Source: Escherichia coli | GTDB taxonomy: Bacteria > Pseudomonadota > Gammaproteobacteria > Enterobacterales > Enterobacteriaceae | Direction: 5' to 3' (one strand) | NCBI RefSeq assembly: GCF_024700885.2 | Contig: NZ_CP117016.1 | DNA length: 64,000 nucleotides | Program-made: the position numbers and the translations under genes | Shown here: in pieces, positions 1 to 64,000 of the stretch | How positions within the stretch are numbered: the stretch's first letter is position 1 | How the letters are laid out: each line of letters starts with the position of its first letter | Notes under the pieces: generated by a model | The model's database searches: none | Told to the model about the DNA's origin: nothing | The model's input: only the letters and a program-made list of their open reading frames with translations

Positions 1-18201: not shown

Positions 18202-18945
18202 ATGACCACACCAAATCCACTGGCAAAAACGAAAGGTGCGGGAACGACGTTCTGGATGTACACCGGCAAGGGCGATGCGTTTGCGAACCCTTTATCGGAC
18301 ACTGACTGGCTGCGTCTTGCGATGGTGAAGGATCTGCAACCTGGCGAAATGACCGCTGATGCAGAAGATGACACTTATCTCGATGATGAAGATGCAGACT
18401 GGAAAACGACAACCCAGGGGCAGAAATCCGTCGGTGATACTTCGGCGACGCTGGCCTGGCGTCCGGGTGACAGCGGACAGAAAAAACTGGTTCAGTTGTT
18501 CGACTCCGGTGAAGTCTGCGCGTTTCGTATCAAATATCCCAACGGCACTGTTGATGTTTTCCGTGGCTGGCTGAGCTCACTGGGTAAAACCATTGCCTCA
18601 AAAGACGTGATGACCCGCACCGTGAAAATCAGCGGTGTGGGGCGTCCGTATCTGGCAGAGGAAGGCACTGAAACAGTGAGCGTTACCGGGCTGACGGTGG
18701 CACCGGCATCTGCCAGTGTAAAAGTGGGAGCAACCACCACGCTGACCTTTACAGTAAAACCTGACGGAGCCAGTGACAAAGCGATCAGTGTGCATTCGAC
18801 AGATCCACAGACTGCCACGGTGACCCTGAACGGGCTTGTGGCCACGGTGAAAGGCGTGAAGCAGGGCAGTGTCAGCATTGTGGGCATGACTTCTGACGGC
18901 GATTTTGTGGCAGTGGCTGCGGTGGCTGTCAGCGCCGCAGGTTAA
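18202..18945 (+). CDS. Major tail protein V with C-terminal Ig-like domain
   Basis: RBS AGGAGGTGG; gpV-like N-terminal region; C-terminal Big_2-like segment (VTGLTVAPASASVKVGATTTLTFTVKP). Confidence 0.8.
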   Translation: MTTPNPLAKTKGAGTTFWMYTGKGDAFANPLSDTDWLRLAMVKDLQPGEMTADAEDDTYLDDEDADWKTTTQGQKSVGDTSATLAWRPGDSGQKKLVQLFDSGEVCAFRIKYPNGTVDVFRGWLSSLGKTIASKDVMTRTVKISGVGRPYLAEEGTETVSVTGLTVAPASASVKVGATTTLTFTVKPDGASDKAISVHSTDPQTATVTLNGLVATVKGVKQGSVSIVGMTSDGDFVAVAAVAVSAAG

Positions 18946-18966
18946 CAGGACGCTACTCATCATTTG

Positions 18967-18990
18967 CCCCGGTTATCCGGGGCTTTTTTG
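18967..18990 (+). terminator. Hairpin plus T-run between V and G (partial terminator candidate)
   Basis: CCCCGGttatCCGGGG followed by CTTTTTTG. Confidence 0.5.
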
Positions 18991-19005
18991 CAGGTGGAGA
19001 ACATG

Positions 19006-19392
19006 ATGTTTCTGAAACAGGGCACGTTTAATTATGAAAAGCAGTCCGTGGTGCTCAGTGAGCTGTCCGGGCTGCAGAGAATTGAATATCTGGCGTTTGT
19101 TCAGCAGCGAACGGCAAAGTTTGATGCCGAAGAGGGAGAACTGCCGGAGGCTGAACGACAGATTGCTTTTCTGCGGATGGGGATGGATATCAATGCCTGG
19201 CTGGTTTCCCGCTCACTGTGGAATGCGGAACAGTCTCAGGATGTTGAGACGCTTTGCGCATCCGTTATTACAACATGGTCGTATGATGCCCTGGGAGCGG
19301 GGGCGGAGATGGTTCTGTCGCTGAGCGGTATGGGAGCCATTGAGAATGCCGGGGATTTGGAGCATGAGGTGCTGACGCCGGAAAAGTCCTGA
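19006..19392 (+). CDS. Tail assembly chaperone G
   Basis: MFLKQ...VVLSELSGLQRIEYLAF parallels the lambda G N-terminus (MFLKTE...VTLSELSALQRIEHLAL). Confidence 0.7.
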   Translation: MFLKQGTFNYEKQSVVLSELSGLQRIEYLAFVQQRTAKFDAEEGELPEAERQIAFLRMGMDINAWLVSRSLWNAEQSQDVETLCASVITTWSYDALGAGAEMVLSLSGMGAIENAGDLEHEVLTPEKS

Positions 19393-19730
19393 CGCGGGAA
19401 ATGCAGTTTGTCATGCGGCTTGCCCGGGAGTTCCGGCGGGCAGACTGGCGGCGGATGCTGTCGGAAATGTCGGCCACTGAGCTTGGTGAGTGGGGCGATT
19501 ATTTCCGGATGCAGAGCTTCAGTGATGTGTGGATGGATGCGCAGTTTGCCTCGCTGAAGGCATTGATCGTGAGAATGGTGTCCGGTAGCAGTGATGCTGC
19601 GGTGGCTGATTTCAGCCTTTTACCGGAAGAGAACGGGATACCGGAGCGAACGGACGAAGAACTGATGCATCTTGGGGAAGGTATTTCCGGAGGTGTGCGT
19701 TATGGACCAGATAGCCAACCTGGTCATTGA
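19006..19730 (+). CDS. Tail assembly chaperone GT (G-T fusion by -1 programmed frameshift near 19380-19386)
   Basis: T-frame ORF is open in the -1 frame across the end of G; candidate slippery heptamer GGAAAAG just before the G stop. Confidence 0.5.
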
Positions 19731-22700
19731 TTTGGGGATTGATGCGGCAGAGTTTAAAAATGAAATTCCCCGTATCAAAAACCTTCTGAATGGTGCAGCC
19801 AGCGATGCAGAACGGTCTTCTGCCCGTATGCAGCGTTTTATGGAGCGTCAGACTCAGGCCGCCCGGCAGACAATGCAGGCGGCTTCTTCGGCTGCAACAG
19901 CCGCATCCGTCCATGCGCAGACGGTGGAGAAGAGCGCACAGGCTCATGAACGCATGGCCCGCGAGGTGGAGCAAACCCGCCAGCGTATGGAGGCACTGAG
20001 CCAGAAAATGCGCGAGGAACAGGCGCAGGCCATGGCTCTGGCGGAGGCTCAGGATAAAGCGGCTGCCGCGTTTTATCGTCAGATTGACAGTGTGAAACAG
20101 GCCAGTGCGGGGCTGCAGGAATTACAGCGTATTCAGCAGCAGATCCGACAGGCCAGAAACAGTGGCGGGATTGGTCAGCAGGATTATCTGGCGCTGATTT
20201 CTGAGGTTACGGCGAAAACCCGTGTTCTTACGCAGGCTGAGGCAGAGGCTACCCGACAGAAAGTGGCGTTTATCCGTCAGCTTAAAGAGCAGGCAACCCG
20301 CCAGAATCTTTCTTCTTCTGAGTTGCTTCGTGCTAAGGCTGCCCAGCTGGGGGTAAGCAGTGCTGCAGAAGTGTATATCCGCAAAATGGAGCAGGCAGGA
20401 AAAGCCACACATTCGCTGGGTCTGAAAAGTGCAGCGGCCCGCCAGGAGATAGGCGTTCTGATAGGTGAACTGGCTCGCGGCAATTTAGGTGCGCTGAGGG
20501 GATCCGGGATAACGCTGGCTAACCGTGCCGGATGGATAGACACACTGATGTCACCGAAAGGCATGATGCTGGGCGGGGTTATTGGCGGTATTGCCGCGGC
20601 CGTCTATGGTCTGGGTAAAGCCTGGTATGATGGTCAGAAGGAGGGGGAAGAATTTAACCGCCAGTTGTCGCTGACGGGGCATTATGCCGGAGTCACTGCC
20701 GGGCAGCTGTGGACGCTCAGTCGTGCTATTTCCGGGAATGGTATTACGCAACATGCTGCAGCCGGTGCGCTGGCTCAGGTGGTGGGGAGTGGTGCATTTC
20801 GTGGAAACGATATCGGTATGGTGGCGAGAGCTGCCGCACAGATGGAGCGATCGGTTGGCCAGTCGGTCAGCGATACCATAAATCAGTTTAAGCGGCTGAA
20901 GGATGATCCTGTAAATGCCGCGAAGGCTCTGGACAATGAGCTGCATTTTCTTACTGCCACTCAGCTTGAGCAGATACGCGTCCTTGGGGAACAGGGGCGG
21001 TCCAGTGATGCGGCACGGATAGCCATGTCTGCACTGGCAGAGGAAACCGGTCGGCGTACTGCGGATATTGATAATAACCTCAATGCGCTGGGCAGTACGC
21101 TGAAGTATCTGTCTGATTTATGGAGTCGTTTCTGGGATGCGGCCATGAATATTGGTCGTGAAGACTCGCTGGATGAACAGATTGCCGCTTTACAGGAGAA
21201 AGTGTCGCGGGCGAAAAGACTCCCCTGGACGGCATCATCTTCTCAGGTTGAATACGATCAGCAGCGTCTTAACGATCTTCAGGAGAAAAAACGCCAGAAG
21301 GATTTGCAGGATGCAAAAGAGCAGGCAGAGCGGAATTATCAGGAGCAACAGAAACGCCGTAATGCTGAAAATGCTGCACTGAACCGGATGAATGAAACGG
21401 AAGCAGCACGACATCAGCGTGAAATTGCGCGTATTAATGCCATGCAGTACGCCGATCAGGCTGTCAGGGATGCGGCGATACAACGTGAAAATGAACGTTA
21501 CGAGAAAGCCCTGGCATCCGGTAAGAAAAAAACACGCGAACCCCGTAATGATGAGGCCACCCGGTTATTGCTGCAGTACAGTCAGCAACAGGCACAGGTG
21601 GAAGGACAGATTGCTGCTGCCAGACAGTCAGCAGGCATTGCCACGGAAAGGATGACAGAAGCGCATAAACAGCTTCTGGCTCTGCAGCAGCGCATCAGCG
21701 ACCTGGACGGGAAAAAACTGACGGCAGATGAAAAGAGTGTGCTGGCCCGTAAAGATGAACTGATTCAGGCACTGACGCTGCTGGATGTAAAACAGCAGGA
21801 GCTTCAGAAACAGACGGCACTCAACGAGCTGAAGAAAAAAACAATTCAGCTGACCAGTCAACTGGCTGAAGAAGAGCGCGCTCAGCGTCAGCAACATGAC
21901 CTGGATATCGCCACGGTGGGTATGGGTGATCAGCAGCGGCAGCGATATCAGGTACAACTGAGTCTTCGCCAGAAATACCAGCAACAGCTGGAGCAGTTGA
22001 GGCGGGATAGTGAGCAGAAAGGAACATATAACACGGATGACTACAGAAAGGCCGAGCAGGCGCTGACGGAGAGCCTGAACCGACAACTGAATGAGAATCG
22101 CCGTTACTGGCAACAGCTTGAAGTTGTGCAGGGTAACTGGAAAAACGGAGTCCTGCGTGCATTTCAGGATTTTACCGTGGATGCAGATAATACGGCAGGA
22201 ACAGCAGAACAGGTGTTCTCGTCAGCCTTCAGCAACATGGGAAATGGCCTGGCAACTTTTGTCACTACCGGCAAACTCAATTTCAAATCCTTCACCTCTT
22301 CTGTGCTGTCAGATATGGCGAAAATCCTGGCGCAGGCAACCATGATGAAATCGATAAAAGGGATTGGCAGTGTACTGGGATTTGATCTCAGCAGCCTTTC
22401 CCTGAATGCCAATGGGGGGATTTATCAGTCTGCTGATTTGAGTCGTTACAGTGGCACGGTGGTTAACCGTCCGACGTTTTTTGCTTTTGCAAAAGGCGCG
22501 GGTGTGATGGGGGAAGCTGGACCTGAAGCCATTCTGCCACTGCGTCGTGATGCTGACGGTAAGCTGGGGGTTGTGGCGGATATTGGTGGTTCAGGTATGG
22601 CGATGTTTGCCCCGCAGTACAACATAGAGATCAATAACGATGGCACGAACGGGCAGATAGGTCCGGCTGCCCTGAAGGTGGTTTATGACCTCGGGAAAAA

Positions 22701-22767
22701 AGCAGCAGCGGACTTTATGCAACAGCAGGCCCGTGATGGTGGTCGGTTAAGTGGAGCATATCGGTAA
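19702..22767 (+). CDS. Tail tape measure protein H
   Basis: 1021 aa, coiled-coil-rich Ala/Gln/Arg sequence; RBS GGAGG; position after G/T. Confidence 0.85.
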   Translation: MDQIANLVIDLGIDAAEFKNEIPRIKNLLNGAASDAERSSARMQRFMERQTQAARQTMQAASSAATAASVHAQTVEKSAQAHERMAREVEQTRQRMEALSQKMREEQAQAMALAEAQDKAAAAFYRQIDSVKQASAGLQELQRIQQQIRQARNSGGIGQQDYLALISEVTAKTRVLTQAEAEATRQKVAFIRQLKEQATRQNLSSSELLRAKAAQLGVSSAAEVYIRKMEQAGKATHSLGLKSAAARQEIGVLIGELARGNLGALRGSGITLANRAGWIDTLMSPKGMMLGGVIGGIAAAVYGLGKAWYDGQKEGEEFNRQLSLTGHYAGVTAGQLWTLSRAISGNGITQHAAAGALAQVVGSGAFRGNDIGMVARAAAQMERSVGQSVSDTINQFKRLKDDPVNAAKALDNELHFLTATQLEQIRVLGEQGRSSDAARIAMSALAEETGRRTADIDNNLNALGSTLKYLSDLWSRFWDAAMNIGREDSLDEQIAALQEKVSRAKRLPWTASSSQVEYDQQRLNDLQEKKRQKDLQDAKEQAERNYQEQQKRRNAENAALNRMNETEAARHQREIARINAMQYADQAVRDAAIQRENERYEKALASGKKKTREPRNDEATRLLLQYSQQQAQVEGQIAAARQSAGIATERMTEAHKQLLALQQRISDLDGKKLTADEKSVLARKDELIQALTLLDVKQQELQKQTALNELKKKTIQLTSQLAEEERAQRQQHDLDIATVGMGDQQRQRYQVQLSLRQKYQQQLEQLRRDSEQKGTYNTDDYRKAEQALTESLNRQLNENRRYWQQLEVVQGNWKNGVLRAFQDFTVDADNTAGTAEQVFSSAFSNMGNGLATFVTTGKLNFKSFTSSVLSDMAKILAQATMMKSIKGIGSVLGFDLSSLSLNANGGIYQSADLSRYSGTVVNRPTFFAFAKGAGVMGEAGPEAILPLRRDADGKLGVVADIGGSGMAMFAPQYNIEINNDGTNGQIGPAALKVVYDLGKKAAADFMQQQARDGGRLSGAYR

Positions 22768-23096
22768 TGGAGACGTTTCACTGGAAAGTGCGCCCGGATA
22801 TGAATGTGGTATCAGAGCCGAAAGTGGTGACAGTGAAGCTGGGCGATGGTTATGAACAGCGTCGTGCGGCGGGACTGAATAACCAGTTGTCGACTTACAG
22901 CGTGACGATACGTGTTCGTAAATGTGAACACCCATCTTTAAAAGCCTTTCTGGAACGGCACAGTGGCGTCCGCGCATTTCAGTGGACGCCACCTTATGAC
23001 TGGAAGCCGATCAGGGTGGTTTGTCGTAAATGGTCGGCAAGCGTGGGGGCGCTGTGGGTAACCATAACGGCAGATTTTGAACAGGTCGTGGCATAG
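22767..23096 (+). CDS. Minor tail protein M
   Basis: 109 aa, lambda gpM-like size and position. Confidence 0.8.
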   Translation: METFHWKVRPDMNVVSEPKVVTVKLGDGYEQRRAAGLNNQLSTYSVTIRVRKCEHPSLKAFLERHSGVRAFQWTPPYDWKPIRVVCRKWSASVGALWVTITADFEQVVA

Positions 23097-23105
23097 GAGG
23101 CCCTG

Positions 23106-23804
23106 ATGCAGGATATTCCACAGGAAACACATCATGAGACGACACGCCTCACTCAGTCAGCCCAGGTGGTGCTCTGGGAAATCGATCTGACAGAGGTCGG
23201 TGGTGAACGTTATTTTTTCTGTAATGAGCAGAACGAAAAAGGTGAGCCGGTCACCTGGCAGGGGCGGCAGTATCAGGCATACCCCATTCAGGGGACAGGA
23301 TTTGAACTGAACGGCAAGGGCAGTGCTGCCCGTCCGACACTGACGGTTTCTAACCTGCACGGTATGGTCACCGGTATGGCGGAAGATCTGCAGAGTCTGG
23401 TCGGCGGAACGGTGGTCCGGCGTAAGGTTTACGCCCGTTTTCTGGATGCGGTGAACTTCGTCAACGGAAACAGTGATGCCGACCCGGAGCAGGAGGTGAT
23501 CAGCAGCTGGCGCATCGAGCAGTGCAGTGAACTGAGTGCGGTCAGTGCTTCTTTTGTACTGTCCACGCCGACGGAAACGGATGGCGCTGTTTTTCCGGGG
23601 CGTATCATGCTGGCCAACACCTGCACCTGGACCTATCGCGGTGATGAGTGCGGTTATAACGGTCCGGCTGTCGCGGATGAATATGACCAGCCGACGTCCG
23701 ATATCACGAAGGATAAATGCAGCAAATGCCTGAGCGGCTGTAAGTTTCGCAATAACGTCGGCAACTTTGGCGGTTACCTTTCCATTAACAAACTTTCGCA
23801 GTAA
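23106..23804 (+). CDS. Minor tail protein L
   Basis: 232 aa with C-terminal Cys cluster (CTWTYRGDECGY...CSKCLSGCKFRNN) as in lambda L. Confidence 0.8.
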   Translation: MQDIPQETHHETTRLTQSAQVVLWEIDLTEVGGERYFFCNEQNEKGEPVTWQGRQYQAYPIQGTGFELNGKGSAARPTLTVSNLHGMVTGMAEDLQSLVGGTVVRRKVYARFLDAVNFVNGNSDADPEQEVISSWRIEQCSELSAVSASFVLSTPTETDGAVFPGRIMLANTCTWTYRGDECGYNGPAVADEYDQPTSDITKDKCSKCLSGCKFRNNVGNFGGYLSINKLSQ

Positions 23805-23809
23805 ATCCC

Positions 23810-24553
23810 ATGACAGAGACAGAATCAGCGATTCTGGCGCACGCCCGGCGATGTGCGCCAGCGGAGTCGTGCGGCTTCGTGGTGAGAACGCCGGAGGGAG
23901 AAAGATATTTTCCCTGCGTGAATATCTCCGGTGAGCCGGAGGCGTATTTCCGGATGGCTCCGGAGGACTGGCTGCGGGCAGAAATGCAGGGTGAGATTGT
24001 GGCGCTGGTCCACAGTCACCCCGGTGGTCTGCCCTGGCTGAGTGAGGCCGATCGGCGGCTGCAGGTGCAGAGTGATTTGCCGTGGTGGCTGGTCTGCCGC
24101 GGGGCGATTCACAAGTTCCGCTGTGTGCCACATCTTACCGGGCGGCGCTTTGAGCACGGGGTGACGGACTGTTACACGCTGTTCCGGGATGCATACCATC
24201 TGGCGGGAATTGAGATGCCGGATTTTCATCGCGGAGATGACTGGTGGCGTAACGGCCAGAATCTCTATCTTGACAATATGGAGGCGACTGGTTTTTACCG
24301 TGTCGCACTGACAGAGGCGCAGCCGGGCGATGTGCTGCTGTGCTGTTTTGGTTCATCGGTGCCGAATCATGCCGCCATTTACTGTGGTGATGGCGAGCTG
24401 CTGCACCATATTCCTGAACAACTGAGCAAACGAGAGAGGTATACCGACAAATGGCAGCGACGCACACACTCCCTCTGGCGTCACCGGGCATGGCACGCAT
24501 CTGCCTTTACGGGGATTTACAACGATTTGGCCGCCGCATCGACCTTCGTGTGA
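23810..24553 (+). CDS. Tail assembly protein K (JAB/MPN + NlpC/P60)
   Basis: JAMM motif VALVHSHPGG...SEAD and NlpC/P60-like Cys/His region (DCYTLF...HAAIY). Confidence 0.8.
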   Translation: MTETESAILAHARRCAPAESCGFVVRTPEGERYFPCVNISGEPEAYFRMAPEDWLRAEMQGEIVALVHSHPGGLPWLSEADRRLQVQSDLPWWLVCRGAIHKFRCVPHLTGRRFEHGVTDCYTLFRDAYHLAGIEMPDFHRGDDWWRNGQNLYLDNMEATGFYRVALTEAQPGDVLLCCFGSSVPNHAAIYCGDGELLHHIPEQLSKRERYTDKWQRRTHSLWRHRAWHASAFTGIYNDLAAASTFV

Positions 24554-25098
24554 AAACGGGGGCTGAAGCCATCCGGGCGCTGGCCACGCAGCTTCCGTCG
24601 TTTCGCCAGAAACTGAATGAGGGCTGGTATCAGGTGCGCATTGCCGGGCGTGATGCAGGCGAAAATGAATTATCTGCCCGTCTTAATGAGCCGCTGGAAA
24701 ATGGTGCCGTGATTCACATCGTGCCGCGTATGGCGGGAGCTAAAAGTGGCGGTGTGTTTCAGGTGGTGCTGGGGGCGGCGCTGATTGCGGTGGCATGGTG
24801 GAACCCTGTGGGCTGGCTGGGTGCTGCGGCTGTATCGGGCATGTATGCGGCAGGGGCCAGTATGATTCTGGGTGGTGTGGCCCAGATGCTGGCACCGAAA
24901 GCCAGGACGCCCACGGCAGCCAGTACAGATAACGGCAAACAGAACACCTATTTCTCCTCACTGGATAACATGGTTGCTCAGGGCAATGTTCTGCCTGTTC
25001 TGTACGGTGAAATGCGTGTGGGGTCGCGGGTGGTTTCTCAGGAGATCAGCACGGCAGACGAAGGTGACGGTGGTCAGGTTGTGGTGATTGGTCGCTGA
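24451..25098 (+). CDS. Tail assembly protein I
   Basis: MAATHTLPLASPGMARICLYGDLQRFGRRIDLRV... and C-terminus ...NGKQNTYFSSLDNMVAQGNVLPVLYGEMRVGSRVVSQEI match lambda I; overlaps K as in lambda. Confidence 0.75.
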   Translation: MAATHTLPLASPGMARICLYGDLQRFGRRIDLRVKTGAEAIRALATQLPSFRQKLNEGWYQVRIAGRDAGENELSARLNEPLENGAVIHIVPRMAGAKSGGVFQVVLGAALIAVAWWNPVGWLGAAAVSGMYAAGASMILGGVAQMLAPKARTPTAASTDNGKQNTYFSSLDNMVAQGNVLPVLYGEMRVGSRVVSQEISTADEGDGGQVVVIGR

Positions 25099-25158
25099 TG
25101 CAAAATGTTTTATGTGAAACCGCCTGCGGGCGGTTTTGTCGTTTATGGAGCATGACGA

Positions 25159-28100
25159 ATGGGTAAAGGCAGCAGTAAGGGGCATACCCCGCGCGAAGCG
25201 AAGGACAACCTGAAGTCCACGCAGTTGCTGAGTGTGATCGATGCCATCAGCGAAGGGCCGGTTGAAGGTCCGGTGGATGGGTTAAAAAGCGTGCTGCTGA
25301 ACAGTACGCCGGTGCTGGACAGTGAGGGGAATACCAATATCTCCGGTGTCACGGTGGTGTTCCGGGCAGGTGAGCAGGAGCAGACACCGCCGGAGGGGTT
25401 TGAATCCTCCGGTTCCGAGACGGTGCTGGGTACGGAAGTGAAATATGACACGCCGATCACCCGCACCATCACGTCGGCAAACATCGACCGTCTGCGCTTT
25501 ACTTTCGGCGTGCAGGCACTGGTGGAAACCACCTCAAAGGGTGACAGGAATCCGTCGGAAGTCCGTCTGCTGGTTCAGATACAACGTAACGGTGGCTGGG
25601 TGACGGAAAAAGACATCACCATTAAGGGCAAAACCACCTCGCAGTATCTGGCCTCGGTGGTGGTGGATAATCTGCCGCCGCGCCCGTTTAATATCCGGAT
25701 GCGCAGGATGACGCCGGACAGCACCACAGACCAGCTGCAGAACAAAACGCTCTGGTCGTCATACACCGAAATCATCGATGTGAAACAGTGCTACCCGAAC
25801 ACGGCACTGGTCGGCGTGCAGGTGGATTCGGAGCAGTTCGGCAGCCAGCAGGTGAGCCGTAATTATCATCTTCGCGGGCGCATTCTGCAGGTGCCGTCGA
25901 ATTATAACCCGCAGACGCGGCAATACAGCGGTATCTGGGACGGAACGTTAAAACCGGCATACAGCAACAACATGGCCTGGTGTCTGTGGGATATGCTGAC
26001 CCACCCGCGCTACGGCATGGGGAAACGTCTTGGTGCGGCAGATGTGGATAAATGGGCGCTGTATGTCATCGGCCAGAATTGCGACCAGTCAGTGCCGGAC
26101 GGCTTTGGCGGCACGGAGCCGCGCATCACCTGTAATGCGTACCTGACCACACAGCGCAAGGCGTGGGATGTGCTCAGTGATTTCTGCTCGGCGATGCGCT
26201 GTATGCCGGTATGGAACGGGCAGACGCTGACGTTCGTGCAGGACCGACCGTCGGATAAGGTGTGGACCTATAACCGCAGTAATGTGGTGATGCCGGATGA
26301 TGGCGCGCCGTTCCGCTACAGCTTCAGCGCCCTGAAGGACCGCCATAATGCCGTTGAGGTGAACTGGATTGACCCGAACAACGGCTGGGAGACGGCGACA
26401 GAGCTTGTTGAAGATACGCAGGCCATTGCCCGTTACGGTCGTAACGTCACGAAGATGGATGCCTTTGGCTGTACCAGCCGGGGGCAGGCGCACCGCGCCG
26501 GGCTGTGGCTGATTAAAACGGAACTGCTGGAAACGCAGACCGTGGACTTCAGCGTGGGTGCGGAAGGGCTTCGCCATGTACCGGGGGATGTCATTGAAAT
26601 CTGCGATGATGACTATGCGGGTATCAGCATCGGCGGGCGCGTGCTGGCGGTGAACAGCCAGACCCGGACGCTGACGCTCGACCGTGAAATCACGCTGCCA
26701 TCCTCCGGTACCACGCTGATAAGCCTGGTTGACGGAAGTGGCAATCCGGTCAGCGTGGAGGTCCAGTCCGTCACCGACGGCGTGAAGGTAAAAGTGAGCC
26801 GTGTTCCTGACGGCGTTGCCGGATACAGCGTGTGGGGGCTGAAGCTGCCGACGCTGCGCCAGCGCCTGTTCCGCTGCGTGAGTATCCGTGAGAACGATGA
26901 CGGCACGTATGCCATCACCGCCGTGCAGCATGTACCGGAAAAAGAGGCCATCGTGGATAACGGGGCGCACTTTGACGGCGACCAGAGCGGCACGGTGAAT
27001 GGTGTCACGCCGCCAGCAGTGCAGCATCTGACCGCCGAAGTCACTGCAGACAGCGGGGAATATCAGGTGCTGGCGCGATGGGACACGCCGAAGGTGGTGA
27101 AGGGCGTGAGCTTCCTGCTTCGCCTGACCGTGGCAGCGGATGACGGCAGTGAGCGGCTGGTCAGCACGGCCCGGACGGCGGAAACCACATACCGCTTCAC
27201 GCAACTGGCGCTGGGACGGTACACGCTGACAGTCCGGGCGGTAAATGCGTGGGGACAGCAGGGCGATCCGGCGTCGGTATCGTTCAGGATTGCCGCACCG
27301 GTAGCACCGTCGCGGATTGAGCTGACGCCGGGCTATTTTCAGATAACTGCCACGCCGCATCTTGCGGTTTATGATCCGACGGTACAGTTTGAGTTCTGGT
27401 TCTCGGAAAAGCGGATTGCGGATATCAGGCAGGTTGAAACCACAGCCCGCTATCTTGGCACGGCGCTGTACTGGATAGCTGCCAGTATCAATATCAAACC
27501 GGGCCATGATTATTATTTTTACATCCGCAGTGTGAACACCGTTGGCAAATCGGCATTTGTGGAGGCTGTTGGCCAGCCGAGTGATGATGCATCCGGCTAT
27601 CTGGATTTTTTCAAAGGCGAGATAGGGAAAAGCCATCTGGCTCAGGAGCTGTGGACGCAGATTGATAACGGTCAGCTTGCGCCTGACCTGGCTGAAATCA
27701 GGACGTCCATTACGGATGTCAGCAATGAAATCACGCAGACCGTCAATAAGAAACTGGAAGACCAGAGTGCGGCAATTCAGCAGATACAGAAGGTTCAGGT
27801 TGATACAAATAATAACCTGAACAGCATGTGGGCTGTGAAGCTGCAGCAGATGCAGGACGGACGCCTTTATATCGCGGGTATTGGTGCCGGTATTGAGAAC
27901 ACCCCTGACGGCATGCAGAGTCAGGTGCTGCTGGCGGCGGACAGGATTGCGATGGTTAATCCTGCGAATGGCAACACAAAGCCGATGTTTGTTGGTCAGG
28001 GCGATCAGATATTCATGAACGAAGTGTTCCTGAAATATCTGACGGCTCCCACCATTACCAGCGGCGGTAATCCTCCGGCATTTTCCCTGACACCGGACGG

Positions 28101-28638
28101 GCGGCTGACGGCGAAAAATGCCGATATCAGCGGTAGCGTGAATGCGAACTCCGGGACGCTCAACAACGTCACGATTAACGAGAACTGTCGGGTTCTGGGA
28201 AAACTGTCCGCGAACCAGATTGAAGGCGATCTCGTTAAAACAGTGGGCAAAGCTTTCCCCCGGGACTCCCGTGCACCGGAGCGGTGGCCATCAGGGACCA
28301 TTACCGTCAGGGTTTATGACGATCAGCCGTTTGACCGGCAAATTGTTATTCCAGCGGTGGCTTTCAGCGGTGCCAGACATGAACGGGAGAATAGCGATAC
28401 TTATTCGTCATGCCGCCTGATAGTGAAGAAAAACGGGGCTGAAATTTATAACCGAACGGCTCTGGATAATACTCTGATTTACACGGGTGTTATTGATATG
28501 CCTGCAGGCAGTGGCGTAATGACACTGGAGTTTTCTGTATCAGCATGGTGGGTAAATGGCTGGTATCCCACAGCAAGTATCAGCGATTTGCTGGTTGTTG
28601 TGATGAAGAAAGCCACTGCAGGCATCACGATTAGCTGA
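25159..28638 (+). CDS. Host specificity / central tail fibre protein J
   Basis: 1159 aa, lambda J-like size and position. Confidence 0.85.
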
Positions 28639-28656
28639 ATTTTATAACCCAGATAC

Positions 28657-28684
28657 GGGCGCCAGAAATGGCGCCTTTTTTATT
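28657..28684 (+). terminator. Rho-independent terminator after J
   Basis: GGCGCCagaaatGGCGCC followed by TTTTTTATT. Confidence 0.6.
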
Positions 28685-28705
28685 GCAGAAAAGCGAGAGG
28701 TAATT

Positions 28706-29305
28706 ATGCGTAAATTATGTGCTGTTATTCTGTCCACAGTAGTCTGGCTGGTCGCCGCTGGTACGCCAGCGAGCGCAGCAGAGCATCAGTCCACACTAAG
28801 CGCCGGGTATCTTCAGACCCATACTGATATGCCCGGCAACGATGACCTGAAGGGCATTAACGTGAAATACCGTTATGAATTTACGGACACGCTGGGGCTG
28901 GTGACGTCATTCAGTTATGCCAATGCCAAAGATGAGCAAAAAACGCATTACAGCGATACCCGCTGGCATGAAGATTCAGTGCGTAACCGCTGGTTCAGCA
29001 TGATGGCGGGGCCGTCTGTACGCGTGAATGAATGGTTCAGTGCTTATGCGATGGCAGGTGTGGCTTACAGCCGTGTTTCGACTTTTTCCGGGGATTATCT
29101 CCGCGTAACTGACAGCAAGGGGAAAACGCACGATGTGCTGACCGGAAGTGATGACGGTCGCCACAGCAACACGTCTCTGGCGTGGGGGGCTGGCGTGCAG
29201 TTTAACCCGACCGAATCCGTGGCCATTGATATTGCTTATGAAGGCTCCGGCAGTGGTGACTGGCGCACTGACGGTTTCATCGTGGGTGTCGGTTATAAAT
29301 TCTGA
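28706..29305 (+). CDS. lom: Lom outer-membrane protein (Ail/Lom family)
   Basis: Signal peptide then beta-barrel pattern, C-terminal aromatic residue (GVGYKF). Confidence 0.8.
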   Translation: MRKLCAVILSTVVWLVAAGTPASAAEHQSTLSAGYLQTHTDMPGNDDLKGINVKYRYEFTDTLGLVTSFSYANAKDEQKTHYSDTRWHEDSVRNRWFSMMAGPSVRVNEWFSAYAMAGVAYSRVSTFSGDYLRVTDSKGKTHDVLTGSDDGRHSNTSLAWGAGVQFNPTESVAIDIAYEGSGSGDWRTDGFIVGVGYKF

Positions 29306-29331
29306 TTAGCCAGGTAACACAGTGTTATGAC

Positions 29332-29358
29332 AGCCCGCCGGTTCAGGCGGGCTTTTTT
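29332..29358 (+). terminator. Rho-independent terminator after lom
   Basis: AGCCCGCCggttcaGGCGGGCT followed by TTTTTTG. Confidence 0.6.
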
Positions 29359-29369
29359 GTGGAGTGGAT

Positions 29370-31769
29370 ATGGCAGCAGTAAAAATCTCAGGTGTGCTGA
29401 AAGATGGTGCGGGAAAACCAATACAGAACTGCACTATTCAACTGAAGGCAAAGCGTAACAGCACCACGGTACTGGTGAACACGGTGGCCTCTGAAAATCC
29501 TGATGAAGCCGGGCGTTACAGCATGGATGTTGAGTATGGCCAGTACAGCGTCACCCTGCTGGTTGAAGGTTTTCCGCCTTCACATGCCGGGACCATTACC
29601 GTCTATGAAGGCTCCAGACCAGGTACGCTGAATGATTTTCTCGGTGCCATGACGGAAGATGATGTCATGCCGGAGGCATTGCGTCGTTTTGAGGCAATGG
29701 TGGAAGAAGTGGCACGCAACGCCGAAGCCGCCTCTCAGAGCGCAGCGGCGGCAAAGAAATCCGAAACTGCAGCGGCATCATCAAAGAACGCGGCGAAAAC
29801 CTCAGAAACGAATGCAGCTAATAGTGCACAGGCGGCAGCGACCTCAAAGACTGCATCGGCAAACTCCGCGACAGCAGCCAAAAAATCAGAAACCAACGCG
29901 AAAAATAGCGAGACAGCCGCAAAGACGAGCGAAACCAACGCAAAGTCCAGCCAGACGGCAGCGAAAACCAGCGAAACGAATGCCAAAGCCAGTGAAACTG
30001 CGGCAAAAAACAGCCAGGTTGCAGCAGCCCAAAGCGAGAGCGCGGCAGCCGGTTCTGCGACTTCAGCAGCTGGATCAGCAACTGCTGCGGCTAACAGCCA
30101 GAAAGCTGCGAAGACGAGTGAAACTAACGCAAAGTCCAGCCAGACGGCAGCGAAGACCAGCGAAACGAATGCCAAAACCAGCGAAACTGCGGCGAAAAAC
30201 AGTCAGGATGCAGCAGCCCAAAGCGAGAGTGCCGCAGCTGGTTCTGCAAGTGCGGCGGCTTCTTCTGCCACTGCATCAGCCAACAGTCAAAAAGCTGCAA
30301 AAACCAGTGAAACCAACGCAAAGGCGAGCGAGACTGCGGCGGCTAACTCGGCGAAAGCATCCGCTGCAAGCCAGACGGCAGCTAAAGCAAGTGAAGATGC
30401 AGCCAGAGAGTACGCAAGCCAGGCTGCGGAGCCGTATAAACAAGTTTTGCAGCCGCTTCCCGATGTGTGGATACCGTTTAACGATTCACTGGATATGATT
30501 ACGGGCTTTTCGCCGTCATATAAAAAGATTGTTATTGGTGATGATGAAATAACGATGCCTGGCGATAAGGTTGTAAAGTTTAAACGCGCATCAACTGCCA
30601 CATATATCAATAAATCAGGCGTATTTAGTGTTGCTAAAATTGATGAGCCACGATTTGAAAAAGAAGGTTTATTGATTGAAGGACAGCGCACTAACTATTT
30701 TGTTAAATCCAATATCCCCGCTGAATGGACGAGTACCAGCAATATCGATAAAACTAATAATGGTGTTGATGAATTTGGTTTTTCATATGCCAAAATGCGA
30801 ACAAAAGATAATATGACAGGACAATCATCTGCACTTAGTCTGCATACATGCAGTGCATCCCGGGGGATTGATGTTAGTGGCGATAATAAGTATTGCACTG
30901 TTTCATGCAGGGTTAAAGCTCCTGATGGTCTTCGTTGTCGTTTGCGTTTTGAAAAATACGATGGGTCGGTTTATACATTTTTAGGAGATGCTTATTTAAC
31001 TTTCGGAACTCTGATAATAGAAAAAACTGGCGGAGCAGCCAATAGAATAGCAGCTACTGCAACTAAAGATCCGGTTACAGGGTGGATTTTCTATGAGGCA
31101 ACTATAGAAGCTGTTGAAGGTGAAACCTTAATTGGCGCAATGATTCAGTATGCGCCGAAAAAAGGTGGTGTAACTGAAGCGGGAGATTATATTTACCTTG
31201 CAACACCACAATTTGAAAACGGCGGATGTGCTTCATCTTTTGTTATTACGACAACTGTACCCGCAACCCGCTCCAGTGATATGGTGACGATCCCAACTGA
31301 AAATAATATCTATAATAGACCGCTTACGTGCCTGGTCGAGGTTAATAGAAATTGGGGCGATATTCCTCCTAATGTAGCACCGCGTATTTTTGATTTTTCT
31401 GGTGTGCCACCTATTGAGTCAATTACATACGCTTTTAACACAACTGAGAAATATTACGGTCAGCTTTATATGCAAACTTATAAAGCGTCGACAAGTACTT
31501 ACGTTTCTAGTGTGTTTGCTGGTCGAACTGATGTTCGAAAATTCATTGGTGGTTTTAATATTTATTCTGATGGTACTAAACGAGTAGTTTCTAACGGTGA
31601 GGCTACTAAAACTATGAAAACGGAGTGGACGGGCGTAAAAACACGGACCTTTATTCGAATTGGAGGTCAAGCCACATCGGGAACTCGTCATCTATTCGGC
31701 CATTTGAGAAATCTTCGTCTCTGGCATAAAGAATTAACTGATGCGCAAATGGGGGAGAGTATTAAATGA
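29370..31769 (+). CDS. Side tail fibre protein with repetitive Ala/Lys/Thr/Ser shaft and low-GC C-terminal domain
   Basis: N-terminal conserved tail-fibre start (AAVKISGVLKDGAGKPIQNCTIQLKA); repeats AAKTSETNAK; C-terminal ~400 aa markedly AT-rich. Confidence 0.7.
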   Translation: MAAVKISGVLKDGAGKPIQNCTIQLKAKRNSTTVLVNTVASENPDEAGRYSMDVEYGQYSVTLLVEGFPPSHAGTITVYEGSRPGTLNDFLGAMTEDDVMPEALRRFEAMVEEVARNAEAASQSAAAAKKSETAAASSKNAAKTSETNAANSAQAAATSKTASANSATAAKKSETNAKNSETAAKTSETNAKSSQTAAKTSETNAKASETAAKNSQVAAAQSESAAAGSATSAAGSATAAANSQKAAKTSETNAKSSQTAAKTSETNAKTSETAAKNSQDAAAQSESAAAGSASAAASSATASANSQKAAKTSETNAKASETAAANSAKASAASQTAAKASEDAAREYASQAAEPYKQVLQPLPDVWIPFNDSLDMITGFSPSYKKIVIGDDEITMPGDKVVKFKRASTATYINKSGVFSVAKIDEPRFEKEGLLIEGQRTNYFVKSNIPAEWTSTSNIDKTNNGVDEFGFSYAKMRTKDNMTGQSSALSLHTCSASRGIDVSGDNKYCTVSCRVKAPDGLRCRLRFEKYDGSVYTFLGDAYLTFGTLIIEKTGGAANRIAATATKDPVTGWIFYEATIEAVEGETLIGAMIQYAPKKGGVTEAGDYIYLATPQFENGGCASSFVITTTVPATRSSDMVTIPTENNIYNRPLTCLVEVNRNWGDIPPNVAPRIFDFSGVPPIESITYAFNTTEKYYGQLYMQTYKASTSTYVSSVFAGRTDVRKFIGGFNIYSDGTKRVVSNGEATKTMKTEWTGVKTRTFIRIGGQATSGTRHLFGHLRNLRLWHKELTDAQMGESIK
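29740..30330. repeat. Coding tandem repeats in tail fibre gene
   Basis: Two imperfect ~200-bp tandem units (about 29920-30110 and 30122-30310) plus shorter ~24-bp sub-repeats encoding AAKTSETNAK. Confidence 0.6.
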
Positions 31770-32047
31770 AAGATTTAACACTCAAATTTGCAGACAGGGC
31801 CGACTTTTCGGCCTTTATGGAGAGTATTGGCTATTATGATGACGAGTCGATGCAGGATGATATTCTTATTGACGTGATAGGTAACGTGTACAAAGAAACC
31901 GGAGAACTGACTGAAGATGGCGAACCGGTATGTGTTAAGGAAGACGGATATTTTGTAAACGTGCGCATCATTAATGATGTGAAAACACCGTCAATATTCG
32001 ATGAATACGTGGTTGCTGTTGAGCATCAACTTCGTGGCTGGATGTGA
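31766..32047 (+). CDS. Hypothetical acidic protein in tail-fibre module
   Basis: 93-aa ORF, start overlaps stf stop, AT-rich. Confidence 0.3.
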   Translation: MKDLTLKFADRADFSAFMESIGYYDDESMQDDILIDVIGNVYKETGELTEDGEPVCVKEDGYFVNVRIINDVKTPSIFDEYVVAVEHQLRGWM

Positions 32048-32056
32048 GGAAGAAAA

Positions 32057-32761
32057 ATGGCTACATCGACAGTAATTCCAGGAGATATCACCACGCTAAA
32101 GGGAGATGTCAGTAAAACTAAGGAAGATATTTCCTCAATTAACGGAAAAGTATCAACGCTTCAGACTGATATGACCAGTGCAAAGCAGGATATCAGCACC
32201 AGATACACAAAAACTGAAGTTGATAATAAGCTGAAAAACAAAGTGGAAGTGAACGATCTGGAAAGTGGTCGTTATGGCGGAGATTTTTATCCACTGACAG
32301 GTCGTGAAGCGTTTTATTTATGGAATTTGGCCACGACTACAGCGGCGGCAAACCTTTATCTTAATCCTGACCCCGCAATTTCGTCTGTGCTGCGGTCAAC
32401 ATCGTCTATCCGCTATAAACATTCAGTAGAGACAATAGATTCAGAGCACGCTGATCTCATTTTCAGGATGCGCCCTGTGTGGTACAGGTCACAATGCGAA
32501 AATGACAGGCGTGACTGGGGATTCTACGGATTGATTGCCGAGGAAGTAGGAGAAATTGCCCCTCAGTTTGTACACTGGCGACCAGCTAACGAAGATGATG
32601 CTCCTGAAGCTATTTCCAGCAATGGCCTTGTTGCCGAAGGTGTAATGTACGAACGTCTGGTTGTTCCACTGATTCACCATATCCAGAAGCTGACTGAAAG
32701 AGTTGATGAACTTGAGTCAGAATTAAAGTTGTTATTAACTTCCCGAAGCGATATCGGATAA
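32057..32761 (+). CDS. Tail-fibre-type protein with S74-like intramolecular chaperone domain
   Basis: N-terminal coiled coil then S74-like segment (SSIRYKHSVETID...MRPVWY...DWGFYGLIAEEVGEIAPQFVH...LVAEGVMYERLVVPLIHHIQKL). Confidence 0.5.
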   Translation: MATSTVIPGDITTLKGDVSKTKEDISSINGKVSTLQTDMTSAKQDISTRYTKTEVDNKLKNKVEVNDLESGRYGGDFYPLTGREAFYLWNLATTTAAANLYLNPDPAISSVLRSTSSIRYKHSVETIDSEHADLIFRMRPVWYRSQCENDRRDWGFYGLIAEEVGEIAPQFVHWRPANEDDAPEAISSNGLVAEGVMYERLVVPLIHHIQKLTERVDELESELKLLLTSRSDIG

Positions 32762-32771
32762 AGGAGGAATA

Positions 32772-33059
32772 ATGGATATAACACCTTTCCTTCATGCACT
32801 TTGTGCTGTGGCTGCGCAGGTACTGGTTGGTCTTTTTACCGGAAACTGGGCTTACGGGGCGATAGCCGGTTGTACGTTCTTCATTGCGCGTGAACACACC
32901 CAGGCAGAATATCGCTGGATCGAAATGTTCGGGCATGGCAAGCGAATGAATATGCCGTGGTGGGGCGGTTTTGATACACGTGCATGGGATGTGGCAAGCC
33001 TGATGGATTTTGCTGTGCCGGTGGTGGCGTGTCTGCTGATCTGGCTGTTGATCCGTTAA
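32772..33059 (+). CDS. Small membrane protein, unknown function
   Basis: 95 aa with 2-3 hydrophobic segments; RBS AAGGAGG. Confidence 0.3.
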   Translation: MDITPFLHALCAVAAQVLVGLFTGNWAYGAIAGCTFFIAREHTQAEYRWIEMFGHGKRMNMPWWGGFDTRAWDVASLMDFAVPVVACLLIWLLIR

Positions 33060-33061
33060 AT

Positions 33062-33110
33062 ATAAAAAGCCGCAGTAACTTGCCATGGCAGGATACTGCG
33101 GCTGGTTTGT
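33062..33110. terminator. Bidirectional terminator between tail-fibre module and RT gene
   Basis: 10-bp stem AGCCGCAGTA/TACTGCGGCT (33068-33103) with A-run before and T-rich run after. Confidence 0.45.
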
Positions 33111-33166
33111 GAGTTTAAATAGTGTGTTTATTGCGGTATATTTAAAGGACTTAATGGATTACATAT

Positions 33167-34537
33167 CTATGATATTCCTGAGATATCCTCTTCAAGCTCT
33201 TTTACTGATTTCGCAATTTTAAATTTAAACTTCCTCTCTATTTCACTATTGCTAAGTTTTTTTTCCTTCTCTTTACCTATCCACATAGAAACAAGTTCTC
33301 GTTTCTGAGATATATGTAAATTATCAAAGTTAGGTATGTATTTAAAAGTCTCCGCTCTACCTCTGCGGAGTTCATAGAAAGTTTTAATCAAAGACTTTGG
33401 TTTTATTTCTGATGAAAGGCCGAATCGGTGGATAAGATTATTGATAGTATGATTAACAGAGCGAAGTTGAGCTGTTGAGGTTATTTGTGAGAAGTACGAT
33501 ACCCATCCCAATCGTTTACCTTCAAACACACATCCCGTAATTCTGAGATTTAGTTTCCACTGACAATATGCAACAGCTCGTTCTTTATCACGCTTACTTT
33601 TAGCTTGTAGTAGAGCGTGCCTGTATGCAGTAAAAATCCTTGCTAAAGATGACTCAAATCTAAGAATGCTCTCATGTTTTATCAATAATTCTCGATTTTC
33701 TATGTGGTATCCCAAAAAGTTAAAACTTTCATCCAAGCTGCCTACTTTGGATTTTGAGTTCTCTTCATTTAATGGATGTGGGTTTAAATTTAATGATTGA
33801 AGCTTATCAATGATATGAGAAGCTATTTTTGTTGCTTGATATTTTGGTGTTAAAATAAGAATGTCATCAACGTATCGCATGTACCATATGTCATGCATTT
33901 TATTGATTTCATCATCAAAATTAGATAGTGATATTTCAGCTAAAATGTTTGATATCGCTAATCCCTGAGGTACCCCTCTGGTATTATTCGGGATACCTTT
34001 GCTTCCTGTTGTTCCACTTACAGTAGGCACGATTAATGATGATGTTATTAACTGTCTAATTTCTTTTTTTCTAATTTTATTTTTTATTGTATTAATTATC
34101 AATTTATGTTCAATTGAAGGATAGAAACTTTTAAGATCTATTTTTGCATATTCAGCATAAAGACTGCTGTTTAATGCTTCTTTCAATGAGTCAATTACTG
34201 TATGTGGTAGTTTTAATCTGGAGTTAGGATATATTTCCGTAAGGCATTCACAGAGAGTTCTAAGAGTAATTCTGTCCCTAGCAGTTGGTATGGAAATCTG
34301 TCTGGGTGTAGAGTTAGCGCCTTTAGATATTAATTTTTCTTTATATGCTGTAAATTTGTAATTGCCAGAGTTAACCTTTTCAAAAATGAAAGCGATCTCA
34401 TTTTTTATTGTCAAATCAAGTTTTGATGGGCGAATCCGATCTATGCCAATCGCTCCTGATTCTTTGATTTTTTCAGTGTATACTTTTAGAAGGTTTTTTT
34501 TCGAGAATGACTTTTTAAAAATTCTGCTTGCAGTCAT
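33167..34537 (-). CDS. Reverse transcriptase (defence-associated type, unclassified)
   Basis: Ordered RT motifs: RQISIPTARDRITLRTL, KIDLKSFYPSIEH, GVPQGLAISNILAEISLS, YMRYVDDILIL, FNFLGYHI; ~30% GC; alternative TTG start at 34543. Confidence 0.8.
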   Translation of the reverse strand: MTASRIFKKSFSKKNLLKVYTEKIKESGAIGIDRIRPSKLDLTIKNEIAFIFEKVNSGNYKFTAYKEKLISKGANSTPRQISIPTARDRITLRTLCECLTEIYPNSRLKLPHTVIDSLKEALNSSLYAEYAKIDLKSFYPSIEHKLIINTIKNKIRKKEIRQLITSSLIVPTVSGTTGSKGIPNNTRGVPQGLAISNILAEISLSNFDDEINKMHDIWYMRYVDDILILTPKYQATKIASHIIDKLQSLNLNPHPLNEENSKSKVGSLDESFNFLGYHIENRELLIKHESILRFESSLARIFTAYRHALLQAKSKRDKERAVAYCQWKLNLRITGCVFEGKRLGWVSYFSQITSTAQLRSVNHTINNLIHRFGLSSEIKPKSLIKTFYELRRGRAETFKYIPNFDNLHISQKRELVSMWIGKEKEKKLSNSEIERKFKFKIAKSVKELEEDISGIS

Positions 34538-35066
34538 AGTCAATCCAAAGATATATTAATGGGAGTATATAAAGGGCGGCAGTAGTAAATATTCGAAGTA
34601 ATATCCATAAAATAACAATTATTTTTTCTTTTTGTGTGGGGATCCTCGTCGTAAGTCCAACTTGAGTTACCCTTGAAATTTTATCATCTATGTCACGGTG
34701 ATTCTCAACCTCATTGAGCAAATTAAAATATTTTTCTTTCTGTTCAAGAGTTAACTGTTGACTGGTGGTAATGTCAAAATAGAGTCGCTGTAGTGCAATA
34801 TAATTCCTTCTCATGGCTATTGCTCGACCACGAAAATCTAGGTTAGATACGATCAGCGAAATACCCAGTAGGGCCACCGAAAGTATTGCCGCAACGATAT
34901 CTGTGTTATCTCCTAGAACTTTTGGAAATCGCAACGTTACAATTGAAAGTACCGCACTCAATATAGCATACCAAACGAGGATAAATTGAGAGTGCTTTTC
35001 AAGCCATTCTAGTCGATGGTGCGCTTGGATACGGGCTTTATATGTAAACCAAATATTGTCATGCAT
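34515..35066 (-). CDS. Small multi-TM membrane protein, candidate effector partner of RT
   Basis: 183 aa; hydrophobic helices FILVWYAILSAVLSIVTL, IVAAILSVALLGISLIVSNL, IIVILWILLRIFTTAALYILPLIYLWI; 3' end overlaps RT start; RBS AAGGA. Confidence 0.6.
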   Translation of the reverse strand: MHDNIWFTYKARIQAHHRLEWLEKHSQFILVWYAILSAVLSIVTLRFPKVLGDNTDIVAAILSVALLGISLIVSNLDFRGRAIAMRRNYIALQRLYFDITTSQQLTLEQKEKYFNLLNEVENHRDIDDKISRVTQVGLTTRIPTQKEKIIVILWILLRIFTTAALYILPLIYLWIDYDCKQNF

Positions 35067-35288
35067 AAAAGATCCTTTTTAAAAGCGGAAGGGGCAGGAT
35101 ATATTGGAATCATTGAACATCCTGCCCGGCAGGATCAGTGAGCATAAGCTCAACAGTAAAATATTACTGTTCATTATCAGAGCCGCCCTTGCATGCACAA
35201 GAGGAAAAACCTGCCCCATCCTTTTGAATTATTACAATTTAATGATCTTAAAGTCAATACAAGTGAATGGTGTCCAGAGATGATGAAC
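35067..35288 (-). promoter_or_regulatory. Structured leader upstream of membrane-protein/RT operon
   Basis: Three copies of GGGGCAGG/CCTGCCCC in alternating orientation; hairpin ending ~25 nt before start codon. Confidence 0.3.
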
Positions 35289-35537
35289 TTAATGAACAAA
35301 CCACTCGTCAGCAGACTCCCAGGTATCTTTCAGAGTTTCCTGAACAAAAGTTTTAGCTGAATCTTTATCGGCGGTGCGCGTAACAGAAAGGCCATCGTTG
35401 CTGGTGGCTTTTACGATCACCTCTACATCGTCATAACGCTTACTGATGCGTCGAGTTAATTCTTCCTTTAACGCATCCACAGCACCGCTTGGCATTTTAG
35501 TCATTTTCTCTTTAGCTATGCAGATCTCAATACGCAT
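35289..35537 (-). CDS. DinI-like protein
   Basis: 82 aa; MRIEI...AKEK...LPAGA-DAL--EL-RRI...[10 protein letters not shown] pattern of the DinI family. Confidence 0.75.
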
Positions 35538-35550
35538 AAAAATCCCTCTA

Positions 35551-35598
35551 CACTGTGTTTGTATACAGTGTTATTTTTAACTGTATGAATAAACAGTG
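35551..35598 (-). promoter_or_regulatory. Two tandem LexA (SOS) boxes in dinI-like promoter
   Basis: CACTGTgtttgtatACAGTG (35551-35570) and AACTGTatgaataaACAGTG (35579-35598), both CTGT-N8-ACAG, 14-61 nt upstream of the start codon. Confidence 0.6.
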
Positions 35599-35617
35599 TC
35601 AATAGAACAAAGATTGC

Positions 35618-35740
35618 TGCATGTACAAATGTTCTTTGGCTACAAATACACCTACTGATCATGTTCTGCTATGCTCTGATACCTCCAAAATGTACAATCA
35701 GCGGCATGAATTTTTCTTTGTACATATGATTGTACATAAT
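35618..35740. repeat. TGTACA hexamer array in phage-derived prfC upstream region
   Basis: TGTACA at 35622, 35691, 35719, 35731; last two as direct repeat TTGTACATA separated by 3 nt. Confidence 0.4.
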
Positions 35741-35756
35741 TAAAGAGACAACAATT

Positions 35757-35830
35757 ATGACAAGCCTTTTGGCCGCAGAGGTAGCGAAAAGAAGAACCTT
35801 TGCAATTATTTCTCACCCGGACGCCGGTAA
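35757..35830. other. Inferred attR / prophage-chromosome junction within 5' end of prfC
   Basis: prfC N-terminus reads [15 protein letters not shown], differing from the canonical RF3 N-terminus as I recall it, then converges on conserved sequence. Confidence 0.4.
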
Positions 35831-37343
35831 GACTACCATCACCGAGAAGGTGCTGCTGTTCGGACAGGCCATTCAGACCGCCGGTACAGTAAAAGGCCGT
35901 GGTTCCAACCAGCACGCTAAGTCGGACTGGATGGAGATGGAAAAGCAGCGTGGGATCTCCATTACTACTTCTGTGATGCAGTTTCCGTATCACGATTGCC
36001 TGGTTAACCTGCTCGACACCCCGGGGCACGAAGACTTCTCGGAAGATACCTATCGTACCCTGACGGCGGTGGACTGCTGCCTGATGGTTATCGACGCTGC
36101 AAAAGGTGTTGAAGATCGTACCCGTAAGCTGATGGAAGTTACCCGTCTGCGCGACACGCCGATCCTCACCTTTATGAACAAACTTGACCGTGATATCCGC
36201 GACCCGATGGAGCTGCTCGATGAAGTTGAGAACGAGCTGAAAATCGGCTGCGCACCGATCACCTGGCCGATTGGCTGCGGCAAGCTGTTTAAAGGCGTTT
36301 ACCACCTTTATAAAGATGAAACCTATCTCTATCAGAGCGGTAAAGGCCACACGATTCAGGAAGTCCGCATTGTCAAAGGGCTGAATAACCCGGATCTCGA
36401 CGCTGCGGTTGGTGAAGATCTGGCACAGCAGCTACGTGACGAACTGGAACTGGTGAAAGGCGCGTCTAACGAGTTCGACAAAGAGCTGTTCCTTGCGGGC
36501 GAAATCACTCCGGTATTCTTCGGTACTGCGCTGGGTAACTTCGGCGTTGATCATATGCTGGATGGCCTGGTGGAGTGGGCCCCTGCGCCGATGCCGCGTC
36601 AGACTGATACCCGTACCGTAGAGGCGAGCGAAGACAAATTTACCGGCTTCGTATTTAAAATTCAGGCCAACATGGACCCGAAACACCGCGACCGCGTGGC
36701 GTTTATGCGCGTGGTATCCGGTAAATATGAAAAAGGCATGAAGCTGCGCCAGGTGCGCACTGCGAAAGATGTGGTGATCTCCGACGCGCTGACCTTTATG
36801 GCGGGTGACCGTTCGCACGTTGAAGAAGCGTATCCTGGCGATATCCTTGGTCTGCACAACCACGGCACCATTCAGATCGGCGACACCTTTACCCAGGGTG
36901 AGATGATGAAGTTCACCGGTATTCCGAACTTCGCACCAGAACTGTTCCGTCGTATCCGCCTGAAAGATCCGCTGAAGCAAAAACAGCTACTCAAAGGGCT
37001 GGTACAGCTTTCCGAAGAGGGCGCGGTGCAGGTGTTCCGTCCGATCTCCAACAACGATCTGATCGTTGGTGCAGTTGGTGTGCTGCAGTTTGATGTGGTG
37101 GTAGCGCGTCTGAAGAGCGAATACAACGTTGAAGCAGTGTATGAGTCAGTCAACGTTGCCACTGCCCGCTGGGTAGAATGTGCGGACGCGAAGAAATTCG
37201 AAGAGTTCAAGCGTAAGAACGAAAGCCAACTGGCGCTTGATGGCGGCGATAACCTCGCTTACATCGCTACCAGCATGGTCAACCTGCGCCTGGCGCAGGA
37301 ACGTTATCCGGACGTTCAGTTCCACCAGACCCGCGAGCATTAA
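35757..37343 (+). CDS. prfC: Peptide chain release factor 3 (RF3), 5' end phage-supplied
   Basis: 528 aa; GTPase G1 motif [17 protein letters not shown]; full-length RF3. Confidence 0.9.
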
Positions 37344-37354
37344 TTCTTGCCTCC

Positions 37355-37379
37355 AGGGCGCGGTAGCCGCTGCGCCCTG
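37355..37379 (+). terminator. Candidate prfC terminator hairpin
   Basis: CAGGGCGCggtagccgctGCGCCCTG immediately after stop. Confidence 0.4.
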
Positions 37380-37735
37380 TCAATTTCCCTTCCTTATTAG
37401 CCGCTTACGGAATGTTCTTAAAACATTCACTTTTGCTTATGTTTTCGCTGATCTCCCGAGCGGTTTCAAAATTGTGATCTATATTTAACAAAGTAATGAC
37501 ATTTCTGGCGGCGTTAAATACCGTTCAATGCGTAGATATCAGTATCTAAAGCCGTCGATTGTCATTCTACCGATATTAATAACTGATTCAGAGGCTGTAA
37601 TGGTCGTTATTCATCACCCATCGCTTTTGTGATGGCGACCATTGACTTCTGTAGAGGGTGAAGTCTCTCCCTATTCAGCAATGCAACCTCGTGTTGCCAG
37701 GCTCAAATTACGAGCAAACATACAGGAATAAATCG

Positions 37736-38341
37736 ATGACTATGACAAGACTGAAGATTTCGAAAACTCTGCTGGCTGTAATGTTGACCTCTGCCGTCGC
37801 GACCGGCTCTGCCTACGCGGAAAACAACGCACAGACTACCAATGAAAGCGCAGGGCAAAAAGTCGATAGCTCTATGAATAAAGTCGGTAATTTCATGGAT
37901 GACAGCGCCATCACCGCGAAAGTGAAGGCGGCGCTGGTGGATCATGACAACATCAAGAGCACCGATATCTCTGTCAAAACCGATCAAAAAGTCGTGACCC
38001 TGAGCGGTTTCGTTGAAAGCCAGGCTCAGGCCGAAGAGGCAGTGAAAGTGGCGAAAGGCGTTGAAGGGGTGACCTCTGTCAGCGACAAACTGCACGTTCG
38101 CGACGCTAAAGAAGGCTCGGTGAAGGGCTACGCGGGTGACACCGCCACCACCAGTGAAATCAAAGCCAAACTGCTGGCGGACGATATCGTCCCTTCCCGT
38201 CATGTGAAAGTTGAAACCACCGACGGCGTGGTTCAGCTCTCCGGTACCGTCGATTCCCAGGCACAGAGCGACCGTGCTGAAAGTATCGCCAAAGCGGTAG
38301 ATGGTGTGAAAAGCGTTAAAAATGATCTCAAAACTAAGTAA
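37736..38341 (+). CDS. osmY: Osmotically inducible periplasmic protein OsmY (two BON domains)
   Basis: [28 protein letters not shown] signal peptide, two BON repeats. Confidence 0.9.
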
Positions 38342-38467
38342 TTCGTCGTAATTCGTCCTCCCGAACTTTGTCGGGAGGCGCGATGTGCACCACACTAAAA
38401 ATATCGCATTGAGTGATTTTCACGCTCATATCAAGCGGTGACATTAACTATGGTAAAGGAGACGCTT

Positions 38468-38629
38468 ATGTTTCGTTGGGGCATCATATTTCTGGTTATC
38501 GCGTTAATCGCCGCCGCACTTGGGTTTGGTGGTCTGGCCGGTACCGCTGCAGGCGCAGCTAAAATTGTCTTTGTCGTCGGGATTATTCTGTTCCTGGTGA
38601 GTTTGTTCATGGGCCGAAAACGACCCTAG
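38468..38629 (+). CDS. ytjA: Small membrane protein YtjA (DUF1328)
   Basis: 53 aa [53 protein letters not shown]. Confidence 0.8.
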
Positions 38630-38660
38630 ATTTCAGACCATTAAGAAAATTTTATCCAAA

Positions 38661-38690
38661 GCCAGTCCAGCGGACTGGCTTTTGCGGTTT
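38661..38690 (+). terminator. Rho-independent terminator after ytjA
   Basis: GCCAGTCCagcGGACTGGC followed by TTTTGCGGTTTT. Confidence 0.6.
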
Positions 38691-38750
38691 TAGCGAATAA
38701 TAAATTGCGTTACTTTGTCATTCTTTCACAACAAAAACAGGAAGGCAGAG

Positions 38751-39824
38751 GTGGGGCAGCGAATACCTGTAACGCTTGGTAATATTGCGCCGTTGTCGCT
38801 AAGGCCGTTCCAGCCTGGACGAATAGCTCTGGTGTGCGAAGGCGGCGGACAGCGTGGAATTTTCACGGCTGGCGTGCTGGATGAGTTTATGCGCGCGCAG
38901 TTTAATCCTTTCGATCTTTATCTCGGCACATCTGCCGGGGCGCAGAACCTCTCGGCGTATATCTGCAATCAGCCCGGTTACGCGCGCAAAGTCATCATGC
39001 GCTATACCACAAAACGCGAATTTTTCGATCCATTGCGCTTTGTCCGTGGAGGAAATCTTATCGATCTCGACTGGCTGGTGGAGGCCACTGCAAGCCAGAT
39101 GCCGTTGCAAATGGATACCGCCGCGCGGTTGTTTGACAGCGGCAAATCGTTTTATATGTGCGCCTGTCGTCAGGATGACTATGCGCCGAATTACTTTTTA
39201 CCAACCAAACAAAACTGGCTGGATGTGATTCGCGCCTCCAGTGCGATACCTGGCTTTTATCGTAGCGGAGTGTCGCTGGAAGGCATTAACTACCTGGATG
39301 GCGGGATCAGTGATGCGATTCCGGTTAAAGAGGCGGCAAGGCAGGGAGCAAAAACCTTGGTCGTCATCCGCACCGTGCCGTCGCAAATGTACTACACGCC
39401 GCAGTGGTTCAAACGCATGGAACGCTGGCTGGGTGACAGTAGCCTGCAGCCGCTGGTCAATCTGGTGCAGCATCATGAAACCAGCTATCGTGACATTCAG
39501 CAATTTATTGAGAAACCACCGGGCAAACTGCGGATATTCGAAATTTATCCGCCGAAGCCATTGCATAGTATCGCGCTTGGCAGTCGGATTCCGGCGCTGC
39601 GTGAAGACTATAAACTTGGGCGTTTATGCGGTCGTTATTTCCTAGCAACGGTTGGCAAGCTATTAACTGAAAAAGCGCCGCTAACCCGCCATCTGGTGCC
39701 AGTGGTGACGCCGGAATCGATTGTCATTCCGCCTGCGCCAGTCGCCAACGATACGCTGGTTGCCGAAGTGAGCGATGCTCCGCAGGCGAACGACCCGACA
39801 TTTAACAATGAGGATCTGGCTTGA
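38751..39824 (+). CDS. yjjU: Patatin-like phospholipase YjjU
   Basis: GGGQRG and GTSAG patatin motifs; GTG start with RBS AGGAAGG. Confidence 0.8.
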   Translation: MGQRIPVTLGNIAPLSLRPFQPGRIALVCEGGGQRGIFTAGVLDEFMRAQFNPFDLYLGTSAGAQNLSAYICNQPGYARKVIMRYTTKREFFDPLRFVRGGNLIDLDWLVEATASQMPLQMDTAARLFDSGKSFYMCACRQDDYAPNYFLPTKQNWLDVIRASSAIPGFYRSGVSLEGINYLDGGISDAIPVKEAARQGAKTLVVIRTVPSQMYYTPQWFKRMERWLGDSSLQPLVNLVQHHETSYRDIQQFIEKPPGKLRIFEIYPPKPLHSIALGSRIPALREDYKLGRLCGRYFLATVGKLLTEKAPLTRHLVPVVTPESIVIPPAPVANDTLVAEVSDAPQANDPTFNNEDLA

Positions 39825-40600
39825 TTTGCCGTTTTATCGACACCCACTGCCATTTTGATTTCCCGCCGTTTAGTGGCGATGAAGAGGCCAGCCTGCAACG
39901 CGCGGCACAAGCGGGCGTAGGCAAGATCATTGTTCCGGCGACAGAGGCGGCAAATTTTGCCCGTGTGTTGGCATTAGCGGAAAATTATCAACCGCTGTAT
40001 GCCTCGTTAGGGTTGCATCCGGGGATGTTAGAAAAACATAGCGATGCATCGCTGGAGCAGTTACAGCAGGCGCTGGAAAGGCATCCGGCGAAGGTGGTGG
40101 CGGTGGGGGAGATCGGCCTGGATCTCTTTGGCGACGATCCGCAATTTGAGAGGCAGCAGTGGTTACTCGACGAACAACTGAAACTGGCGAAACGCTACGA
40201 TCTGCCGGTGATCCTGCATTCACGGCGCACGCACGACAAACTGGCGATGCATCTTAAACGCCACGATTTGCCGCGTACTGGCGTGGTTCACGGTTTTTCC
40301 GGCAGCCTGCAACAGGCTGAACGGTTTGTACAGCTGGGCTACAAAATTGGCGTAGGCGGCACTATCACCTATCCACGCGCCAGTAAAACCCGCGATGTCA
40401 TCGCAAAATTACCGCTGGCATCGTTGTTGCTGGAAACCGATGCGCCGGATATGCCGCTCAACGGCTTTCAGGGGAAGCCTAACCGCCCGGAACAGGCTGC
40501 GCGGGTGTTTGCCGTACTTTGCGAGTTACGCCCGGAACCAGAAGATGAGATTGCCGAAGTGTTGCTTAATAATACGTATGCGTTGTTTAACGTGCCGTAG
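39821..40600 (+). CDS. yjjV: TatD-family metal-dependent hydrolase YjjV
   Basis: MICRFIDTHCHFDF TatD N-terminus; TTG start overlapping yjjU stop. Confidence 0.8.
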   Translation: MICRFIDTHCHFDFPPFSGDEEASLQRAAQAGVGKIIVPATEAANFARVLALAENYQPLYASLGLHPGMLEKHSDASLEQLQQALERHPAKVVAVGEIGLDLFGDDPQFERQQWLLDEQLKLAKRYDLPVILHSRRTHDKLAMHLKRHDLPRTGVVHGFSGSLQQAERFVQLGYKIGVGGTITYPRASKTRDVIAKLPLASLLLETDAPDMPLNGFQGKPNRPEQAARVFAVLCELRPEPEDEIAEVLLNNTYALFNVP

Positions 40601-40633
40601 GCAGGACAAGGCGTTTACGCCACATCCGGCATG

Positions 40634-41497
40634 TCACAAATACAGCGCCGGAAATATCAACCGGCTCACCCCGCGCTCCCGTAACGCATCAGCCAACTGC
40701 TCAACATCTTCCGGTGTGGCGCTCGGCCAGCTTTGCGCTTCGCCATACACGCCGTGGGCATGAAACGCGTTCAGGCGTACCGGAACATCGCCAAGTCCCT
40801 TGATAAACGCCGCCAGTTCTTCGATGTGTTGCAAATAATCCACCTGGCCAGGGATTACCAGCAAACGCAGTTCCGCCAGCTTGCCGCGCTCTGCCAGCAA
40901 ATAGATGCTGCGCTTAATCTGCTGATTATCGCGTCCGGTTAACTGTTGATGACATTCGCTACCCCACGCTTTGAGATCGAGCATCGCGCCGTCGCACACC
41001 GGGAGCAATTTTTCCCAGCCGGTTTCGCTCAACATACCGTTACTGTCCACCAGACAGGTGAGATGGCACAGTTGCGGATCATTTTTGATAGCAGTAAACA
41101 GCGCCACCACAAACGGTAGCTGGGTCGTGGCTTCGCCGCCGCTTACCGTTATCCCTTCGATAAACAGCACTGCTTTGCGGATATGGCTAAGCACCTCATC
41201 CACGCTCATGGACTGCGCCATTGGCGTGGCATGTTGCGGACACATCTTCAGGCAGGTATCACATTGCTCGCAGACCACAGCGTTCCACACCACTTTGCCG
41301 TCAACAATCTGCAACGCCTGATGCGGACACTGTGGCACGCACTCTCCACAGTCATTGCAGCGTCCCATCGTCCACGGATTGTGACAATTTTTGCAACGCA
41401 GATTGCAGCCCTGCAAAAACAGAGCCAGACGACTGCCTGGCCCGTCAACGCAGGAGAAGGGGATAATCTTACTGACTAAAGCGCATCTGCTGTTCAT
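40634..41497 (-). CDS. yjjW: Glycyl-radical enzyme activating protein YjjW (radical SAM)
   Basis: CxxxCxxC radical-SAM cluster ([11 protein letters not shown]) plus ferredoxin-like Cys motifs. Confidence 0.8.
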
Positions 41498-43019
41498 GGC
41501 TTATCACGCGCGGCTGGCGTTCCAGAATACGAGTGTTACGTGCGGCTTCTTCTCCCAGCCAGGTGGTGTTGGTACGTGAGCCTTCGGCACGATATTTTTC
41601 CAGATCCGACAAACGCACCATATAACCAGTAACGCGAACCAGGTCGTTACCGCTGATATTGGCGGTAAATTCACGCATTCCGGCTTTAAAGGCACCGAGG
41701 CAAAGCTGTACCAGCGCCTGCGGATTACGTTTGATGGTTTCGTCGAGCGTCAGAATGTCGCTGATGCCGGAATAATAATAAGCATGATGCGGGGCGACGG
41801 TTTGCAGATGGGTGATCGGATCTGGCTCATCACCATACGGCAAACGTGCGCCCGGCGTGGTGCCGACATCGGAACTTATCCCCGACTGTGCGTGTAACAT
41901 GGCGCGTTTTTGCCAGCCATATTTCACGGGGGTATTGGCGACAAACTCCGCCAGTTGCGCGCTGATGCGATAACCCACTTCATTTGCGGCGGCCTCTTTA
42001 CCGTAGCGCGCGGCAATCCCTTCGTTTTCACACAGCAAGTTAACCGCTTCCGCCAGCCCATACATGCCAAACATTGGCACAAAACGTTCAGGGTTAATCA
42101 GCCCTTCTTTCACCAGGAAGCTATTCTCAAAGAAGTGTGATTGTTGATAGAGGAATTCACACCGCGCATCGATGATGGCGATCTGCTGCTGGCAGTAGTG
42201 CGGTAGAGTGCGCGTAAAGAAGTCATCCAGCGATTCGCTGCGCTCGGCAATGGCTTTCAGGTTAAGGCGTACCAGCGTGCTGCCACCACCCGCCAGCGGC
42301 AGTGAGTTGTAACAGCTCACAATCCCGTAGCCCCCTTTTGTGAAAATTTTATCATGCACCGGAGCGTTGGCGATGTGCGGTTTGCTACATTCACAGATGT
42401 TCTTCGCCACTTCCAGCAGTAGGTCATCAGGGGTGATTTCAGGATCGTAGATAAAGGTCAGGTTCGGTGAAACCTGCTTCAACTCTGCGTCTGCACGTAA
42501 GATCGCGCGGGTAATGGGCGAATCAGACGGGCCGATATTGGCGTGCATAAAGGCGTCTGGCAGGGTTCTGTCGAGGTAACGCCAGAAACGTTTTATTCGA
42601 ATATCGATCTCGTCTTGTGTTAGAATTCTAACATACGGTTGCAACAACGCATCCAGTTGCCCCAGGTAGACCGGCATCGATGTGACCGACGGTACGTGGT
42701 GGTAAAGAATGGTCAGCAGAGAGAGTGCATCATCAAGATCTTTCGCGCCTTCCAGCTCCAGCCATTCGGAACCGTTCGCCAGAAAACGGGCGTAATCGGG
42801 TAAGACATAGCGCGGTTTGTACGGCGCATGACCTTCAAACATATCGCAGATTACACCCTCATCCAGCGCGCGGCGGGCTTCGGCAGGAAGCTGCGGATAA
42901 GGCAGATTGTTTTCTGCTTCCAGTGCCAGAAAATGGCGCTTCTGCTCCGGGCTAAGCACTGGGCTGGTGACAATTTGCAGGCAACGTTGTTGCAGTGCAT
43001 TTTCATGAGAAGTGGGCAT
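41469..43019 (-). CDS. yjjI: YjjI glycine-radical-enzyme-like protein
   Basis: 516 aa, co-oriented and overlapping with yjjW activase. Confidence 0.8.
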
Positions 43020-43276
43020 CTTCTTTTCCTTTTATGCCGAAGGTGATGCGCCATTGTAAGAAGTTTCGTGATGTTCACTTTGATCCTGATGCGTTTGCCA
43101 CCACTGACGCATTCATTTGAAAGTGAATTATTTGAACCAGATCTCATTACAGTGATGCAAACTTGTAAGTAGATTTCCTTAATTGTGATGTATATCGAAG
43201 TGTGTTGCGGAGTAGATGTTAGAATACTAACAAACTCGCAAGGTGAATTTTATTGGCGACAAGCCAGGAGAATGAA

Positions 43277-44056
43277 ATGACTGATCTGAAAGCAAGCAGC
43301 CTGCGTGCACTGAAATTGATGGACCTGACCACCCTGAATGACGACGACACCGACGAGAAAGTGATCGCCCTGTGTCATCAGGCCAAAACTCCGGTCGGCA
43401 ATACCGCCGCTATCTGTATCTATCCTCGCTTTATCCCGATTGCTCGCAAAACGATGAAAGAGCAGGGTACCCCGGAAATCCGTATTGCTACGGTAACCAA
43501 CTTCCCACACGGTAACGACGACATCGAAATCGCGCTGGCAGAAACCCGTGCGGCAATCGCCTACGGTGCCGATGAAGTTGACGTGGTGTTCCCGTACCGC
43601 GCGCTGATGGCGGGTAACGAGCAGGTTGGTTTTGACCTGGTGAAAGCCTGTAAAGAGGCTTGCGCTGCGGCTAACGTACTGCTGAAAGTGATCATCGAAA
43701 CCGGCGAACTGAAAGACGAAGCGCTGATCCGTAAAGCGTCTGAAATCTCCATCAAAGCGGGTGCTGACTTCATCAAAACCTCTACCGGTAAAGTGGCAGT
43801 GAACGCGACGCCGGAAAGCGCGCGCATCATGATGGAAGTGATCCGCGACATGGGAGTAGAAAAAACCGTTGGTTTCAAACCGGCAGGCGGCGTGCGTACT
43901 GCGGAAGATGCGCAGAAATATCTCGCCATCGCCGATGAACTGTTCGGCGCTGACTGGGCCGATGCGCGTCACTACCGCTTTGGCGCTTCCAGCCTGCTGG
44001 CAAGCCTGCTGAAGGCTCTGGGCCACGGCGACGGTAAGAGCGCCAGCAGCTACTAA
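43277..44056 (+). CDS. deoC: Deoxyribose-phosphate aldolase
   Basis: 259 aa, [33 protein letters not shown]; first gene of deo operon. Confidence 0.95.
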
Positions 44057-44133
44057 GGCTTGATTTGCCGGATGACGCAGCGATGCTCATCCGGTTCCCC
44101 GATTACCTCGTCTCTTTTCCACGGGAGGTTACC

Positions 44134-45456
44134 TTGTTTCTCGCACAAGAAATTATTCGTAAAAAACGTGATGGTCATGCGCTGAGCGATGAAGAAATTC
44201 GTTTCTTTATCAACGGCATTCGCGACAACACTATCTCCGAAGGGCAGATTGCCGCCCTCGCGATGACCATTTTCTTCCACGATATGACAATGCCTGAGCG
44301 TGTCTCGCTGACCATGGCGATGCGAGATTCAGGAACCGTTCTCGACTGGAAAAGCCTGCATCTGAATGGCCCGATTGTTGATAAACACTCCACCGGTGGC
44401 GTCGGCGATGTGACTTCGCTGATGTTGGGGCCGATGGTCGCAGCCTGCGGCGGCTATATTCCGATGATCTCCGGTCGCGGCCTCGGTCATACTGGCGGTA
44501 CGCTCGACAAACTGGAATCCATCCCTGGCTTCGACATTTTCCCGGATGACAACCGTTTCCGCGAAATTATTAAAGACGTCGGCGTGGCGATTATCGGTCA
44601 GACCAGTTCACTGGCTCCGGCTGATAAACGTTTCTACGCGACCCGTGATATTACCGCAACCGTGGACTCCATCCCGCTGATCACTGCCTCGATCCTGGCG
44701 AAGAAACTGGCGGAAGGTCTGGATGCGCTGGTGATGGACGTGAAAGTGGGTAGCGGTGCATTTATGCCGACCTACGAACTCTCTGAAGCCCTTGCCGAAG
44801 CGATTGTTGGCGTGGCTAACGGCGCTGGCGTGCGTACCACCGCGCTGCTCACCGATATGAATCAGGTACTGGCCTCCAGTGCAGGTAACGCGGTTGAAGT
44901 TCGTGAAGCGGTGCAGTTCCTGACGGGTGAGTATCGTAACCCGCGTCTGTTTGATGTCACGATGGCGCTGTGCGTAGAGATGCTTATCTCCGGCAAACTG
45001 GCGAAAGATGACGCCGAAGCGCGCGCGAAATTGCAGGCGGTGCTGGACAACGGTAAAGCGGCAGAAGTCTTTGGTCGTATGGTAGCGGCACAAAAAGGCC
45101 CAACCGACTTCGTTGAGAACTACGCGAAGTATCTGCCGACAGCGATGCTGACGAAAGCAGTCTATGCTGATACCGAAGGTTTTGTCAGTGAAATGGATAC
45201 CCGTGCGCTGGGGATGGCAGTGGTTGCAATGGGCGGCGGACGCCGTCAGGCATCTGACACCATCGATTACAGCGTCGGCTTTACTGATATGGCGCGTTTG
45301 GGCGACCAGGTAGACGGTCAGCGTCCACTGGCGGTTATCCACGCGAAAGACGAAAACAGCTGGCAGGAAGCGGCGAAAGCGGTGAAAGCGGCAATTAAAC
45401 TTGCCGATAAAGCACCGGAAAGCACACCAACTGTCTATCGCCGTATCAGCGAATAA
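44134..45456 (+). CDS. deoA: Thymidine phosphorylase
   Basis: 440 aa from TTG start ([14 protein letters not shown]) with RBS GGGAGG. Confidence 0.9.
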
Positions 45457-45486
45457 CGGTATACTGATCTGATCATTTAAATTTGA

Positions 45487-46731
<1,245 letters not shown>

Positions 46732-46810
46732 TAATGGGTGCGGCTTGATGCCCTCACCCCGGCCCTCTCCCACAGGGAGAGGGTGAAAACATGTTGATAA
46801 GGATAAAACA

Positions 46811-47530
46811 ATGGCTACCCCACACATTAATGCAGAAATGGGCGATTTCGCTGACGTAGTTTTGATGCCAGGCGACCCGCTGCGTGCGAAGTATATTGCT
46901 GAAACTTTCCTTGAAGATGCCCGTGAAGTGAACAACGTTCGCGGTATGCTGGGCTTCACCGGTACATACAAAGGCCGCAAAATTTCCGTAATGGGTCACG
47001 GTATGGGTATCCCGTCCTGCTCCATCTACACCAAAGAACTGATCACCGATTTCGGCGTGAAGAAAATTATCCGCGTGGGTTCCTGTGGCGCTGTTCTGCC
47101 ACACGTAAAACTGCGCGACGTCGTTATCGGTATGGGTGCCTGCACCGATTCCAAAGTTAACCGCATCCGTTTTAAAGACCATGACTTTGCCGCTATCGCT
47201 GACTTCGACATGGTGCGTAACGCGGTAGACGCGGCTAAAGCACTGGGCATTGATGCTCGCGTTGGTAACCTGTTCTCCGCTGACCTGTTCTACTCTCCGG
47301 ACGGCGAAATGTTCGACGTGATGGAAAAATACGGCATCCTCGGCGTGGAAATGGAAGCGGCTGGTATCTACGGCGTCGCTGCAGAATTTGGCGCGAAAGC
47401 CCTGACCATCTGTACCGTGTCTGACCACATCCGCACTCACGAGCAGACCACTGCCGCTGAGCGTCAGACCACCTTCAACGACATGATCAAAATCGCACTG
47501 GAATCCGTTCTGCTGGGCGATAAAGAGTAA
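46811..47530 (+). CDS. deoD: Purine nucleoside phosphorylase
   Basis: 239 aa, [31 protein letters not shown]. Confidence 0.95.
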
Positions 47531-47560
47531 TTGTGTTTTGCTGAAAGGCGATTGCCTTGT

Positions 47561-47594
47561 GAAGCCGGAGCGGGAGACTGCTCCGGCTTTTTAG
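47561..47594 (+). terminator. Rho-independent terminator after deoD
   Basis: GCCGGAGCgggagactGCTCCGGC followed by TTTTT. Confidence 0.7.
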
Positions 47595-47690
47595 TATCTA
47601 TTCATCAATAGCAACTGATTTATAGATTTACTATTATTTTTCATATGGATAGAAAATAAAATCCATTCAAGTATCTATTCACGAATCTAT

Positions 47691-47954
47691 TCATTTATGT
47701 TCAGCCGTCATCCAGGAAGGGCATATCAGCAACTCTGGTGGACAACCATAAATTCCTGCCATTTTGCTTTTGATGTTTGAACTAAGCCGTTCCGTCTTTT
47801 CGATCTGTTTTAGAGAATTAATGGAGATACCTAACATTTTACTTACTTCAGCAAGTGATAGTTTATGCCTGATACGCACGGCGGTTAGCCAGGATATACC
47901 CTGGCTGAACATTAAATTGATAATCTCCCGTTCCTGGTTTTCCAGATCGCTCAT
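47691..47954 (-). CDS. Hypothetical small HTH-like protein (occupies the position of yjjJ in K-12)
   Basis: 87-aa ORF with HTH-like LSLAEVSKMLGISINSLKQIE; AT-rich flanking repeats AGTATCTATTCA. Confidence 0.3.
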   Translation of the reverse strand: MSDLENQEREIINLMFSQGISWLTAVRIRHKLSLAEVSKMLGISINSLKQIEKTERLSSNIKSKMAGIYGCPPELLICPSWMTAEHK

Positions 47955-47985
47955 ATTTCCTTCCCTGGATATTTAAATCAGCGAG

Positions 47986-49002
47986 TTACCTTACCGCCCC
48001 CGCTATCCACGCAGACAACTCCCGTAGCTCTTTTTCCTGTTCCGGGAAGTCAACCAACAGCGCTTCGCACTCCTGTTGCAGCATATCCGCGCGGTACAGG
48101 CAGCCTTGCAGTCGCCCGGCGAGGGCTTCCAGCGGCGCGGGGTTGAGGCTGTCGGTAAACACCTGGGCGCGGGTGATATGGCCTTTTTCAACGTCGAAAT
48201 GCAGTTCCACACCGCCCCAGGTAAAGCGTTCATCCAGCAGATGCGAGAATGCCGGAGCCTGACCGAAGTTCCATTCCCAGCTACTCTGGCGGGCAAAGGT
48301 TTCGGCGAAGTTTGGCAAGTCTGGCGTTTTGTCCGGGGAGATGATTTCTGCTTCCACGCGCTCGCCATAATGGGCGAAAAAGGCCTCGGTTATGGCCTCG
48401 CAAACCTGCTCATGGGTGATCCCCGGCAGCAGCTCGGTGAGGTTGGTCACTCGGGAACGTACCGACGTAATGCCTTTCGCCGCCAGTTTCTTTTTATCCG
48501 GATTGAGATAGTTTGCCAGGCGGCTAAGGTCGGCATTGAGCAGCAAGGTGCCGTGGTGGAAGCCGCGATCTTTGGTTTCGCGATAGGCCGAGCCTGAGAC
48601 TTTGCGGTCGCCTTCGGCGGTTTTCACCACCAGATCGTTACGTCCGGACGCTTCGGCGCTGACGCCGAGCGCGTTCAGCGCATTAAGCACAATCGACGTG
48701 GAGATAGTTTTATCGTACTCCGGCTTGCCAGCCATAAAGGTAAAGCAGGTATTACCGAGATCGTGGAACACCGCGCCGCCACCGCTACTGCGCCGCGCCA
48801 GGCGGACGTTATCTTCTTCCATCCGCCGGGTATTACACTCTTTCCACGGGTTCTGTGCGCGACCAATCACTACCGTGTCGGCATTGCGCCAGAGAAACAG
48901 AACGCGCTGCGTGGCGGGCATCTGGCGAAAAATACACTCCTCCACCGCCAGGTTAAACCACGGATCGTAAGAGTCAGAGATGAGCAGGCGTAATGTGGAC
49001 AT
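47986..49002 (-). CDS. lplA: Lipoate-protein ligase A
   Basis: 338 aa, [25 protein letters not shown]. Confidence 0.9.
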
Positions 49003-49029
49003 AACGATTTCCTTTCTTGTAGTAATGGG

Positions 49030-49674
49030 TCACTCTTTTTTCTCGCTTTCTTCCTCTTCCGGCACCGGTTTGCTGGCGGTTAACAGGAAGGGCGATTGCT
49101 GCCAGCGGGTGCGTTTACCCTGTAGCAGCGTGCGGGTCAGCACAACGCCGATTGCCAGTGAGAGCAGCAACATCAGGCGTAAAATGTTAGTGGTGTTATC
49201 CACCTGTTGGGCTTCGGTGGCGAGCGTATGGGTGTCGAGCGTCAGGCGCAGATAGCCGAGCGGTCCGTTTTTCCCGGCAATAGGTTCGACAATCTGCTGG
49301 TTAAAATAGCCGCCCGCTTTTTTGCCGTCGAGCGCCAACCGGTCGCGCACTTCGACGCTTTCGCCAGAACGGGCGATAAGATCGCCTTGTTCGTCATACA
49401 CGCCCGCGTCGAGGATGCGGCTTTCATCCGTTAACTGATCGAGGATCGCCTGAATGCGTTTTTCATCCGGTGAGTCGGTACGCATCAGCGGTGCAACGTT
49501 CAGCGTCACCTGACGCGCCAGGGTGCGGGCCAGTTCTTCCAGCTGTGGATTACGCTGTCGCTGGTGGTTTTGACTAAACCATGACGCTCCCTGCATCAGC
49601 GCCACTAACAAGGCAAGACAGAACAGGACAATCACTGCCCGATGCAGCCGGAATTTCAGTTTTGTGCGAGCCAT
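49030..49674 (-). CDS. ytjB: Inner membrane protein YtjB (Smp)
   Basis: 214 aa with N-terminal TM, conserved position between lplA and serB. Confidence 0.8.
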   Translation of the reverse strand: MARTKLKFRLHRAVIVLFCLALLVALMQGASWFSQNHQRQRNPQLEELARTLARQVTLNVAPLMRTDSPDEKRIQAILDQLTDESRILDAGVYDEQGDLIARSGESVEVRDRLALDGKKAGGYFNQQIVEPIAGKNGPLGYLRLTLDTHTLATEAQQVDNTTNILRLMLLLSLAIGVVLTRTLLQGKRTRWQQSPFLLTASKPVPEEEESEKKE

Positions 49675-49779
49675 CTTCCACCCTTTGAAAATTTGAGACT
49701 TAATGTTGCCAGAAGCAATGGATACAAGGTAGCCTCATGCGTTATTTTCCCTGCTTCGAACGATTTTACAGGAGCCTTA

Positions 49780-50748
49780 ATGCCTAACATTACCTGGTGC
49801 GACCTGCCTGAAGATGTCTCTTTATGGCCCGGTCTGCCTCTTTCATTAAGTGGTGATGAAGTGATGCCACTGGATTACCACGCAGGTCGTAGCGGCTGGC
49901 TGCTGTATGGTCGTGGGCTGGATAAACAACGTCTGACCCAATACCAGAGCAAACTGGGCGCGGCGATGGTGATTGTTGCCGCCTGGTGCGTGGAAGATTA
50001 TCAGGTGATTCGTCTGGCAGGTTCACTCACCGCGCGGGCTACGCGCCTGGCCCACGAAGCGCAGCTGGATGTCGCGCCGCTGGGGAAAATCCCGCACCTG
50101 CGCACGCCGGGTTTGCTGGTGATGGACATGGATTCCACCGCCATCCAGATTGAATGTATTGATGAAATTGCCAAACTGGCCGGAACGGGCGAGATGGTGG
50201 CGGAGGTAACCGAACGGGCGATGCGCGGCGAACTCGATTTTACCGCCAGCCTGCGCAGCCGCGTGGCGACGCTGAAAGGCGCTGACGCCAATATTCTGCA
50301 ACAGGTGCGTGAAAATCTGCCGCTGATGCCAGGCTTAACGCAACTGGTACTCAAGCTGGAAACGCTGGGCTGGAAAGTGGCGATTGCCTCCGGTGGCTTT
50401 ACTTTCTTTGCTGAATACCTGCGCGACAAGCTGCGCCTGACAGCCGTGGTAGCCAATGAACTGGAGATCATGGACGGTAAATTTACCGGCAATGTGATCG
50501 GCGACATCGTAGACGCGCAGTACAAAGCGAAAACTCTAACTCGCCTCGCGCAGGAGTATGAAATCCCGCTGGCGCAGACTGTGGCGATTGGCGATGGAGC
50601 CAATGACCTGCCGATGATCAAAGCGGCAGGGCTGGGGATTGCCTACCATGCCAAGCCAAAAGTGAATGAAAAGACGGAAGTCACCATCCGTCACGCTGAC
50701 CTGATGGGGGTATTCTGCATCCTCTCTGGCAGCCTGAATCAGAAGTAA
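49780..50748 (+). CDS. serB: Phosphoserine phosphatase
   Basis: 322 aa, HAD motif DMDST. Confidence 0.9.
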   Translation: MPNITWCDLPEDVSLWPGLPLSLSGDEVMPLDYHAGRSGWLLYGRGLDKQRLTQYQSKLGAAMVIVAAWCVEDYQVIRLAGSLTARATRLAHEAQLDVAPLGKIPHLRTPGLLVMDMDSTAIQIECIDEIAKLAGTGEMVAEVTERAMRGELDFTASLRSRVATLKGADANILQQVRENLPLMPGLTQLVLKLETLGWKVAIASGGFTFFAEYLRDKLRLTAVVANELEIMDGKFTGNVIGDIVDAQYKAKTLTRLAQEYEIPLAQTVAIGDGANDLPMIKAAGLGIAYHAKPKVNEKTEVTIRHADLMGVFCILSGSLNQK

Positions 50749-50796
50749 TTGCTCGCCCGTCATCCTGCGGGCGGCACAGCATTAACGAGGTACACC

Positions 50797-52179
50797 GTGG
50801 CAAAAGCTCCAAAACGCGCCTTTGTTTGTAATGAATGCGGGGCCGATTATCCGCGCTGGCAGGGGCAGTGCAGTGCCTGTCATGCCTGGAACACCATCAC
50901 CGAGGTGCGTCTTGCTGCGTCGCCAACGGTGGCGCGTAACGAGCGTCTCAGTGGCTATGCCGGTAGCGCCGGGGTGGCAAAAGTCCAGAAACTCTCCGAT
51001 ATCAGCCTTGAAGAGCTGCCGCGTTTTTCCACCGGATTTAAAGAGTTCGACCGCGTACTAGGCGGCGGCGTGGTGCCGGGAAGCGCCATTCTGATTGGCG
51101 GTAACCCAGGTGCGGGGAAATCCACGCTGCTACTGCAAACGCTGTGCAAACTGGCCCAGCAGATGAAAACGCTGTATGTCACTGGCGAAGAGTCGCTGCA
51201 ACAGGTGGCAATGCGCGCTCATCGCCTTGGCCTGCCGACTGACAATCTCAATATGTTGTCGGAAACCAGCATCGAACAGATCTGCCTGATTGCCGAAGAA
51301 GAGCAACCGAAACTGATGGTAATTGACTCGATCCAGGTGATGCATATGGCGGATGTACAATCATCGCCTGGTAGCGTGGCGCAGGTGCGTGAAACGGCGG
51401 CTTATCTGACGCGCTTCGCCAAAACGCGCGGCGTGGCGATTGTCATGGTCGGGCACGTAACCAAAGATGGCTCGCTGGCTGGCCCTAAAGTGCTGGAACA
51501 CTGTATTGACTGTTCGGTGCTTCTGGACGGCGATGCCGACTCCCGTTTCCGCACCTTGCGTAGCCATAAAAACCGCTTCGGCGCGGTGAATGAACTGGGC
51601 GTCTTCGCGATGACCGAACAGGGTCTGCGTGAAGTCAGCAACCCTTCGGCAATCTTTTTAAGCCGCGGTGATGAAGTGACCTCCGGTAGCTCAGTGATGG
51701 TAGTGTGGGAAGGAACGCGTCCGCTGCTGGTGGAGATCCAGGCGCTGGTCGATCACTCGATGATGGCGAATCCACGCCGCGTGGCGGTAGGGCTGGAGCA
51801 AAACCGTCTGGCGATCCTGCTGGCTGTCTTGCACCGTCACGGTGGTCTGCAAATGGCCGATCAGGATGTATTTGTGAACGTGGTCGGCGGCGTGAAGGTA
51901 ACCGAAACCAGCGCCGACTTGGCGTTACTGCTGGCGATGGTTTCCAGCCTGCGTGACAGACCGCTGCCGCAGGATCTGGTGGTGTTTGGTGAAGTCGGGC
52001 TGGCAGGGGAGATCCGCCCGGTGCCCAGCGGTCAGGAACGTATCTCAGAAGCGGCGAAACACGGTTTTCGCCGGGCGATTGTTCCGGCGGCTAACGTACC
52101 GAAAAAAGCGCCGGAAGGGATGCAGATTTTTGGCGTTAAAAAACTCTCCGACGCGCTTAGCGTGTTCGACGACTTATAA
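50797..52179 (+). CDS. radA: DNA repair protein RadA
   Basis: 460 aa from GTG start; zinc finger CNECGADYPRWQGQCSAC, Walker A GNPGAGKST. Confidence 0.9.
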   Translation: MAKAPKRAFVCNECGADYPRWQGQCSACHAWNTITEVRLAASPTVARNERLSGYAGSAGVAKVQKLSDISLEELPRFSTGFKEFDRVLGGGVVPGSAILIGGNPGAGKSTLLLQTLCKLAQQMKTLYVTGEESLQQVAMRAHRLGLPTDNLNMLSETSIEQICLIAEEEQPKLMVIDSIQVMHMADVQSSPGSVAQVRETAAYLTRFAKTRGVAIVMVGHVTKDGSLAGPKVLEHCIDCSVLLDGDADSRFRTLRSHKNRFGAVNELGVFAMTEQGLREVSNPSAIFLSRGDEVTSGSSVMVVWEGTRPLLVEIQALVDHSMMANPRRVAVGLEQNRLAILLAVLHRHGGLQMADQDVFVNVVGGVKVTETSADLALLLAMVSSLRDRPLPQDLVVFGEVGLAGEIRPVPSGQERISEAAKHGFRRAIVPAANVPKKAPEGMQIFGVKKLSDALSVFDDL

Positions 52180-52199
52180 TGAGAGATACGGAGGGAGAT

Positions 52200-53432
52200 A
52201 TGTCGTCATTTGATTACCTGAAAACTGCCATCAAGCAACAAGGCTGCACGCTACAGCAGGTAGCTGATGCCAGCGGTATGACCAAAGGGTATTTAAGCCA
52301 GTTACTGAATGCCAAAATTAAAAGCCCCAGCGCGCAAAAGCTGGAGGCGTTGCACCGTTTTTTGGGGCTTGAGTTTCCCCGGCAGAAGAAAACCATTGGT
52401 GTCGTATTCGGTAAGTTCTACCCGCTGCATACCGGACATATCTACCTTATCCAGCGCGCCTGTAGCCAGGTTGACGAGCTGCATATCATTATGGGCTTTG
52501 ACGATACCCGTGACCGTGCGTTGTTTGAAGACAGCGCCATGTCGCAGCAGCCCACGGTGCCGGATCGTCTGCGCTGGTTATTGCAAACCTTTAAATATCA
52601 GAAAAATATCCGTATTCATGCCTTCAACGAAGAGGGCATGGAGCCGTATCCGCACGGCTGGGATGTGTGGAGCAACGGCATCAAAAAGTTTATGGCTGAA
52701 AAGGGGATCCAGCCGGACCTGATCTACACCTCGGAAGAAGCCGATGCGCCACAGTATATGGAACATCTGGGGATCGAGACGGTGCTGGTCGATCCGAAAC
52801 GCACCTTTATGAGTATCAGCGGTGCGCAGATCCGCGAAAACCCGTTCCGCTACTGGGAATATATTCCCACCGAAGTGAAGCCGTTCTTTGTGCGTACCGT
52901 GGCGATCCTTGGCGGCGAGTCGAGCGGTAAATCAACCCTGGTAAACAAACTTGCTAATATCTTCAACACTACCAGTGCATGGGAATATGGTCGCGATTAT
53001 GTCTTTTCACACCTTGGCGGTGATGAGATCGCATTGCAGTATTCCGACTACGATAAAATCGCGCTGGGACACGCTCAATACATTGATTTTGCAGTGAAAT
53101 ATGCCAATAAAGTGGCGTTTATCGACACTGATTTTGTCACTACCCAGGCGTTCTGCAAAAAGTACGAAGGGCGGGAGCATCCGTTCGTGCAGGCGCTGAT
53201 TGATGAATACCGTTTTGATCTGGTGATCCTGCTGGAGAACAACACCCCGTGGGTGGCGGATGGTTTACGCAGCCTCGGCAGTTCGGTGGATCGCAAAGAG
53301 TTCCAGAACTTGCTGGTGGAGATGCTGGAAGAGAACAATATCGAATTTGTGCGGGTTGAAGAGGACGATTACGACAGCCGTTTCCTGCGCTGTGTGGAGC
53401 TGGTGCGGGAGATGATGGGCGAGCAGAGATAA
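52200..53432 (+). CDS. nadR: NadR trifunctional regulator/NMN adenylyltransferase/ribosylnicotinamide kinase
   Basis: 410 aa; N-terminal HTH, HxGH-type motif (YPLHTGH), Walker A GGESSGKST. Confidence 0.9.
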   Translation: MSSFDYLKTAIKQQGCTLQQVADASGMTKGYLSQLLNAKIKSPSAQKLEALHRFLGLEFPRQKKTIGVVFGKFYPLHTGHIYLIQRACSQVDELHIIMGFDDTRDRALFEDSAMSQQPTVPDRLRWLLQTFKYQKNIRIHAFNEEGMEPYPHGWDVWSNGIKKFMAEKGIQPDLIYTSEEADAPQYMEHLGIETVLVDPKRTFMSISGAQIRENPFRYWEYIPTEVKPFFVRTVAILGGESSGKSTLVNKLANIFNTTSAWEYGRDYVFSHLGGDEIALQYSDYDKIALGHAQYIDFAVKYANKVAFIDTDFVTTQAFCKKYEGREHPFVQALIDEYRFDLVILLENNTPWVADGLRSLGSSVDRKEFQNLLVEMLEENNIEFVRVEEDDYDSRFLRCVELVREMMGEQR

Positions 53433-53465
53433 CCGTGACGAAACGGCTCAAAGGCGAGGTATAAA

Positions 53466-53669
53466 ATGAGTTTTTTTGATAAGTTGAAAACCTCTCTGGA
53501 AGAGGCTGTTGAGATTAAACAAGGTTTAAAAGAACCTGCACGGGTGACCCGCTACGAAATTGCGGATGCTAAGGCTATTCGTGAGCAACTTCATACTCCA
53601 ACTGACCGGTTGCGTAGCCAGAATGCAATCAAATCTGACAGTCCGCTTCGAGCGAAAATCGGAAGTTAG
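53466..53669 (+). CDS. Hypothetical small protein
   Basis: 67-aa ORF convergent with GNAT gene; no motif recognised. Confidence 0.25.
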   Translation: MSFFDKLKTSLEEAVEIKQGLKEPARVTRYEIADAKAIREQLHTPTDRLRSQNAIKSDSPLRAKIGS

Positions 53670-53672
53670 TAG

Positions 53673-54221
53673 CTAGTTACCCAATAACTGCTCCCACTCT
53701 TTCTTGAGTAGAGCGAAAATAAATGTATCATCATATTTTTCTACACCATTATCATGTGTGAACGAGACAAACTCTTTAAAACATCCCTCCTGTCGCATAT
53801 GGAGACGAGCACATAGTTTCTGAGAGGCAAAATTATAGTCTTCAACATATGCATAAAGACGTCTGGCTTCTTTTTCAAAAAACAAATATTGAAATAACGC
53901 AGTGACAGATTCTGTAGCATAGCCTTTACCTTCATACCTCTTGTTAAAATGCCAGCCAACTGACCAGGTATTTCTGTCAGACTCCCCCTTATTATCAGCA
54001 AAGAGATGACCAATTAATTCATCAGTCTCTTTAAGGCAAACGGCAAACTGGCTGTTATCAAGGATTCTGCTGTCTATTTCTTTTATCGCATCTTCCAGGG
54101 AGTTGAGTTTTTCGTCCTGAAAACAAGGTGTGCGAGGTGAAGACAGATAATCGAAAAGTGCAGATGCATCTTTATTTTTGAATGCGCGAATAATGAGTCG
54201 CTCTGTAGTCATGAAGATCAT
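53673..54221 (-). CDS. GNAT family N-acetyltransferase (RimJ/RimL-like)
   Basis: 182 aa; ERLIIR N-terminal motif and acetyl-CoA-binding-like region (KRYEGKGYATESVTAL). Confidence 0.7.
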   Translation of the reverse strand: MIFMTTERLIIRAFKNKDASALFDYLSSPRTPCFQDEKLNSLEDAIKEIDSRILDNSQFAVCLKETDELIGHLFADNKGESDRNTWSVGWHFNKRYEGKGYATESVTALFQYLFFEKEARRLYAYVEDYNFASQKLCARLHMRQEGCFKEFVSFTHDNGVEKYDDTFIFALLKKEWEQLLGN

Positions 54222-54299
54222 GGAAACCTTATGTTATCTGGAGAACTTTTTGTGCATTCTACTAAATAATGATGCTTAGTCATATTAAGCTCATTCTGA

Positions 54300-54590
54300 T
54301 GTGATCAATGTCTACTTTTGGCACTATACGGACGACCAAACCCAATCAGATCCGACCAGCCGTTAGCCAGTGCCAGTTCGGCGCGCGCTTTGGTGTATTT
54401 TCCGGAGTAAATCAGCGTGCCGTGGAAAATTATGCGCAGCGCTTCTGCTGATTTGCGTACCTTCGCAGATGATAAGTCCAGCACTGGCGCGCTGCGCGTA
54501 ATAGGCCGCCATTATGTCAGTCGCAACGTCACCCGCGCGGGAACGCGTCGTCGGTGGCATTACAATACGGTTTATTAATGGCAACGCATT
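54300..54590 (-). pseudogene. Relic of Old-Yellow-Enzyme-family NADH:flavin oxidoreductase (NemA-like), internally deleted
   Basis: ORF 54363-54584 encodes DIMAAYYAQRASAGLIICEGTQIS (OYE N-terminal signature); another frame at 54301-54362 encodes GWSDLIGFGRPYSA (OYE C-terminal signature); the rest of the ~365-aa enzyme is absent. Confidence 0.45.
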
Positions 54591-54632
54591 CAGCGCATAT
54601 TTAGCAAATTACGTAATGGGTCCCTCGCGCGA

Positions 54633-54845
54633 TTATTTATACAGTTCGGCACTCATGGTGACGGTATTGCCCATGCGAGCGCTGGTAATTTTGTATTCAG
54701 AGGCGTTCATCTCTTTCGCTTTCTGCGCAATAACCGCTTCAGCGGAATCCAGTGTTGTACCGGTTGCTGTCACGCTTTGCGCCGATGCGTTAAACGCCGC
54801 GACAGAGAAAAGAGAAGCCGTAAAAATTGCGATGATCGTTTTCAT
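54633..54845 (-). CDS. DUF1471-family small periplasmic protein (YdgH/BhsA/McbA-like)
   Basis: 70 aa with signal peptide, C-terminal SEYKITSA...ELYK pattern. Confidence 0.6.
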   Translation of the reverse strand: MKTIIAIFTASLFSVAAFNASAQSVTATGTTLDSAEAVIAQKAKEMNASEYKITSARMGNTVTMSAELYK

Positions 54846-55002
54846 GTTTATATTCCAGAGTGTCTTAATTGTTTGGCGTTTATTAACGCGATGGGGAGAG
54901 AATACGCCTGCTGCCTGATAACATAAATGATACAAATGACAATAGACTATTCTGATTTTGTTAATAATCAGACGCCGGACGTTCCGACGCCTGTCGATTG
55001 CA

Positions 55003-55419
55003 TCAGGCAACAAAGTTGTCCTTCAGCGCCTTGAGACCATCCCGATAGATGCCGGTAAACAGCGCTTCGGCCTCTTCGTTCGTCACATTCACCGGGGTGA
55101 ATTCACCGAACCATTCCACACGGGAAACCTGGCTGTCGGCGGTTTCATGAACGGTAATGGTGGAGAGGTAATCCACCACCGGGAACGGTGCCTGAATAAT
55201 GGAATAGGTATAACTGCGTTGACGGTTATCAAACGCTTCCAGACGTTCAACCACAGTGCCGCCGTCAGAGGTTGTCAGCGAACGAACGCGACCGCCTTCT
55301 GTCACTACGCTTTTCGGGATGAACGGCAGCCAGTCTGGCAGCGCATCAAAGCCGCCCATCAATTGCCATACGGCGTCGGTAGAAGCCGGAATTTCGATCG
55401 ATACAGTTGTTTTAGCCAT
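55003..55419 (-). CDS. SRPBCC-family protein (polyketide cyclase/dehydrase-like fold)
   Basis: 138 aa, MAKTTVSIEIPASTDAVWQLM pattern. Confidence 0.55.
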   Translation of the reverse strand: MAKTTVSIEIPASTDAVWQLMGGFDALPDWLPFIPKSVVTEGGRVRSLTTSDGGTVVERLEAFDNRQRSYTYSIIQAPFPVVDYLSTITVHETADSQVSRVEWFGEFTPVNVTNEEAEALFTGIYRDGLKALKDNFVA

Positions 55420-55444
55420 GATAATTTTCTCTTAATTTATAGGG

Positions 55445-56242
55445 TTACATAGTCAGGGTGTCGACGACACCGCCATCGACGCGCAGGGCTGCCCCTGTGG
55501 TTGCCGAGGAAAGCGGTGACGCGAGATAAACCGCCAGATTCGCTACTTCTTCCACATCCGCCGCACGCTGGATGATGGAGCTCGGACGCGAGGTTTTAAC
55601 AAACTCATCGGCCTGTTCACGCGCACTGCGTCCCGATTGTGCAGCGGCATCCGCCAGCATCTCTTTCAGGCCATCGGTAAAGGTTGGCCCTGGCAGAATG
55701 GCGTTGACGGTCACACCGGTCCCCGCCAGTCGTTTCGCCAGACCATGAGAAACCGCCAGATTCGCGGCTTTGGTGACGCCGTAGTTGATCATGTCGCCAG
55801 GGATTGCCACGCCGGATTCGGACGAGACAAAAATAATCCGCCCCCAGCCCTGTTCCGTCATGCCTGGCGCATAGTGACGCGCCAGACGAACGCCGGAGAG
55901 GACGTTGACGTTATAGAAGTGCATCCACTCATCATCCGGAACGCTAAAGAAATCTTTATCGTTAAAAATGCCCAGATTATTGACCAGCACATCAGCCGTT
56001 GGGACTGCAGCGATCAGCGCAGCCACGCCGTCTTCGGTGCTGAGATCCGCCACCACGCCGCGCAGTGACGCTGTGGGGGTTTGTGCCGCAATCGCAGCCA
56101 TGGCGTCATCAACGCCGCTCTGTTTACGGCCGACGACAACCACCGTTGCGCCTGCTTTTGCCAGTCCGGCGGCGATACCCTGCCCAATGCCGGAGGTTGA
56201 GCCGCTGACCACCGCGACTTTACCTGTCAGATCCAGTTTCAT
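55445..56242 (-). CDS. Short-chain dehydrogenase/reductase (SDR)
   Basis: TGKVAVVSGSTSGIGQGIA NAD(P)-binding motif; start chosen at MKLDLTGK. Confidence 0.8.
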   Translation of the reverse strand: MKLDLTGKVAVVSGSTSGIGQGIAAGLAKAGATVVVVGRKQSGVDDAMAAIAAQTPTASLRGVVADLSTEDGVAALIAAVPTADVLVNNLGIFNDKDFFSVPDDEWMHFYNVNVLSGVRLARHYAPGMTEQGWGRIIFVSSESGVAIPGDMINYGVTKAANLAVSHGLAKRLAGTGVTVNAILPGPTFTDGLKEMLADAAAQSGRSAREQADEFVKTSRPSSIIQRAADVEEVANLAVYLASPLSSATTGAALRVDGGVVDTLTM

Positions 56243-56261
56243 CGTTTTCTCACCAGGTTGA

Positions 56262-57272
56262 TTAACGGGTCGGCAGCGGAGCGTTTTCCGCAACCAGATT
56301 TTGACGGCGCATTTCTGCCCAGAATTCAGCCGGAACAGGCGCATTCAGTGCAGCCAGATCTTCTGCCATACGGCCAGGACGGCTGGAGCCAGGAATAACC
56401 GCTGCAACGGCCGGGTTTGCCAGCGCGAACTGCAGCGCAGCCGCTTTAACGTTCACATTGAAACGTGTGGCAATGGCGTTAATTTGCGCCACTTTCTGCT
56501 GGATGGCCGCAGAAGCTTTCTGATATTCAAAGTGCTCGCCGCCTGCCAGTACGCCAGAGCTGTACGGACCGCCCACAACAATATCCACGTTCTGTTCCAG
56601 TGCTTCTGGCATCAGGCGTTGCAGCGCACGTTCGTGATCCAGCAGGGAATAACGCCCCGCCAGCAGGAACGCATCTGGCTTCGGTTCGTCCAGCGCCAGC
56701 GTCAGTTCACAAGGTTCGACGCGGTTCACACCCAGTCCCCAGGCTTTAATCACACCTTCGTCACGCAAACGTGTCAGTGCACGAAACGCACCGGTACGGG
56801 CTATGTTGAACTGTTCCAGCCAGCTGTCACCGTAGAAGTCCTGTGCCGGGTCGTGGATCCAGACAATATCCAGACGGTCTGTTTTCAGGCGTTTCAGGCT
56901 GTCTTCAATCGAGCGCAGCGTGGCGTCAGCAGAGTAGTCATTCAGAATTTTGTTTTTCAGGCCGTATTCGAACAGGCCACCTTTTTCACCGAAATCACGT
57001 TTTGCCGGATCTTCCATTTCGTCCAGCATGATGCGACCGACTTTGCTGCTCAGAACGTATTCATCACGTGGATACTGAGACAGCGCTTCGCCTATGCGGA
57101 TTTCAGAAAGGCCAGAGCCGTACAGCGGCGCGGTATCAAAGTAACGCACGCCCAGGTTCCAGGCTTCGCTCACGGTGGCGTGGGCCTCGTCTTCCAGAAT
57201 GGCACGGAACATGTTGCCGAGTGGTGCGCCGCCTAAGCCAATTTTGCCGGGAAGTAAATTTTTGATGCTCAT
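56262..57272 (-). CDS. Aldo-keto reductase family oxidoreductase
   Basis: 336 aa, IGLGGAPLGNMF AKR N-terminal signature. Confidence 0.75.
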   Translation of the reverse strand: MSIKNLLPGKIGLGGAPLGNMFRAILEDEAHATVSEAWNLGVRYFDTAPLYGSGLSEIRIGEALSQYPRDEYVLSSKVGRIMLDEMEDPAKRDFGEKGGLFEYGLKNKILNDYSADATLRSIEDSLKRLKTDRLDIVWIHDPAQDFYGDSWLEQFNIARTGAFRALTRLRDEGVIKAWGLGVNRVEPCELTLALDEPKPDAFLLAGRYSLLDHERALQRLMPEALEQNVDIVVGGPYSSGVLAGGEHFEYQKASAAIQQKVAQINAIATRFNVNVKAAALQFALANPAVAAVIPGSSRPGRMAEDLAALNAPVPAEFWAEMRRQNLVAENAPLPTR

Positions 57273-57405
57273 AAGATGTCCTCAATTATTCGGTTTGGGT
57301 TAGGGCATTTTTTTGCTATCGCCCTGTGACGTGGATCACAATACCTTGCGAGGTTGTGACTTGATAGGACATAATTCGTCTGACTTAAGTCCTTTGAGGT
57401 CTAAC

Positions 57406-58293
57406 ATGATTGATTTACGCCAACTGAAGTACTTCGTGGTGGTCGCAGAAGAAGAGCACGTGGGACGCGCAGCCGAGCGATTACATATCTCGCAATCACC
57501 GCTGAGCCGCCAGATTGCACAACTGGAAGAACGGCTGGGGCTGACGCTGTTTGAGCGTAATCAGCAGCGCATTCGCCTGACCGCTGATGGACAGACATTC
57601 CTTGCCGAAACACGTTCGTTGCTGACACACGCCAACCGCCTGGAGTCGTTAGGCAAACGCCTGGGACGGGGGGAAGATGGTGGCTTGTGTATTGGCTATA
57701 TCGAAAACGCCATGCATTCCGGTGTGCTTTCTACGGCGCTACGTACGTTACGTGTATCGCGTCCGAATGTGCATATTGCACTTTACAGCCAACCACCGGC
57801 GACCCAGATTGAAGGCCTGCGCCAGCGCAGTCTCGATTTTTCTCTGGTCGATACGCCGCCCACCGACAGCGAGCAGGATCTGGAATATATTCAGGTTCTG
57901 GATGATCGAATGTTGTTGGCCTTACCGCAAAATCATCCTCTGGCGCAGGAGGAAAACCTTGTCGCGTCACAACTTGGCGATGAGCAGTGGATTGCGGTGA
58001 TTCATAACGACGATGCGCATTCTCGCGATCATTTTGTCGCCGCCTGTGTTAACGCCGGGTTTAATCCTGATATTCGCCTGGAAGCGGGTGAACCCCTCAC
58101 GGCATTAGGTCTGGTCGCTGCGGGATTAGGTCTGGCCTTAATTCAACATAGTCTGCGTCATAATGCGCCGGAAGGGGTGGTATTACGTGAATTGCCGTGG
58201 ATGAATTATTCAACGCAATTATGGGCAGCCTGGCATAAAGCCAACCAACGTCCGCTGGTTTCCCATTTCCGCCAGATTTTGCGCGGTGAATAA
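57406..58293 (+). CDS. LysR-family transcriptional regulator
   Basis: N-terminal HTH LRQLKYFVVVAEEEHVGRAAERLHISQSPLSRQIAQLE; divergent from oxidoreductase genes. Confidence 0.8.
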   Translation: MIDLRQLKYFVVVAEEEHVGRAAERLHISQSPLSRQIAQLEERLGLTLFERNQQRIRLTADGQTFLAETRSLLTHANRLESLGKRLGRGEDGGLCIGYIENAMHSGVLSTALRTLRVSRPNVHIALYSQPPATQIEGLRQRSLDFSLVDTPPTDSEQDLEYIQVLDDRMLLALPQNHPLAQEENLVASQLGDEQWIAVIHNDDAHSRDHFVAACVNAGFNPDIRLEAGEPLTALGLVAAGLGLALIQHSLRHNAPEGVVLRELPWMNYSTQLWAAWHKANQRPLVSHFRQILRGE

Positions 58294-58447
58294 AACGTTA
58301 AGCGGGAACCATGAGTTCCCGCTTGATTTGAGATGTCAGTCCGCATCTGAGCTAATACGCTTAAAGAAAATTCTGCCTTTTCCGGGGACTCATCATTTAA
58401 CTAATACCGGCTGCGATGCTGGCGCGCCGCATCCGGCATTTTACGCA

Positions 58448-60115
58448 TTACTTCGCAATGCGCTTGTACTTGATACGCTTCGGCTCCAGCGCGTCTGCGC
58501 CCAGCGTGCGTTTCTTGTACTCTTCGTACTCGGTAAAGTTACCTTCGAAGAACTCAACTTTACCTTCATCCTGGTAGTCCAGGATGTGCGTGGCGATACG
58601 GTCGAGGAACCAACGGTCGTGCGAGATAACCATCGCGCAGCCCGGGAACTCCAGCAGGGCGTTTTCCAGCGCACGCAGGGTTTCGATATCCAGGTCGTTG
58701 GTTGGTTCGTCGAGCAGCAGCATGTTGCCGCCAACTTGCAGCAGCTTCGCCAGATGCAGACGACCGCGCTCACCGCCGGAGAGTTCACCAACGCGTTTAC
58801 CCTGATCAACCCCTTTAAAGTTAAAGCGGCCAACGTAGGCGCGGCTTGGCATCTCGGTGTTGCCGATTTTCATGATATCCAGCCCGCCGGAAACTTCTTC
58901 CCAAACGGTTTTGCTGTTATCCATTGAGTCACGGAACTGATCAACCGATGCCAGTTTCACCGTTTCACCCAAAGTGATGGTGCCGCTGTCCGGCTGTTCC
59001 TGACCAGAGATCATACGGAACAGCGTCGATTTACCCGCACCGTTCGGACCGATGATCCCGACGATCGCCCCTTTCGGGATCGAGAAACTCAGATCATCAA
59101 TCAGCAGACGATCGCCATAGGATTTACGCAGATTGCTGACTTCCAGCACTTTGTCGCCCAGACGCGGTCCAGGTGGAATAAACAGTTCGTTGGTTTCGTT
59201 ACGTTTCTGATATTCGGTGCTGTTCAGCTCTTCAAAGCGTGCCAGACGTGCTTTACCTTTCGACTGACGGCCTTTAGTTCCCTGACGTACCCACTCCAGC
59301 TCTTTCTCAATCGACTTACGACGCGCCGCTTCTTGTGAAGCTTCCTGCGCCAGGCGCTGATCTTTCTGCTCCAGCCAGGAGGAGTAGTTGCCTTCCCACG
59401 GAATACCTTCACCGCGGTCCAGTTCGAGGATCCAGCCTGCAACGTTATCGAGGAAGTAACGGTCGTGAGTAATCGCTACAACGGTGCCTTCGAAGTCGTG
59501 CAGGAAGCGTTCCAGCCACGCCACGGATTCGGCATCCAGGTGGTTCGTCGGTTCGTCGAGCAGCAGCATGTCTGGTTTTTCCAGCAGCAGGCGGCACAAC
59601 GCCACGCGACGACGCTCACCACCGGAGAGGTTAGCGATTTTCGCGTCCCAGTCCGGCAGACGCAGCGCATCCGCCGCACGCTCCAGCTGAACGTTCAGGT
59701 TGTGACCGTCGTGAGCCTGAATGATCTCTTCCAGACGGCCCTGTTCAGCGGCCAGTTTGTCAAAATCGGCATCCGGATCGGCGTACAGCGCATACACTTC
59801 ATCCAGACGTTTCAGAGCGTTAACCACTTCAGAAACCGCTTCTTCAATGGACTCACGTACGGTGTGTTCCGGGTTGAGCTGAGGTTCCTGCGGCAGATAA
59901 CCAATCTTGATATCCGGTTGCGGACGCGCTTCGCCTTCGATGTCTTTATCAATGCCCGCCATAATGCGCAGCAGGGTGGACTTACCCGCGCCGTTCAGAC
60001 CCAGGACACCAATTTTTGCCCCAGGGAAGAAACTCAGAGAGATGTTTTTCAAAATATGACGTTTCGGCGGAACAACTTTGCCGACACGATGCATGGTATA
60101 AACGAATTGAGCCAC
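58448..60115 (-). CDS. ettA: Energy-dependent translational throttle protein EttA (ABC-F)
   Basis: 555 aa, two ABC domains (GLNGAGKST, GPNGAGKST). Confidence 0.9.
   Translation of the reverse strand: MAQFVYTMHRVGKVVPPKRHILKNISLSFFPGAKIGVLGLNGAGKSTLLRIMAGIDKDIEGEARPQPDIKIGYLPQEPQLNPEHTVRESIEEAVSEVVNALKRLDEVYALYADPDADFDKLAAEQGRLEEIIQAHDGHNLNVQLERAADALRLPDWDAKIANLSGGERRRVALCRLLLEKPDMLLLDEPTNHLDAESVAWLERFLHDFEGTVVAITHDRYFLDNVAGWILELDRGEGIPWEGNYSSWLEQKDQRLAQEASQEAARRKSIEKELEWVRQGTKGRQSKGKARLARFEELNSTEYQKRNETNELFIPPGPRLGDKVLEVSNLRKSYGDRLLIDDLSFSIPKGAIVGIIGPNGAGKSTLFRMISGQEQPDSGTITLGETVKLASVDQFRDSMDNSKTVWEEVSGGLDIMKIGNTEMPSRAYVGRFNFKGVDQGKRVGELSGGERGRLHLAKLLQVGGNMLLLDEPTNDLDIETLRALENALLEFPGCAMVISHDRWFLDRIATHILDYQDEGKVEFFEGNFTEYEEYKKRTLGADALEPKRIKYKRIAK

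Positions 60116-64000: not shown

What the first reader, a model, noticed from the sequence alone, without database searches (positions are those of the whole stretch)
19370..19410. Programmed -1 frameshift site joining tail chaperones G and T
The T reading frame (ending 19730) is open in the -1 frame across the last codons of G. The heptamer GGAAAAG (19380-19386) lies immediately before the G stop codon (19390-19392), analogous to the lambda G/GT slippery sequence GGGAAAG. Slippage would yield GT reading ...TP then GKVLTREMQFVMRL....
Basis: partly seen in the sequence, partly recalled or inferred. Interest (0 to 1): 0.3.

Follow-up and report, generated by a model that had tools for sequence, protein, structure and literature searches.

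The report
Lambda-type G/GT tail chaperone frameshift site
This is the expected ribosomal −1 frameshift site that fuses the two tail-assembly chaperone genes (G and T) of a lambda-like E. coli prophage; it is real and strongly conserved but an ordinary, already-described kind of signal, its only twist being a slightly imperfect slippery sequence (GGAAAAG instead of lambda's GGGAAAG).

Summary
G (19003/19006–19392; lambda gpG family) ends at TGA 19390–19392. The T frame is −1 relative to G and open from 19368 to 19730. The overlap is 25 nt, and its only slip candidate is G_GAA_AAG (19380–19386).

The site lies at the position homologous to lambda's G_GGA_AAG. The predicted 242-aa fusion aligns colinearly with lambda gpGT (E 4e-42).

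Every relative recovered by protein homology with an intact G–T junction keeps a slip heptamer there. That covers 21 unique junction sequences in this clade (mEp460, cdtI, Ayreon, Gifsy-1/-2, Fels-1) and 38 in the LLS/Klebsiella clade. Flanking synonymous sites vary, while T's ATG (19401) is rarely conserved.

GenBank already annotates GGAAAAG as the −1 frameshift site in phage LLS, and Gifsy-1/-2 T genes as frameshift products.

- The heptamer is not canonical X_XXY_YYZ. P-site tRNA-Glu re-pairs GAA→GGA with a middle G·U.
- The junction is more likely …TPEK|VLTRE… than …TP|GKVL….
- No conserved stimulatory structure was found. The upstream GAGGTG is lineage-specific.

Verdict: real, already known in kind, low interest. 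Efficiency is unmeasured.

The parts
18202..18945 (+). Major tail tube gene V (context, upstream neighbour). The mechanical ORF begins at GTG 18196; the annotated start in relatives corresponds to 18202.
   Evidence: Pfam Phage_TTP_12 6e-67 plus Big_2. Annotated as major tail protein in Ayreon, mEp460 and PGAP.
18966..18989 (+). Intrinsic-terminator-like hairpin (7 G-C pairs, then T6) between V and G. Context only; not part of the frameshift signal.
   Evidence: Found by the terminator scan. Annotated as a terminator in Ayreon and mEp460.
19003..19392 (+). Gene G, tail assembly chaperone (129 aa from ATG 19003; PGAP starts it at the second ATG, 19006). Stop is TGA 19390-19392.
   Evidence: Pfam PF06894 Phage_TAC_2 1.8e-39. 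TIGR01674 phage_lambda_G equivalog, 188 bits against a cutoff of 74. Translation.
19365..19367 (+). Last stop codon (TGA) in the T frame upstream of T. It sets the 5' limit of where the shift can occur.
19366..19371 (+). GAGGTG, a Shine-Dalgarno-like hexamer 8 nt upstream of the heptamer. A possible stimulator, but lineage-specific.
   Evidence: Pairs with the 16S 3' end at -9.3 kcal/mol; chance P about 0.04. Weak or absent in Gifsy, Fels and LLS lineages.
19380..19386 (+). Slip heptamer G_GAA_AAG, where the -1 ribosomal frameshift takes place.
   Evidence: It is the only candidate in the 25-nt overlap. It is invariant across all homologous junctions. It lies at the position homologous to lambda's G_GGA_AAG. 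The same heptamer is annotated as the PRF site in phage LLS.
19386..19730 (+). T segment, the -1 frame part of GT (114 codons plus stop). Predicted GT is join(19003..19386, 19386..19730), 242 aa.
   Evidence: Pfam PF06223 Phage_tail_T 5e-15. TIGR01715 phage_lam_T equivalog, 134 bits against a cutoff of 77. The fusion is colinear with lambda gpGT, E 4e-42.
19401..19403 (+). ATG used by annotators as the T start. It most likely encodes an internal Met of GT, homologous to an internal Leu of lambda gpGT.
   Evidence: It aligns with Leu in lambda, Gifsy-1, Fels-1 and LLS. It is present in only 11 of 69 unique junction contexts, and 43 of 69 have no start codon within 20 codons. The SD-like signal upstream is weak, -4.3 kcal/mol.
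19702..22767 (+). Tape measure gene H (context, downstream neighbour). It overlaps the T end by 29 nt, and its strong SD, GGAGGTG, lies inside T.
   Evidence: Pfam TMP_2 2.7e-49 and Tape_meas_lam_C 3e-22. SD energy -13.2 kcal/mol.

Best explanation
This is the G/GT programmed -1 ribosomal frameshift of a lambda-like E. coli prophage of the mEp460/cdtI/Ayreon type.

Most ribosomes translate G (19003-19392) and terminate at TGA 19390, making the chaperone gpG. A minority slip back one nucleotide on G_GAA_AAG (19380-19386). This happens with tRNA-Glu on GAA in the P site and tRNA-Lys on AAG in the A site. tRNA-Lys re-pairs perfectly with AAA. tRNA-Glu re-pairs with GGA through a G-C, a middle G·U and an A-U pair.

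Translation then continues in the -1 frame from GTC (19386) to 19730. The product is a fusion of about 242 aa, gpGT, with the junction ...TPEK|VLTREMQF....

By homology with lambda, the G part binds the tape measure protein H and the T part recruits the tail tube protein V. The low GT:G ratio is set by the slip efficiency.

Shown here: the anatomy, the homology, and conservation of the heptamer but not of T's ATG. Inferred: that slippage occurs, its tandem two-tRNA mechanism, its efficiency, and the function of the products.
For: Family and synteny:
- G is in the lambda gpG family and T in the lambda gpT family.
- The gene order is V-G-T-H-M-L-K-I.

Anatomy:
- T is -1 relative to G, with a 25-nt overlap whose only slip candidate is G_GAA_AAG.

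Homology of the site:
- The Lys codon of the heptamer is one of 19 invariant columns in a 7-lineage gpG alignment. It aligns with the Lys of lambda's G_GGA_AAG.
- The predicted fusion aligns with lambda gpGT in a single ungapped-at-junction HSP, E 4e-42.

Conservation of a slip heptamer at this position in every homologue checked that has an intact G-T junction:
- G_GAA_AAG in all 21 unique junctions of this clade at 54-100% G identity.
- G_GAA_AAG in 38 of 38 unique junctions of the LLS/Klebsiella clade.
- G_GGA_AAG in lambda, Stx2a phages and PhiR12; A_AAA_AAG in CP-1639.

Selection on the nucleotide sequence:
- Flanking synonymous sites vary, but CCG GAA AAG never does.
- The base before GAA is always G, although the codon carrying it encodes Pro, Ala or Val. 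This fits selection on the whole heptamer.

T has no conserved start:
- 43 of 69 contexts have no start codon; the 19401 ATG is a Leu codon in most lineages.
- The T-frame residues between the heptamer and 19401 (K-V/A-L-x-x-E) are nevertheless conserved.

Public annotation and literature:
- Phage LLS annotates 'minus-one programmed translational frameshift site GGAAAAG' with a joined CDS.
- Gifsy-1 and Gifsy-2 T genes are annotated as frameshift products.
- A_AAG is the most shift-prone tetramer in E. coli (PMC4066793).
- Infectious phages (Ayreon, mEp460, cdtI, Tritos) carry the same junction.
Against: - No protein-level or reporter evidence is available for this heptamer in its natural context.
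- In a reconstituted E. coli system, AUG GAA AAG gave mainly the 0-frame product with wild-type EF-G and served as the poorly slippery control (PMC6924986).
- The A_AAG tetramer alone is only marginally above background without a stimulator (PMC4066793).
- No conserved stimulator was found. The downstream fold has z = -0.17 and the alignment covariation term is +0.31. The upstream SD-like GAGGTG is not conserved.
- In this lineage an ATG lies 8 nt after the G stop, so some free T made by re-initiation cannot be excluded.
Confidence: 0.88

Rival explanations
1. The shift is real, but it is a single-tRNA event on the A_AAG tetramer rather than a tandem two-tRNA slip on the heptamer. In this reading tRNA-Lys slips AAG to AAA in the A site, or in the P site while the next codon (UCC) awaits its tRNA. 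The product is the same.
For: - P-site GAA to GGA re-pairing has a second-position mismatch, and PMC6924986 treats G GAA AAG as a sequence on which only one tRNA can slip.
- A_AAG is the best tetramer motif in E. coli and is used naturally by IS3 (PMC4066793).
- The 3' context AAG-YCC-U is almost invariant in G_GAA_AAG lineages: 68 of 69 have C at +2. That could reflect a role for the next codon.
Against: - The nucleotide before GAA is always G across codons for Pro, Ala and Val. In CP-1639 it is A, matching A_AAA_AAG. A pure tetramer mechanism does not predict that.
- The GAA codon never changes to the synonymous GAG.
- Tetramers need strong stimulators, and none was found.
Confidence: 0.25
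2. T is made only as a separate 109-aa protein from its own ATG at 19401, by initiation or termination-reinitiation after the G stop. There is no functional frameshift.
For: - An ATG lies 8 nt downstream of the G stop, with a weak GGGA upstream at -4.3 kcal/mol.
- PGAP and most phage records annotate T as a separate gene from this ATG.
Against: - The ATG is a Leu codon (CTG or CTT) in Gifsy-1, Fels-1, Gifsy-2, LLS and lambda. It is present in only 11 of 69 unique junctions, and 43 of 69 have no start codon within 20 codons.
- T-frame residues upstream of it are conserved.
- The slip heptamer is invariant at synonymous sites.
- The phrog_32165 profile spans both the G and T parts of the protein.
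- In lambda, T function requires tethering to G (established knowledge: Levin 1993; Xu 2013 and 2014, as cited in PMC5009743).
Confidence: 0.06
3. The fusion arises by transcriptional slippage: RNA polymerase adds or removes an A in the A4 run. Alternatively, the arrangement is a decaying or pseudogenised remnant with no recoding.
For: A run of four A residues lies in the site. Some prophage copies do carry disrupted T frames, L030 and L034-L036.
Against: - Established knowledge is that transcriptional slippage needs much longer homopolymer runs, about 7 or more. The A4 run never lengthens in any lineage.
- The junction is identical in infectious phages and in 1,847 of 5,426 complete E. coli genomes.
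- The -1 relationship and the overlap are kept at 31-100% protein identity.
Confidence: 0.03

Closest known systems
Bacteriophage lambda G/GT -1 programmed frameshift (slip site G_GGA_AAG; Levin, Hendrix & Casjens 1993; Xu, Hendrix & Duda 2004, 2013, 2014, as cited in PMC5009743)
   Same: - Same protein families: TIGR01674 and PF06894 for G, TIGR01715 and PF06223 for T.
- Same gene order, V-G-T-H.
- Same -1 relationship between the frames.
- The slip site is at the homologous codon pair, with the Lys codon AAG aligned.
- The fusion is colinear with gpGT, 34% identity and E 4e-42.
   Different: - The heptamer differs at its third base (GGAAAAG against GGGAAAG). The P-site tRNA is therefore tRNA-Glu rather than tRNA-Gly, and it re-pairs with a middle G·U instead of a cognate pair.
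- The G stop follows after 1 codon instead of 5.
- The overlap is 25 nt instead of 64 nt.
- T is shorter: 114 codons after the slip against 144 in lambda.
Escherichia phage LLS (PQ299149) genes 11/12, and relatives (Klebsiella Kp4865-4, Phi06_2987)
   Same: - Identical heptamer G_GAA_AAG at the homologous position.
- LLS carries an explicit GenBank misc_feature, 'minus-one programmed translational frameshift site GGAAAAG', and a joined CDS.
- All 38 unique junctions of that clade use the heptamer.
   Different: - G is only about 33-35% identical.
- The preceding codon is GCG or GTG rather than CCG.
- The G tail after the slip is 1 or 5 codons long.
- There is no SD-like GAGG upstream.
Gifsy-1, Gifsy-2 and Fels-1 prophages of Salmonella Typhimurium LT2
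   Same: - Same clade: 54-57% G identity and about 68-70% DNA identity.
- Identical CCG GAA AAG xCC TGA junction.
- Gifsy-1 and Gifsy-2 T genes are annotated as 'part of tail assembly chaperone by translational frameshifting'.
   Different: No ATG at the position of 19401 (CTG or CTT instead), and a weaker upstream SD-like sequence.
E. coli dnaX and IS3-family -1 frameshift sites (A_AAA_AAG; the A_AAG tetramer in IS3)
   Same: They rely on the single E. coli tRNA-Lys (anticodon mnm5s2UUU) slipping from AAG to AAA. dnaX also uses an upstream SD-like stimulator at comparable spacing (PMC4066793, PMC6924986).
   Different: These are unrelated genes. dnaX and the IS elements have strong downstream hairpins or pseudoknots and high efficiencies. 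No such structure is supported here.

Membership tests
Lambda-type G/GT tail assembly chaperone frameshift | The upstream ORF is a gpG-family tail assembly chaperone. | tested here: met
   PF06894, 1.8e-39. TIGR01674 equivalog, 188 bits against a cutoff of 74. phrog_42, 1e-51.
Lambda-type G/GT tail assembly chaperone frameshift | The downstream segment is a gpT-family sequence. | tested here: met
   PF06223, 5e-15. TIGR01715 equivalog, 134 bits against a cutoff of 77, with the full profile 1-111 matched. phrog_39, 8e-43.
Lambda-type G/GT tail assembly chaperone frameshift | The pair lies between the major tail tube gene and the tape measure gene. | tested here: met
   V at 18202-18945 and H at 19702-22767, both with Pfam support.
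Lambda-type G/GT tail assembly chaperone frameshift | T is in the -1 frame relative to G and overlaps its 3' end. | tested here: met
   The G frame has position mod 3 = 1 and the T frame mod 3 = 0. The T frame is open from 19368 and the G stop is at 19390-19392.
Lambda-type G/GT tail assembly chaperone frameshift | A conserved slippery sequence lies inside the overlap, at the position homologous to lambda's. | tested here: met
   G_GAA_AAG at 19380-19386 aligns with lambda's G_GGA_AAG. It is invariant in all relatives, and its synonymous sites are frozen.
Lambda-type G/GT tail assembly chaperone frameshift | T lacks its own conserved translation start. | tested here: met
   43 of 69 unique junctions have no ATG, GTG or TTG within 20 codons. 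The equivalent of ATG 19401 is present in 11 of 69 and is Leu in lambda, Gifsy and LLS.
Lambda-type G/GT tail assembly chaperone frameshift | A GT fusion protein is made at a few percent of G and is required for tail assembly. | not testable with these tools
   This needs a western blot, mass spectrometry or a reporter, plus phage genetics. The only indirect support is that infectious phages carry the identical junction.
Canonical X_XXY_YYZ tandem-slippage heptamer | Positions 1-3 are identical and positions 4-6 are identical, so both tRNAs re-pair at their non-wobble positions. | tested here: not met
   Positions 1-3 are G, G, A. tRNA-Glu would move from GAA to GGA, a second-position G·U (PMC6924986). 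The A-site half, A_AAG, does conform. The site fits the non-canonical 'twofour' class listed by PRFect (PMC10885494).
Stimulated bacterial -1 PRF (dnaX / IS3 type) | A downstream hairpin or pseudoknot 5-9 nt after the slip site, supported by conservation or covariation. | tested here: not met
   The fold of 19387-19470 has z = -0.17. A 10-lineage RNAalifold gives a covariation term of +0.31, and the only nearby helix is 4-5 bp starting 1-2 nt after the heptamer. Rfam gives no hit.
Stimulated bacterial -1 PRF (dnaX / IS3 type) | An upstream Shine-Dalgarno-like element 6-17 nt before the slip site. | tested here: inconclusive
   GAGGTG at 19366-19371 pairs at -9.3 kcal/mol, with 8 nt spacing and chance P about 0.04. 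It is strong only in some lineages (L102 has AAGGAGGTG). It is weak in Gifsy and Fels and absent in the LLS clade.

The most novel reading that the evidence does not exclude
G_GAA_AAG may be a deliberately 'detuned' natural slip site, not a degenerate copy of lambda's. Two large clades of enterobacterial lambdoid prophages keep it, including a copy in about a third of complete E. coli genomes.

Its efficiency would depend on a middle-position G·U re-pairing by tRNA-Glu. Both slipping tRNAs (Glu-UUC and Lys-UUU) carry mnm5s2U34. The GT:G ratio, and therefore phage yield, would then be more sensitive than lambda's to the host's Tus/MnmA thiolation state.

Efficiency might also be modulated by the near-invariant 3' context AAG-YCC-U, or in this lineage by the upstream GAGGTG.

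If this is right, a sequence that biophysicists use as a non-slippery control would be a physiologically tuned recoding signal.
Probability: 0.25. Interest if true: 0.4.

Novelty: already known. Interest (0 to 1): 0.13.

Why it matters
The practical value is for annotation. RefSeq/PGAP and most phage records split this locus into separate 'G' and 'T' genes and start T at a non-conserved ATG. The biologically relevant product is most likely the joined GT protein, join(19003..19386, 19386..19730). The same correction would apply to at least about 1,850 complete E. coli genomes.

Scientifically it adds little. The G/GT frameshift is a textbook case, and this heptamer is already annotated as a −1 frameshift site in phage LLS.

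One modest point may interest recoding specialists. Large natural clades conserve G_GAA_AAG, a heptamer with a P-site second-position mismatch that has been used experimentally as a poorly slippery control.

Tried and rejected
- **Downstream stimulatory RNA structure.** I folded 19387–19470 and got z = −0.17. RNAalifold on 10 lineages gave no covariation support. The GC-rich hairpin at about 19422–19441 starts 35 nt after the slip site and is broken in Gifsy-1. Rejected.
- **Rfam.** A scan of 18900–19800 returned only a chance hit at E = 0.89.
- **Upstream SD-like stimulator.** GAGGTG is present here, but it is not conserved across lineages. I kept it only as a lineage-specific possibility.
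- **Another slip site in the overlap.** There is none. No X_XXY_YYZ or other A_AAG/U_UUY motif occurs in 19368–19392.
- **Other GGAAAAG copies in the window as further frameshift sites.** None has the required ORF configuration.
- **HK97.** I fetched it as a comparison, but its chaperone genes did not appear to belong to this family, so it was not used.
- **Xu, Hendrix & Duda 2004 (Mol Cell).** The paper is not held in the library. I could not check whether it lists GGAAAAG.
- **Literature search for 'G GAA AAG'.** This found only PMC6924986.
- **Solved structures.** A PDB sequence search with the GT fusion gave no hit.

Full report
**1. Observation**

- An ORF from ATG 19003 (or the adjacent ATG 19006) runs to TGA 19390–19392. 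Its last codons are GTG CTG ACG CCG GAA AAG TCC TGA.
- The frame one nucleotide back (−1) has its last upstream stop at TGA 19365–19367. It then stays open to the stop ending at 19730.
- The two frames therefore overlap by only 25 nt, 19368–19392.
- GGAAAAG lies at 19380–19386 in the register G_GAA_AAG. An ATG in the −1 frame sits at 19401.
- No other slip-type motif is present in the overlap.

**2. What the genes are**

- The upstream ORF is a lambda gpG-family tail assembly chaperone: PF06894 at 1.8e-39, and the TIGR01674 equivalog at 188 bits against a cutoff of 74.
- The −1 frame segment is a lambda gpT-family sequence: PF06223 at 5e-15, and the TIGR01715 equivalog at 134 bits against a cutoff of 77.
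- The PHROG profile phrog_32165 (290 positions) matches G on positions 1–119 and T on positions 136–252. That family therefore spans both parts.
- The neighbours are the tail tube gene V (18202–18945) and the tape measure gene H (19702–22767), followed by ORFs in the positions of lambda M, L, K and I.
- The DNA is 99.9% identical to phage Ayreon and 97–99% identical to mEp460, cdtI, Tritos and others.
- It occurs in 1,847 of 5,426 complete E. coli genomes.
- None of the three close phage records or the PGAP record I inspected joins G and T. PGAP, Tritos and mEp460 start T at the ATG corresponding to 19401, and Ayreon starts it further downstream.

**3. Is the heptamer more than chance?**

- In the window's own genes, in-frame G_GAA_AAG occurs at 5 of 18,385 codon positions. 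The chance of one falling in a 25-nt overlap is about 0.002. For any in-frame A_AAG the figure is about 0.016.
- Of the 16 GGAAAAG copies on both strands of the window, only this one has a long upstream ORF, a 0-frame stop within three codons and a −1 frame continuing for more than 100 codons.

The comparative evidence is stronger.
- Loci were retrieved purely by gpG protein homology. Every one that retains an intact G–T junction keeps CCG GAA AAG (T/C)(C/T)(C/A) TGA. This holds for 21 unique junction sequences from about 70 IMG/VR and phage loci. Two truncated loci and one rearranged locus could not be scored. The set extends down to Gifsy-1, Gifsy-2 and Fels-1 at 54–57% protein identity and about 68–70% DNA identity.
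- I aligned G codons across 10 lineages. Of 33 columns with an invariant, degenerate amino acid, only 7 use the same codon in all lineages. Three of those seven are the consecutive CCG, GAA and AAG.

**4. Homology of the slip position across the family**

- In protein alignments, the Lys encoded by AAG is one of only about 19–24 invariant gpG columns. It aligns with the Lys of lambda's G_GGA_AAG.
- More distant relatives carry a slip heptamer at the same place:
  - G_GGA_AAG in lambda, Stx2a phages and PhiR12;
  - A_AAA_AAG in CP-1639;
  - G_GAA_AAG in LLS, Klebsiella phage Kp4865-4 and Phi06_2987.
- A second homology-based collection, seeded on LLS gpG, gave 38 unique junctions at 46–98% identity. 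All 38 carry G_GAA_AAG.
- The base preceding GAA is always G, although it is the third position of Pro (CCG), Ala (GCG) or Val (GTG) codons. Neighbouring third positions vary freely.
- That pattern is what selection on the whole heptamer would produce, because the first position G pairs with C36 of tRNA-Glu after the slip. Selection on A_AAG alone would not produce it.

**5. T has no conserved start of its own**

- The ATG at 19401 corresponds to Leu codons (CTG or CTT) in Gifsy-1, Fels-1, Gifsy-2, LLS and lambda.
- Among 69 unique GGAAAAG junction contexts, 43 have no ATG, GTG or TTG in the T frame within 20 codons of the slip site. Only 11 have the ATG equivalent to 19401.
- The T-frame residues between the heptamer and 19401 (K-V/A-L-x-x-E) are nevertheless conserved, with third-position variation. 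That indicates translation of this stretch in the T frame.
- The SD-like signal before 19401 is weak, at −4.3 kcal/mol. The comparable values are −7.2 for G and −13.2 for H.

**6. The predicted product**

- Joining 19003..19386 with 19386..19730 gives a 242-aa protein.
- It aligns with lambda gpGT in one HSP across the junction: 34% identity over 251 positions, E 4e-42. EVLTPEKVLTREMQFVMRLARE lies opposite EPVSAGKVFDGELSFALKLARE.
- Under the standard model, the 0-frame codons are decoded first and then both tRNAs slip. This is established for lambda (Levin et al. 1993, as cited in PMC5009743 and PMC3296357).
In lambda the two readings are indistinguishable. Here they differ by Glu against Gly.

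**7. Mechanism and its weak points**

The A-site half, A_AAG, is the most shift-prone tetramer in E. coli. The single tRNA-Lys (mnm5s2UUU) pairs better with AAA than with AAG (PMC4066793).

The P-site half is non-canonical. tRNA-Glu moves from GAA to GGA, which leaves a G·U at the middle position.
- Peng et al. used exactly AUG GAA AAG as their less slippery control and saw mainly 0-frame product with wild-type EF-G (PMC6924986).
- Sharma et al. found that A_AAG alone is only marginally above background without a stimulator, and reaches 5.6% with the IS3 pseudoknot.

I therefore looked for stimulators.
- Downstream structure: the fold of 19387–19470 is no more stable than shuffled sequences (z = −0.17). 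A 10-lineage consensus fold has a positive (unfavourable) covariation term. Rfam finds nothing.
- Upstream: GAGGTG (19366–19371) is a perfect 6-nt match to the anti-SD, at −9.3 kcal/mol, 8 nt before the heptamer. That spacing lies within the 6–17 nt range searched by Sharma et al. Chance probability is about 0.04.
- The upstream element is even stronger in one lineage (AAGGAGGTG). It is weak in Gifsy and Fels and absent from the LLS clade. It cannot be a family-wide requirement.

My conclusion is that the site is probably a low-efficiency slip that needs no dedicated structure, as in lambda (about 4%, PMC3296357). The actual efficiency is unknown.

A single-tRNA slip on A_AAG remains a live variant of the mechanism. 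The near-invariant 3' context AAG-YCC-U is unexplained.

**8. Comparison with what is known; novelty**

- The site meets every testable defining feature of the lambda G/GT frameshift. It fails only the strict X_XXY_YYZ rule.
- The same heptamer is explicitly annotated in GenBank for phage LLS, as 'minus-one programmed translational frameshift site GGAAAAG' with a joined CDS.
- T genes of the same clade (Gifsy-1 and Gifsy-2) are annotated as frameshift products.
- PRFect lists XXYYYY ('twofour') motifs and the idea of G:U re-pairing among non-canonical tail-chaperone slip sites (PMC10885494).
- The conserved G-T frameshift of long-tailed phages is textbook knowledge (PMC5009743).

I therefore rate it as already known. 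Its practical consequence is a missing joined CDS in many annotations. Its one small scientific curiosity is the natural conservation of a heptamer regarded as poorly slippery.

**9. Limits**

- Nothing here demonstrates the fusion protein or measures the shift.
- Xu, Hendrix & Duda 2004 could not be read. Whether it already tabulates this heptamer is unknown to me.
- Lineage counts are of unique sequences, not independent evolutionary events.

Noticed in passing
window 18966-18989 (+): A strong intrinsic-terminator-like hairpin (GCCCCGG-TTAT-CCGGGGC followed by TTTTTT) sits between the major tail gene V and G. It is annotated as a terminator in Ayreon and mEp460. It might act as a partial terminator that lowers G/T/H expression relative to V.
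   Followed up: partly
window 19387-19390, and the same position in 69 unique related junctions: In all G_GAA_AAG lineages the four bases after the heptamer are almost invariant: YCCT, with C at the second base in 68 of 69. That base is a four-fold degenerate third position in the T frame. Lambda-type G_GGA_AAG lineages have NNTT instead. The cause could be dual-coding constraint or a 3' context effect on slippage; I did not resolve which.
   Followed up: partly
window 19686-19704: The tape measure gene H starts at ATG 19702, inside T, with a 29-nt overlap. Its very strong SD, GGAGGTG (-13.2 kcal/mol), is encoded by the conserved C-terminal GGVRYG motif of T. Lambda gpGT ends with the same GGVRYG motif.
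   Followed up: partly
L030 (about 1888-2000); L034, L035 and L036 (about 1888-2075): Some IMG/VR prophage copies have single-base indels inside T. One has an extra G in CGGCGGGGCAG and others have lost a base in GGTGAGGGGGCG. These truncate the T frame to 37 or 62 codons. They are either decaying prophages or sequencing errors in homopolymers.
   Followed up: no
window 14305-16524 (+): A single 739-aa ORF upstream of the tail genes. Its counterpart in Ayreon is annotated as 'ClpP protease-like protein/scaffold protein'. Its length suggests a fused protease-scaffold-capsid gene. I did not analyse it.
   Followed up: no
L055 and L114 (IMGVR_UViG_2558860274_000012), G at about 1501-1731 in L055: One relative has a G gene that matches only residues 1-90 and then diverges into a different C-terminus (...LWKSI*), with a 230-codon -1 ORF. 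It is probably a recombinant or rearranged locus. It lacks the GGAAAAG junction.
   Followed up: no
window about 1-32000 versus 33000-64000: The lambda-like prophage structural module occupies roughly the first half of the window, on the + strand. The remainder has mixed-strand ORFs that look like host chromosome. No tRNA gene was found anywhere in the window. I did not map the prophage boundary or attachment site.
   Followed up: no

Follow-up and report, generated by a model that had tools for sequence, protein, structure and literature searches.

The window, a stretch of 64,000 nucleotides of Escherichia coli DNA, contains a short gene that ends in an S74-type intramolecular chaperone domain, which raises the question of whether such a protein is a minimal tail fibre in its own right or a factor acting in trans on the assembly of the fibre encoded upstream. 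The open reading frame (ORF) had been placed at 32057..32761 on the plus strand with a length of 234 aa, and position, strand and length were borne out. It starts with ATG, comprises 234 codons plus a stop and encodes a predicted precursor of 26.3 kDa. On inspection the frame is intact and preceded by a good ribosome-binding site, with the Shine-Dalgarno motif GAGGA (32046..32050, plus strand) located 6 nt before the ATG and overlapping the TGA stop of an upstream 93-aa gene. All peptides quoted in the original prediction are found in the translation, namely TLKGDVSK...QDIS (residues 13-47), SSIRYKHS (116-123), MRPVWY (138-143), DWGFYGLIAEEVGEIAPQFVH (153-173) and LVVPLIHHIQKLTERVDELESEL (201-223). 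The identical gene is labelled 'tail fiber domain-containing protein' in RefSeq, and the antisense ORFs overlapping it match no PHROG family. For the protein and its orthologues, the literature yielded annotations and one structural-class mention; functional or virion-proteomic data were not found.

The assignment of the C-terminal domain as an S74 self-cleaving intramolecular chaperone is supported by profile, invariant residues and predicted fold. The domain (32402..32758, plus strand; residues 116-234, 13.8 kDa), with a long helix at 198-233 at its end, lies at the extreme C-terminus of the 234-residue protein, after a predicted coiled coil and a conserved tip. An HMM search had been proposed as a check of the S74 call, and Pfam PF13884 (Peptidase_S74) indeed matches residues 116-172 over profile positions 1-57 of 58, with 27.2 bits and an E-value of 4.7e-6, above the gathering score of 22. 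The same profile scores 22.6 bits in the orthologue of phage PeterMerian and 52.3 bits in a 345-aa allele of the gene. Further matches are phrog_3299 (E 6e-140) and several other PHROGs described as 'tail fiber protein', and 3580 relatives were obtained at E<=1e-3 among 1.84 billion cluster representatives. In the PDB, an L-shaped tail fibre is matched by sequence at its C-terminal end (8hqz_d, E 1.9e-7). In the AF2 model, residues 121-233 have pLDDT values of 84-98 and combine alpha and beta elements with a long helix at the C-terminal end. Foldseek relates this model to the MyRF ICA domain (7dc3, E 1.8e-5, probability 1.00) and to the phage chaperone structures 3gud (probability 0.97) and 3gw6. 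The combination that had been read from the letters, an N-terminal coiled coil and a C-terminal S74 domain within one short separate ORF, was thus recovered by structure prediction and profile match.

Autocleavage is predicted at 32399..32419 (plus strand), where Thr115|Ser116 would be the scissile bond, Ser116 the nucleophile and Lys121 the base of an S-x4-K dyad. The site was assigned by alignment to LtfA (TSGIEYK) and by analogy to T5 pb1, which is cleaved at Thr1263|Ser1264 and in which Lys1269 takes the corresponding place (PMC4690869). Ser116 and Lys121 are invariant in both alignments, comprising 17 and 58 relatives. In S74 proteins, upstream sensor residues, an Asp and an Arg of a neighbouring chain, couple cleavage to correct folding of the trimer. 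Candidates for such sensors are the likewise invariant N99 and R113, the latter an arginine three residues before the cut that characterises the subfamily; the T5 sensors Asp1239 and Arg1250 are not mappable onto it by sequence, and the tip has no usable model. The domain had been described as preceded by only ~100 residues. The short length holds, while the exact figure is 115 residues before the predicted cleavage site. Among the best 141 relatives in which the motif could be located, the median pre-cleavage length is 362 residues; the shortness is not unique, as ~10% of these have 130 residues or fewer.

What had been called a stand-alone protein is not really one: its gene comes third in a conserved fibre cassette with the order Stf, p93, S74 gene. 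The side tail fibre Stf (29370..31769, plus strand; 799 aa from the ATG at 29370) has a phage_tail_N domain and a coiled coil rich in Ala and Ser; its C-terminal part is globular and contains a GTA_spike_fiber domain. The gene of its partner p93 (31766..32047, plus strand; 93 aa, phrog_1361) starts within the stf stop (ATGA), and comparison of p93 with Pfam, NCBIfam, PADLOC and PDB sequences gave no match. It is located immediately upstream of the S74 gene in 76 of the 77 IMG/VR loci, and it abuts a fibre gene in every annotated row among the matches listed. From stf to the S74 gene the spacing is tight and no terminator is predicted, as in a single transcription unit. Downstream follows a gene for a 95-aa membrane protein (32772..33059, plus strand; phrog_1443), present in 73 of the 75 IMG/VR loci with room for one. 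It follows the S74 gene in lambdoid prophages only, being absent from the cassettes of Drexlerviridae and Nonagvirus, and its product is probably not part of the fibre.

The order of Stf, p93 and a third gene recurs in Drexlerviridae, Queuovirinae and one T5-like phage. The C-terminal ~555 residues of Stf are 46-98% identical in all cassette-carrying phages. In the Drexlerviridae, the one non-lambdoid group checked, the tail-binding N-terminus of Stf differs, while its C-terminal part and p93 are shared. A search for an Stf segment conserved only together with an anchor-type third gene gave no convincing group-specific region, so that the docking site on Stf was not pinpointed; the highly conserved block 360-440 is also present in phages without the third gene. 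At the start of the S74 protein, residues 2-4 track the p93 type in 75 of 75 loci, which may reflect simple linkage because only 9-12 nt lie between them. Among ten anchor-bearing loci checked, p93 and the third gene are in the same frame in all ten, with a spacer of 9 or 12 nt. A stop-codon readthrough that would fuse p93 to the S74 protein was rejected: the stop is TAA in five of these loci and TGA in the other five, which makes a conserved readthrough unlikely.

The part of the protein before the cleavage site starts with an N-terminal anchor (32057..32122, plus strand; residues 1-22, MATSTVIPGDITTLKGDVSKTK). Its consensus, MxTxTxIPxDIxxLK, covers about 17-22 residues, and at least 61 phage records have a third gene that begins with it; it is kept across lambdoid phages, Drexlerviridae, Queuovirinae, one T5-like phage and one Dhillonvirus, and its dN/dS is 0.23. 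The anchor runs into a coiled-coil rod (32087..32242, plus strand; residues ~11-62), with helices predicted at 11-47 and 52-62 and pLDDT values of 75-83 in the monomer and 79-90 in a linked-trimer run. In 22 of 23 cases, the coiled-coil lengths of homologues differ by 7-residue steps. The rod is followed by the pre-cleavage tip (32252..32401, plus strand; residues 66-115, GDFYPLTGREAFYLWNLATTTAAANLYLNPDPAISSVLRST), a module that also ends many long fibres directly before their S74 domain. Residues 50-234 share 56-59% identity with the C-terminal ends of such fibres, which are 539-1243 aa long. The tip residues T93, T94, A98, N99, R113, S114 and T115 are invariant or nearly so, and with a dN/dS of 0.13 the tip is as constrained as the chaperone domain (0.12). 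For residues 63-115, AF2 gave no usable model either as monomer or as linker-joined trimer (tip pLDDT <50). In the homotrimer run, Gly-Ser linkers of 60 residues connected the three copies and the alignment had 14 rows; the mean pLDDT was 54.8 with <30 in the tip, only the N-terminal helices being confident. No recognisable receptor-binding domain was found in the mature 115 residues.

The third slot of the cassette is occupied by interchangeable alleles. Proteins of 227, 234, 345, 351 and 510 aa are found there that share the anchor only, and they assort independently of the Stf and p93 alleles. The window and phage 2G7b, for example, have near-identical p93 and different third genes, and PhiR55_1 and PhiR11_1 share both p93 and Stf and again differ in the third gene. 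The alleles of 2G7b, Tritos and PhiR11_1 (345-346 aa), ESCO3 (351 aa) and KurtStettler (510 aa) all follow p93 and, like the window allele, the shortest form among these, combine an identical or near-identical anchor with a C-terminal S74 domain. They differ from it in an unrelated middle region of ~200-250 residues and in the S74 subtype, which is closest to that of Salmonella phage S16 gp37 (6f45, E 0.0013). The similarity of the middle region of the 345-aa allele to T4 gp34 is not significant (E 0.33-0.6).

Of 5426 complete E. coli genomes, 739 (~14%) carry the S74 gene at its full length, and orthologues with ~57% identity are found in virulent Drexlerviridae with genomes of roughly 50 kb. 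As the third member of a side-tail-fibre cassette that is very common, it is real and conserved but ordinary, widespread and already annotated. The domain call was correct and holds no surprise for specialists.

Of the two functions suggested earlier, the comparative evidence favours a second, minimal fibre over an assembly factor, because the slot holds interchangeable, anchor-sharing fibre alleles that assort independently of Stf and p93, and because the pre-cleavage part is under purifying selection and its coiled coil varies in 7-residue steps. With moderate confidence, we therefore read the ORF as a functional minimal tail-fibre subunit, the third component of a mobile cassette of Stf, p93 and an anchor-bearing distal protein. 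The analysis shows the identity of the domain, its conserved dyad and predicted fold, the make-up of the cassette, the exchange of alleles, the purifying selection and the broad occurrence of the gene; that the protein forms trimers, cleaves itself and enters the virion, and to which partner or receptor it binds, is inferred. The S74 domain (116-234) would act in cis and bring three nascent chains into register, template the trimeric folding of the tip (66-115) and zip up the coiled coil (~11-62). Correct folding of the trimer would be followed by cleavage of Thr115|Ser116 by Ser116, with Lys121 as its activator, and the 13.8-kDa chaperone would leave. The mature product would then be a trimer of 12.5-kDa chains with a short coiled-coil rod and a small beta-rich tip. 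Its N-terminal 17-22 residues would mount it on the virion, most likely on the C-terminal part of Stf and/or on p93, where it would lengthen each side tail fibre or branch from it over a short distance, probably to make contact with the host surface.

The alternative is a trans-acting assembly factor, a chaperone or cap for the upstream Stf without a receptor-binding role. Anchor and coiled coil would then dock transiently on nascent Stf and aid its trimerisation, after which the protein would leave or stay as a cap. Fibre chaperone genes usually sit downstream of the fibre gene, as this one does; the mature part is tiny and lacks a recognisable binding domain, and orthologues have been labelled as chaperones. 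The destabilisation of LtfA in phage DT57C upon loss of the second fibre protein LtfB also points in this direction (PMC4728585). However, the S74 domains of T5 pb1 (PMC4690869) and of LtfA and LtfB (PMC4728585) act in cis and are cleaved from the C-terminus of their own polypeptide, and none of the chaperone families of the Tfa/Caudo_TAP, gp38 or gp57A type was matched in the Pfam, NCBIfam and PHROG results. Co-variation between the alleles of the third gene and the C-terminal domain of Stf is lacking, and the larger alleles with the same anchor add ~200-250 residues of fibre-like sequence. Nor is co-occurrence obligate: p93 is found in 183 phage records as compared with 54 for the 234-aa allele, and the isolated phages mEp460_4F5 and Lambda_4C10 have Stf and p93 and lack the third gene. 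The case of mEp460_4F5 also counts against the minimal-fibre reading, since at least some relatives of Stf can do without the S74 protein. A chaperone role in trans is thus disfavoured, and we consider it unlikely. We likewise doubt that the protein is an independent short fibre attached elsewhere than to Stf or p93, for instance at the tail tip or in the J region, and linked to stf by gene order only. J-like tip proteins are present in all carrier phages and a docking site on Stf was not found, but the S74 gene follows p93, and p93 an Stf-type gene, in 76 of 77 IMG/VR loci and in other phage groups, and the N-terminus of the S74 protein is constant across phage groups while the tail-binding N-terminus of Stf is different in Drexlerviridae.

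Two further readings would deny the protein a structural role. It is very improbable that the released chaperone fragment or the uncleaved precursor is the real product, acting for example in lysogenic conversion or exclusion together with the membrane protein. The conserved 95-aa membrane gene that follows in lambdoid prophages and the adjoining accessory cargo (a DRT reverse transcriptase with a SLATT protein, and dinI) are in line with such a role, yet the cassettes of Drexlerviridae and Nonagvirus keep the S74 gene without the membrane protein, the gene is part of a late fibre operon and the pre-cleavage part is strongly constrained. A functionless, decaying remnant, either a C-terminal fragment of a formerly long fibre or what a deletion left of the 345-aa allele, is hardly credible. 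The whole ORF does align to the last ~237 positions of the 1385-position phrog_3299 profile, and residues 50-234 match the ends of long fibres. The ORF, however, is equipped with a start codon and ribosome-binding site of its own and with an N-terminal anchor, it is intact in 75 of 77 viral loci as well as in the 739 genomes, and the catalytic motif RSTSSxRYK is retained in 76 of 77. Orthologues are kept in compact virulent genomes, and the mean dN/dS of the gene is 0.17, with 0.13 in the pre-cleavage tip, indicating purifying selection. Intactness and dN/dS effectively refute the pseudogene reading.

A broader version of the preferred minimal-fibre reading takes the anchor as a portable plug and the conserved trunk, the C-terminal part of Stf together with p93, as a socket that accepts interchangeable distal fibres in the third slot, the 234-aa allele being the minimal plug. 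We regard this version as unlikely. In its radical form, the 234-aa protein would not bind a receptor as a fibre at all but be a blank cap, or an S74 factor that stabilises or matures the Stf trimer in trans; if the latter were true, it would be the first S74 domain serving another polypeptide. Lambdoid, T1-like, 9g/Seurat-like, T5-like and Dhillon-type siphophages have this trunk in common. Which types of O-antigen or LPS are passable for a siphophage depends on its side or lateral tail fibres, and a modular build therefore matters for host-range prediction and phage engineering. What the locus adds is that a very common coliphage fibre cassette has a swappable third slot, marked by a short conserved anchor. 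If the anchor is truly a docking peptide, it would offer an easy way to equip lambda-like, T1-like and 9g-like phages with new distal fibres, and the 234-aa protein would be a compact model for S74-driven trimerisation and self-cleavage.

Among known systems, the branched lateral fibres of DT57C (LtfA/LtfB) and phiEco32 (gp14/gp15) come close in that a second fibre gene lies downstream of the main one and each of the two proteins carries an S74 domain. The second protein is thought to reach the virion only through the first, via its N-terminus (PMC4728585), and by analogy the window protein may work like these two-component fibres. Judged by sequence it is nevertheless not a member of this family, which is marked by the first 45 residues of LtfB/gp15 and by homology to the LtfA trunk (223-471); neither mark was found here. 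BLASTP detected no similarity between the anchor and the docking N-terminus of LtfB, the shared features being Ala-rich and YTKTEVD-type repeats and S74 domains. DT57C, moreover, has no p93 between ltfA and ltfB, and LtfB has 788 residues with a real receptor-binding region, whereas 115 are left in the window protein. In phage lambda, Stf and Tfa are likewise encoded after J and lom, and Stf has the same phage_tail_N domain at its N-terminus; the C-terminal half of Stf differs, and in the window p93 and the S74 protein follow downstream while a Tfa homologue is absent.

With T5 pb1, the K1F endosialidase, GA-1 gp12 and the eukaryotic MyRF ICA, the window protein shares the C-terminal position of the S74 domain, the profile, the S-x4-K dyad at the domain boundary and a predicted alpha/beta fold with a long end helix. 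In characterised S74 proteins, the beta-helix, spike or receptor-binding domain before it extends over several hundred residues and up to 1263, in contrast to the 115 residues of coiled coil and ~50-residue tip found here. By its description, the RBPseg class TC7, with an N-terminal coiled coil and a C-terminal peptidase S74, matches this architecture (PMC12143355). Orthologues in virulent siphophages are those of Warwickvirus within the Drexlerviridae, PeterMerian bas05_0029, SECphi27 gp79 and that of Jahat, with 55-61% full-length identity. Anchor, coiled coil, tip and S74 domain all recur in them, as does the place after a lateral-fibre gene and a p93 homologue; they differ in the phage family, the N-terminus of Stf and the lack of the 95-aa membrane gene downstream. 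As annotations only, bas05_0029 is labelled 'putative lateral tail fiber chaperone' and the proteins of SECphi27 and Jahat 'chaperone of endosialidase'. In the PeterMerian orthologue the coiled coil is 14 residues shorter and followed by a 4-residue insert.

In agreement with the original prediction, positions 32057-32761 of the window (plus strand) hold an ORF of 234 codons with an ATG start and a ribosome-binding site, GAGGA, 6 nt upstream, which shares bases with the preceding gene's stop codon; all peptide strings cited for the protein are found in it. Family support was sought for antisense ORFs over the gene, and none was found. The proposal that it carries an S74-type chaperone domain is confirmed, as profile, Ser-Lys dyad and predicted fold agree. 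Pfam PF13884 (Peptidase_S74) matches residues 116-172 over nearly the entire profile with 27.2 bits, above the gathering score of 22 (E 4.7e-6), and the whole protein aligns to the last ~237 of 1385 positions of the fibre family phrog_3299 (PHROGs, E 6e-140); several further PHROGs 'tail fiber protein' families are also matched. When 1.84 billion cluster representatives were scanned exhaustively with HMMER, 3580 relatives reached E<=1e-3. Among PDB sequences, the best match falls on the C-terminus of 8hqz_d, an L-shaped tail fibre protein (E 1.9e-7), where TSGIEYK pairs with TSSIRYK of the S74 protein.

Neither Ser116 nor Lys121 varies in an alignment of 17 relatives or in one of 58. Their counterparts in T5 pb1, which is cut at Thr1263|Ser1264 (PMC4690869), are Ser1264 as nucleophile and Lys1269 as base; by this analogy, the scissile bond is predicted to be Thr115|Ser116, with fragments of 12.5 kDa (1-115) and 13.8 kDa (116-234) according to the computed masses. 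An AlphaFold2 model based on an alignment of 58 sequences reached a pLDDT of 84-98 for residues 121-233 and 75-83 for the N-terminal helix (11-47) and was not confident for residues 63-97; a linked-trimer run gave an unusable model. Foldseek paired the AlphaFold2 model with the MyRF ICA domain (7dc3, E 1.8e-5) and with two intramolecular chaperones of phages, 3gud and 3gw6.

The protein consists of an anchor (residues 1-22), a coiled coil (~11-62), a tip (66-115) and the S74 chaperone (116-234). Residues 50-234 share 56-59% identity with the C-terminal ends of long fibres (539-1243 aa), hence tip and chaperone together are a standard module for ending a fibre. For the 141 best relatives with a locatable motif, the median pre-cleavage length is 362 residues and ~10% have 130 or fewer, which places the protein at the short end without making it unique. 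The coiled-coil lengths of 22 out of 23 homologues differ by multiples of 7 residues, a separate 4-residue insert being allowed for; such steps would also be expected from repeat slippage, and the register is kept either way. A 241-aa allele in the IMG/VR locus L078 (gene 4001-4723) carries a tandem 7-residue duplication, IAEEVGE, within the S74-domain helix of highest conservation, and its frame is still open.

The window represents the right arm of a lambdoid prophage, ending beside prfC (from 35730, plus strand). On the same strand, J (25159-28638), lom (28706-29305), stf (29370-31769) and the gene for the 93-aa protein p93 (31766-32047) precede the S74 gene, which is followed by a gene for a 95-aa membrane protein (32772-33059). 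From stf to the 95-aa gene, neighbours overlap or sit 9-10 nt apart, and the plus strand there has no predicted strong intrinsic terminator; hairpins resembling terminators lie 3' of J and of lom. The start of stf is most likely the ATG at 29370 and not the ORF finder's GTG at 29364, given GGAG 5 nt upstream and the beginning MAAVKISGVL as in lambda Stf. Both stf and lom are intact here, whereas RefSeq flags both as frameshifted in FDAARGOS_536, a strain with 100% identity over 31700-33100. Stf comprises a lambda-type phage_tail_N, a coiled coil rich in Ala and Ser, and ~430 globular C-terminal residues with a GTA_spike_fiber domain (NCBIfam, E 2.4e-14; 30700-31769, residues ~435-799), and the C-terminal part of its homologue in mEp460_4F5 ends in a match to Laminin_G_3, a concanavalin-like lectin. 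These matches make it probable that the Stf trunk fibre carries its own head for glycan binding.

The order Stf-type fibre, p93, S74 protein recurs in several phage groups, including the isolated temperate phages PhiR49_1, IdasGreatGrand, PhiR55_1, 2G7b and PhiR11_1, the virulent Drexlerviridae PeterMerian and SECphi27, Nonagvirus ESCO3 and Seuratvirus KurtStettler. Across cassette-bearing phages, the C-terminal ~555 residues of Stf are 46-98% identical, while the Drexlerviridae Stf has a different N-terminus without phage_tail_N. At 77 IMG/VR loci that encode close relatives of the window protein, p93 lies directly 5' of the S74 gene in 76, the S74 ORF is intact in 75 (227-241 aa), and the 95-aa gene follows in 73 of the 75 having room. 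A full-length S74 gene (90-100% identity) is present in 739 of 5426 complete E. coli genomes, and all listed full-length matches are annotated as 'tail fiber domain-containing protein'. One copy, 97.9% identical, resides in E. coli BL21(RP) (NZ_CP084683.1, 4445848-4446552), so that commonly used expression hosts may carry the gene as a background in expression work.

The acidic p93 (phrog_1361) has homologues in 183 phage records from at least six groups (lambdoid, Drexler-, Dhillon-, Queuo-, T5-like and rV5-like). In all listed rows having annotation it abuts a fibre gene, its start meeting or overlapping the stop of the gene with the common C-terminal domain. Searches of Pfam, NCBIfam and PDB sequences gave no recognisable family with known function and no solved relative, and p93 is a good candidate for an unrecognised family of fibre chaperones or adaptors. 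In 10 of 10 anchor-bearing loci checked (including window 32045-32059 and the phage loci L001, L002, L003, L005, L006, L008, L012, L013 and L016), p93 and the third gene share one reading frame, with a spacer of 9 or 12 nt. Programmed readthrough seems unlikely, as p93 ends in TGA at five of them and in TAA at the other five.

The third position of the cassette is modular. Some phages have a protein of 345-351 aa there (2G7b, PhiR11_1, ESCO3), and KurtStettler has one of 510 aa; of 5426 genomes, 430 contain the 345-aa allele. These proteins have a middle region and an S74 subtype without relation to those of the window protein but begin with the same 17-22 residues, MATSTVIPDDIKTLKSDVSK or MVTKTIIPTDITKLKSDV. 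A 24-residue anchor query matches third-gene starts in at least 61 phage records. In the T5-like Salmonella phage VSe12 (L014, ~4790-6520), an unannotated anchor, MVTKTVIPTDITKLKN, is encoded just 3' of p93, and in the Dhillonvirus Escherichia phage Ioannina (L017, ~4770-5572) a frameshift-interrupted MVTKTNIPADI follows p93; both run into still other fibre sequences. In these two phages the anchor start lies in annotated 'intergenic' space, the published gene models begin further 3', and the frames are broken by frameshifts that could be sequencing errors or pseudogenes. Every combination of third-gene, Stf and p93 alleles occurs. Whether anchor residues 2-4 are ATS or VTK goes with the type of p93 (75 of 75 loci), which fits co-adaptation and also plain linkage, as p93 and anchor are only 9-12 nt apart. 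The S74 protein, known from sequence, is a minimal member of the S74 fibre family, widespread and already annotated, whose gene fills the modular third position of a common cassette of fibre genes.

Beyond the domain identity, we infer by analogy that the C-terminal domain would most likely trimerise the chains, template tip and coiled coil in cis, cut at Thr115|Ser116 and depart, leaving a short trimeric rod that would mount on the virion via the anchor. The anchor is constant across phage groups, and Drexlerviridae share the C-terminal part of Stf and p93, not the tail-binding Stf N-terminus; the parsimonious docking partner would hence be Stf and/or p93, so that each side fibre would gain a short branch or extension. 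No Stf region specific to anchor-bearing phages was found. The closest functional precedent is the branched LtfA/LtfB fibres of DT57C (PMC4728585), whose docking parts have no sequence homology to the S74 protein. Fibres of RBPseg class TC7 likewise consist of coiled coil and S74, and according to the first BASEL paper lateral fibres of small siphoviruses can comprise one, two or more proteins. Within the literature library searched, no paper characterises the S74 protein.

The original prediction had left a choice between a minimal second fibre and a trans-acting assembly factor, of which the former is better supported. A trans-acting chaperone or cap for Stf, as some annotators assume, is attractive given the tiny mature part, but improbable, since the alleles assort independently, Stf and p93 exist without a third gene (in mEp460_4F5 and Lambda_4C10 the 95-aa gene directly follows p93), the larger alleles have the same anchor, and the S74 domain is arranged in cis in the published examples consulted (T5 pb1, PMC4690869; DT57C, PMC4728585). 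Attachment elsewhere on the tail is likewise unlikely, and a non-structural role seems very improbable. Across 49 distinct alleles, the mean pairwise dN/dS of the gene is 0.17, in agreement with the separate pairwise values, with 0.23 for the anchor (1-22), 0.58 for the coiled coil (23-65), 0.13 for the tip (66-115) and 0.12 for the chaperone (116-234). The tip, which cleavage would leave in place, is constrained as strongly as the chaperone; this argues for a function of the mature product. That the gene is a remnant is scarcely credible, decay being excluded by the tip constraint and by the presence of orthologues in virulent phages with compact genomes.

The predicted membrane protein of 95 aa (phrog_1443) is conserved 3' of the cassette where that lies in lambdoid prophages (73 of 75 loci) and is absent from cassette-bearing virulent phages; it may be a lysogenic-conversion or exclusion gene. 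Between the cassette and dinI (35289-35537, minus strand) at the prophage end, a two-gene defence-type system occupies 33167-35066 on the minus strand. It comprises a 458-aa reverse transcriptase (33167-34543; PADLOC RT_UG17, E 2e-158; Pfam RVT_1) and, overlapping its gene, a 183-aa two-transmembrane SLATT_5 protein (34515-35066; PADLOC RTasSLATT, E 8e-57). In related phages, the cargo at this position is a methyltransferase, sitABCD, ompT, or HNH with a gene of unknown function.

Follow-up and report, generated by a model that had tools for sequence, protein, structure and literature searches.

Cor (T1, phi80, N15 and HK022) and Llp (T5) are exclusion proteins encoded beside receptor-binding genes. 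Both are outer-membrane lipoproteins that block FhuA, the receptor of the adjacent receptor-binding protein. To our knowledge, exclusion, as by cor and llp, is the sole reason described why small envelope proteins should accompany receptor-binding genes. A second group of superinfection-exclusion proteins, T4 Imm, P22 SieA and HK97 gp15, resides in the inner membrane; these are expressed early or from the prophage, and HK97 gp15 is embedded among tail genes. The genes gtrABC, oac and iap follow tailspike genes. The fibre chaperones known to us are soluble. Among late lysis proteins, the Mu gp25 releasin (DUF2730) is a non-holin lysis factor with a single TMD at its N-terminus and an acidic domain of 73 aa in the cytoplasm (PMC9239132).

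The gene analysed here lies in a window of 64,000 nucleotides of Escherichia coli chromosomal DNA. From the ORF list and the sequence, it runs from an ATG at 32772 to 33059 on the + strand and comprises 95 codons, exactly as the preliminary description had placed it. The TAA stop of its 5' neighbour is found at 32759-32761, and the gene begins 10 nt past that stop. A Shine-Dalgarno sequence, AGGAGG (32762-32767, +), can be read directly past the TAA and 4 nt 5' of the ATG, in agreement with the strong ribosome-binding site claimed before. Phage 21 has the same junction, AAGGAGGAA(T/A)TAATG, ahead of its membrane-protein gene. The ORF was unbroken in 80 of 80 close IMG/VR loci, which had been picked for carrying the gene and include both of the upstream arrangements described below. 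For 52 distinct alleles (1326 allele pairs), a mean dN of 0.025 was obtained against a dS of 0.144 (dN/dS 0.176). The 95-aa ORF is a genuine, strongly constrained phage gene. An antisense ORF that overlaps it (32610..33086) was rejected as spurious, because the 95-aa gene is intact in all 80 loci, is constrained, matches PHROG 1443 and has many homologs. The 1.5 kb around the gene showed 100% identity to four sequenced strains.

The protein matched the profile of PHROG 1443 ('unknown function') over its full length (E = 1e-57, residues 1-95 on profile positions 1-95 of 97). On this match it is assigned to PHROG 1443, which is itself only a label without an assigned function. The ortholog in phage 21, CPT_21_24, is a member of the same PHROG and is annotated as 'putative membrane protein', and some UniProt entries name the family protein Ybl63. 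No paper on the Ybl63 name or on the PHROG 1443 family was found in the literature searched. At 90% clustering, 461 homologs were retrieved, all of them unnamed or 'hypothetical', and the family profile returned 525 clusters at 50% identity from 1.84 billion representatives searched. Among the matches listed, family members are stand-alone proteins of 66-147 aa. Of 5426 complete E. coli genomes searched, 1899 carry the gene; the 3880 places found in them, 57 of which are on plasmids, are all annotated as 'hypothetical protein', and a carrying genome has a median of 2 copies and a maximum of 7. Beyond E. coli, members were found in phages of enterobacteria, Aeromonas, Comamonas and Halomonas and in many metagenomic phages. 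Identity among the copies of E. coli, Aeromonas and Comamonas is about 60%, although the fibres encoded upstream of them are unrelated.

Searches for a described domain gave no answer. The 95-aa protein had zero matches in Pfam and NCBIfam and none among the defence families of the PADLOC models. When 40 diverse members were run against Pfam, nothing was obtained but weak sub-threshold matches to the PhoR membrane hairpin. The family profile had no match among all PDB sequences, and fold searches yielded nothing specific or informative. Altogether, no defence, exclusion, immunity, toxin or holin family was matched in Pfam, NCBIfam, PHROGs or PADLOC. The superinfection-exclusion or toxin-like role suggested in the preliminary description is plausible in kind, but gained no support from these searches. 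The category, a small phage membrane accessory gene, is ordinary; what is striking is the breadth, the conservation and the total lack of characterisation. About a third of complete E. coli genomes carry the gene, often in several copies, and yet no domain, structure or literature came to light for it. Identification of its presumed host target could reveal a new exclusion mechanism or a new mechanism of lysis control. In addition, therapeutic phages are given new targets by the exchange of receptor-binding modules, with which this gene travels.

Two or three hydrophobic helices had been proposed for the protein. In agreement with this, AlphaFold2, supplied with a 25-sequence alignment, modelled three helices with a mean pLDDT of 93.1 and a pTM of 0.79, at aa 4-23, 26-53 and 74-94. 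The model describes a three-hydrophobic-helix inner-membrane protein. Helix 1 (32781..32840, +) is hydrophobic and carries the invariant His8. Helix 2 (32847..32930, +) is hydrophobic to about aa 39 and continues as an amphipathic extension, which contains the signature REHTQAEYR (aa 40-48; 32889..32915, +); here R40, E41 and Q44 are invariant, and A45 and E46 nearly so. The loop that follows (aa 54-73; 32931..32990, +) conforms to GKRxNMPWWGGFDxRxW, with W72 invariant. It includes the Trp-rich stretch MPWWGGFDTRAW (aa 61-72), which had been pointed out earlier and proved to be among the better-conserved parts of the PHROG 1443 family. Helix 3 (32991..33053, +) holds the conserved D79 and P83 and is followed by a single residue. 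Over 40 members, down to 30% identity, H8, R40, E41, Q44 and W72 were found to be invariant and G29, E46, D79 and P83 nearly invariant. An alignment of 169 sequences (80% identity filter) gave the signature H8...G29...R40-E41-x-x-Q44-A45-E46-Y47-R48...R58...P62...W72...D79...P83.

Inside each helix, the conserved residues are spaced about every four positions. Because of this recurrence, they are expected to face one another, and the conserved residues of the three helices may meet at one membrane interface. The mean number of Lys and Arg residues in 191 members was 0.43 at the N-terminus, 0.07 in the turn between helices 1 and 2, 5.8 in residues 40-75 and 0.48 in the C-terminal tail. Following the positive-inside rule, this distribution leads to a predicted topology with the N-terminus and the loop inside and the C-terminus outside. 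The prediction is uncertain; the TMHMM call of the phage 21 annotators for CPT_21_24 was '2 TMDs, N-in, C-in', unlike the N-in/C-out arrangement predicted here. A tethered-dimer AlphaFold run reached a pTM of only 0.50 and gave no sign of self-association. In three family members (P0140, P0194 and P0253, from loci L008-L010), the loop was seen to contain an insertion of about 45 aa after WIE.FGKP, for example 'FQTPADYAEWHYKTYGEAEGRELPGSWEAYYALYPDLQAEYARL'. This insertion may resemble the HY..G..EGR / Y..NPDL motif of some bacterial polysaccharide-synthesis enzymes.

The family gene is the terminal cistron of a tail-fibre or tailspike module in very different Proteobacteria phages, among them siphoviruses, myoviruses and podoviruses. 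In the window, the order is Stf (801 aa), a 93-aa phrog_1361 protein, a 234-aa fibre with an S74 chaperone and finally the 95-aa gene, so that its placement at the end of the tail-fibre module in the preliminary description holds. In phage 21, Lambda_ev203 and an SSU5-like phage-plasmid, Stf is followed by a 92-aa protein and then by the family member. Both arrangements coexist in E. coli prophages, and the one containing the S74 gene was about twice as common in the 80 close IMG/VR loci. In the P22-like phage JEP4, the member stands between the tailspike gene, whose stop it overlaps, and the integrase gene; in the P22-like phage 611R6 it comes after an O-acetylase (OafA) and a 38-codon fibre remnant, by the integrase. 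The epsilon15-like (Uetakevirus) phage phiv142-3 has it between a tail fibre and two holin-family genes, while in the P2-like Halomonas phage phiHAP-1 it stands between a fibre-assembly gene and the sheath gene. In a Comamonas prophage, the member follows gpJ. A metagenomic podovirus encodes an S74 pectate-lyase tailspike, the stop of which is overlapped by a 34%-identical member.

In order to cover more remote relatives, 80 loci in 17 clusters were taken from IMG/VR with a distant sub-alignment, and the ORF was intact in all 80. From the 17 distant clusters, 20 same-strand proteins of at least 300 aa, encoded within three genes 5' of the member, were examined. Their commonest matches were tail fibre, tailspike or tail PHROGs, and several were of pectate-lyase, S74 or lectin types according to Pfam. 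A same-strand upstream gene overlapped the member or ended at most 14 nt away in 9 of 13 distant clusters. In one of the metagenomic loci (L166), a 90-aa partner (phrog_18574) is also kept upstream of the member.

The resemblance to Cor and Llp lies in this position. The 95-aa protein is likewise a small accessory envelope protein encoded at or beside the end of the host-recognition genes, it occurs in temperate and in virulent phages, and it is linked to the module. It differs from both in being a predicted three-helix integral membrane protein that has no sequence similarity to them and accompanies many unrelated fibre types. When its N-terminus, MDITPFLHALC, was inspected for a lipobox, no basic n-region was seen, and Leu was found at -1 before Cys11. 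Like Imm, SieA and gp15, it is a small phage protein of the inner membrane, as predicted, without an enzymatic domain; those three are expressed early or from the prophage, whereas a crude scan showed no promoter of its own for the 95-aa gene. All sequence-based tests of membership in exclusion and lysis families failed, and the protein belongs to none of those families.

A simple, crude sigma-70 scan gave no promoter-like site on the + strand from 31500 to 32772, and the same scan found none upstream of the gene in the P22-like phages 611R6 and JEP4. This result, the gap of 10 nt and the overlaps often seen in relatives all suggest late production of the protein. The parsimonious reading is that the gene would be co-transcribed, and often translationally coupled, with the late tail-fibre genes. 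Since no own promoter was found, expression in the lysogen, where exclusion usually acts, is unsupported.

Such tight synteny and coupling with receptor-binding genes and with small chaperone-like partners could also be read as the mark of a morphogenesis factor, that is, a membrane-anchored helper that folds or attaches the fibre encoded upstream. The fate of the two genes in other phages argues against it. In the virulent siphovirus 6947 (L005 3965-4159), an S74 fibre is followed by a decayed copy with an in-frame stop, of which residues 41-93 are recognisable. In the Salmonella Kuttervirus KFSST3 (L004 3980-4156), 41 codons of the membrane gene remain behind the gene for a tailspike-adjacent protein. 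These decayed copies look like footprints of receptor-binding modules that were imported from temperate phages. As both virulent phages keep the fibre while the membrane gene has decayed, the gene is dispensable for fibre function; conversely, as 611R6 retains the gene beside a mere fibre remnant, the gene is selectable without the fibre. Moreover, one and the same conserved protein is found with receptor-binding proteins of unrelated structure, and the solubility of the known fibre chaperones also counts against a membrane-anchored helper. A role in fibre morphogenesis is considered very improbable.

In the P2-like, P22-like and epsilon15-like relatives, the gene fills slots that are classic for lysogenic-conversion or exclusion genes. 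To this extent the prophage-cargo position claimed in the preliminary description was borne out. The late-operon anatomy and the near-constant presence with the fibre module fit that claim poorly, and the cargo or moron picture is weakened because no promoter was found, the gene is separated from its neighbour by 10 nt or overlaps it in relatives, and it is nearly always present. Two features of a moron were nevertheless observed, namely an own downstream hairpin (33068-33103) and an odd base composition: the GC content of the gene is 0.52, against 0.40-0.47 in the upstream distal fibre module and 0.30-0.34 in the AT-rich cargo downstream. Sporadic presence, a third feature, was not seen, as the gene was intact in all of the 80 close loci (chosen as carriers) and is spread over the 3880 places in 1899 E. 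coli genomes.

Expressed from the prophage, a strict lysogenic-conversion moron would change the assembly of surface polysaccharide (O-antigen or capsule), as gtrABC, oac and iap do. Besides the hairpin and the GC content, which is unlike that of either flank, the tailspike-to-integrase slot in the P22-like phages (beside the OafA O-acetylase in 611R6) and the tailspike-to-lysis slot in the epsilon15-like phage speak for it. Several of the scanned upstream receptor-binding proteins are also directed to glycans (pectate-lyase beta-helix spikes, S74 fibres and a lectin-domain Stf). Against these points stand the lack of a detected promoter and the apparent translational coupling to late genes. 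The gene is also intact in T4-like, apparently virulent Aeromonas phages and in other large phages, including a large phage contig in which it adjoins rIIB. With 95 aa, the protein is far below the size of known glycan-modifying enzymes, and the family is too uniform over hosts with unrelated glycans for a serotype-specific role. Strict conversion is therefore regarded as unlikely.

Lysis genes provided a further context, which the preliminary description had not noticed. Six relatives were found in or beside lysis cassettes (L177, L104, L018, L007, L008-10 and phiv142-3). In L177, a gene for a 2-TM protein, the member and a GH19 endolysin gene (E = 9e-78) follow one another with 1-nt and overlapping junctions. 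In L104, the member is followed by an XhlA-like protein, a phrog_3427 holin and, as read from the sequence, a putative M15-type endolysin, and in L018 by a GTA_holin_3TM. In the Comamonas locus L007, two multi-TM proteins, a 183-aa protein and nested ORFs come after the member; the last three were read as a putative SLT-like endolysin and Rz/Rz1, and they had no PHROG or Pfam family match. L008-10 shows the order endolysin, 2-TM protein and member with the loop insertion, and in phiv142-3 the member is followed by Phage_holin_8, Phage_holin_3_7 and an endolysin. Tail genes lie just upstream in three of these six cases, and there the adjacency may reflect a mere tail-then-lysis layout. The adjacency in L177 and L008-10 is not explicable in this way. 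Each of the six has another holin candidate besides the member, so that the latter is not the main holin. The lysis-cassette context is rarer, and synteny with the fibre is far more general.

These relatives raise the possibility that the protein is a lysis accessory, a late inner-membrane modulator of holin timing or of endolysin release, in the manner of an antiholin or a releasin; in lambdoid phages, the gene would then have been carried off from the lysis cassette with the fibre module. Late co-expression fits this reading. So does the build of the protein, which recalls class I holins (lambda S105, P2 Y) and antiholins (P2 LysA) of about 95-110 aa: it is small and probably late, has three AF2 helices (pLDDT 93) of hydrophobic character, and in some relatives is encoded near an endolysin or a holin. 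Unlike class I holins, it has a strongly conserved polar loop and is devoid of a charged cytoplasmic C-terminal tail; one residue lies past helix 3, and the C-tail of the family has a mean length of 5 aa with 0.48 K+R. No holin or antiholin family of Pfam or PHROG was matched by the query or by 40 diverse members. The Mu releasin offers a precedent for non-holin membrane lysis factors (PMC9239132). It shares with the 95-aa protein the non-holin, membrane-anchored and, for the latter probably, late character, and its functional part is on the cytoplasmic face, which is where the conserved loop is predicted. The three helices and the basic/aromatic loop set the 95-aa protein apart from it, and neither the query nor the 40 members matched DUF2730. 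A weak sub-threshold DUF2730 match (E = 0.0025) was noted in one locus (L131 5296-5547).

The location in other phages is unfavourable to a lysis accessory. The gene is far from the lysis genes in the window and in phage 21, P22-like, P2-like and SSU5-like phages, the integrase adjoins it in P22-like phages, and proximity to an endolysin was found in some distant relatives only. The window prophage already appears to have a complete S21-type set 23 kb upstream (8184-9423, +), read from the sequence as an S21-like pinholin, a 165-aa SAR-type endolysin and Rz with embedded Rz1. The separate holin candidates in the six relatives count in the same direction. Finally, the lysis cassette follows the tail genes in many phages, and much of the adjacency could be secondary to fibre synteny. 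We regard a lysis accessory as a rather doubtful, though not a negligible, explanation, and as the main rival to the exclusion-type role discussed next.

The facts taken together fit an accessory inner-membrane protein of lytic growth that acts on a conserved host component. For such a protein, an exclusion-type or envelope-modifying accessory role is suggested by the position and by analogy, and it is advanced here tentatively, as the best guess but a possible rather than a probable function. A considerable share of the probability falls to functions other than those considered here. The reciprocal pattern of decay and retention and the conversion-slot positions fit a role of the exclusion type. 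The gene would be transcribed with the fibre genes from the late operon, and during lytic growth the protein would build up in the producing cell's membrane; expression in the lysogen, if it occurs, would come from read-through or from an undetected promoter. Judging from the Lys/Arg distribution, the N-terminus and the REHxQAE...W loop would be cytoplasmic and the C-terminus periplasmic, and the invariant residues H8, R40, E41, Q44, W72, D79 and P83 would form one polar site at the cytoplasmic membrane interface. A conserved inner-membrane host target is implied by the fixed place behind host-recognition genes combined with a degree of conservation that the fibres never show. By binding this component, the protein would protect the infected or lysogenic cell against attack by further phages. 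Its action would take place at the inner membrane and, unlike that of cor and llp, would not be matched to the specificity of the fibre.

Some observations are difficult to reconcile with an exclusion-type role. A protein that masks a receptor or blocks DNA entry in the periplasm would not be expected to have its conserved loop on the cytoplasmic face, as the predicted topology has it. The near-constant presence with the fibre module and the number of copies, up to 7 in one genome, are more like a core gene of the module than like defence cargo. The lysis-adjacent relatives also point away from exclusion. One more specific idea, a universal 'receptor-supply switch', would, if true, account for the linkage to fibres and to lysis cassettes alike. 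In this case, the ligand of the conserved cytoplasmic-face site of the late protein (H8, R40, E41, Q44, W72 and D79) would be either the undecaprenyl-phosphate carrier or a conserved initiating transferase, and the binding would shut down lipid-linked glycan assembly. The assembly of O-antigen, capsule and peptidoglycan precursors would halt in the producing cell; progeny with glycan-specific fibres would escape trapping by nascent polymer or debris, and the wall would cease to be synthesised shortly before lysis. This idea is considered very unlikely.

The other genes of the module were also inspected. Its head is the 801-aa side tail fibre gene (Stf, 29364..31769, +), identified by RefSeq annotation and by the phage 21 counterpart. 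The identical Stf region is labelled 'prophage tail fiber N-terminal domain-containing protein' in RefSeq, and the phage 21 counterpart has phage_tail_N and Laminin_G_3 domains. The interior of the gene (29600-30400, +) consists of Ala/Ser/Thr/Lys-rich repeats (AAKTSETNAK...-type units) with an extreme AT skew (up to 0.70), and these repeats also yield several long spurious ORFs in other frames. The next gene (31766..32047, +) encodes the 93-aa acidic protein (phrog_1361/18574), a recurrent partner 5' of the membrane gene. This protein has no Pfam domain, and all its retrievable homologs are at least 86% identical; its position suggests a fibre chaperone. A protein of this type recurs even in a distant metagenomic phage (L166 4732-5001).

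The preceding cistron (32057..32761, +) encodes the 234-aa protein of tail-fibre type, whose C-terminal domain is a Peptidase_S74 intramolecular chaperone. This mini-fibre is composed of a fibre N-terminus of about 32 aa and the last 230 residues of far longer fibres, including the S74 chaperone, and its C-terminal part matches phrog_3299 at profile positions 1147-1383. The gene was present in about two thirds of the close E. coli loci and is missing from the phage 21 arrangement. The mini-fibre could be a short accessory fibre or a relic of recombination.

Downstream, the G+C-rich hairpin at 33068-33103 lies between the convergent stops at 33059 and 33167. The calculated folding energy was -28.2 kcal/mol for the + strand (z = -5.1) and -21.9 kcal/mol for the - strand (z = -3.6), and a clean U-run was found on the - strand, that is, the RT side, only. 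As an intrinsic terminator, the hairpin looks well suited to the RT operon (- strand) and less so to the + strand. A bidirectional terminator shared with the RT operon had been claimed; the hairpin between the convergent stops is indeed there, whereas the clean U-run serves one direction. A simple terminator scan missed it because its loop exceeds 8 nt.

The convergent gene (33167..34543, -) encodes a reverse transcriptase of 458 aa (PADLOC RT_UG17, E = 2e-158), and a 183-aa protein (SLATT_5 / RTasSLATT, E = 8e-57) is encoded by a gene that overlaps it, the two forming a two-gene cargo (33167-35066, -). The pair is a defence-associated RT system and stands in an AT-rich island (GC 0.30-0.34), with the tail module on one side and prfC on the other. 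Phage 21 and Lambda_ev203 carry different cargo just downstream on the opposite strand, namely the iron/manganese transporter sitABCD (L001 4386-7835 and L016 5365-8814). As sitABCD there replaces the RT system, the region behind the 95-aa gene looks like a hotspot of cargo exchange. In many IMG/VR entries (L023, L028, L030, L031, L036 and others), the predicted viral region stops 3-9 nt past the stop codon of the gene. Boundary callers thus evidently let the phage end with the 95-aa gene and leave out the variable cargo beyond it.

Three minor observations were made elsewhere in the prophage. The S21-like pinholin of the window has possible dual starts. A 350-aa ORF ahead of the lysis cassette (7127-8179) reads as a putative DNA methyltransferase. 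An 82-aa ORF (35289-35537, -), located just before prfC (35730 onward), appears DinI-family-like and may mark the end of the prophage.

Follow-up and report, generated by a model that had tools for sequence, protein, structure and literature searches.

The locus analyzed here is very probably a complete DRT10 (UG17) system carried on a prophage and a natural allele of Eco3DRT10. [quoted passage not shown] The window is a stretch of 64,000 nt from Escherichia coli (NZ_CP117016.1). The system itself is already known, as Eco3DRT10 is an E. coli phage defense system in print in 2025-2026; the family received the name UG17 in 2021-2022 and was renamed DRT10 in 2025, when phage defense was demonstrated for it (Tang et al. 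2025, PMC12632851). The preliminary description of this DNA had proposed an RT-based anti-phage defense operon, which is borne out by matches to the RT_UG17 and RTasSLATT profiles and by near-identity to Eco3DRT10; its view that the operon is of unassigned type, possibly an uncharacterized variant, no longer stands, as the family is UG17/DRT10 and the locus is an allele of the dissected prototype. It had also counted two genes, and while the RT and the membrane protein are real, the third essential part, the upstream ncRNA, was overlooked; the ncRNA and its promoter (35085-35257) lie beyond the interval first described. The published functional elements (promoter, ncRNA, template, boundary hairpin, priming serine, and terminator) can now be placed on window coordinates (Table 1). 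The gene order, SLATT and then RT, in a proteobacterial host fits the UG17-A group.

Table 1. Elements of the putative DRT10 locus, in window coordinates.
Feature	Coordinates	Strand	Basis
Sigma-70-type promoter of ncRNA	35228..35257	-	Consensus scan, 10/12 matches plus TG motif
DRT10 ncRNA, 137 nt	35085..35221	-	Published numbering; Eco3 identity; fold
SL5 hairpin AUCCUGC-CGG-GCAGGAU	35119..35135	-	MFE and centroid structures
Template A-B-A'	35103..35115	-	Direct reading and reverse complement
SLATT_5 membrane effector (putative), 183 aa	34515..35066	-	PADLOC, NCBIfam, and Pfam profiles
UG17/DRT10 RT, 456 aa	33167..34537	-	RT_UG17 profile; Eco3 identity
Intrinsic terminator, operon end	33057..33103	-	RNA fold

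The RT reading frame encodes 456 aa from its ATG, or 458 aa from a TTG at 34543. For the Eco3DRT10 RT (OKX54664), Tang et al. (PMC12632851) favored the ATG, which lies two codons downstream of the annotated start; the annotated start with its two extra residues is shared by the RT here and OKX54664. All RT motif strings quoted in the preliminary description were found in the translation, with YVDD at residues 222 to 225 (window 33863-33874). In the PADLOC profile search, RT_UG17 matched residues 1 to 456 over model positions 1 to 429 of 429 (E 2.1e-158, 525.7 bits), compared with 126.4 bits for the second-best model, Drt3a; Pfam RVT_1 was also matched (E 2e-20). What had been described as a C-terminal extension of about 180 aa is present, but according to the cryo-EM paper on Eco3DRT10 it consists of the thumb and the C-terminal domain with the priming serine. 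The C terminus reads ...EEDISGIS, so that Ser456 is the final residue (codon 33170-33172), and it corresponds to the published priming residue. Both YVDD and the C-terminal ...ISGIS were present in 6 of 6 alleles examined.

The partner gene encodes 183 aa, shares 23 nt with the start of the RT gene, and has an AGGA ribosome-binding site 6 nt before its ATG; hydropathy analysis placed three hydrophobic segments at approximately residues 25-48, 54-79, and 147-175. Its product matched PADLOC RTasSLATT (E 7.9e-57, 189.8 bits), NCBIfam SLATT_5 (132.9 bits, cut-off 60), and Pfam PF18160 (E 5.5e-28). Going by these profiles it is a SLATT_5 protein of the "RT-associated SLATT" kind, and the earlier suggestion of a SLATT-type partner was a sound one, the SLATT_5 score being above the curated NCBIfam cut-off.

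The boundaries of the ncRNA were set by the published numbering (U43, G44, U110, G111, C116, A117, and U119), and all of these bases coincide with the right letters here; the RNA is identical to LRLX01000203.1, the source contig of Eco3DRT10, at 137/137 positions. Its minimum free energy is -54 kcal/mol (z -4.66; 0 of 200 shuffles folded as well), and the predicted fold, a basal stem (SL1) around inner hairpins and two single-stranded loops (Loop A, ~35182-35172; Loop B, ~35118-35099), matches the published basal stem, inner hairpins, and template loop. The SL5 hairpin occupies ncRNA positions 87-103, and the template, at 107-119, starts four nucleotides 3' of it; in Eco3DRT10, SL5 is the 5' template-boundary element, and scrambling it abolished repeat synthesis (Tang et al., PMC12632851). 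The template is made up of A (CAAU, 35115-35112), B (GAUUC, 35111-35107), and A' (CAAU, 35106-35103), and copying of the 9-nt A-B (CAAUGAUUC) gives the cDNA repeat 5'-GAATCATTG-3', in agreement with the published Eco3DRT10 repeat and A-B-A' description. Rfam returned no family for the ncRNA, either in an E-value scan of 32000-37000 (E <= 1) or when the whole window was scanned at the gathering threshold; as DRT10 is not among the models of Rfam 15, the null result is not evidence against the ncRNA. The ncRNA call rests on identity to the published RNA and on the fold, not on independent covariation, as only about 7 ncRNA positions vary among the E. coli alleles, too few for such an analysis. 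One of the allelic changes, U25 to C25 opposite G30, keeps the pair, and another, G12 to U, disrupts the pair at the top of SL1.

The promoter has a -35 element TTGACT, an 18-nt spacer, and an extended -10 element TG-n-AATAAT that ends 7 nt before ncRNA position 1; we infer promoter function from this placement with respect to the 5' end of the published RNA. The SLATT ATG follows the ncRNA 3' end with only 18 nt in between, and for this reason the ncRNA promoter probably serves SLATT and RT as well, by read-through. At the other end, a hairpin at 33103-33068 (dG -21.3 kcal/mol, z -4.05) is followed by a U-tract at 33067-33057 (UUUUUAUAUUU, RT strand); this terminator escaped a simple terminator scan because its loop is long. 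It had been called bidirectional, but on the plus strand the T-tract is weak and the term applies only loosely.

Eco3DRT10 comes from E. coli 703491 (LRLX01000203.1; Tang et al. 2025, PMC12632851) and has been the subject of a second study (Ramirez et al. 2026, bioRxiv 10.64898/2026.06.29.735271); we reached its contig through the exact Eco3 SLATT protein. The two loci share a neighborhood (osmY, prfC, DinI, SLATT, RT, and tail-fiber genes), whereas the left-hand tail-fiber genes have diverged. Window positions 35969-34742 are identical to the Eco3 contig base by base, and the ncRNA and promoter are therefore 100% identical to those of Eco3; YVDD, Ser456, and the template CAAUGAUUC-CAAU are likewise shared. 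SLATT and RT differ from the contig at only 5 nt. The RT is identical to OKX54664 at 453/456 residues (99.3%), with the differences A94T, A150T, and R370H; SLATT is identical at 182/183, with the difference R109Q; and one further change is silent. The four non-synonymous changes are derived and were unseen in five other alleles sampled. Other E. coli alleles (for example, MS6193, SCAID WND1-2021, 200088, and CT265) have a 94-98% identical module in which ncRNA, SLATT, and RT are arranged alike; it occupies the right end of a lambdoid prophage, beside a DinI-like gene, and these alleles keep YVDD and the C-terminal serine. Some of these prophages sit at yecD/aspS rather than prfC, some of the records annotate a frameshift in the DinI-like gene, and the CT265 SLATT gene differs at both ends (a downstream annotated start and a stop at codon 181). 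The template of the 94-98% alleles is CAACGGUUC-CAAU, and their predicted repeat is therefore GAACCGTTG; as natural history, close alleles thus vary in the template sequence itself.

The setting is that of prophage cargo. GC content is 32.9% in the RT gene and 37.1% in the SLATT gene, compared with 52.8-53.2% in the rest of the window; the low-GC character noted at the outset is real, but the quoted value of ~30% was too low, the measured one being nearer 33-37%. The module lies between the tail-fiber genes and the DinI-like gene, which agrees with the proposed placement at the prophage end, and since K-12 homology starts at 35777, the prophage/host junction is located within the 5' end of prfC. 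Among 5,426 complete E. coli genomes, 187 (3.4%) carry the module, in every case on the chromosome, at the right end of lambdoid prophages and at no fewer than two integration sites. A megablast search of a phage collection gave no match to the module, which was seen only in bacterial chromosomes, as prophage cargo. The promoter of the DinI-like gene is SOS controlled, with two LexA-box-like palindromes; it shares its strand with the ncRNA and precedes it by ~300 nt, with no terminator predicted between them; DNA damage or prophage induction could therefore boost ncRNA, SLATT, and RT by read-through. That DRT10 is coupled to the SOS response in this way, or that the allele is tuned, with its four substitutions shifting self-toxicity or phage range, strikes us as rather unlikely, and either would, if true, add a modest regulatory or allelic detail to what is known of the system.

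Because of the near-identity to Eco3DRT10, we take the published mechanism to apply here. Eco3DRT10 carries out protein-primed, telomerase-like synthesis of tandem-repeat single-stranded DNA on its ncRNA, as established by miniprep-seq, in vitro reconstitution, and cryo-EM; cDNA synthesis is constitutive, and defense, which covers many coliphages and was shown with BASEL phages, is lost unless SLATT, the ncRNA, Ser456, and an active RT site are all present. By extension from what has been shown for Eco3DRT10, two RT monomers would sit on one pseudo-symmetric ncRNA. In the Loop B monomer, the hydroxyl of its own C-terminal Ser456 would prime DNA synthesis starting opposite C116; the 9-nt template would be copied up to the SL5 boundary, and the new DNA 3' end would then re-anneal to the downstream CAAU, repeated cycles giving kilobase-long, protein-linked single-stranded (GAATCATTG)n, which is the predicted product of the allele here. 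The Loop A monomer would make a product of only ~10 nt. Phage resistance dependent on RT, ncRNA, and SLATT is likewise attributed to this allele by transfer at 99% identity. SLATT would act as the effector, with an altered cDNA state leading to permeabilization of the membrane and abortion of the infection. As to how the cDNA acts on SLATT, we lean toward activation, in which free or accumulated repeat ssDNA would activate SLATT and the host exonuclease SbcB (ExoI) would normally hold the ssDNA below threshold. Activation is favored because RT-dead systems are nontoxic and loss of sbcB is lethal only with RT, ncRNA, and SLATT intact; these SbcB genetics come from the DRT10 homologues E3659 and H120, not from Eco3.

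The opposite arrangement, in which repeat ssDNA neutralizes a toxic SLATT oligomer and a drop in cDNA on infection frees it, was proposed by Tang et al. (PMC12632851), who saw Eco3DRT10 cDNA fall after Bas18 infection. Reports on cDNA levels conflict, however, as those of E3659 rise on infection, and the fall may be a mere by-product of infection. Restraint also predicts the opposite of what is seen in a homologue, whose toxicity in delta-sbcB cells needs an active RT and the ncRNA, and SLATT-intact constructs with a dead RT (YVAA) or a deleted ncRNA lose defense with no toxicity reported; we therefore consider restraint unlikely and retain activation. It is less likely still that the allele is attenuated or inactive, with RT or SLATT weakened by its four derived changes, which could, for instance, have been selected because DRT10 is toxic to its own host. 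Of the five nucleotide differences from Eco3, four are non-synonymous, each of them G-to-A on the coding strand, and T94, T150, and H370 were among the residues missing from the other alleles. Against this, every catalytic and priming residue is kept, neither the ncRNA nor the promoter is altered, and the two ORFs run their full length; of the changed positions, at least the first two vary in two distant UG17 homologues (Tang et al. Table S1); and the same allele is found, 100% identical, in four complete genomes.

That the RT belongs to a different class altogether, such as a retron (RT with a 2TM effector and msDNA), a group II intron, a DGR, a CRISPR-associated RT, or DRT3, has a probability close to zero. 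Among solved structures, group II intron RTs come nearest to the RT by sequence (best PDB hits at E 2e-13); the copy of the PDB searched contained neither a DRT10 RT nor a SLATT_5 structure. Weak profile matches fell well below their cut-offs: group II intron maturase TIGR04416 scored 140.5 bits (cut-off 300), Drt3a NF041747 112 bits (cut-off 200), and the retron St85 RT 58.3 bits (cut-off 235). The corresponding partner elements were also missing. Neither an intron RNA nor a retron RNA appeared in the Rfam scans, and over 32000-37000 no RNA family of any kind matched at E <= 1; DRT3 pairs UG3 with UG8, whereas the locus has one RT gene and no UG8; and near the RT there is neither an integrase nor a Cas gene nor a DGR TR/VR pair, as the preliminary description had stated, the sole repeats in 29000-36000 being in-frame tandem repeats in a tail-fiber gene (29862-30341). 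The ncRNA, moreover, is identical to one that templates protein-primed tandem repeats, not msDNA.

The UG17-A system of Escherichia sp. E3659 (Sanchez-Nieto et al. 2026, bioRxiv 10.64898/2026.04.29.721553) is, like the locus here, a tightly coupled tripartite ncRNA-SLATT-RT system, with constitutive tandem-repeat cDNA and three parts that are all needed for defense; it differs in its 7-nt repeats, its 143-nt ncRNA with six stem-loops, its rise in cDNA on infection, and in that links to SbcB and to an SSB-like trigger were demonstrated in E3659 and not in Eco3. The RT-SLATT system of the H120 prophage (Rousset et al. 2021; UG17-B) also pairs a UG17 RT with SLATT on an E. coli prophage, and it renders sbcB essential. 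We considered whether the H120 locus is the module described here and rejected this, because in H120 the RT gene precedes the SLATT gene and the proteins have other accessions (WP_000344414.1 and WP_001352776.1). Farther afield, DRT9 (UG28) and telomerase (TERT/TR) resemble DRT10 in the iterative copying of a short template within a structured ncRNA. DRT9 is also protein-primed, but it works as a hexamer and primes on tyrosines to make poly-dA. The significance of DRT10, already in print, is that of a bacterial RT with a telomerase-like way of working and perhaps a common origin with telomerase. In both, a template is combined with an alignment region and a boundary element, whereas telomerase is far larger, uses a DNA primer, and extends chromosome ends.

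Profile searches placed the reverse transcriptase (RT) in UG17: the PADLOC model RT_UG17 covered it in full (E = 2.1e-158, 525.7 bits), with Drt3a the second-best PADLOC model at 126.4 bits. Its scores against the NCBIfam models for group II intron maturase (140.5 bits; curated cut-off, 300), Drt3a (112 bits; cut-off, 200), Drt2 (76.5 bits; cut-off, 390), and retron St85 (58.3 bits; cut-off, 235) all fell far below threshold, and RVT_1 was its sole Pfam match. Readings of the locus as a retron, group II intron, DGR, CRISPR-RT, or DRT3 each failed their defining tests. The partner, for which a SLATT-type identity had been raised in the preliminary description, is an "RT-associated SLATT" (E = 7.9e-57), scoring 132.9 bits against NCBIfam SLATT_5 (cut-off, 60) and E = 5.5e-28 against Pfam SLATT_5. 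UG17 was defined in 2021-2022, when its strong linkage to SLATT proteins was already remarked; Tang et al. (PMC12632851) reported in October 2025 that UG17 operons protect E. coli from phage and named them DRT10, a tripartite system of noncoding RNA (ncRNA), SLATT, and RT, and two 2026 preprints have extended this work (bioRxiv 10.64898/2026.06.29.735271; 10.64898/2026.04.29.721553). Gene order is reversed at H120, the sbcB-interacting locus, which is a different system. The locus is real but already known, an allele of the prototype Eco3DRT10, and the "unassigned type" first given to it does not stand.

What the preliminary description observed of the two genes was otherwise confirmed. Every RT palm motif it quoted was found in translation, with YVDD at residues 222 to 225 (33863-33874); the two ORFs lie where described and overlap by 23 nt; and the SLATT protein has three hydrophobic segments (residues ~25-48, 54-79, and 147-175). 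The low GC content was likewise borne out (RT, 32.9%; SLATT, 37.1%; versus ~53% in the remaining window), as was a terminator closing the operon on the RT strand, where the hairpin 33103-33068 precedes UUUUUAUAUUU (ΔG, -21.3 kcal/mol; z, -4.05). The extent then reported, 33167-35066, takes in both ORFs but ends before the essential third component, the ncRNA.

Tang et al. (PMC12632851) described an RT-bound, 137-nt ncRNA upstream of SLATT, in which U110 is the fourth base of template segment A, G111 lies in B, and C116, A117, and U119 lie in A'; Ramirez et al. (bioRxiv 10.64898/2026.06.29.735271) added U43 and G44 of Loop A. When the ncRNA ends were set by anchoring C107 on the window sequence CAATGATTCCAAT, all published numbered bases matched window nucleotides. 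The A-B-A' template (35103-35115) reads CAAU-GAUUC-CAAU, and the reverse complement of A-B, GAATCATTG, is the published Eco3 repeat. The 137-mer (minimum free energy, -54 kcal/mol; z, -4.66) folds in prediction into a GC-rich basal stem around four hairpins, with a single-stranded loop directly after the hairpin AUCCUGC-CGG-GCAGGAU, and this fold matches the described architecture. GGCAGG(AU) and (AU)CCUGCC each occur twice in the ncRNA, so an alternative fold is possible in which the 3' arm of SL5, the template-boundary hairpin, pairs with the 3' strand of SL1, the basal stem; this becomes the centroid once 9 extra flanking nt are added. Past the ncRNA 3' end comes UUUU, and 18 nt on stands the SLATT ATG, which has an AGGA ribosome-binding site. 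This leaves scant space for a separate SLATT promoter downstream of the ncRNA, and transcription of SLATT and RT is inferred to rely on read-through.

Features of the DRT10 module and its prophage surroundings (positions in the window)
Feature	Position	Strand	Remarks
isrK Hfq-binding sRNA	528-604	plus	Rfam 58.9 bits, above gathering score
C4 antisense RNA	629-716	plus	Rfam 80.7 bits, above gathering score
Tail-fibre gene	29364-31769	plus	repeats at 29862-30341
Small conserved phage ORF	31766-32047	plus	phrog_1361, 93 aa
Peptidase_S74-type tail-fibre gene	32057-32761		between phrog_1361 and phrog_1443 ORFs
Small conserved phage ORF	32772-33059	plus	phrog_1443, 95 aa, with hydrophobic segments
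RT ORF	33167-34537	minus	456 aa from ATG, 458 aa from TTG at 34543
SLATT ORF	34515-35066	minus	183 aa
ncRNA	35085-35221	minus	position 1 at 35221, position 137 at 35085 (published numbering)
ncRNA promoter			TTGACT / extended -10 AATAAT; ends 7 nt before ncRNA position 1
DinI-like gene	35289-35537	minus
LexA-box-like palindromes	35553-35570 and 35579-35598		CACTGTATACAAACACAG and AACTGTATGAATAAACAG; upstream of DinI-like gene
Substitutions versus Eco3DRT10	34741; 34258; 34090; 33429		SLATT R109Q; RT A94T; RT A150T; RT R370H
Silent change versus Eco3DRT10	33974

Homology to K-12 starts at 35777, 20 nt within prfC (ATG at 35757), indicating that the prophage integrated into the prfC 5' end. The prophage supplies a new prfC N-terminus, the K-12 start being encoded by ATGACGTTGTCTCC; prophage sequence takes the place of the native ribosome-binding site and promoter of release factor 3, as well as of its first ~7 codons (35538-35756 and 35757-35777). 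This junction makes the DinI-like gene and the DRT10 module the final prophage genes before attR, which supports the earlier view of the module as prophage cargo. Both LexA-box-like palindromes fall across the TTGACA/AAAAAT promoter that serves the DinI-like gene; one of them was scored by the terminator scan as a plus-strand "terminator" (35550-35571). Since no terminator is predicted from the DinI-like gene to the ncRNA promoter, SOS-induced read-through into the module is conceivable. The isrK and C4 matches lie within the early or regulatory region of the prophage.

The 2.2-kb module was present in 187 of 5,426 complete E. coli genomes, always on the chromosome (≥99% identity, n = 33; 95-99%, n = 81; 90-95%, n = 73), and had no match in the phage-genome collection. 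In representative loci the module sits in a lambdoid prophage, integrated at prfC or at yecD/aspS, and always between tail-fibre/tail-fibre-assembly genes and a DinI-like gene. Natural alleles of the module, 94-98% identical, carry the template CAACGGUUC-CAAU versus CAAUGAUUC-CAAU in the window, and closely related prophages are therefore predicted to produce distinct repeat DNAs, GAACCGTTG and GAATCATTG. As published, the B segment and the fourth base of A tolerate change, and the CAACGGUUC template accords with this.

By its identity with Eco3DRT10, the window module would act as the prototype does. In Eco3DRT10, a single pseudo-symmetric ncRNA carries two RT monomers; the Loop B monomer starts opposite C116 from the hydroxyl of the C-terminal Ser456, copies to the SL5 boundary, realigns on A', and repeats, yielding kilobase-long, protein-linked single-stranded DNA (ssDNA), while Loop A gives only a ~10-nt product; defence is lost with YVAA, S456A, SLATT deletion, or ncRNA deletion (PMC12632851; bioRxiv 10.64898/2026.06.29.735271). 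What engages SLATT is read in two ways. Tang et al. (PMC12632851) observed that cDNA falls after infection and proposed that cDNA restrains SLATT, which we consider unlikely, as RT-dead constructs are non-toxic and toxicity upon loss of a 3'-5' ssDNA exonuclease depends on the RT. For another homologue, Sanchez-Nieto et al. (bioRxiv 10.64898/2026.04.29.721553) found that cDNA rises after infection and that ΔsbcB lethality requires RT, ncRNA, and SLATT jointly, and identified a phage trigger that is SSB-like. The same non-toxicity and RT dependence make it more probable, in our inference, that repeat ssDNA, accumulated or free, activates SLATT.

The Eco3DRT10 RT is OKX54664 on LRLX01000203.1 (Tang et al. 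supplement, PMC12632851), a contig of E. coli 703491 that we located via the exact Eco3 SLATT sequence. Gene order there is the same as in the window: osmY, prfC, DinI, SLATT, RT, a 95-aa ORF, a Peptidase_S74 tail-fibre gene, a 93-aa ORF, and a tail fibre. The tail-fibre genes left of the module (31515-32700) diverge far more than the module does, and left of ~31720 the two sequences cannot be aligned, which indicates that host-range genes have undergone mosaic exchange around a defence cassette that is conserved. In the window's tail-fibre gene at 29364-31769, the repeats are in frame with a 21-nt period, plus a 189-nt tandem duplication, and encode Ala/Ser/Thr-rich heptads (KTSETNAKSSQTAA); the FDAARGOS_536 record, identical in other respects, annotates this gene with a frameshift. 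The first two residues of OKX54664 as given from its database start are spurious, and S458 is accordingly renumbered S456 (Tang et al., PMC12632851); the window RT has the same TTG/ATG ambiguity. Base by base, 35969-34742 is without differences from the prototype contig, and SLATT and RT together differ at only five nucleotides, four of them non-synonymous and all four G-to-A on the coding strand. The RT is identical to that of Eco3DRT10 at 453 of 456 residues (A94T, A150T, and R370H; states unique among the six alleles compared) and SLATT at 182 of 183 (R109Q), and none of the five further alleles sampled has any of these four derived substitutions.

Follow-up and report, generated by a model that had tools for sequence, protein, structure and literature searches.

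What occupies the 222 bp between a DinI-like gene and the operon of a reverse transcriptase (RT) in Escherichia coli? An earlier note on the DNA analyzed here, a stretch of 64,000 nucleotides that we refer to as the window, had described this spacer as a structured, GC-rich leader, and had offered several readings of it: a structured RNA serving as template or scaffold for the adjacent defense RT, an attenuator or terminator, or a protein-binding operator. Our analysis indicates that the spacer is very probably the noncoding RNA (ncRNA) gene of a DRT10 anti-phage system (UG17 RT plus SLATT), which a lambdoid prophage carries as cargo at its end.

The RT cassette and its prophage setting

The limits that had been given for the spacer were correct. 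The DinI-like open reading frame (ORF) ends at 35289 and the SLATT ATG lies at 35066, both on the minus strand, which leaves positions 35067-35288 between them (Table 1). Small ORFs of 34 to 59 aa are found inside the spacer, a region that the covarying RNA described below accounts for. The AAGGA ribosome-binding site that the note had placed ahead of SLATT can indeed be read from the sequence, and GGAG-type sites stand at the equivalent place in homologues. The three GC-rich elements exist as well, but their true sites are 6 to 9 nt to the right of where they had been placed. Within 129 nt (35093-35215) there are four instances of CCTGCC or its complement, compared with ~0.11 expected from the window-wide density (56 matches in 64 kb); these repeats are thus beyond chance.

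Table 1. Features of the spacer and of the adjoining genes (window coordinates; ncRNA nucleotide n is position 35222-n)
Feature	Position	Strand	Sequence or basis
UG17 (DRT10) RT gene, 456 aa	33167..34537	-	ATG at 34537; PADLOC RT_UG17 2.1e-158
SLATT_5 two-transmembrane effector gene, 183 aa	34515..35066	-	PADLOC RTasSLATT 7.9e-57
SLATT ribosome-binding site	35073..35077	-	AAGGA, 6 nt before AUG; sequence reading
DRT10 (UG17-associated) ncRNA, ~137 nt	35085..35221	-	Covariance model R1 and fold
SL1 basal stem, 3' arm, nt 124-135	35087..35098	-	CCUGCCCCUUCC; inverted repeat I2; same as GC-rich copy 1
GC-rich copy 1	35091-35100		GGGGCAGGAT; earlier note, 35083-35092
Template loop, 20 nt, nt 104-123	35099..35118	-	GUUCAAUGAUUCCAAUAUAU; predicted single stranded; unpaired in minimum free energy (MFE) and consensus folds
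A-B-A' template	35103..35115	-	CAAUGAUUCCAAU; A CAAU 35115..35112, B GAUUC 35111..35107, A' CAAU 35106..35103
SL5, nt 87-103	35119..35135	-	AUCCUGC-CGG-GCAGGAU; inverted repeat I9; same as the palindrome; stem-loop that bounds the template, immediately 5' of its loop
Palindrome	35119-35135		ATCCTGCCCGGCAGGAT; earlier note, 35110-35126
SL4, nt 71-82	35140..35151	-	GAGC-UUAU-GCUC; 95.4% paired
SL3, nt 51-70	35152..35171	-	AACAGUAA / UUACUGUU; inverted repeat I10; 100% paired among homologues
SL2, nt 19-36	35186..35203	-	CUCUUGU / GCAAGGG, GCAU loop; 98.4% paired
SL1 basal stem, 5' arm, nt 1-12	35210..35221	-	GGAUGGGGCAGG; inverted repeat I2; same as GC-rich copy 3
GC-rich copy 3	35210-35221		CCTGCCCCATCC; earlier note, 35204-35215
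Promoter-like site of ncRNA	35228..35257	-	-35 TTGACT, 18-nt spacer, extended -10 TG-n-AATAAT
DinI-like ORF	35537..35289	-	

Which type of RT is encoded downstream of the spacer? The protein, annotated in RefSeq with 456 aa (WP_001542097.1), matched the PADLOC profile RT_UG17 with 525.7 bits (residues 3 to 458 on profile positions 1 to 429 of 429), whereas the second-best PADLOC RT profile, Drt3a, reached 127.1 bits. The Drt9 profile matched at 5.1e-20, compared with 2.1e-158 for UG17. On the NCBIfam side, the Drt2, Drt3a, Drt4, retron, and group II models all scored the RT far under their curated cutoffs (for example, 76.5 bits against a cutoff of 390 for Drt2 and 58.3 bits against 235 for the retron RT model). 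The product of the neighboring gene passed the NCBIfam SLATT_5 model with 132.9 bits against a curated cutoff of 60. The SLATT stop (34515) and the RT start (34537) overlap by 23 nt, and the two adjoining genes thus appear to be translationally coupled, as in DRT10. The RT carries YVDD at residue 222 and its C terminus reads ...EEDISGIS, with Ser456 as the last residue; a C-terminal serine was kept in all nine distant RT homologues (58 to 69% identity). Judged from the protein sequence, both the YVDD motif and the putative C-terminal priming residue of DRT10 are present. The pair of a UG17 RT and a SLATT_5 gene is a DRT10 defense system.

Does the spacer belong to this cassette or to the dinI unit? 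Of 5426 complete E. coli genomes, 187 contain the spacer, and 187 likewise carry at least 80% of the 2.6-kb SLATT-RT query; FDAARGOS_536, CE10, and IHE3034 are among the carriers. Some 1600 other genomes matched the DinI-like part of the query, and in sampled RT-less genomes the homology boundary fell exactly at the dinI stop codon. This loss of homology indicates that the spacer is part of the RT cassette and not of the dinI unit. The same arrangement, with the element immediately ahead of SLATT-RT, recurs in Pseudomonas, Photorhabdus, Buttiauxella, and Stutzerimonas. In the E. coli prophage, the cassette is placed between the lambdoid tail-fiber genes and the terminal DinI-like gene, next to prfC; the putative promoter, ncRNA, SLATT, and RT therefore move as one unit of prophage cargo. 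In one RT-less prophage, the same slot held a recombinase, ydfK, and a ynaM-family gene. In the 40 matches listed (sampled across the 187), RefSeq has no feature annotated under the spacer.

Position and covarying fold of the ncRNA

To follow the spacer across bacteria, we used two sources of homologues. A genome scan with the RT returned nine loci with 58 to 69% protein identity in Photorhabdus, Pseudomonas, Stutzerimonas, and Buttiauxella; in each of them, SLATT is directly preceded by a comparable element of ~130 nt. With a DNA pattern derived from the conserved core of the RNA, 64 further stretches were retrieved from metagenomes and viral contigs. The final alignment held 44 distinct sequences, each followed by an ORF with the SLATT motif, after removal of duplicates, one false match, and error-ridden copies. 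Left out were three pattern matches that lacked both SLATT and the fold (L034, L044, and L054) and four truncated or indel-ridden copies (L040, L042, L046, and L051). Because the homologues were partly gathered with the core pattern, the set is biased toward sequences that keep this core.

A covariance model (R1), built from only the 31 homologues outside E. coli and outside the two enterobacterial clades, had a single match in the 64 kb of the window. This match covered positions 35085-35221 on the minus strand (111.7 bits, E 2e-27) and was full length (model positions 1 to 131 of 131). R1 also recovered the enterobacterial copies at other loci. When the numbering of the published DRT10 RNA was laid on the window with C107 at 35115, nucleotide 1 fell on 35221, the first G of the 12-bp long-range stem, and nucleotide 137 fell on 35085, two nucleotides beyond the basal stem. 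A scan of positions 30000-40000 with Rfam release 15 at E ≤ 1 gave no match in the spacer, retron msr models included. Two weak, sub-threshold Rfam matches, isrG (within a tail-fiber gene) and CrcZ, were unrelated.

How does this RNA fold? Folded alone, the 137-nt RNA had as its MFE structure a five-stem fold at -54 kcal/mol (z = -4.66); the five-stem fold as drawn came to -50.7 kcal/mol. Across the 44 distinct sequences, 95.1% of the cells of the five-stem model were paired, and 20 pairs, with 154 cells, changed on both sides. None of 500 shuffles reached the observed values, and slid controls gave 46 to 54%. In the basal stem SL1, which is followed by GC and then a UUUU run, 9 of the 12 pairs changed on both sides among homologues. 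SL2 had three covarying pairs (CG in 23 and UA in 21 sequences; GC in 27 and AU in 17) together with a U-G pair that was invariant in 44 of 44. The second pair of SL4 alternated between A-U (17 sequences) and G-C (21 sequences). In SL5, the five outer pairs were kept, the fifth of them covarying (CG in 23, UA in 13, and UG in 8 sequences). Run unaided, RNAalifold recovered SL1, SL2, SL3, and SL5. In place of SL4 it drew a GGCUC/GAGC helix, which we rejected since it showed one-sided changes only, whereas the second pair of SL4 switches between A-U and G-C on both sides. The invariant U-G pair and the many G-U pairs form solely on the minus-strand transcript, so that the constraint applies to this RNA rather than to the DNA. 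The earlier note had looked to covariation across homologous loci to settle its claim, and the 20 compensating pairs found among the 44 sequences speak for the five-stem fold. These data revealed a basal stem that encloses four smaller stem-loops, with covariation in its support, as in DRT10. The fold depends on the transcript ends: in a 251-nt context, the MFE structure switches to an alternative pairing, the hairpin that the note had drawn (see below).

Where might this RNA begin? A consensus scan found a promoter-like site with 10 of 12 consensus matches, plus the TG of an extended -10 element, just ahead of SL1, and the predicted transcription start lies ~7 nt past it, at ~35221. In most of the 44 loci, a -10-like hexamer (TAGAAT, TAAGAT, CATAAT, and others), mostly preceded by TG, stands 5 to 7 nt upstream of the basal stem. 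The match to the consensus is a plain observation, and it suggests that the site may function as a promoter. Because only 18 nt separate the 3' end of the ncRNA from the SLATT start codon, the SLATT-RT mRNA probably arises by read-through from the ncRNA promoter.

The template loop and competing readings of the spacer

On the minus strand, the sequence around the template reads GGCAGGAU GUU CAAU GAUUC CAAU AUAU CCUGCCCC, so that two CAAU motifs flank GAUUC in the 20-nt loop that follows SL5. This A-B-A' pattern in the loop after SL5 is that of DRT10 and predicts a cDNA repeat of 5'-GAATCATTG-3'. Among the homologues, 43 of 44 sequences have an A-B-A' pattern where the loop carries its conserved UCAA...CAA, with predicted repeats of 9 to 11 nt; in 13 sequences the longest repeat in the scan was an offset 8-nt option (GUUC-AACG-GUUC). 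Two template alleles occur in E. coli, CAAU-GAUUC-CAAU, as in the window, and CAACGGUUCCAAU. The latter was present in all four copies sampled at 95.9 to 98.2% identity, a range that holds 154 genomes. Extrapolated from these four copies, most E. coli copies carry the CAACGGUUCCAAU allele, unlike the window, and the 33 genomes with at least 99% identity are taken to carry CAAU-GAUUC-CAAU. For CAACGGUUCCAAU, the A-B-A' rule would give either a repeat of 9 nt primed by CAA or one of 8 nt primed by GUUC.

Can the spacer be explained without a template RNA? The note had proposed a hairpin of GGGCAGGAU and AUCCUGCCC that closes a loop of ~18 nt and ends ~25 nt ahead of the start codon. As an inverted repeat this element holds up, with nine perfect base pairs (I3), but as a conserved fold it does not. 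Across the 44 homologues it was 61.3% paired, and its covariation was no better than that of shuffled or slid controls. In the structure that is 95% paired with 20 covarying pairs, copy 1 pairs with copy 3 to form SL1, and the palindrome folds on itself as SL5. Within the 137-nt RNA, the fold that contains the proposed hairpin reached -41.0 kcal/mol, ~13 kcal/mol less stable than the five-stem MFE structure. We conclude that the hairpin is a lineage-specific alternative pairing. Could it nevertheless act as an attenuator, or as an intrinsic terminator that insulates SLATT-RT from the SOS-regulated dinI-like gene? The perfect repeat, its presence in the MFE fold of the 251-nt context, the physical position of the RNA as the 5' leader of the operon, and the UUUU run that follows the basal stem would all suit such a role. 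Against it stand the level of pairing and covariation just described, the weaker energy, and the terminator scan of 34900-35750, which returned two sites, both on the plus strand, and no terminator-like site on the minus strand of the spacer; the note's suggestion of a terminator between the dinI-like gene and the operon fails on the same result. Homologues in other genera keep the RNA without a dinI neighbor, and the published RNA is bound by the RT and templates cDNA (PMC12632851). We consider an attenuator or terminator very unlikely.

The alternative pairing has a further possible consequence. Enterobacterial copies have a longer SL5 than the 5-bp form of Pseudomonas, and the two halves of this SL5, AUCCUGCC and GGCAGGAU, copy the arms of SL1, which makes a second fold possible for the RNA: the 5' arm of SL1 would pair with the 5' half of SL5 and the 3' half of SL5 with the 3' arm of SL1, and the template would be shut in the 18-nt hairpin loop. 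Changes in the fifth SL5 pair (columns 103/111) accompany those in the SL1 pair 15/141, and the alternative pairs 15/103 and 111/141 are therefore also mostly possible. One pair in each alternative helix (15/103 and 111/141) thus tracks the covariation of SL1 and SL5, a signal that is confounded by phylogeny (two dominant clades) and by G/C-rich runs and that may be a phylogenetic coincidence. With an alternative fold computed to be ~13 kcal/mol weaker, we regard a conformational switch as unlikely. If true, it might gate access to the template or the translocation of the repeat, or might tune read-through into SLATT-RT, possibly coupled to SOS transcription from the LexA-regulated dinI-like gene, which lacks a terminator.

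Other readings place the signal in the DNA or assign the RNA to another RT system. The palindrome ATCCTGCCCGGCAGGAT with its flanking half-sites could be taken for the operator of a dimeric regulator, as it is a perfect 8+8 palindrome with two more copies of the half-site within 130 bp. Its sequence varies, however. Copies in other genera read AUCC-loop-GGAU and differ in their inner bases and lengths, and the conserved pairing includes G-U, which on the other strand gives C-A mismatches. The conservation of G-U pairing is a constraint at the level of RNA and not of DNA, so that what is kept of the palindrome is its pairing and not its DNA sequence, and no regulator gene lies within the cassette. 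The probability of a protein-binding operator, which the note had also entertained, is practically negligible. Does the RNA instead serve a different kind of RT, as the msr-msd of a retron, the rolling-circle template of DRT2, or the poly-U template of DRT9? The RT does have weaker similarity to the Drt3a, Drt2, Drt9, and retron profiles, and the DRT10 ncRNA reportedly resembles that of DRT9 in shape (PMC12632851). UG17 is nevertheless the best profile by far (525.7 versus 127.1 bits); the NCBIfam Drt2, Drt3a, retron, and group II scores are far below their cutoffs; the template loop has an A-B-A' repeat instead of a U run; and the Rfam scan of 30000-40000 at E ≤ 1 gave no retron msr match. 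Membership among the retrons was rejected on these grounds, the long-range inverted repeat being the covarying SL1 of the DRT10 fold. The note had found no convincing retron-style a1/a2 repeats, in agreement with the retron RT score (58.3 bits versus 235) and the Rfam result. We hold it to be extremely unlikely that the spacer encodes the ncRNA of another RT system.

The DRT10 reading, its published relatives, and its meaning

The DRT10 reading bears out the first proposal of the note, that a structured ncRNA serves the adjacent defense RT as template or scaffold: the R1 match, the covariation, and the A-B-A' pattern are those of a DRT10 template ncRNA. How does the locus compare with published systems? 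Tang et al. (bioRxiv 2025, PMC12632851) tested three E. coli DRT10 systems and described the layout as ncRNA, SLATT, and RT, all three of which are required; deletion or scrambling of the ncRNA abolishes defense. In their Eco3DRT10 system, the ncRNA is 137 nt long with a large central stem and four smaller stem-loops. DNA synthesis by the RT begins on Ser456 and yields tandem GAATCATTG repeats of kilobase length, templated by an A-B-A' element of 4+5+4 nt (nt 107 to 119) in a 20-nt loop just after SL5; the 20 positions of this loop were mutagenized, and scrambling of SL5 abolished repeat synthesis (PMC12632851). The same tripartite ncRNA-SLATT-RT module was described independently by Sanchez-Nieto et al. 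(bioRxiv 2026, 10.64898/2026.04.29.721553), whose covariance models work only within subtypes. In the UG17-A system of Escherichia sp. E3659, the ncRNA is independently expressed, with SL1 essential for RNA stability, a 7-nt repeat is set by two ACU motifs, and the system is toxic without exonuclease I (SbcB) (10.64898/2026.04.29.721553). A UG17 and SLATT locus in E. coli H120 had been tied to sbcB essentiality (Mestre et al., PMC9226505).

The window shares with Eco3DRT10 an ncRNA upstream of SLATT-RT that comes to 137 nt under the published numbering; a basal stem with four small stem-loops; and, immediately following SL5, a template loop of 20 nt. It also shares the CAAU-GAUUC-CAAU template with U110, C116, A117, and U119, the same cDNA repeat, and a 456-aa RT with YVDD and a Ser456 end. 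We detected no difference between the two when comparing the features given in the text of the paper (length, template, loop size, and residue numbers), and the supplements of PMC12632851 contain close relatives of the RT with 456 aa and the same N and C termini. Identity may extend to the nucleotide level. The E3659 UG17-A ncRNA has the same tripartite layout, a basal SL1, its own promoter (in the window, the promoter-like site), and a template loop with a repeated motif (ACU...ACU), whereas it differs in its length (~143 nt), in six predicted stem-loops, and in the 7-nt repeat AGTAATA.

More distant systems share parts of this plan. The DRT9 (UG28) ncRNA, whose overall shape the DRT10 ncRNA resembles (Tang et al., PMC12632851), is likewise a structured, RT-bound RNA with a template loop and protein-primed synthesis, but a conserved poly-U tract gives it a poly-dA product, whereas the loop in the window has an A-B-A' repeat and no U run. 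Retron msr-msd RNAs also lie beside a defense RT and are reverse-transcribed by it; in the window, however, a1/a2 flanking repeats and the logic of a branched msDNA are missing, the RT is of a different type, and the ncRNA stands ahead of the effector. Telomerase RNA follows the same logic in that a short template is recopied, a downstream alignment segment (here A') repeats the start of the template, and a stable helix like SL5 forms the 5' boundary. The likeness is one of logic; the DRT10 RNA is bacterial, a protein and not a chromosome end primes the synthesis, and the product is free single-stranded DNA, used in immunity.

How would the system work in this strain? The gene families, the position of the RNA, its covarying fold, the template pattern, the promoter-like site, and the linkage of spacer and RT cassette were observed here; RT binding, serine priming, repeat synthesis, defense, and the SbcB link come from two preprints on homologous E. 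coli systems. Transcription would start at ~35221 from the putative promoter (~35257-35228, minus strand), and the first ~137 nt would fold so that SL1 (35221..35210 with 35098..35087) encloses SL2 to SL5 and the open 20-nt template loop, while read-through from the same promoter would provide the SLATT-RT mRNA. By analogy with the published systems, the RT encoded downstream would bind the ncRNA and prime DNA synthesis from its own C-terminal serine. It would copy the 9-nt CAAU-GAUUC up to a boundary set by SL5; the growing DNA would then realign by slippage on the downstream CAAU (A') for another round, giving long single-stranded (GAATCATTG)n. Exonuclease I (SbcB) of the host would restrain this repeat DNA, which is proposed to act on the SLATT membrane effector as its control when phages infect the cell.

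What does the locus mean for E. coli and for this RT family? The class of RNA is already known, having been described experimentally in 2025-26, and the window carries the same template as a published member; biologically, the locus is of a kind seen before. Among bacterial systems, DRT10 has the most telomerase-like RT-RNA pair, and its ncRNA holds both the template and the realignment signal. Our analysis annotates a probably functional RNA gene that is blank in RefSeq (in the 40 listed matches of 187 genomes) and unmatched in Rfam release 15, and the template specifies the expected DNA product exactly, (GAATCATTG)n. As in the E3659 and H120 UG17 systems, for which sbcB dependence has been reported, carriers of the cassette are predicted to depend on exonuclease I. 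Together, the putative promoter, ncRNA, SLATT, and RT make up a self-contained cargo cassette, which occupies a variable slot next to prfC where lambdoid prophages end.

Boundaries of the RT gene and matches set aside

The start codon of the RT gene differs between annotations. The mechanical ORF list begins the gene at a TTG at 34543, giving 458 aa, and RefSeq begins it at an ATG at 34537, giving 456 aa. With the ATG as the start, the published priming residue Ser456 is the last residue of the RT. Within 34515-34543, the end of the SLATT gene shares 23 nt with the start of the RT gene.

In three loci that matched the 22-nt search pattern (L034, L044, and L054), neither a SLATT gene nor the fold is present, and we therefore regard them as chance matches. 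Three metagenomic copies of the ncRNA (L042, L046, and L051, from metagenome Ga0163217) carry single-base indels throughout, which are probably sequencing errors. Separately, a weak Rfam match to isrG lies within the side tail-fibre gene; its score of 20.5 bits (E 0.034), against a gathering score of 100, is most likely due to chance.

Cargo slot of the prophage and template alleles

In prfC-adjacent lambdoid prophages, the interval from the tail-fibre assembly gene to the terminal DinI-like gene is a variable cargo slot. Here it holds the DRT10 cassette, and in E. coli 2013C-3033 the same slot is occupied by a recombinase, ydfK, and a ynaM/ynfT gene. The FDAARGOS_536 genome is identical to the window across query 33100-35700. 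Its Lom-family gene and tail-fibre N-terminal gene are both annotated by RefSeq as pseudogenes with frameshifts, and the prophage may therefore be defective, although the defence cargo is intact.

Coordinates of features in the window
Feature	Position	Strand	Source
isrG match	30220-30441	minus	Rfam
Cargo slot with DRT10 cassette	about 33060-35288
Pseudogenes of FDAARGOS_536 (Lom-family, tail-fibre N-terminal)	L001 1610-4670 = window about 28706-31769		RefSeq
LexA-box-like sites, CTGT-N8-ACAG (CTGTGTTTGTATACAG, CTGTATGAATAAACAG)	35553-35568 and 35581-35596
Promoter-like site of DinI-like gene	35602..35573	minus

Two template alleles are present in E. coli. The window carries CAAUGAUUC at 35107-35115, with a 4-nt homology between the repeated template segments A and A'. 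The other, CAACGGUUC, offers a 3-nt homology (CAA) or an 8-nt GUUC option. Four copies were sampled from the range of 95.9-98.2% identity, which comprises 154 of the 187 genomes, and all four carry this second allele. The predicted cDNA repeats would differ between the two alleles.

Possible alternative pairing and possible read-through from the DinI-like gene

An SL5 stem of 7 to 8 bp occurs in enterobacterial clades only, and the halves of this extended SL5 (35119-35135) repeat the SL1 arms (35087-35098 and 35210-35221). Across the family, the fifth SL5 pair and one SL1 pair change in step (alignment A1 columns 15, 141, 103, and 111, corresponding to 35212, 35096, 35131, and 35123). Since the two pairs track each other, the alternative pairings are largely possible (80% for 15/103 and 98% for 111/141 in A1). 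The joint change may be a phylogenetic artefact or may reflect a second conformation.

The earlier note had assumed that the DinI-like gene is SOS regulated. This is probably right, because both LexA-box-like sites overlap the promoter-like site of the gene in the window sequence. No terminator-like site was found on the minus strand of 35222-35288, the stretch that separates the stop codon of the DinI-like gene from the ncRNA promoter, and therefore SOS-induced transcription from the DinI-like gene could reach the ncRNA and SLATT-RT. In such a 5'-extended RNA, the alternative fold that was obtained on folding 251 nt would be favoured.

Follow-up and report, generated by a model that had tools for sequence, protein, structure and literature searches.

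A dinI-like cassette with two predicted LexA operators at the prfC end of an Escherichia coli lambdoid prophage

In a 64,000-nucleotide stretch of an Escherichia coli genome (contig NZ_CP117016.1; the window), a small gene with the pattern of the DinI family lies on the minus strand, two palindromes resembling LexA boxes precede it, and genes for a membrane protein and a reverse transcriptase follow it. The initial annotation proposed that transcription induced by DNA damage could read through from this gene into a candidate defense system. The locus raises the question of whether the gene is controlled by LexA, and whether it stands alone or shares a transcription unit with its neighbors. The DNA and its comparisons show the features of the sequence, the family of the protein, the quality and conservation of the operators, and the prophage context. 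Together they point, with a probability of roughly 0.8, to a self-contained, SOS-inducible 'moron' of ~315 bp at the attR-proximal end of a lambdoid prophage in prfC, beside which the DRT10 defense system is a separate element with its own promoter.

The gene and its place in the prophage

The coding sequence was delimited from the list of open reading frames and from family profiles. It occupies positions 35289..35537 on the minus strand, stop codon included, with the ATG at 35537-35535 and the TAA at 35291-35289. The 82-amino-acid product carries the RefSeq name 'DinI-like family protein' (WP_001217550.1). It was matched by the Pfam family DinI (PF06183, E 1.8e-19) over the full length of the model (1-63 of 63) and by PHROG 189, 'RecA filament binding protein DinI' (5.8e-31), and shares 46% identity with DinI of strain K-12 (MG1655); the family pattern noted in the initial annotation was thereby confirmed. 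The solved DinI chain (PDB 1GHH/7YWA) aligned with it from end to end, and the C-terminal TWESAD(D/E)WF was kept, aligning to ETWESADDWF of 1GHH and K-12 DinI. Membership in the DinI family is indicated by the full-length profile match, the single domain of ~80 amino acids, and the acidic C-terminal segment. The NCBIfam equivalog model for DinI (NF007893) gave 73.2 bits, and because this lies below the 111-bit cut-off for orthology, the protein is, judged by its profile scores, a DinI-like paralogue and not a dinI orthologue; the same function as that of DinI is assumed. A RecA-binding role has been assigned to the C-terminal helix of DinI (Voloshin et al. 2001, as listed in PMC3121763), and the protein stabilizes RecA at stoichiometric levels and inhibits its co-protease and recombinase activity at high levels (PMC6590174).

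The window was found to be chromosomal DNA of E. coli in which a lambdoid prophage sits within the 5' end of prfC; the phage genes follow the order replication, Q, methyltransferase, lysis, head, tail, J, lom, and tail fibers. The attachment site was mapped by aligning the window with prophage-free K-12 and with phage cdtI (attR/attB/attP). The att identity core ATTATTTCTCACCC lies inside prfC at 35805..35818 and marks the prophage's right end. It is preceded by the first 16 prfC codons in a surrogate version supplied by the phage (35757..35804, plus strand) and by a divergent region of 219 bp, also phage DNA, at 35538-35756. All DNA to the left of 35805 is phage, the dinI-like gene and its operators included, and the segment is shared with phage cdtI and others; the gene had rightly been called prophage-borne. 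Besides the first codons, the phage also supplies a surrogate prfC promoter region. PrfC in the window is a phage/host chimera, since the prophage replaces both the promoter and the first codons of the gene and the N-terminus reads unlike that of K-12. The arm at prfC was carried by ~698 complete E. coli genomes. In phage cdtI, the cassette lies between the cargo (cif and cdtABC, convergent) and attP/int, and in prophages integrating at dusA it directly follows the integrase gene.

Several further features of the prophage were recorded. Four TGTACA palindromes were found within 115 bp (35622-35736) between the dinI promoter and the start of prfC, with only four others in the remaining 64 kb, and TGTACA-like motifs also occur on the other attP arm of phage cdtI. 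These palindromes may be arm sites of the integrase or excisionase, or operators of the surrogate prfC promoter. In strain FDAARGOS_536 (locus L104, 6697-7920), 100% identical over positions 33000-35760 of the window, the integrase gene of the prophage carries an internal stop and has been annotated as a pseudogene, and for this reason the prophage may be locked in place there. A 95-amino-acid hydrophobic protein (PHROG 1443) is encoded at 32772-33059 on the plus strand, between the tail-fiber genes and the 3' end of the reverse transcriptase gene, and in APEC O78 (L085) an internal stop makes its gene a pseudogene. Additionally, a yecD-site prophage with DRT10 (L083, 3460-4362) encodes a macro-domain protein between its tail-fiber and tail-fiber assembly genes.

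Promoter and candidate LexA operators

On the minus strand upstream of the gene, the promoter scan placed a -35 hexamer TTGACA at 35597..35602, and scan and sequence together placed a -10 region TAAAAAT at 35573..35579. The -35 is the consensus, and the -10 is weak, with only four of six consensus positions. Operator O2 (CACTGTTTATTCATACAGTT, minus strand, 35579..35598) fills the spacer between the two elements, while operator O1 (CACTGTATACAAACACAGTG, minus strand, 35551..35570) begins 3 nt beyond the -10 of the predicted promoter and lies over the predicted transcription start, expected around 35565; the -10 sits in the 8-bp gap between them. A Shine-Dalgarno-like AGAGGGA, read from the sequence, follows at 35543..35549 on the same strand, 5 nt before the ATG. 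The CTGT-N8-ACAG cores of the operators are at 35553-35568 (O1) and 35581-35596 (O2), 28 bp apart from center to center, and the whole 64-kb window contained four matches to this pattern, with 0.57 expected. The two boxes had been reported at exactly these positions. Their earlier description as 'centred 14-61 nt upstream' is correct for the extent of the boxes, which span 14-33 and 42-61 nt before the ATG, the word 'centred' being loose.

Both operators were scored with a LexA weight matrix built from 26 E. coli operators, of which the dinI operator alone was checked against the K-12 sequence. O2 received 23.0 bits and O1 18.8 bits, within the range of 13.4-27.7 bits of this training set, and shuffled windows yielded 0.01 sites per 64 kb at 18.8 bits or more.

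The conservation of the promoter was followed in 80 IMG/VR loci that encode the DinI-like protein of the window at 98-99% identity. Enough upstream DNA was present in 65 sequences (63 of the 80 loci, the window, and phage cdtI), which were reduced to 21 distinct variants. Among these, one of the 16 CTGT/ACAG columns varies, versus 17 of the 49 other columns from the -35 to the ATG (one-sided Fisher p = 0.023), in a comparison whose power is limited because the variants are closely related. The arms of O1 read TACTGT...ACAGTA in most relatives. Upstream of the -35, 15 of 15 columns differ. Homology between prophages was observed to start exactly at the -35, the upstream edge of the conserved block, and to end at the dinI stop codon (35289), and these sharp edges set the cassette off as a mosaic unit of ~315 bp. 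Of 5426 complete E. coli genomes, 917 contained its promoter/operator segment.

Both boxes combine a score in the range of known operators, an overlap with the predicted promoter or start, and conserved arms, as expected for the LexA regulon; their LexA quality, asserted earlier from the core pattern, is upheld by the matrix scores and by a placement apt to occlude RNA polymerase. The palindromes might instead have arisen by chance, serve a phage regulator, or form part of a hairpin on the plus strand. Such a reading would fit the plus-strand scan, where O1 and an adjoining T-run (35550-35581) appear terminator-like, and also the search with the idealized consensus TACTGTATATATATACAGTA, which returned no match at three or fewer mismatches and reached neither operator. 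That null result carries no information, since natural operators depart from the ideal in their spacers, the operator of K-12 dinI (ACCTGTATAAATAACCAGTA) among them, and only three of the nine pairs in the plus-strand hairpin are G-C. The arms are conserved while the spacers drift, and two sites of such quality at a distance of 28 bp are ~100-fold rarer than chance allows. A non-LexA origin of the palindromes is considered very improbable on these grounds.

The plus-strand hairpin could give prfC weak protection from antisense transcripts coming through dinI, but it is probably a side effect of the palindrome. The surrogate prfC promoter was also considered as a target of LexA; this was rejected, as the prfC ATG is 159 nt away from the boxes, which lie upstream of it, and no promoter-like site on the plus strand overlaps them. 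Elsewhere in the window, a third site of LexA quality (TACTGTAAAAATAAACAGTG, 7135-7154, 22.6 bits) overlaps codons 3-10 of a phage DNA adenine methyltransferase gene (7127-8179), in a segment conserved in SfV, mEp460, and Stx2c phages.

The cassette as proposed would consist of a sigma-70 promoter with a consensus -35 and a weak -10 bracketed by the two LexA operators, followed by a short leader, a ribosome-binding site, and the 82-amino-acid protein. As long as a cell is undamaged, RNA polymerase would be blocked by LexA dimers bound at O2 and O1. Once RecA filaments bring about the self-cleavage of LexA, the promoter would fire and the DinI-like protein would accumulate. Its C-terminal TWESADEWF would then dock it on the RecA filaments, which it would modulate as host DinI does. 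The binding of LexA, the induction by damage, the binding of RecA, and any effect on prophage induction are expected here by analogy. A tuning of prophage induction by the DinI-like protein is a conjecture, and in Gifsy prophages non-polar deletions of the dinI homologues were without effect on induction (PMC3121763); the finding would matter more if the phage paralogue tuned the RecA-dependent cleavage of repressors. Judged by its relatives, the prophage dinI cassette is a common, ordinary SOS-inducible phage cassette. Its value for annotation would be that of a widespread, putatively SOS-inducible unit that borders, on one side, a hot spot for cargo in lambdoid prophages.

The DRT10 neighbor and the 222-nt interval

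The SLATT_5 effector gene of DRT10 spans 34515..35066 on the minus strand (NCBIfam SLATT_5, 132.9 bits; PADLOC RTasSLATT, 7.9e-57). The gene of the UG17/DRT10 reverse transcriptase, taken from its RefSeq start, spans 33167..34537 on the same strand and overlaps the 3' end of the SLATT gene (PADLOC RT_UG17, 2.1e-158). The dinI-like gene had been placed 222 bp upstream of this pair; the distance to the SLATT start (35066) and the shared strand are correct, but the interval is not empty. It begins with a junction of 31 nt (35258..35288, minus strand) from the dinI stop to a promoter-like site, and homology to other dinI-carrying phages ends at 35289, next to this junction. The promoter-like site, TTGACT-N18-(TG)n-AATAAT, lies at 35228..35257 on the minus strand, with 10 of 12 matches and the TG present. 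It is followed by the probable DRT10 ncRNA (35081..35223 with approximate ends, minus strand), which was predicted to form a basal stem, four small stem-loops, and a single-stranded loop of 20 nt.

The fold of this ~140-nt RNA was calculated at -53.7 kcal/mol, and the surrounding 271 nt gave a z of -3.4. A homologue with 69% SLATT identity, found in an unrelated context with no dinI nearby, keeps both promoter hexamers and the fold, and an alignment fold of the two contained two compensatory pairs; beyond its -35, on the upstream side, the homologue shows no relation to the window. The 222-nt interval is read as the promoter and RNA gene of DRT10 because both the promoter-like site and the ncRNA-like fold are present and conserved in this homologue. 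A search of Rfam over 34800-35800 returned only a chance snoRNA match (E 0.95), with no curated family for a DRT10 ncRNA or a dinI leader. DRT10 has been described as a tripartite system with an ncRNA of 137-143 nt encoded directly upstream of SLATT (PMC12632851; bioRxiv 10.64898/2026.04.29.721553), and the window combines a UG17 reverse transcriptase, SLATT_5, and a structured RNA at that position. The plain 'membrane-protein/RT operon' of the initial annotation was not confirmed: the neighbor is DRT10, with its own conserved promoter and a structured ncRNA of ~140 nt, and what had passed for spacer is re-read as part of that system.

Within the 20-nt open loop of the ncRNA (GUUCAAUGAUUCCAAUAUAU) stands CAAU-GAUUC-CAAU, whose A-B-A' layout has a period of 9 nt and resembles the template from which DRT10 is described as making tandem-repeat cDNA. 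The homologue with 69% SLATT identity (L102, 1-3848) lies between a SRAP gene (YedK-like, 'SOS response-associated peptidase') and a convergent gene for a UmuC-like Y-family polymerase, a neighborhood different from the dinI context and again SOS-flavored.

A gene of this kind behind LexA boxes could also head a Gifsy-type LexA-controlled operon of dinI and an antirepressor, given that Gifsy-1/2/3 show a dinI-antirepressor-irsA layout, fused or reversed in phages 186 and PSP3 (PMC3121763). The content of the interval argues against this, as it is filled by the DRT10 promoter and ncRNA, and its only same-strand reading frames, of 40 and 46 amino acids, overlap both elements. In phage cdtI, dinI is followed by a convergent cdtC, and the place of the cassette is the attR end and not the region behind the replication genes. 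Moreover, in a strain with a segment 100% identical to positions 33000-35760 of the window, the prophage has an XRE-family repressor of 230 amino acids, a length that suggests the self-cleaving CI type. With no small antirepressor gene directly downstream of dinI in the window, the Gifsy-type operon was rejected, and hardly any weight is left to it.

The more substantial alternative is that transcription from the LexA-controlled dinI promoter crosses the 31-nt junction and continues into the ncRNA, SLATT, and reverse transcriptase genes of DRT10, so that DNA damage or prophage induction raises or qualitatively changes its expression. The two elements share a strand, the DRT10 -35 comes just 31 nt after the dinI stop, and neither standard nor relaxed scans of the minus strand detected a terminator-like hairpin from the dinI stop to the SLATT start; a local hairpin at the 3' end of dinI lacks a U-tract. 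A different segment follows dinI in 71 of the 80 loci; there, a GC-rich hairpin stands ~60 nt after the gene and, in the two examples examined, the genes are convergent; this hairpin of the commonest downstream context is absent from the DRT10 context. Because no terminator was found between dinI and DRT10, read-through is physically possible.

Against such coupling, DRT10 has its own strong promoter-like site, kept in the homologue with no dinI nearby, and in the model system of subtype UG17-A the ncRNA has been reported as a discrete RNA transcribed from its native promoter (bioRxiv 10.64898/2026.04.29.721553); an ncRNA lengthened at its 5' end may not function. The prfC, yecD, and dusA attachment sites all show an identical dinI-DRT10 junction, and the co-orientation of the two elements therefore goes back to one insertion that was spread by flanking recombination. 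Additionally, DRT10 persists where dinI is damaged, has lost its promoter, or is set apart from it. It is intact beside a frameshifted dinI (L083 and L084), it is intact in two loci in which the 5' half of dinI and both boxes have been replaced and no CTGT-N8-ACAG remains (L086 and L089), and it is still there in loci with an IS between it and dinI (L064/L092 and L085), the reverse transcriptase being broken in L085. Most cargo behind dinI in the remaining contexts that were examined is convergent with it, as are cdtABC and an invertase. Of the marks of an operon, co-orientation without a terminator-like hairpin was found, whereas DRT10 brings an internal promoter and the linkage was not seen in independent contexts.

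The comparative sequence data indicate that DRT10 is cargo of its own, which entered a cargo hot spot by a single insertion directly behind the dinI stop. Read-through may occur, but the arrangement would not be an evolved operon, and the comparisons gave no sign of evolved coupling. The proposed coupling thus keeps the shared strand and the lack of a terminator-like hairpin in its favor; set against these are the separate DRT10 promoter, the single origin of the junction, and the persistence of DRT10 without an intact dinI. Altogether, an SOS effect on DRT10 through read-through is judged unlikely, and the finding would gain in importance if such transcription altered DRT10 activity.

A more elaborate version would make the dinI promoter a second, damage-triggered input of DRT10, in which read-through lifts SLATT and reverse transcriptase or creates a 5'-extended ncRNA, and the DinI-like protein modulates the loading of RecA on the single-stranded tandem-repeat cDNA of DRT10, normally removed by exonuclease I (SbcB). 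If true, the SOS response and reverse transcriptase-based immunity would be one circuit; the idea is speculative and carries a far lower probability than read-through itself.

Two observations were made on the sequences adjoining dinI in these loci. In L086 and L089 (300-1530), the dinI promoter and 5' half are replaced by a divergent gene for an XRE-type HTH protein and a gene for an ImmA/IrrE-like metallopeptidase with a HELGH motif, and a dinI remnant (residues 43-82) is left beside the intact DRT10. In another dusA-site prophage (L077, 1789-2793), the cargo after dinI is a co-oriented gene for a 334-amino-acid protein, 270 bp downstream.

Comparison with known systems

The literature on the E. 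coli cassette was found to hold incidental mentions only, and no paper describing its operators was found; a preprint on radioresistance in O157 was rejected as a source, since it concerns the chromosomal dinI. The window shares with the published DRT10 the RT_UG17, the SLATT_5, and an RNA of ~140 nt that lies directly upstream of SLATT and folds into a basal stem and small stem-loops; neither DRT10 paper mentions dinI, LexA, or SOS. In a transcriptome, a dinI-like gene of strain CFT073 moves together with sulA, umuD, and recN.

DinI of K-12 (b1061) belongs to the same fold family, with 81 versus 82 amino acids and with the N-terminal MRIE and the C-terminal TWESAD(D/E)WF common to both. As in the cassette, the K-12 gene has a LexA-box promoter close to its ATG. 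However, a single box lies over the -10 in K-12 dinI, whereas two operators bracket the -10 in the phage-borne cassette, and the promoter DNA of the two is not homologous.

The closest experimental precedent comes from Salmonella, where LexA-regulated prophage homologues of dinI are already documented, and the E. coli cassette would, by analogy, be a further case. The three prophages Gifsy-1/2/3 likewise carry DinI-family genes directly behind LexA boxes. Their LexA box lies 19 bp from the ATG, nalidixic acid induces the genes 4.6- to 23-fold, and replacement of the box region abolishes the induction of the dinI homologue by mitomycin (PMC3121763; PMC8072944), so that both SOS induction and its dependence on the box have been shown in Gifsy. 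The Gifsy dinI has one box, lies downstream of the replication genes, and heads an operon with the antirepressor and irsA; the cassette, in contrast, has two boxes, lies at the attR end, and is followed by no antirepressor.

A LexA-controlled phage gene with a DinI-like module is also found in Tum of coliphage 186 and in the split tum/dinI of PSP3 and Fels-2. In 186, a P2-like phage, the DinI-like part is the C-terminal half of a 146-amino-acid antirepressor, whereas the cassette encodes a stand-alone protein of 82 amino acids in a lambdoid prophage. Practically the same cassette is that of orf30 of phage cdtI (YP_001272543; RefSeq family WP_001217550), whose DNA is 98% identical to the window over the stretch that starts at the stop codon, takes in both boxes, and reaches the att core. 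Phage cdtI uses the same prfC attachment arm but differs in the cargo next to the cassette, with cif and cdtABC on the opposite strand where the window has DRT10 on the same strand.

Follow-up and report, generated by a model that had tools for sequence, protein, structure and literature searches.

In the Escherichia coli DNA analysed here, a 64,000-nucleotide stretch of contig NZ_CP117016.1 hereafter called the window, a lambdoid prophage occupies the 5' end of prfC, the gene coding for release factor RF3, and very probably rebuilds the part of the gene that it displaces. A phage of the mEp460/Ayreon/cdtI type would have integrated at prfC codons 18-22 through site-specific recombination catalyzed by its tyrosine recombinase. 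Directly left of a 14-bp core, the phage attP holds its own Shine-Dalgarno-like sequence and 16 codons, ATG included, imitating the RF3 N-terminus. The attR junction consequently consists of an uninterrupted hybrid prfC whose product is unlike native RF3 only at residues 3-8, and the attL junction of the native promoter-like site and a 22-codon prfC stub pointing into int. The hybrid gene would be transcribed from within a phage arm of ~210 bp and give a functional RF3. We estimate the probability of this overall reading, i.e. integration followed by expression of a functional RF3 from a phage-supplied 5' end, at roughly 85%. It is carried by three junction sequences, a contiguous attP in free phages, an intact open reading frame and the prevalence of the arrangement, all of them direct observations. 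The arrangement itself is already known: it is frequent in E. coli and has been reported both in these phages and in the SXT resistance element.

The hybrid prfC is read on the + strand from the ATG at 35757 to the stop codon at 37343 and codes for an RF3 of 528 residues, with 16 phage codons followed by host codons from the core onward. An earlier note on this DNA had pointed out that the protein departs from the canonical RF3 N-terminus and is conserved afterwards. The native prfC of the prophage-free strain BL21(DE3), located directly after yjjG and coding for 529 residues, does read as given there. Global alignment of the two proteins confines their differences to native residues 3-8, where one deletion and four substitutions are found; in the 1525 nt past the core the 25 differences from BL21 are all silent. 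The hybrid protein reached 1089.6 bits against the TIGR00503 prfC model (cut-off 466.95) and is thus full-length, residues 6-528 being aligned. Since the natural RF3 N-termini in these data vary widely in length and sequence and the family model begins to align at residue 6 only, the replaced residues belong to a part of RF3 that tolerates change. UniProt lists the exact hybrid protein as RF3_ECOK1, and it is encoded on at least 1000 contigs. The gene was called essential in the earlier note, which does not hold: ΔprfC strains of E. coli are viable and routinely used, including as a recipient strain (PMC2791158), and prfC is described as non-essential by Ogura 2007 (PMC2323221).

The recombination site was delimited by a three-way alignment of attB (BL21), attL (E. 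coli MLI114) and attR (the window). The only stretch common to the three is the 14-bp core ATTATTTCTCACCC at 35805..35818 on the + strand, which encodes I-I-S-H-P of the G1 motif and within which strands are exchanged. Positions 1..5569 of the window align to MLI114 (NZ_CP117013.1) with 0 mismatches, and given this identity the attL of MLI114 is the true partner of the attR in the window. In MLI114, the far side of the element shows yjjG, a 69-nt 'partial' CDS that corresponds to the prfC stub and the gene for a 405-residue tyrosine recombinase, prfC lying at the other side. The matching core that the earlier note expected at the integrase end is therefore located: it stands beside int, which lies 230 bp from it outside the window, behind a native prfC stub of 22 codons ending in IISHPNN and a stop. 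The attL thus keeps the native 5' end. A distance of 44.8 kb separates the two core copies, which puts attL ~9 kb left of the window start. Left of the core, the DNA in the window is phage, and right of it, host. The phage share of prfC comprises the Shine-Dalgarno-like site, the ATG and 15 more codons (35757..35804). Aligning the region with prophage-free prfC, as had been proposed, places the identity break at the core; phage DNA does not end at about 35760, as first estimated, but reaches 35804, with the crossover within 35805..35818. A breakpoint near 35777 given by megablast was rejected, as it reflects extension of the alignment through the partly similar phage-borne sequence.

When the left side of the window is joined to the int side of attL, the attP thus predicted matches an unbroken stretch of the free phages Ayreon, 2H10 and cdtI at 97-99% identity. 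In these genomes, the imitation of the prfC 5' end forms a 23-codon open reading frame that ends in IISHPNN and a stop. This mimic (ATG and 15 codons, 35757..35804, + strand) is absent from attB and attL. Records of Stx2c and Stx1a phages annotate the same 14 bp as the insertion duplication, and their attR sequence is identical, mimic included. The proposed integration of a prophage in the prfC 5' end is hence borne out by a core common to attB, attL and attR and by an attP that is contiguous in free phages.

The distribution of both junction types was determined in 5426 complete E. coli genomes. A probe for the phage-host junction was covered in 698 of them and a probe for the native unoccupied site in 4717, which together leave ~11 genomes. 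The places matched by the native probe outnumbered the records by 710, as would be the case with an attL and an attR in every lysogen. A third junction type, suggested by a hit in O26 strain RM8426, was discarded: it is ordinary native prfC with a shorter alignment. The clean split between native and hybrid 5' ends indicates that the prophage arrangement is not due to chance. The earlier note had named prophage-free strains bearing the MTSLLAAE N-terminus as the observation that could overturn it, and the unoccupied sites, all 4717, have the native 5' end contiguous with yjjG. The same count bears on the proposition that MTSLLAAE is an ordinary chromosomal allele of prfC, or the product of gene conversion, unrelated to the prophage. 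RF3_ECOK1 is indeed catalogued simply as RF3 with no remark on a hybrid origin, but MTSLLAAE is found with the phage arm upstream, and free phage genomes contain the identical sequence in continuity with the int side. The att alignment, the native sites and the free-phage attP already refute such an allele, whose probability is close to nil. A prfC prophage is moreover a core element of the CC119 lineage (PMC10132054) and is thus carried long-term.

The prophage covers 1..35804 of the window, i.e. the right-hand 35.8 kb of its 44.8 kb. A lambda-like module for head, tail and lysis makes up its body, and the structural genes present in the window are 95-97% identical to those of the lambda-like phages PhiR55_1, mEp460, Ayreon and cdtI. 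The integrase shares 100% identity with the Ayreon enzyme and 99% with the cdtI enzyme; it contains the Pfam domains Arm-DNA-bind_3 (residues 3-90), Phage_int_M and Phage_integrase. By its structural module, integrase and attP, the element belongs to the mEp460/Ayreon/cdtI-type lambdoid temperate phages. It also displays the features of the prfC-targeting module of the 'SXT cluster': a recombinase with an N-terminal DUF4102/Arm-DNA-bind_3 and a catalytic domain encoded beside attL, insertion at the I-I-S-H-P(-D) codons of the prfC 5' end with a short duplicated core, an in-frame element-borne replacement of the 5' coding sequence and a contiguous attP. A side-tail-fibre-like open reading frame for 801 residues (29364..31769, + strand) contains a long Ala/Ser/Thr/Lys-rich repetitive stretch (AAKTSETNAK repeats) that generates long spurious reading frames in the other frames and on the opposite strand.

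The genes upstream of prfC were correctly taken for phage cargo. Two genes on the - strand (33167..35066), identified with PADLOC and NCBIfam, constitute defence cargo: one codes for a reverse transcriptase of class UG17, the other for a membrane protein of the SLATT type. The reverse transcriptase (458 residues, PADLOC RT_UG17, E = 2e-158) overlaps the 183-residue SLATT protein (RTasSLATT, E = 8e-57; NCBIfam SLATT_5). Next to them, a cargo gene at 35289..35537 (- strand), divergent from prfC, is referred to only as DinI-like since its NF007893 score (73 bits) falls under the equivalog cut-off. Its promoter-like sequence TTGACA-18-AAAAAT is overlapped by two LexA boxes (35553..35568 and 35581..35596), which on direct reading are both perfect CTGT-N8-ACAG. 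The second adjoins the conserved arm of the att site and lies ~160 bp before the start of the hybrid prfC. The block of reverse transcriptase, SLATT, dinI and prfC is found in 187 of the 5426 complete E. coli genomes. At the opposite end of the prophage, beside int in MLI114 and outside the window (L002 10818..12950), a 710-residue CHAT-domain protein matches PADLOC BovA (Borvo) at 802 bits and represents a second defence cargo. In strain FDAARGOS_536, with the same attL, attR and reverse transcriptase cargo, the integrase is annotated as a pseudogene with an internal stop (L154 4697..5920). Probably, the prophage of this strain is fixed in place and its prfC relies for good on the 5' end derived from the phage.

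The phage side of attR is a conserved arm (35593..35804, + strand) that is near-invariant among phages with differing cargo. When the reconstructed attP was aligned to Ayreon, 2H10, cdtI and a Stx2c phage, the arm identity started at ACAGTGTCAATAG, also in cases such as Ayreon with unrelated cargo upstream. The arm contains TGTACA boxes at 35622..35627 and 35691..35696, followed by a tandem pair, GTACA-N7-GTACA, 12 bp apart (35719..35736), 25-37 nt upstream of the ATG. The window has 11 copies of TGTACA, roughly as many as expected by chance; four of these are gathered in the 115 bp of 35622..35736, and the int side of attP has additional ones. By analogy with phage lambda and in view of the Arm-DNA-bind_3 domain of the integrase, these boxes are putative arm-type Int sites. 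The layout of GTACA-N7-GTACA, ~20 nt and ATG recurs in about ten diverged attP or attR sites, including an SXT-like one (L039). Direct reading of the phage DNA places a Shine-Dalgarno-like AAGAG at 35743..35747 (+ strand), 9 nt before the ATG, in a region predicted to be unpaired.

What the phage supplies for expression is only partly apparent. The earlier note had credited it with a new N-terminus and a promoter; the ribosome-binding site, the start codon and the 16 codons are phage-borne, and the promoter is deduced from position, no convincing sigma-70 site being visible. In the native locus, the yjjG-prfC spacer contains the promoter-like sequence TTGCCT-16-TAAAAT (weight-matrix score 11.3). 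In the lysogen, this site stays at attL, 44.8 kb away from the hybrid gene. There (MLI114, L002 14520..14690), the native site and the 22-codon stub point into int ~230 bp off, and no terminator-like site was seen between them and int. The gene closest to the hybrid prfC on its upstream side (dinI-like) is divergent, and no co-directional reading frame ends nearer than 2.7 kb, so that any transcription of the hybrid gene must start in phage DNA. Consensus scans of 35200-35900 and 32700-35800 returned no + strand sigma-70-like site with 9/12 matches near the gene. The best weight-matrix score in the arm was 6.3 (TTTTCT-17-CATAAT), a value matched or exceeded in 35% of random 238-nt windows, and an Rfam scan of 35000-36000 gave nothing meaningful. 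CATAAT at 35735 was dismissed as a promoter: across the family it is conserved no further than the GTACA box itself provides. Among the E. coli phages, the arm is so nearly identical that no covariation separates a promoter from a recombination function. Identifying the arm promoter with P_int of the excised phage finds no support in the SXT precedent: there, int is served by a separate promoter on the int side, Ps003, which depends on SetCD. A discrete promoter inside 35593..35756 is somewhat favoured.

These negative scans lend weight to the suggestion that the hybrid gene is silent, its reading frame intact but its promoter lost, with little or no expression tolerated since RF3 is dispensable. 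Bobay 2013 (PMC3603311) lists prfC among the genes 'disrupted' by prophages, and Ogura 2007 calls the transcription and translation of prfC in such lysogens unknown. In another system, dusA is expressed less after integration of a dusA element than in element-free cells (bioRxiv 10.1101/2021.06.18.448947). A silent gene should nevertheless decay, and the hybrid reading frame is intact, its differences from BL21 past the core being silent without exception and its exact product recurring on the many contigs mentioned above. The amino acids of the mimic are conserved in spite of eight nucleotide changes, every diverged lineage has an in-frame, ATG-initiated mimic, and SXT inserted at the same site does drive prfC. 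Silencing is accordingly judged improbable. We infer expression of the hybrid prfC from its intact reading frame, the protein-level conservation of the mimic, the long-term carriage of the prophage and the SXT and dusA precedents; RF3 being dispensable, the intact frame is a weaker proof than it would be for an essential gene.

The mimic provides the clearest trace of constraint. Over codons 8-16 (EVAKRRTFA), phage and host differ at 8 of 27 nucleotides, all synonymously, and none of 300,000 random placements of eight substitutions kept the peptide. The likeness therefore reflects a constraint at the protein level and not a need of recombination for DNA homology. A degenerate pattern for a ten-residue RF3 motif matched 65 viral contigs, among which in-frame mimics that start with ATG stand before the same core in several nucleotide versions unrelated to one another; the integrases of mimic-bearing contigs range from 99% down to 32% identity to the prophage integrase. 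Three IMG/VR contigs (L039/L040, L042/L043 and L061/L062) have two prfC-type sites each, i.e. a stub or attP together with an attR. A profile scan of GTDB species representatives collected 80 relatives of the integrase, 20 of which are encoded 199-237 bp downstream of a prfC stub. Relatives near a prfC stub or mimic (~200-240 bp) were found in Escherichia, Trabulsiella, Pantoea, Xenorhabdus, Serratia, Pseudomonas, Shewanella, Microbulbifer, Methylobacter and Marinomonas, each of these lineages having its own ATG-initiated in-frame mimic. No evident SXT/R391 element was present among the 80 GTDB loci.

The mimic could instead be a historical by-product, for example a prfC 5' end captured from another host through imprecise excision, and kept by its position between arm and core without selection. 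Compared with Pseudomonas RF3 N-termini, which open with MT[NKRH] (L085-L090, L139), the mimic has 11 contiguous residues in common, versus 9 with E. coli, which fits capture of a foreign prfC; the near-invariance of the arm among E. coli phages also makes recent selection unmeasurable there. Yet lineages whose integrases are only 32-83% identical keep the start codon, the frame and the residues with different nucleotides, which is hard to achieve without selection on the fused product. Passive retention is for this reason very improbable. Capture as an origin and maintenance by selection are not mutually exclusive. Pseudomonas genomes have integrases of 51-52% identity at their own prfC, and the likeness may hint at the origin of the att module.

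A further idea, that integration rewires the control of RF3 instead of merely preserving prfC, appears doubtful. The native promoter-like site and a structured initiation region would be swapped for an arm with no recognisable sigma-70 site. The phage initiation region would be open and AT-rich, the arm lying amid putative Int arm sites with two LexA boxes at a distance of ~160-200 bp, and the host prfC promoter-like site would read into int. The native initiation region (BL21, L001 2941..3021) folds strongly (-29.4 kcal/mol, z = -2.5, none of 200 shuffles as stable), its 5' UTR GCGCGGCGC pairing with codons 12-15. In the phage version (window 35720..35800), CGC CGC is replaced by AGA AGA, and the Shine-Dalgarno sequence and ATG are left unpaired. 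Possibly, a translational control of prfC is lost in lysogens. If rewiring were true, RF3 dosage and perhaps the level of int would be set by prophage DNA and prophage state in ~13% of E. coli strains, which could influence how faithfully translation terminates and how stable the prophage is.

The literature already contains the integration site with its 14-bp duplication, the change of the RF3 N-terminus, the kinship with SXT and the removal of the native ribosome-binding site and promoter. Under the preferred reading, in which the phage rebuilds an expressed prfC, about one E. coli genome in eight would express RF3, if at all, from phage-supplied signals. Since the prfC reading frame is rebuilt, surveys that score the gene as 'disrupted' misdescribe the outcome of integration. 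The prfC module spans Gammaproteobacteria, is common to phages and integrative conjugative elements (ICEs) and constitutes a clean example of 5'-end restoration.

Several lambdoid phages are known at prfC: a Stx1 phage of O103 (Ogura 2007, PMC2323221), Stx1a and Stx2c phages of CC119 (PMC10132054), Ayreon, 2H10 and, as cited in PMC8138268, the cdtI phage (Asakura 2007). [quoted passage not shown] The prophage of the window resembles these phages in its integrase (99-100% identical to those of cdtI and Ayreon), its 14-bp duplication and its attR with mimic. It differs from them in cargo only, namely the UG17 reverse transcriptase, SLATT and DinI-like genes in place of stx or cdt.

The SXT/R391 ICEs are reported to insert at the same prfC codons (Hochhut & Waldor 1999). 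Their 17-bp attP consensus ATcATcTCtCACCCtGA overlies the 14-bp phage core in the same register (PMC9058013). Smyshlyaev et al. 2021 placed the cdtI phage integrase and IntSXT, which belong to the same domain family, in one cluster inserting at prfC. In IMG/VR, a published SXT junction primer matched locus L039 exactly and so revealed an SXT-like attP; an SXT/R391-like ICE end is thus filed there among 'viral' contigs. Its layout is that of the phage, with GTACA-N7-GTACA, ~20 nt, an ATG-initiated mimic, the core, ~230 bp and int. Its integrase, however, is only 31.5% identical to the phage integrase and its mimic peptide, MANQDFLNEINKRRTFA, is unlike that of the phage. SXT/R391 elements are conjugative elements and not phages, and of the two it is SXT for which a promoter in this arm has been reported experimentally. 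The prophage thus works like SXT at the prfC site and yet is not an SXT/R391 element: it lacks the nearly identical IntSXT that defines the family (PMC2791158), and its body is a lambda-like module instead of a conjugative transfer backbone.

Similar solutions exist at other genes. The dusA elements (e.g. IMEVchUSA3) likewise target the 5' end of a conserved gene and were shown by lacZ fusion to provide a new N-terminus and a new promoter (bioRxiv 10.1101/2021.06.18.448947). Target gene and integrase are different from those at prfC, and it is in the dusA system that expression after integration was measured. The icd prophages (e14, phage 21) also carry a copy of the displaced gene part that keeps the reading frame intact (PMC3603311). 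These phages duplicate the 3' end of their target and leave its promoter, ribosome-binding site and start codon untouched, in contrast with the prfC prophage, which replaces the 5' end so that all expression signals would be phage-derived.

Follow-up and report, generated by a model that had tools for sequence, protein, structure and literature searches.

The DNA analyzed here is a 64-kb stretch from Escherichia coli (hereafter referred to as the window), in which prophage DNA runs into prfC, the gene for release factor 3. Directly upstream of prfC there are four copies of the hexamer TGTACA, located at 35622-35627, 35691-35696, 35719-35724, and 35731-35736 (sites 1 to 4, respectively), and these positions agree exactly with those given in a first-pass annotation of the window. 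Sites 3 and 4 sit in a 9-mer direct repeat, TTGTACATA, at 35718-35726 and 35730-35738, whereby the two units are separated by a 3-nt TGA spacer and the second one stops 19 nt upstream of the prfC ATG at 35757, an arrangement that the annotation had likewise described correctly. The features of the locus are as follows:

35622-35627, plus strand: site 1, candidate for a distal site of the arm type, position -195 relative to the core end
35691-35696, minus strand: site 2, candidate for an additional site of the arm type that is probably inverted, position -126 relative to the core end
35719-35740, plus strand: putative P-arm tandem module with sites 3 and 4, TGTACAtatgatTGTACAtaat, spaced by 12 bp, with the first base (G) of the two GTACA motifs at -98 and -86, counted from the core end
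35757-35818, plus strand: phage-borne substitute for the prfC 5' end, encoding 21 residues
35757-37343, plus strand: hybrid prfC (release factor 3), rebuilt at attR, according to the open reading frame listing and the RefSeq annotation of identical genomes
35804-35810, plus strand: candidate core-type integrase site C, AATTATT, which forms an inverted repeat with AATAATT in attP
35805-35818, plus strand: crossover core ATTATTTCTCACCC

The crossover core was defined by comparison of the attB site of K-12, the attP sites of phages cdtI and 2H10, the attL site of IHE3034, and the attR site of the window, and is the sole block that is identical in attB, attP, attL, and attR. It is present as a single copy in the window, without a second core, and neither an integrase signature nor a native prfC 5' end was found within the 64 kb. 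From the four-way att comparison, the window can be assigned as carrying attR, and the element is a lambdoid prophage of the cdtI/2H10 type that has inserted into the 5' end of prfC. The distance between attR and the attL/int end, which lies to its left, amounts to ~44 kb in IHE3034. The comparison of the four att sites also revealed that integration at the prfC 5' end goes along with a swap of the 5' coding end: the native 5' end of prfC in K-12 has a different sequence, and the phage version is present in the attP of the free phages cdtI and 2H10. Analogous prfC 5' mimics, differing in length, occur in the diverged attPs that are described below, and a truncated prfC was found 198-237 bp upstream of int in ~30 relatives. 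Around the crossover, the cdtI attP shows the sequence AATTATT-N9-AATAATT, an inverted repeat with 7/7 matches. The diverged attP L165 has AATCATC-N9-GATGATT, which is again a 7/7 inverted match with different bases in both arms, whereas the inverted-repeat match around the crossover is poorer in other lineages. AATTATT and AATAATT are thus listed as candidate core-type integrase sites.

Many E. coli chromosomes contain the region with 100% identity, among them those of IHE3034, CE10, and FDAARGOS_536, and it is 98-99% identical to the free phages cdtI, 2H10, and PhiR63_1 as well as to many Stx-converting phages. The P arm of the window adjoins prfC in 699 of 5426 complete E. coli genomes (~13%), Stx- and Cdt-converting prophages among them, which makes prfC a very commonly used integration site. 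Since this P arm shows an identity of at least 98.8% across 33 phage records and, with few exceptions, of at least 95% across 700 E. coli records, close relatives cannot separate the sites from their flanks. In E. coli FY10 (L242), IS26 cuts a prophage remnant at a position corresponding to ~35658, leaving sites 2 to 4 and the hybrid prfC.

Several further features were observed in the window. Just inside attR, the prophage cargo (33167-35066, minus strand) is a reverse transcriptase gene of the PADLOC class RT_UG17 (E 2e-158), which overlaps a gene for a SLATT_5/RT-associated SLATT two-transmembrane protein, and by sequence this pair looks like a DRT-type anti-phage defence system. The corresponding place is occupied by cdtABC in phage cdtI and by an invertase in 2H10. 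A DinI-like gene (35289-35537, minus strand) is accompanied by exact CTGT-N8-ACAG LexA boxes at 35553-35568 and 35581-35596, which fall between and behind the two elements of a promoter-like minus-strand sequence (TTGACA/AAAAAT); overall, there are 4 such boxes in the window versus 0.57 expected. Far to the left, an open reading frame (1230-2048) contains, at 1488-1643, tandem repeats of ~21-23 nt (GGTGCAG..ATTCAC) and, behind them, three copies of GAACCAGTCA. They resemble iterons and possibly represent a lambdoid replication origin in an O-like gene. An Rfam search of 35000-36200 gave no match at E values up to 1.

Within the complete window TGTACA occurs 11 times, compared to 10.4 expected copies, and 4 of these 11 are located inside 115 bp. 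As the window-wide count is at chance level, the signal lies in the clustering. The local mononucleotide expectation is 0.04 copies per 115 bp. In 300 dinucleotide-preserving shuffles of the whole window, the maximum never exceeded two copies per 115 bp, and when the 220-bp intergenic segment was shuffled 20,000 times, four copies were reached only twice, whereby the latter shuffles retained the dinucleotides that the TGTACA sites themselves contribute. However, when all 4096 hexamers were scanned, there were eight others with a maximum of at least four copies per 115 bp somewhere in the window, and the TGTACA cluster taken alone is therefore only suggestive. It becomes convincing because there is a matching cluster on the other attP arm and because of the comparative data.

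This second cluster was found in the attP of cdtI and 2H10 and in the attL of IHE3034, where four more TGTACA hexamers are located 165-216 bp to the right of the core. They lie directly upstream of int, and the last one ends 15 bp before the int ATG (tcTGTACAtgtgctTGTACAtaaTGTACAaaac...tttTGTACAaggtgagtaATG). The first-pass annotation had proposed to look for the same 9-mer near the other prophage end, and it is indeed present there, at the attL/P' arm, together with three further TGTACA copies. In cdtI, all eight TGTACA hexamers within 7.5 kb fall in attP, four on each side of the core. The tandem modules of the P and P' arms form a 35-nt direct repeat with 77% identity. Both attP arms therefore carry a repeated motif that is unrelated to the core. 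A search for the IHF consensus WATCAANNNNTTR with at most one mismatch yielded no hit within attP and thus no bending component for a lambda-like intasome, which counts against the arm-site reading; a 20-nt imperfect direct repeat (D2) in the P' arm is a mere candidate for an accessory site of this kind.

The integrase encoded next to the P' arm has a length of 405 aa and matches Arm-DNA-bind_3 (formerly DUF4102; E 1.9e-16), Phage_int_M, and Phage_integrase, all above the Pfam cut-offs. It thus combines an N-terminal arm-binding domain with core-binding and catalytic domains. Its N-terminal part is similar in sequence to arm-type binding domains of known structure, namely 3JTZ/3RMP (E 1.4e-6, residues 1-80) and 3JU0 (E 2.6e-4, residues 1-96), and NCBIfam provided no specific family name. 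According to Smyshlyaev et al. (PMC8138268), the cdtI phage integrase and IntSXT constitute one prfC-targeting cluster of the IntSXT subgroup, for which a DUF4102 N-terminal domain is described (PMC8138268; PMC5812530), and the integrase analyzed here has the DUF4102/Arm-DNA-bind_3 domain that is expected of this "SXT cluster". We refer to it as a P4-type integrase and a member of the prfC-targeting SXT cluster, with the clustering with IntSXT being taken from PMC8138268.

A scan with one genome per species led to the identification of 66 integrase relatives with 33-99% identity, which provided 60 usable loci. In these 60 loci GTACA/TGTAC reaches a density of 23.5 per kb within the 100 bp that precede int versus 0.92 per kb elsewhere, and the arrangement GTACA-N7-GTACA is found upstream of int in 41 of the 60 loci, covering many genera, versus 4 occurrences in the other 380 kb. 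The constant part is GTACA and not the palindrome, as exemplified by Pseudomonas (TGTACA..CGTACA..TGTACG) and Pantoea (AGTACA). Gamma-, Beta-, and Alphaproteobacteria share the layout, and in each case it adjoins a related integrase. Most relatives adjoin a truncated prfC. The GTACA pair is also present without prfC upstream, namely in Morganella, Providencia, Pantoea gossypiicola, Arsenophonus, Acinetobacter johnsonii and Acinetobacter guillouiae, and in the Moraxella phage Mcat17. At the sequence level, the motif tracks the integrase and not prfC. In a sister clade with 40-47% identity, comprising Salmonella phage SPN3UB, Kluyvera, Citrobacter, Edwardsiella, Franconibacter, Erwinia, and Serratia PL17, GTACA is replaced by GTCCA in the same 12-bp-spaced layout, which in SPN3UB is present on both arms. 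The arm-binding domain of this clade shows the fixed substitutions S29W, K/R37A, Q41F, R52K, and D54T. The motif and, as described below, its core spacing are kept together with the integrase, and the motif shifts together with the arm-binding domain.

Some relatives drew attention for other reasons. In an Acinetobacter johnsonii locus (L122, 2768-3001) and in L167 (~200-484) the integrase is located beside a truncated or element-borne lepA-like 5' end (KNIRNFSIIAHI). Because some relatives adjoin such a lepA-like 5' end instead of prfC, the integrase clade appears to target P-loop-coding 5' ends of paralogous translational GTPase genes. In a Photobacterium sp. locus (L148, 2950-2975) a frameshifted int is preceded by TGTATAC-N5-TGTATGC with 12-bp spacing, and this pair possibly represents a third version of the motif within the common architecture. 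The same locus was dropped as a stand-in for SXT, as its int is frameshifted and no prfC is nearby. Contigs labelled as metagenome-assembled genomes (MAGs) of Sporosarcina psychrophila (L088) and Ignatzschineria (L147) encode an E. coli-type integrase with 95-98% identity, in the case of L088 together with an E. coli attL, and are probably contaminations of the MAGs.

For the geometry of the attachment site, diverged attPs were obtained from a re-ordered integrase alignment and from a DNA-pattern scan. The scan of viral contigs with the cdtI-led integrase alignment had returned only E. coli copies with at least 97% identity, and scans of viral contigs with single diverged integrases gave nothing useful. 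The P-arm pair is located exactly at -98/-86 from the core end in the window/cdtI, in L165, and in L166. By contrast, the start codon of the prfC mimic lies at -61 in the window/cdtI, at -52 in L165, and at -73 in L166, so that, depending on the lineage, 25, 34, or 13 nt separate the pair from the ATG of the mimic. When viral contigs were scanned for GTACA-N7-GTACA followed by ATCATCTCNCAYCC, with a gap of 53-83 permitted, there were six hits on five contigs, all with gaps of 68-69. Two lineages were gained by this pattern scan, namely L246, which is an attR and belongs to a GC-rich host, and L248, so that the pair is found at -98/-86 (±1) in five independent attP/attR lineages (window/cdtI, L165, L166/L247, L246, and L248). 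The P' arm contains a rigid three-site module with site A at 0, site B at +12, and an inverted site C at ~+50. The distance from the core end to P' site A is 134-136 bp in ~19 loci from many genera, 145 bp in Methylobacter-like loci, 154-157 bp in Acinetobacter and one Enterobacterales MAG, and 164-169 bp in E. coli, Trabulsiella, Serratia, and Symbiopectobacterium. These distance classes, which rest on few independent evolutionary shifts (~3), step by ~10.5 bp, i.e., about one helical turn, and the distance from the core to the int ATG varies independently between 198 and 237 bp. Such a core-fixed and helically quantised spacing fits the needs of an intasome and not those of a promoter or operator.

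The four P-arm sites differ in how well they are conserved. Sites 3 and 4 obtain the top motif-model scores in the window, whereby these scores are partly circular as the model was built on GTACA-anchored sites. Site 2 is a perfect 11-nt inverted copy of site 4 (ATGTACAATCA / TGATTGTACAT) and is invariant among E. coli copies, but it scores poorly in the motif model (0.4 forward, 4.8 reverse) and is missing from L165. Site 1 scores 12.6 bits, with only 4 hits of at least 12 bits in the window, and its position is likewise unoccupied in L165, which is the sole diverged attP that reaches far enough to cover sites 1 and 2. In one E. coli strain site 1 reads TATACA, and in another strain the hexamer is kept and the flanks are altered. 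An isolated match of at least 12 bits was observed at 31887-31892 in the cargo region, ~3.9 kb to the left of attR. In E. coli and Trabulsiella there is an additional inverted site in the P' arm. Because of this extra P' site and the unoccupied positions of sites 1 and 2 in L165, the enterobacterial lineage seems to have added sites on both arms. From these comparisons, the conserved and ancestral part of the array is the tandem pair at 35719/35731, and the sites at 35622 and 35691 would be lineage-specific additions or, less likely, coincidental.

Taken together, the most probable interpretation, to which we assign a probability of roughly 0.78, is that the tyrosine integrase encoded by the prophage itself binds the TGTACA hexamers as arm-type sites with its N-terminal arm-binding domain. 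The first-pass annotation had already suggested integrase sites of the attR P arm, within roughly 20-180 bp of the att core. The distance has to be corrected, since the sites lie 74-183 bp upstream of the core start (35805). The suggestion itself is backed by the arm-binding domain, by a motif that follows the integrase, and by a position that is fixed to the core and not to start codons. The sequence evidence argues strongly for arm sites at 35719 and 35731, and more weakly at 35622 and 35691, because the latter two are not conserved outside E. coli-type phages. The phage attP holds the 14-bp core within the phage-borne copy of the prfC 5' end and four GTACA-core sites per arm. After integration, the P arm with its four sites comes to lie at attR in front of the hybrid prfC, and the P' arm is located at attL in front of int, outside the window. 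In the proposed mechanism, which follows that of lambda Int, the C-terminal domains of each Int protomer would contact a core site and its N-terminal domain would contact an arm site. Bridging of arm and core via bent DNA would yield the intasome for integration (attP x attB), and the addition of an excisionase would allow excision (attL x attR). We infer that Int is the binder, and not another protein encoded by the element; the orientation of the palindromic sites and the assignment of individual sites to integration or excision are to be read in the same way.

The alternative that fares best is that an excisionase (recombination directionality factor) or another recombination protein encoded by the element binds the repeats. 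The motif stays directly beside int even though the neighbouring genes differ, it occurs on both arms and in inverted copies as known for Int arm sites, and the change from GTACA to GTCCA coincides with the fixed substitutions in the arm-binding domain of the integrase, all of which makes an excisionase as the binder improbable. It has to be considered, though, that such proteins also bind tandem direct repeats in att arms, as is the case for TorI of KplE1, whose sites are located in attL and overlap the int promoter (PMC2951348), and that 2H10 encodes a small HTH protein that is annotated as an excisionase. A protein co-evolving with int would also follow the element and would yield some of the same conservation.

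It could also be that the hexamers are operator or promoter elements, either for the hybrid prfC (sites 3 and 4) or for the divergent dinI-like gene (site 1), as the first-pass annotation had offered as a second possibility. Sites 3 and 4 are located 19-38 nt upstream of the prfC ATG, site 4 holds a -10-like CATAAT, and site 1 is ~20 bp away from the -35 region of the dinI-like promoter. However, a scan with the sigma-70 consensus detected no plus-strand promoter for the hybrid prfC, and the candidates found manually are weak (-35 TTTTCT / -10 CATAAT). The pair keeps its distance to the core while that to the mimic ATG changes from lineage to lineage, and in L166 a transcript from site B would start past the ATG. 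Furthermore, the motif is also present in non-prfC elements and at the int end of attP, and the dinI-like gene is already served by two LexA boxes. The sites are thus neither fixed to a promoter or start codon nor limited to the context of one gene, and a primary function as operators is not supported and seems quite unlikely. A bound Int could nevertheless incidentally affect transcription, either of prfC or, as described for KplE1 and P4 (PMC2951348), of int.

For a host DNA-binding protein that recognizes TGTACA, it could be argued that the hexamer is palindromic like many sites of dimeric regulators. However, most variants conserve GTACA only and not the palindrome, and the layout is kept across Gamma-, Beta-, and Alphaproteobacteria, always beside this integrase. 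Since the GTCCA sister clade inhabits the same enterobacterial hosts, a host factor is very unlikely. Finally, an accidental cluster in AT-rich DNA, for which the eight other clustering hexamers could be put forward, can practically be dismissed in view of the shuffling results, the second cluster on the opposite attP arm, and the conservation in distant relatives; it is refuted for sites 3 and 4, and is possible for site 2 (35691) or site 1 (35622) when each is taken singly.

The arrangement resembles that of phage lambda, where the arm sites of Int (P1, P2 / P'1-P'3) also represent a motif unrelated to the core that is present on both attP arms, partly in tandem and partly inverted. In lambda these sites are read by the N-terminal domain of a heterobivalent tyrosine integrase, and integration leaves the P arm at attR and the P' arm at attL beside int. 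The lambda motif is, however, C/AAGTCACTAT and is recognized by an arm-binding domain of another family, whereas here the motif has a GTACA core with the consensus ~T-G-T-GTACA-T-A and the domain is Arm-DNA-bind_3/DUF4102. Neither IHF nor Xis sites were identified here. Also unlike in lambda, the core here is located within a protein-coding 5' end that is replaced by the phage. In this latter respect the prophage is like the SXT/R391 integrative and conjugative elements (ICEs), where IntSXT targets the prfC 5' end and a new prfC 5' end is supplied, with the difference that SXT/R391 is a conjugative element and not a lambdoid prophage. P4 and KplE1 (IntS) have P4-type integrases, too, with P' arm sites between the core and the int start, and the GenBank record of P4 annotates an "attP arm sequence repeat", but both integrate into tRNA genes and use other motifs (the KplE1 sites share TAAA). 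The attL of such elements thereby extends over the int promoter, and int is subject to negative autoregulation (PMC2951348). The integrases of the Yersinia HPI (3JTZ/3RMP) and of the HAI7 island (3JU0) belong by sequence to the same N-terminal domain family; they are distant and their DNA motifs differ. Neither a description of arm sites or of these repeats for the prfC-targeting cluster, nor data on the binding, footprints, or recombination activity of this integrase or of any member of its cluster, were found in the literature searched, most of it outside subscription journals.

Arm-type sites are a textbook category, and the finding introduces no new principle. Their importance results from the fact that arm-type sites decide between integration and excision by a tyrosine integrase. 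The GTACA core, the 12-bp-spaced pair at -98/-86, and the rigid A/B/C module of the P' arm provide a signature for delimiting elements of this kind, and the motif predicts which bases would have to be mutated in order to lock or release prophages. The change between GTACA and GTCCA, with five candidate residues, presents a natural specificity swap for DNA reading by the DUF4102 domain, of an integrase that according to the literature shares a cluster with the SXT/R391 resistance ICEs. In a broader and rather speculative interpretation, which we consider doubtful, the GTACA pair and its rigid geometry would be a family-wide "arm code" of a large clade of phages, islands, and, per literature, SXT/R391 ICEs that rewrite prfC or, in some members, lepA 5' ends. 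As the start codon supplied by the element always follows closely downstream of the conserved P-arm pair, Int occupancy at attR could, in this interpretation, also throttle the expression of the hybrid release factor 3. If true, such throttling would couple the translation termination of the host to the state of the element.
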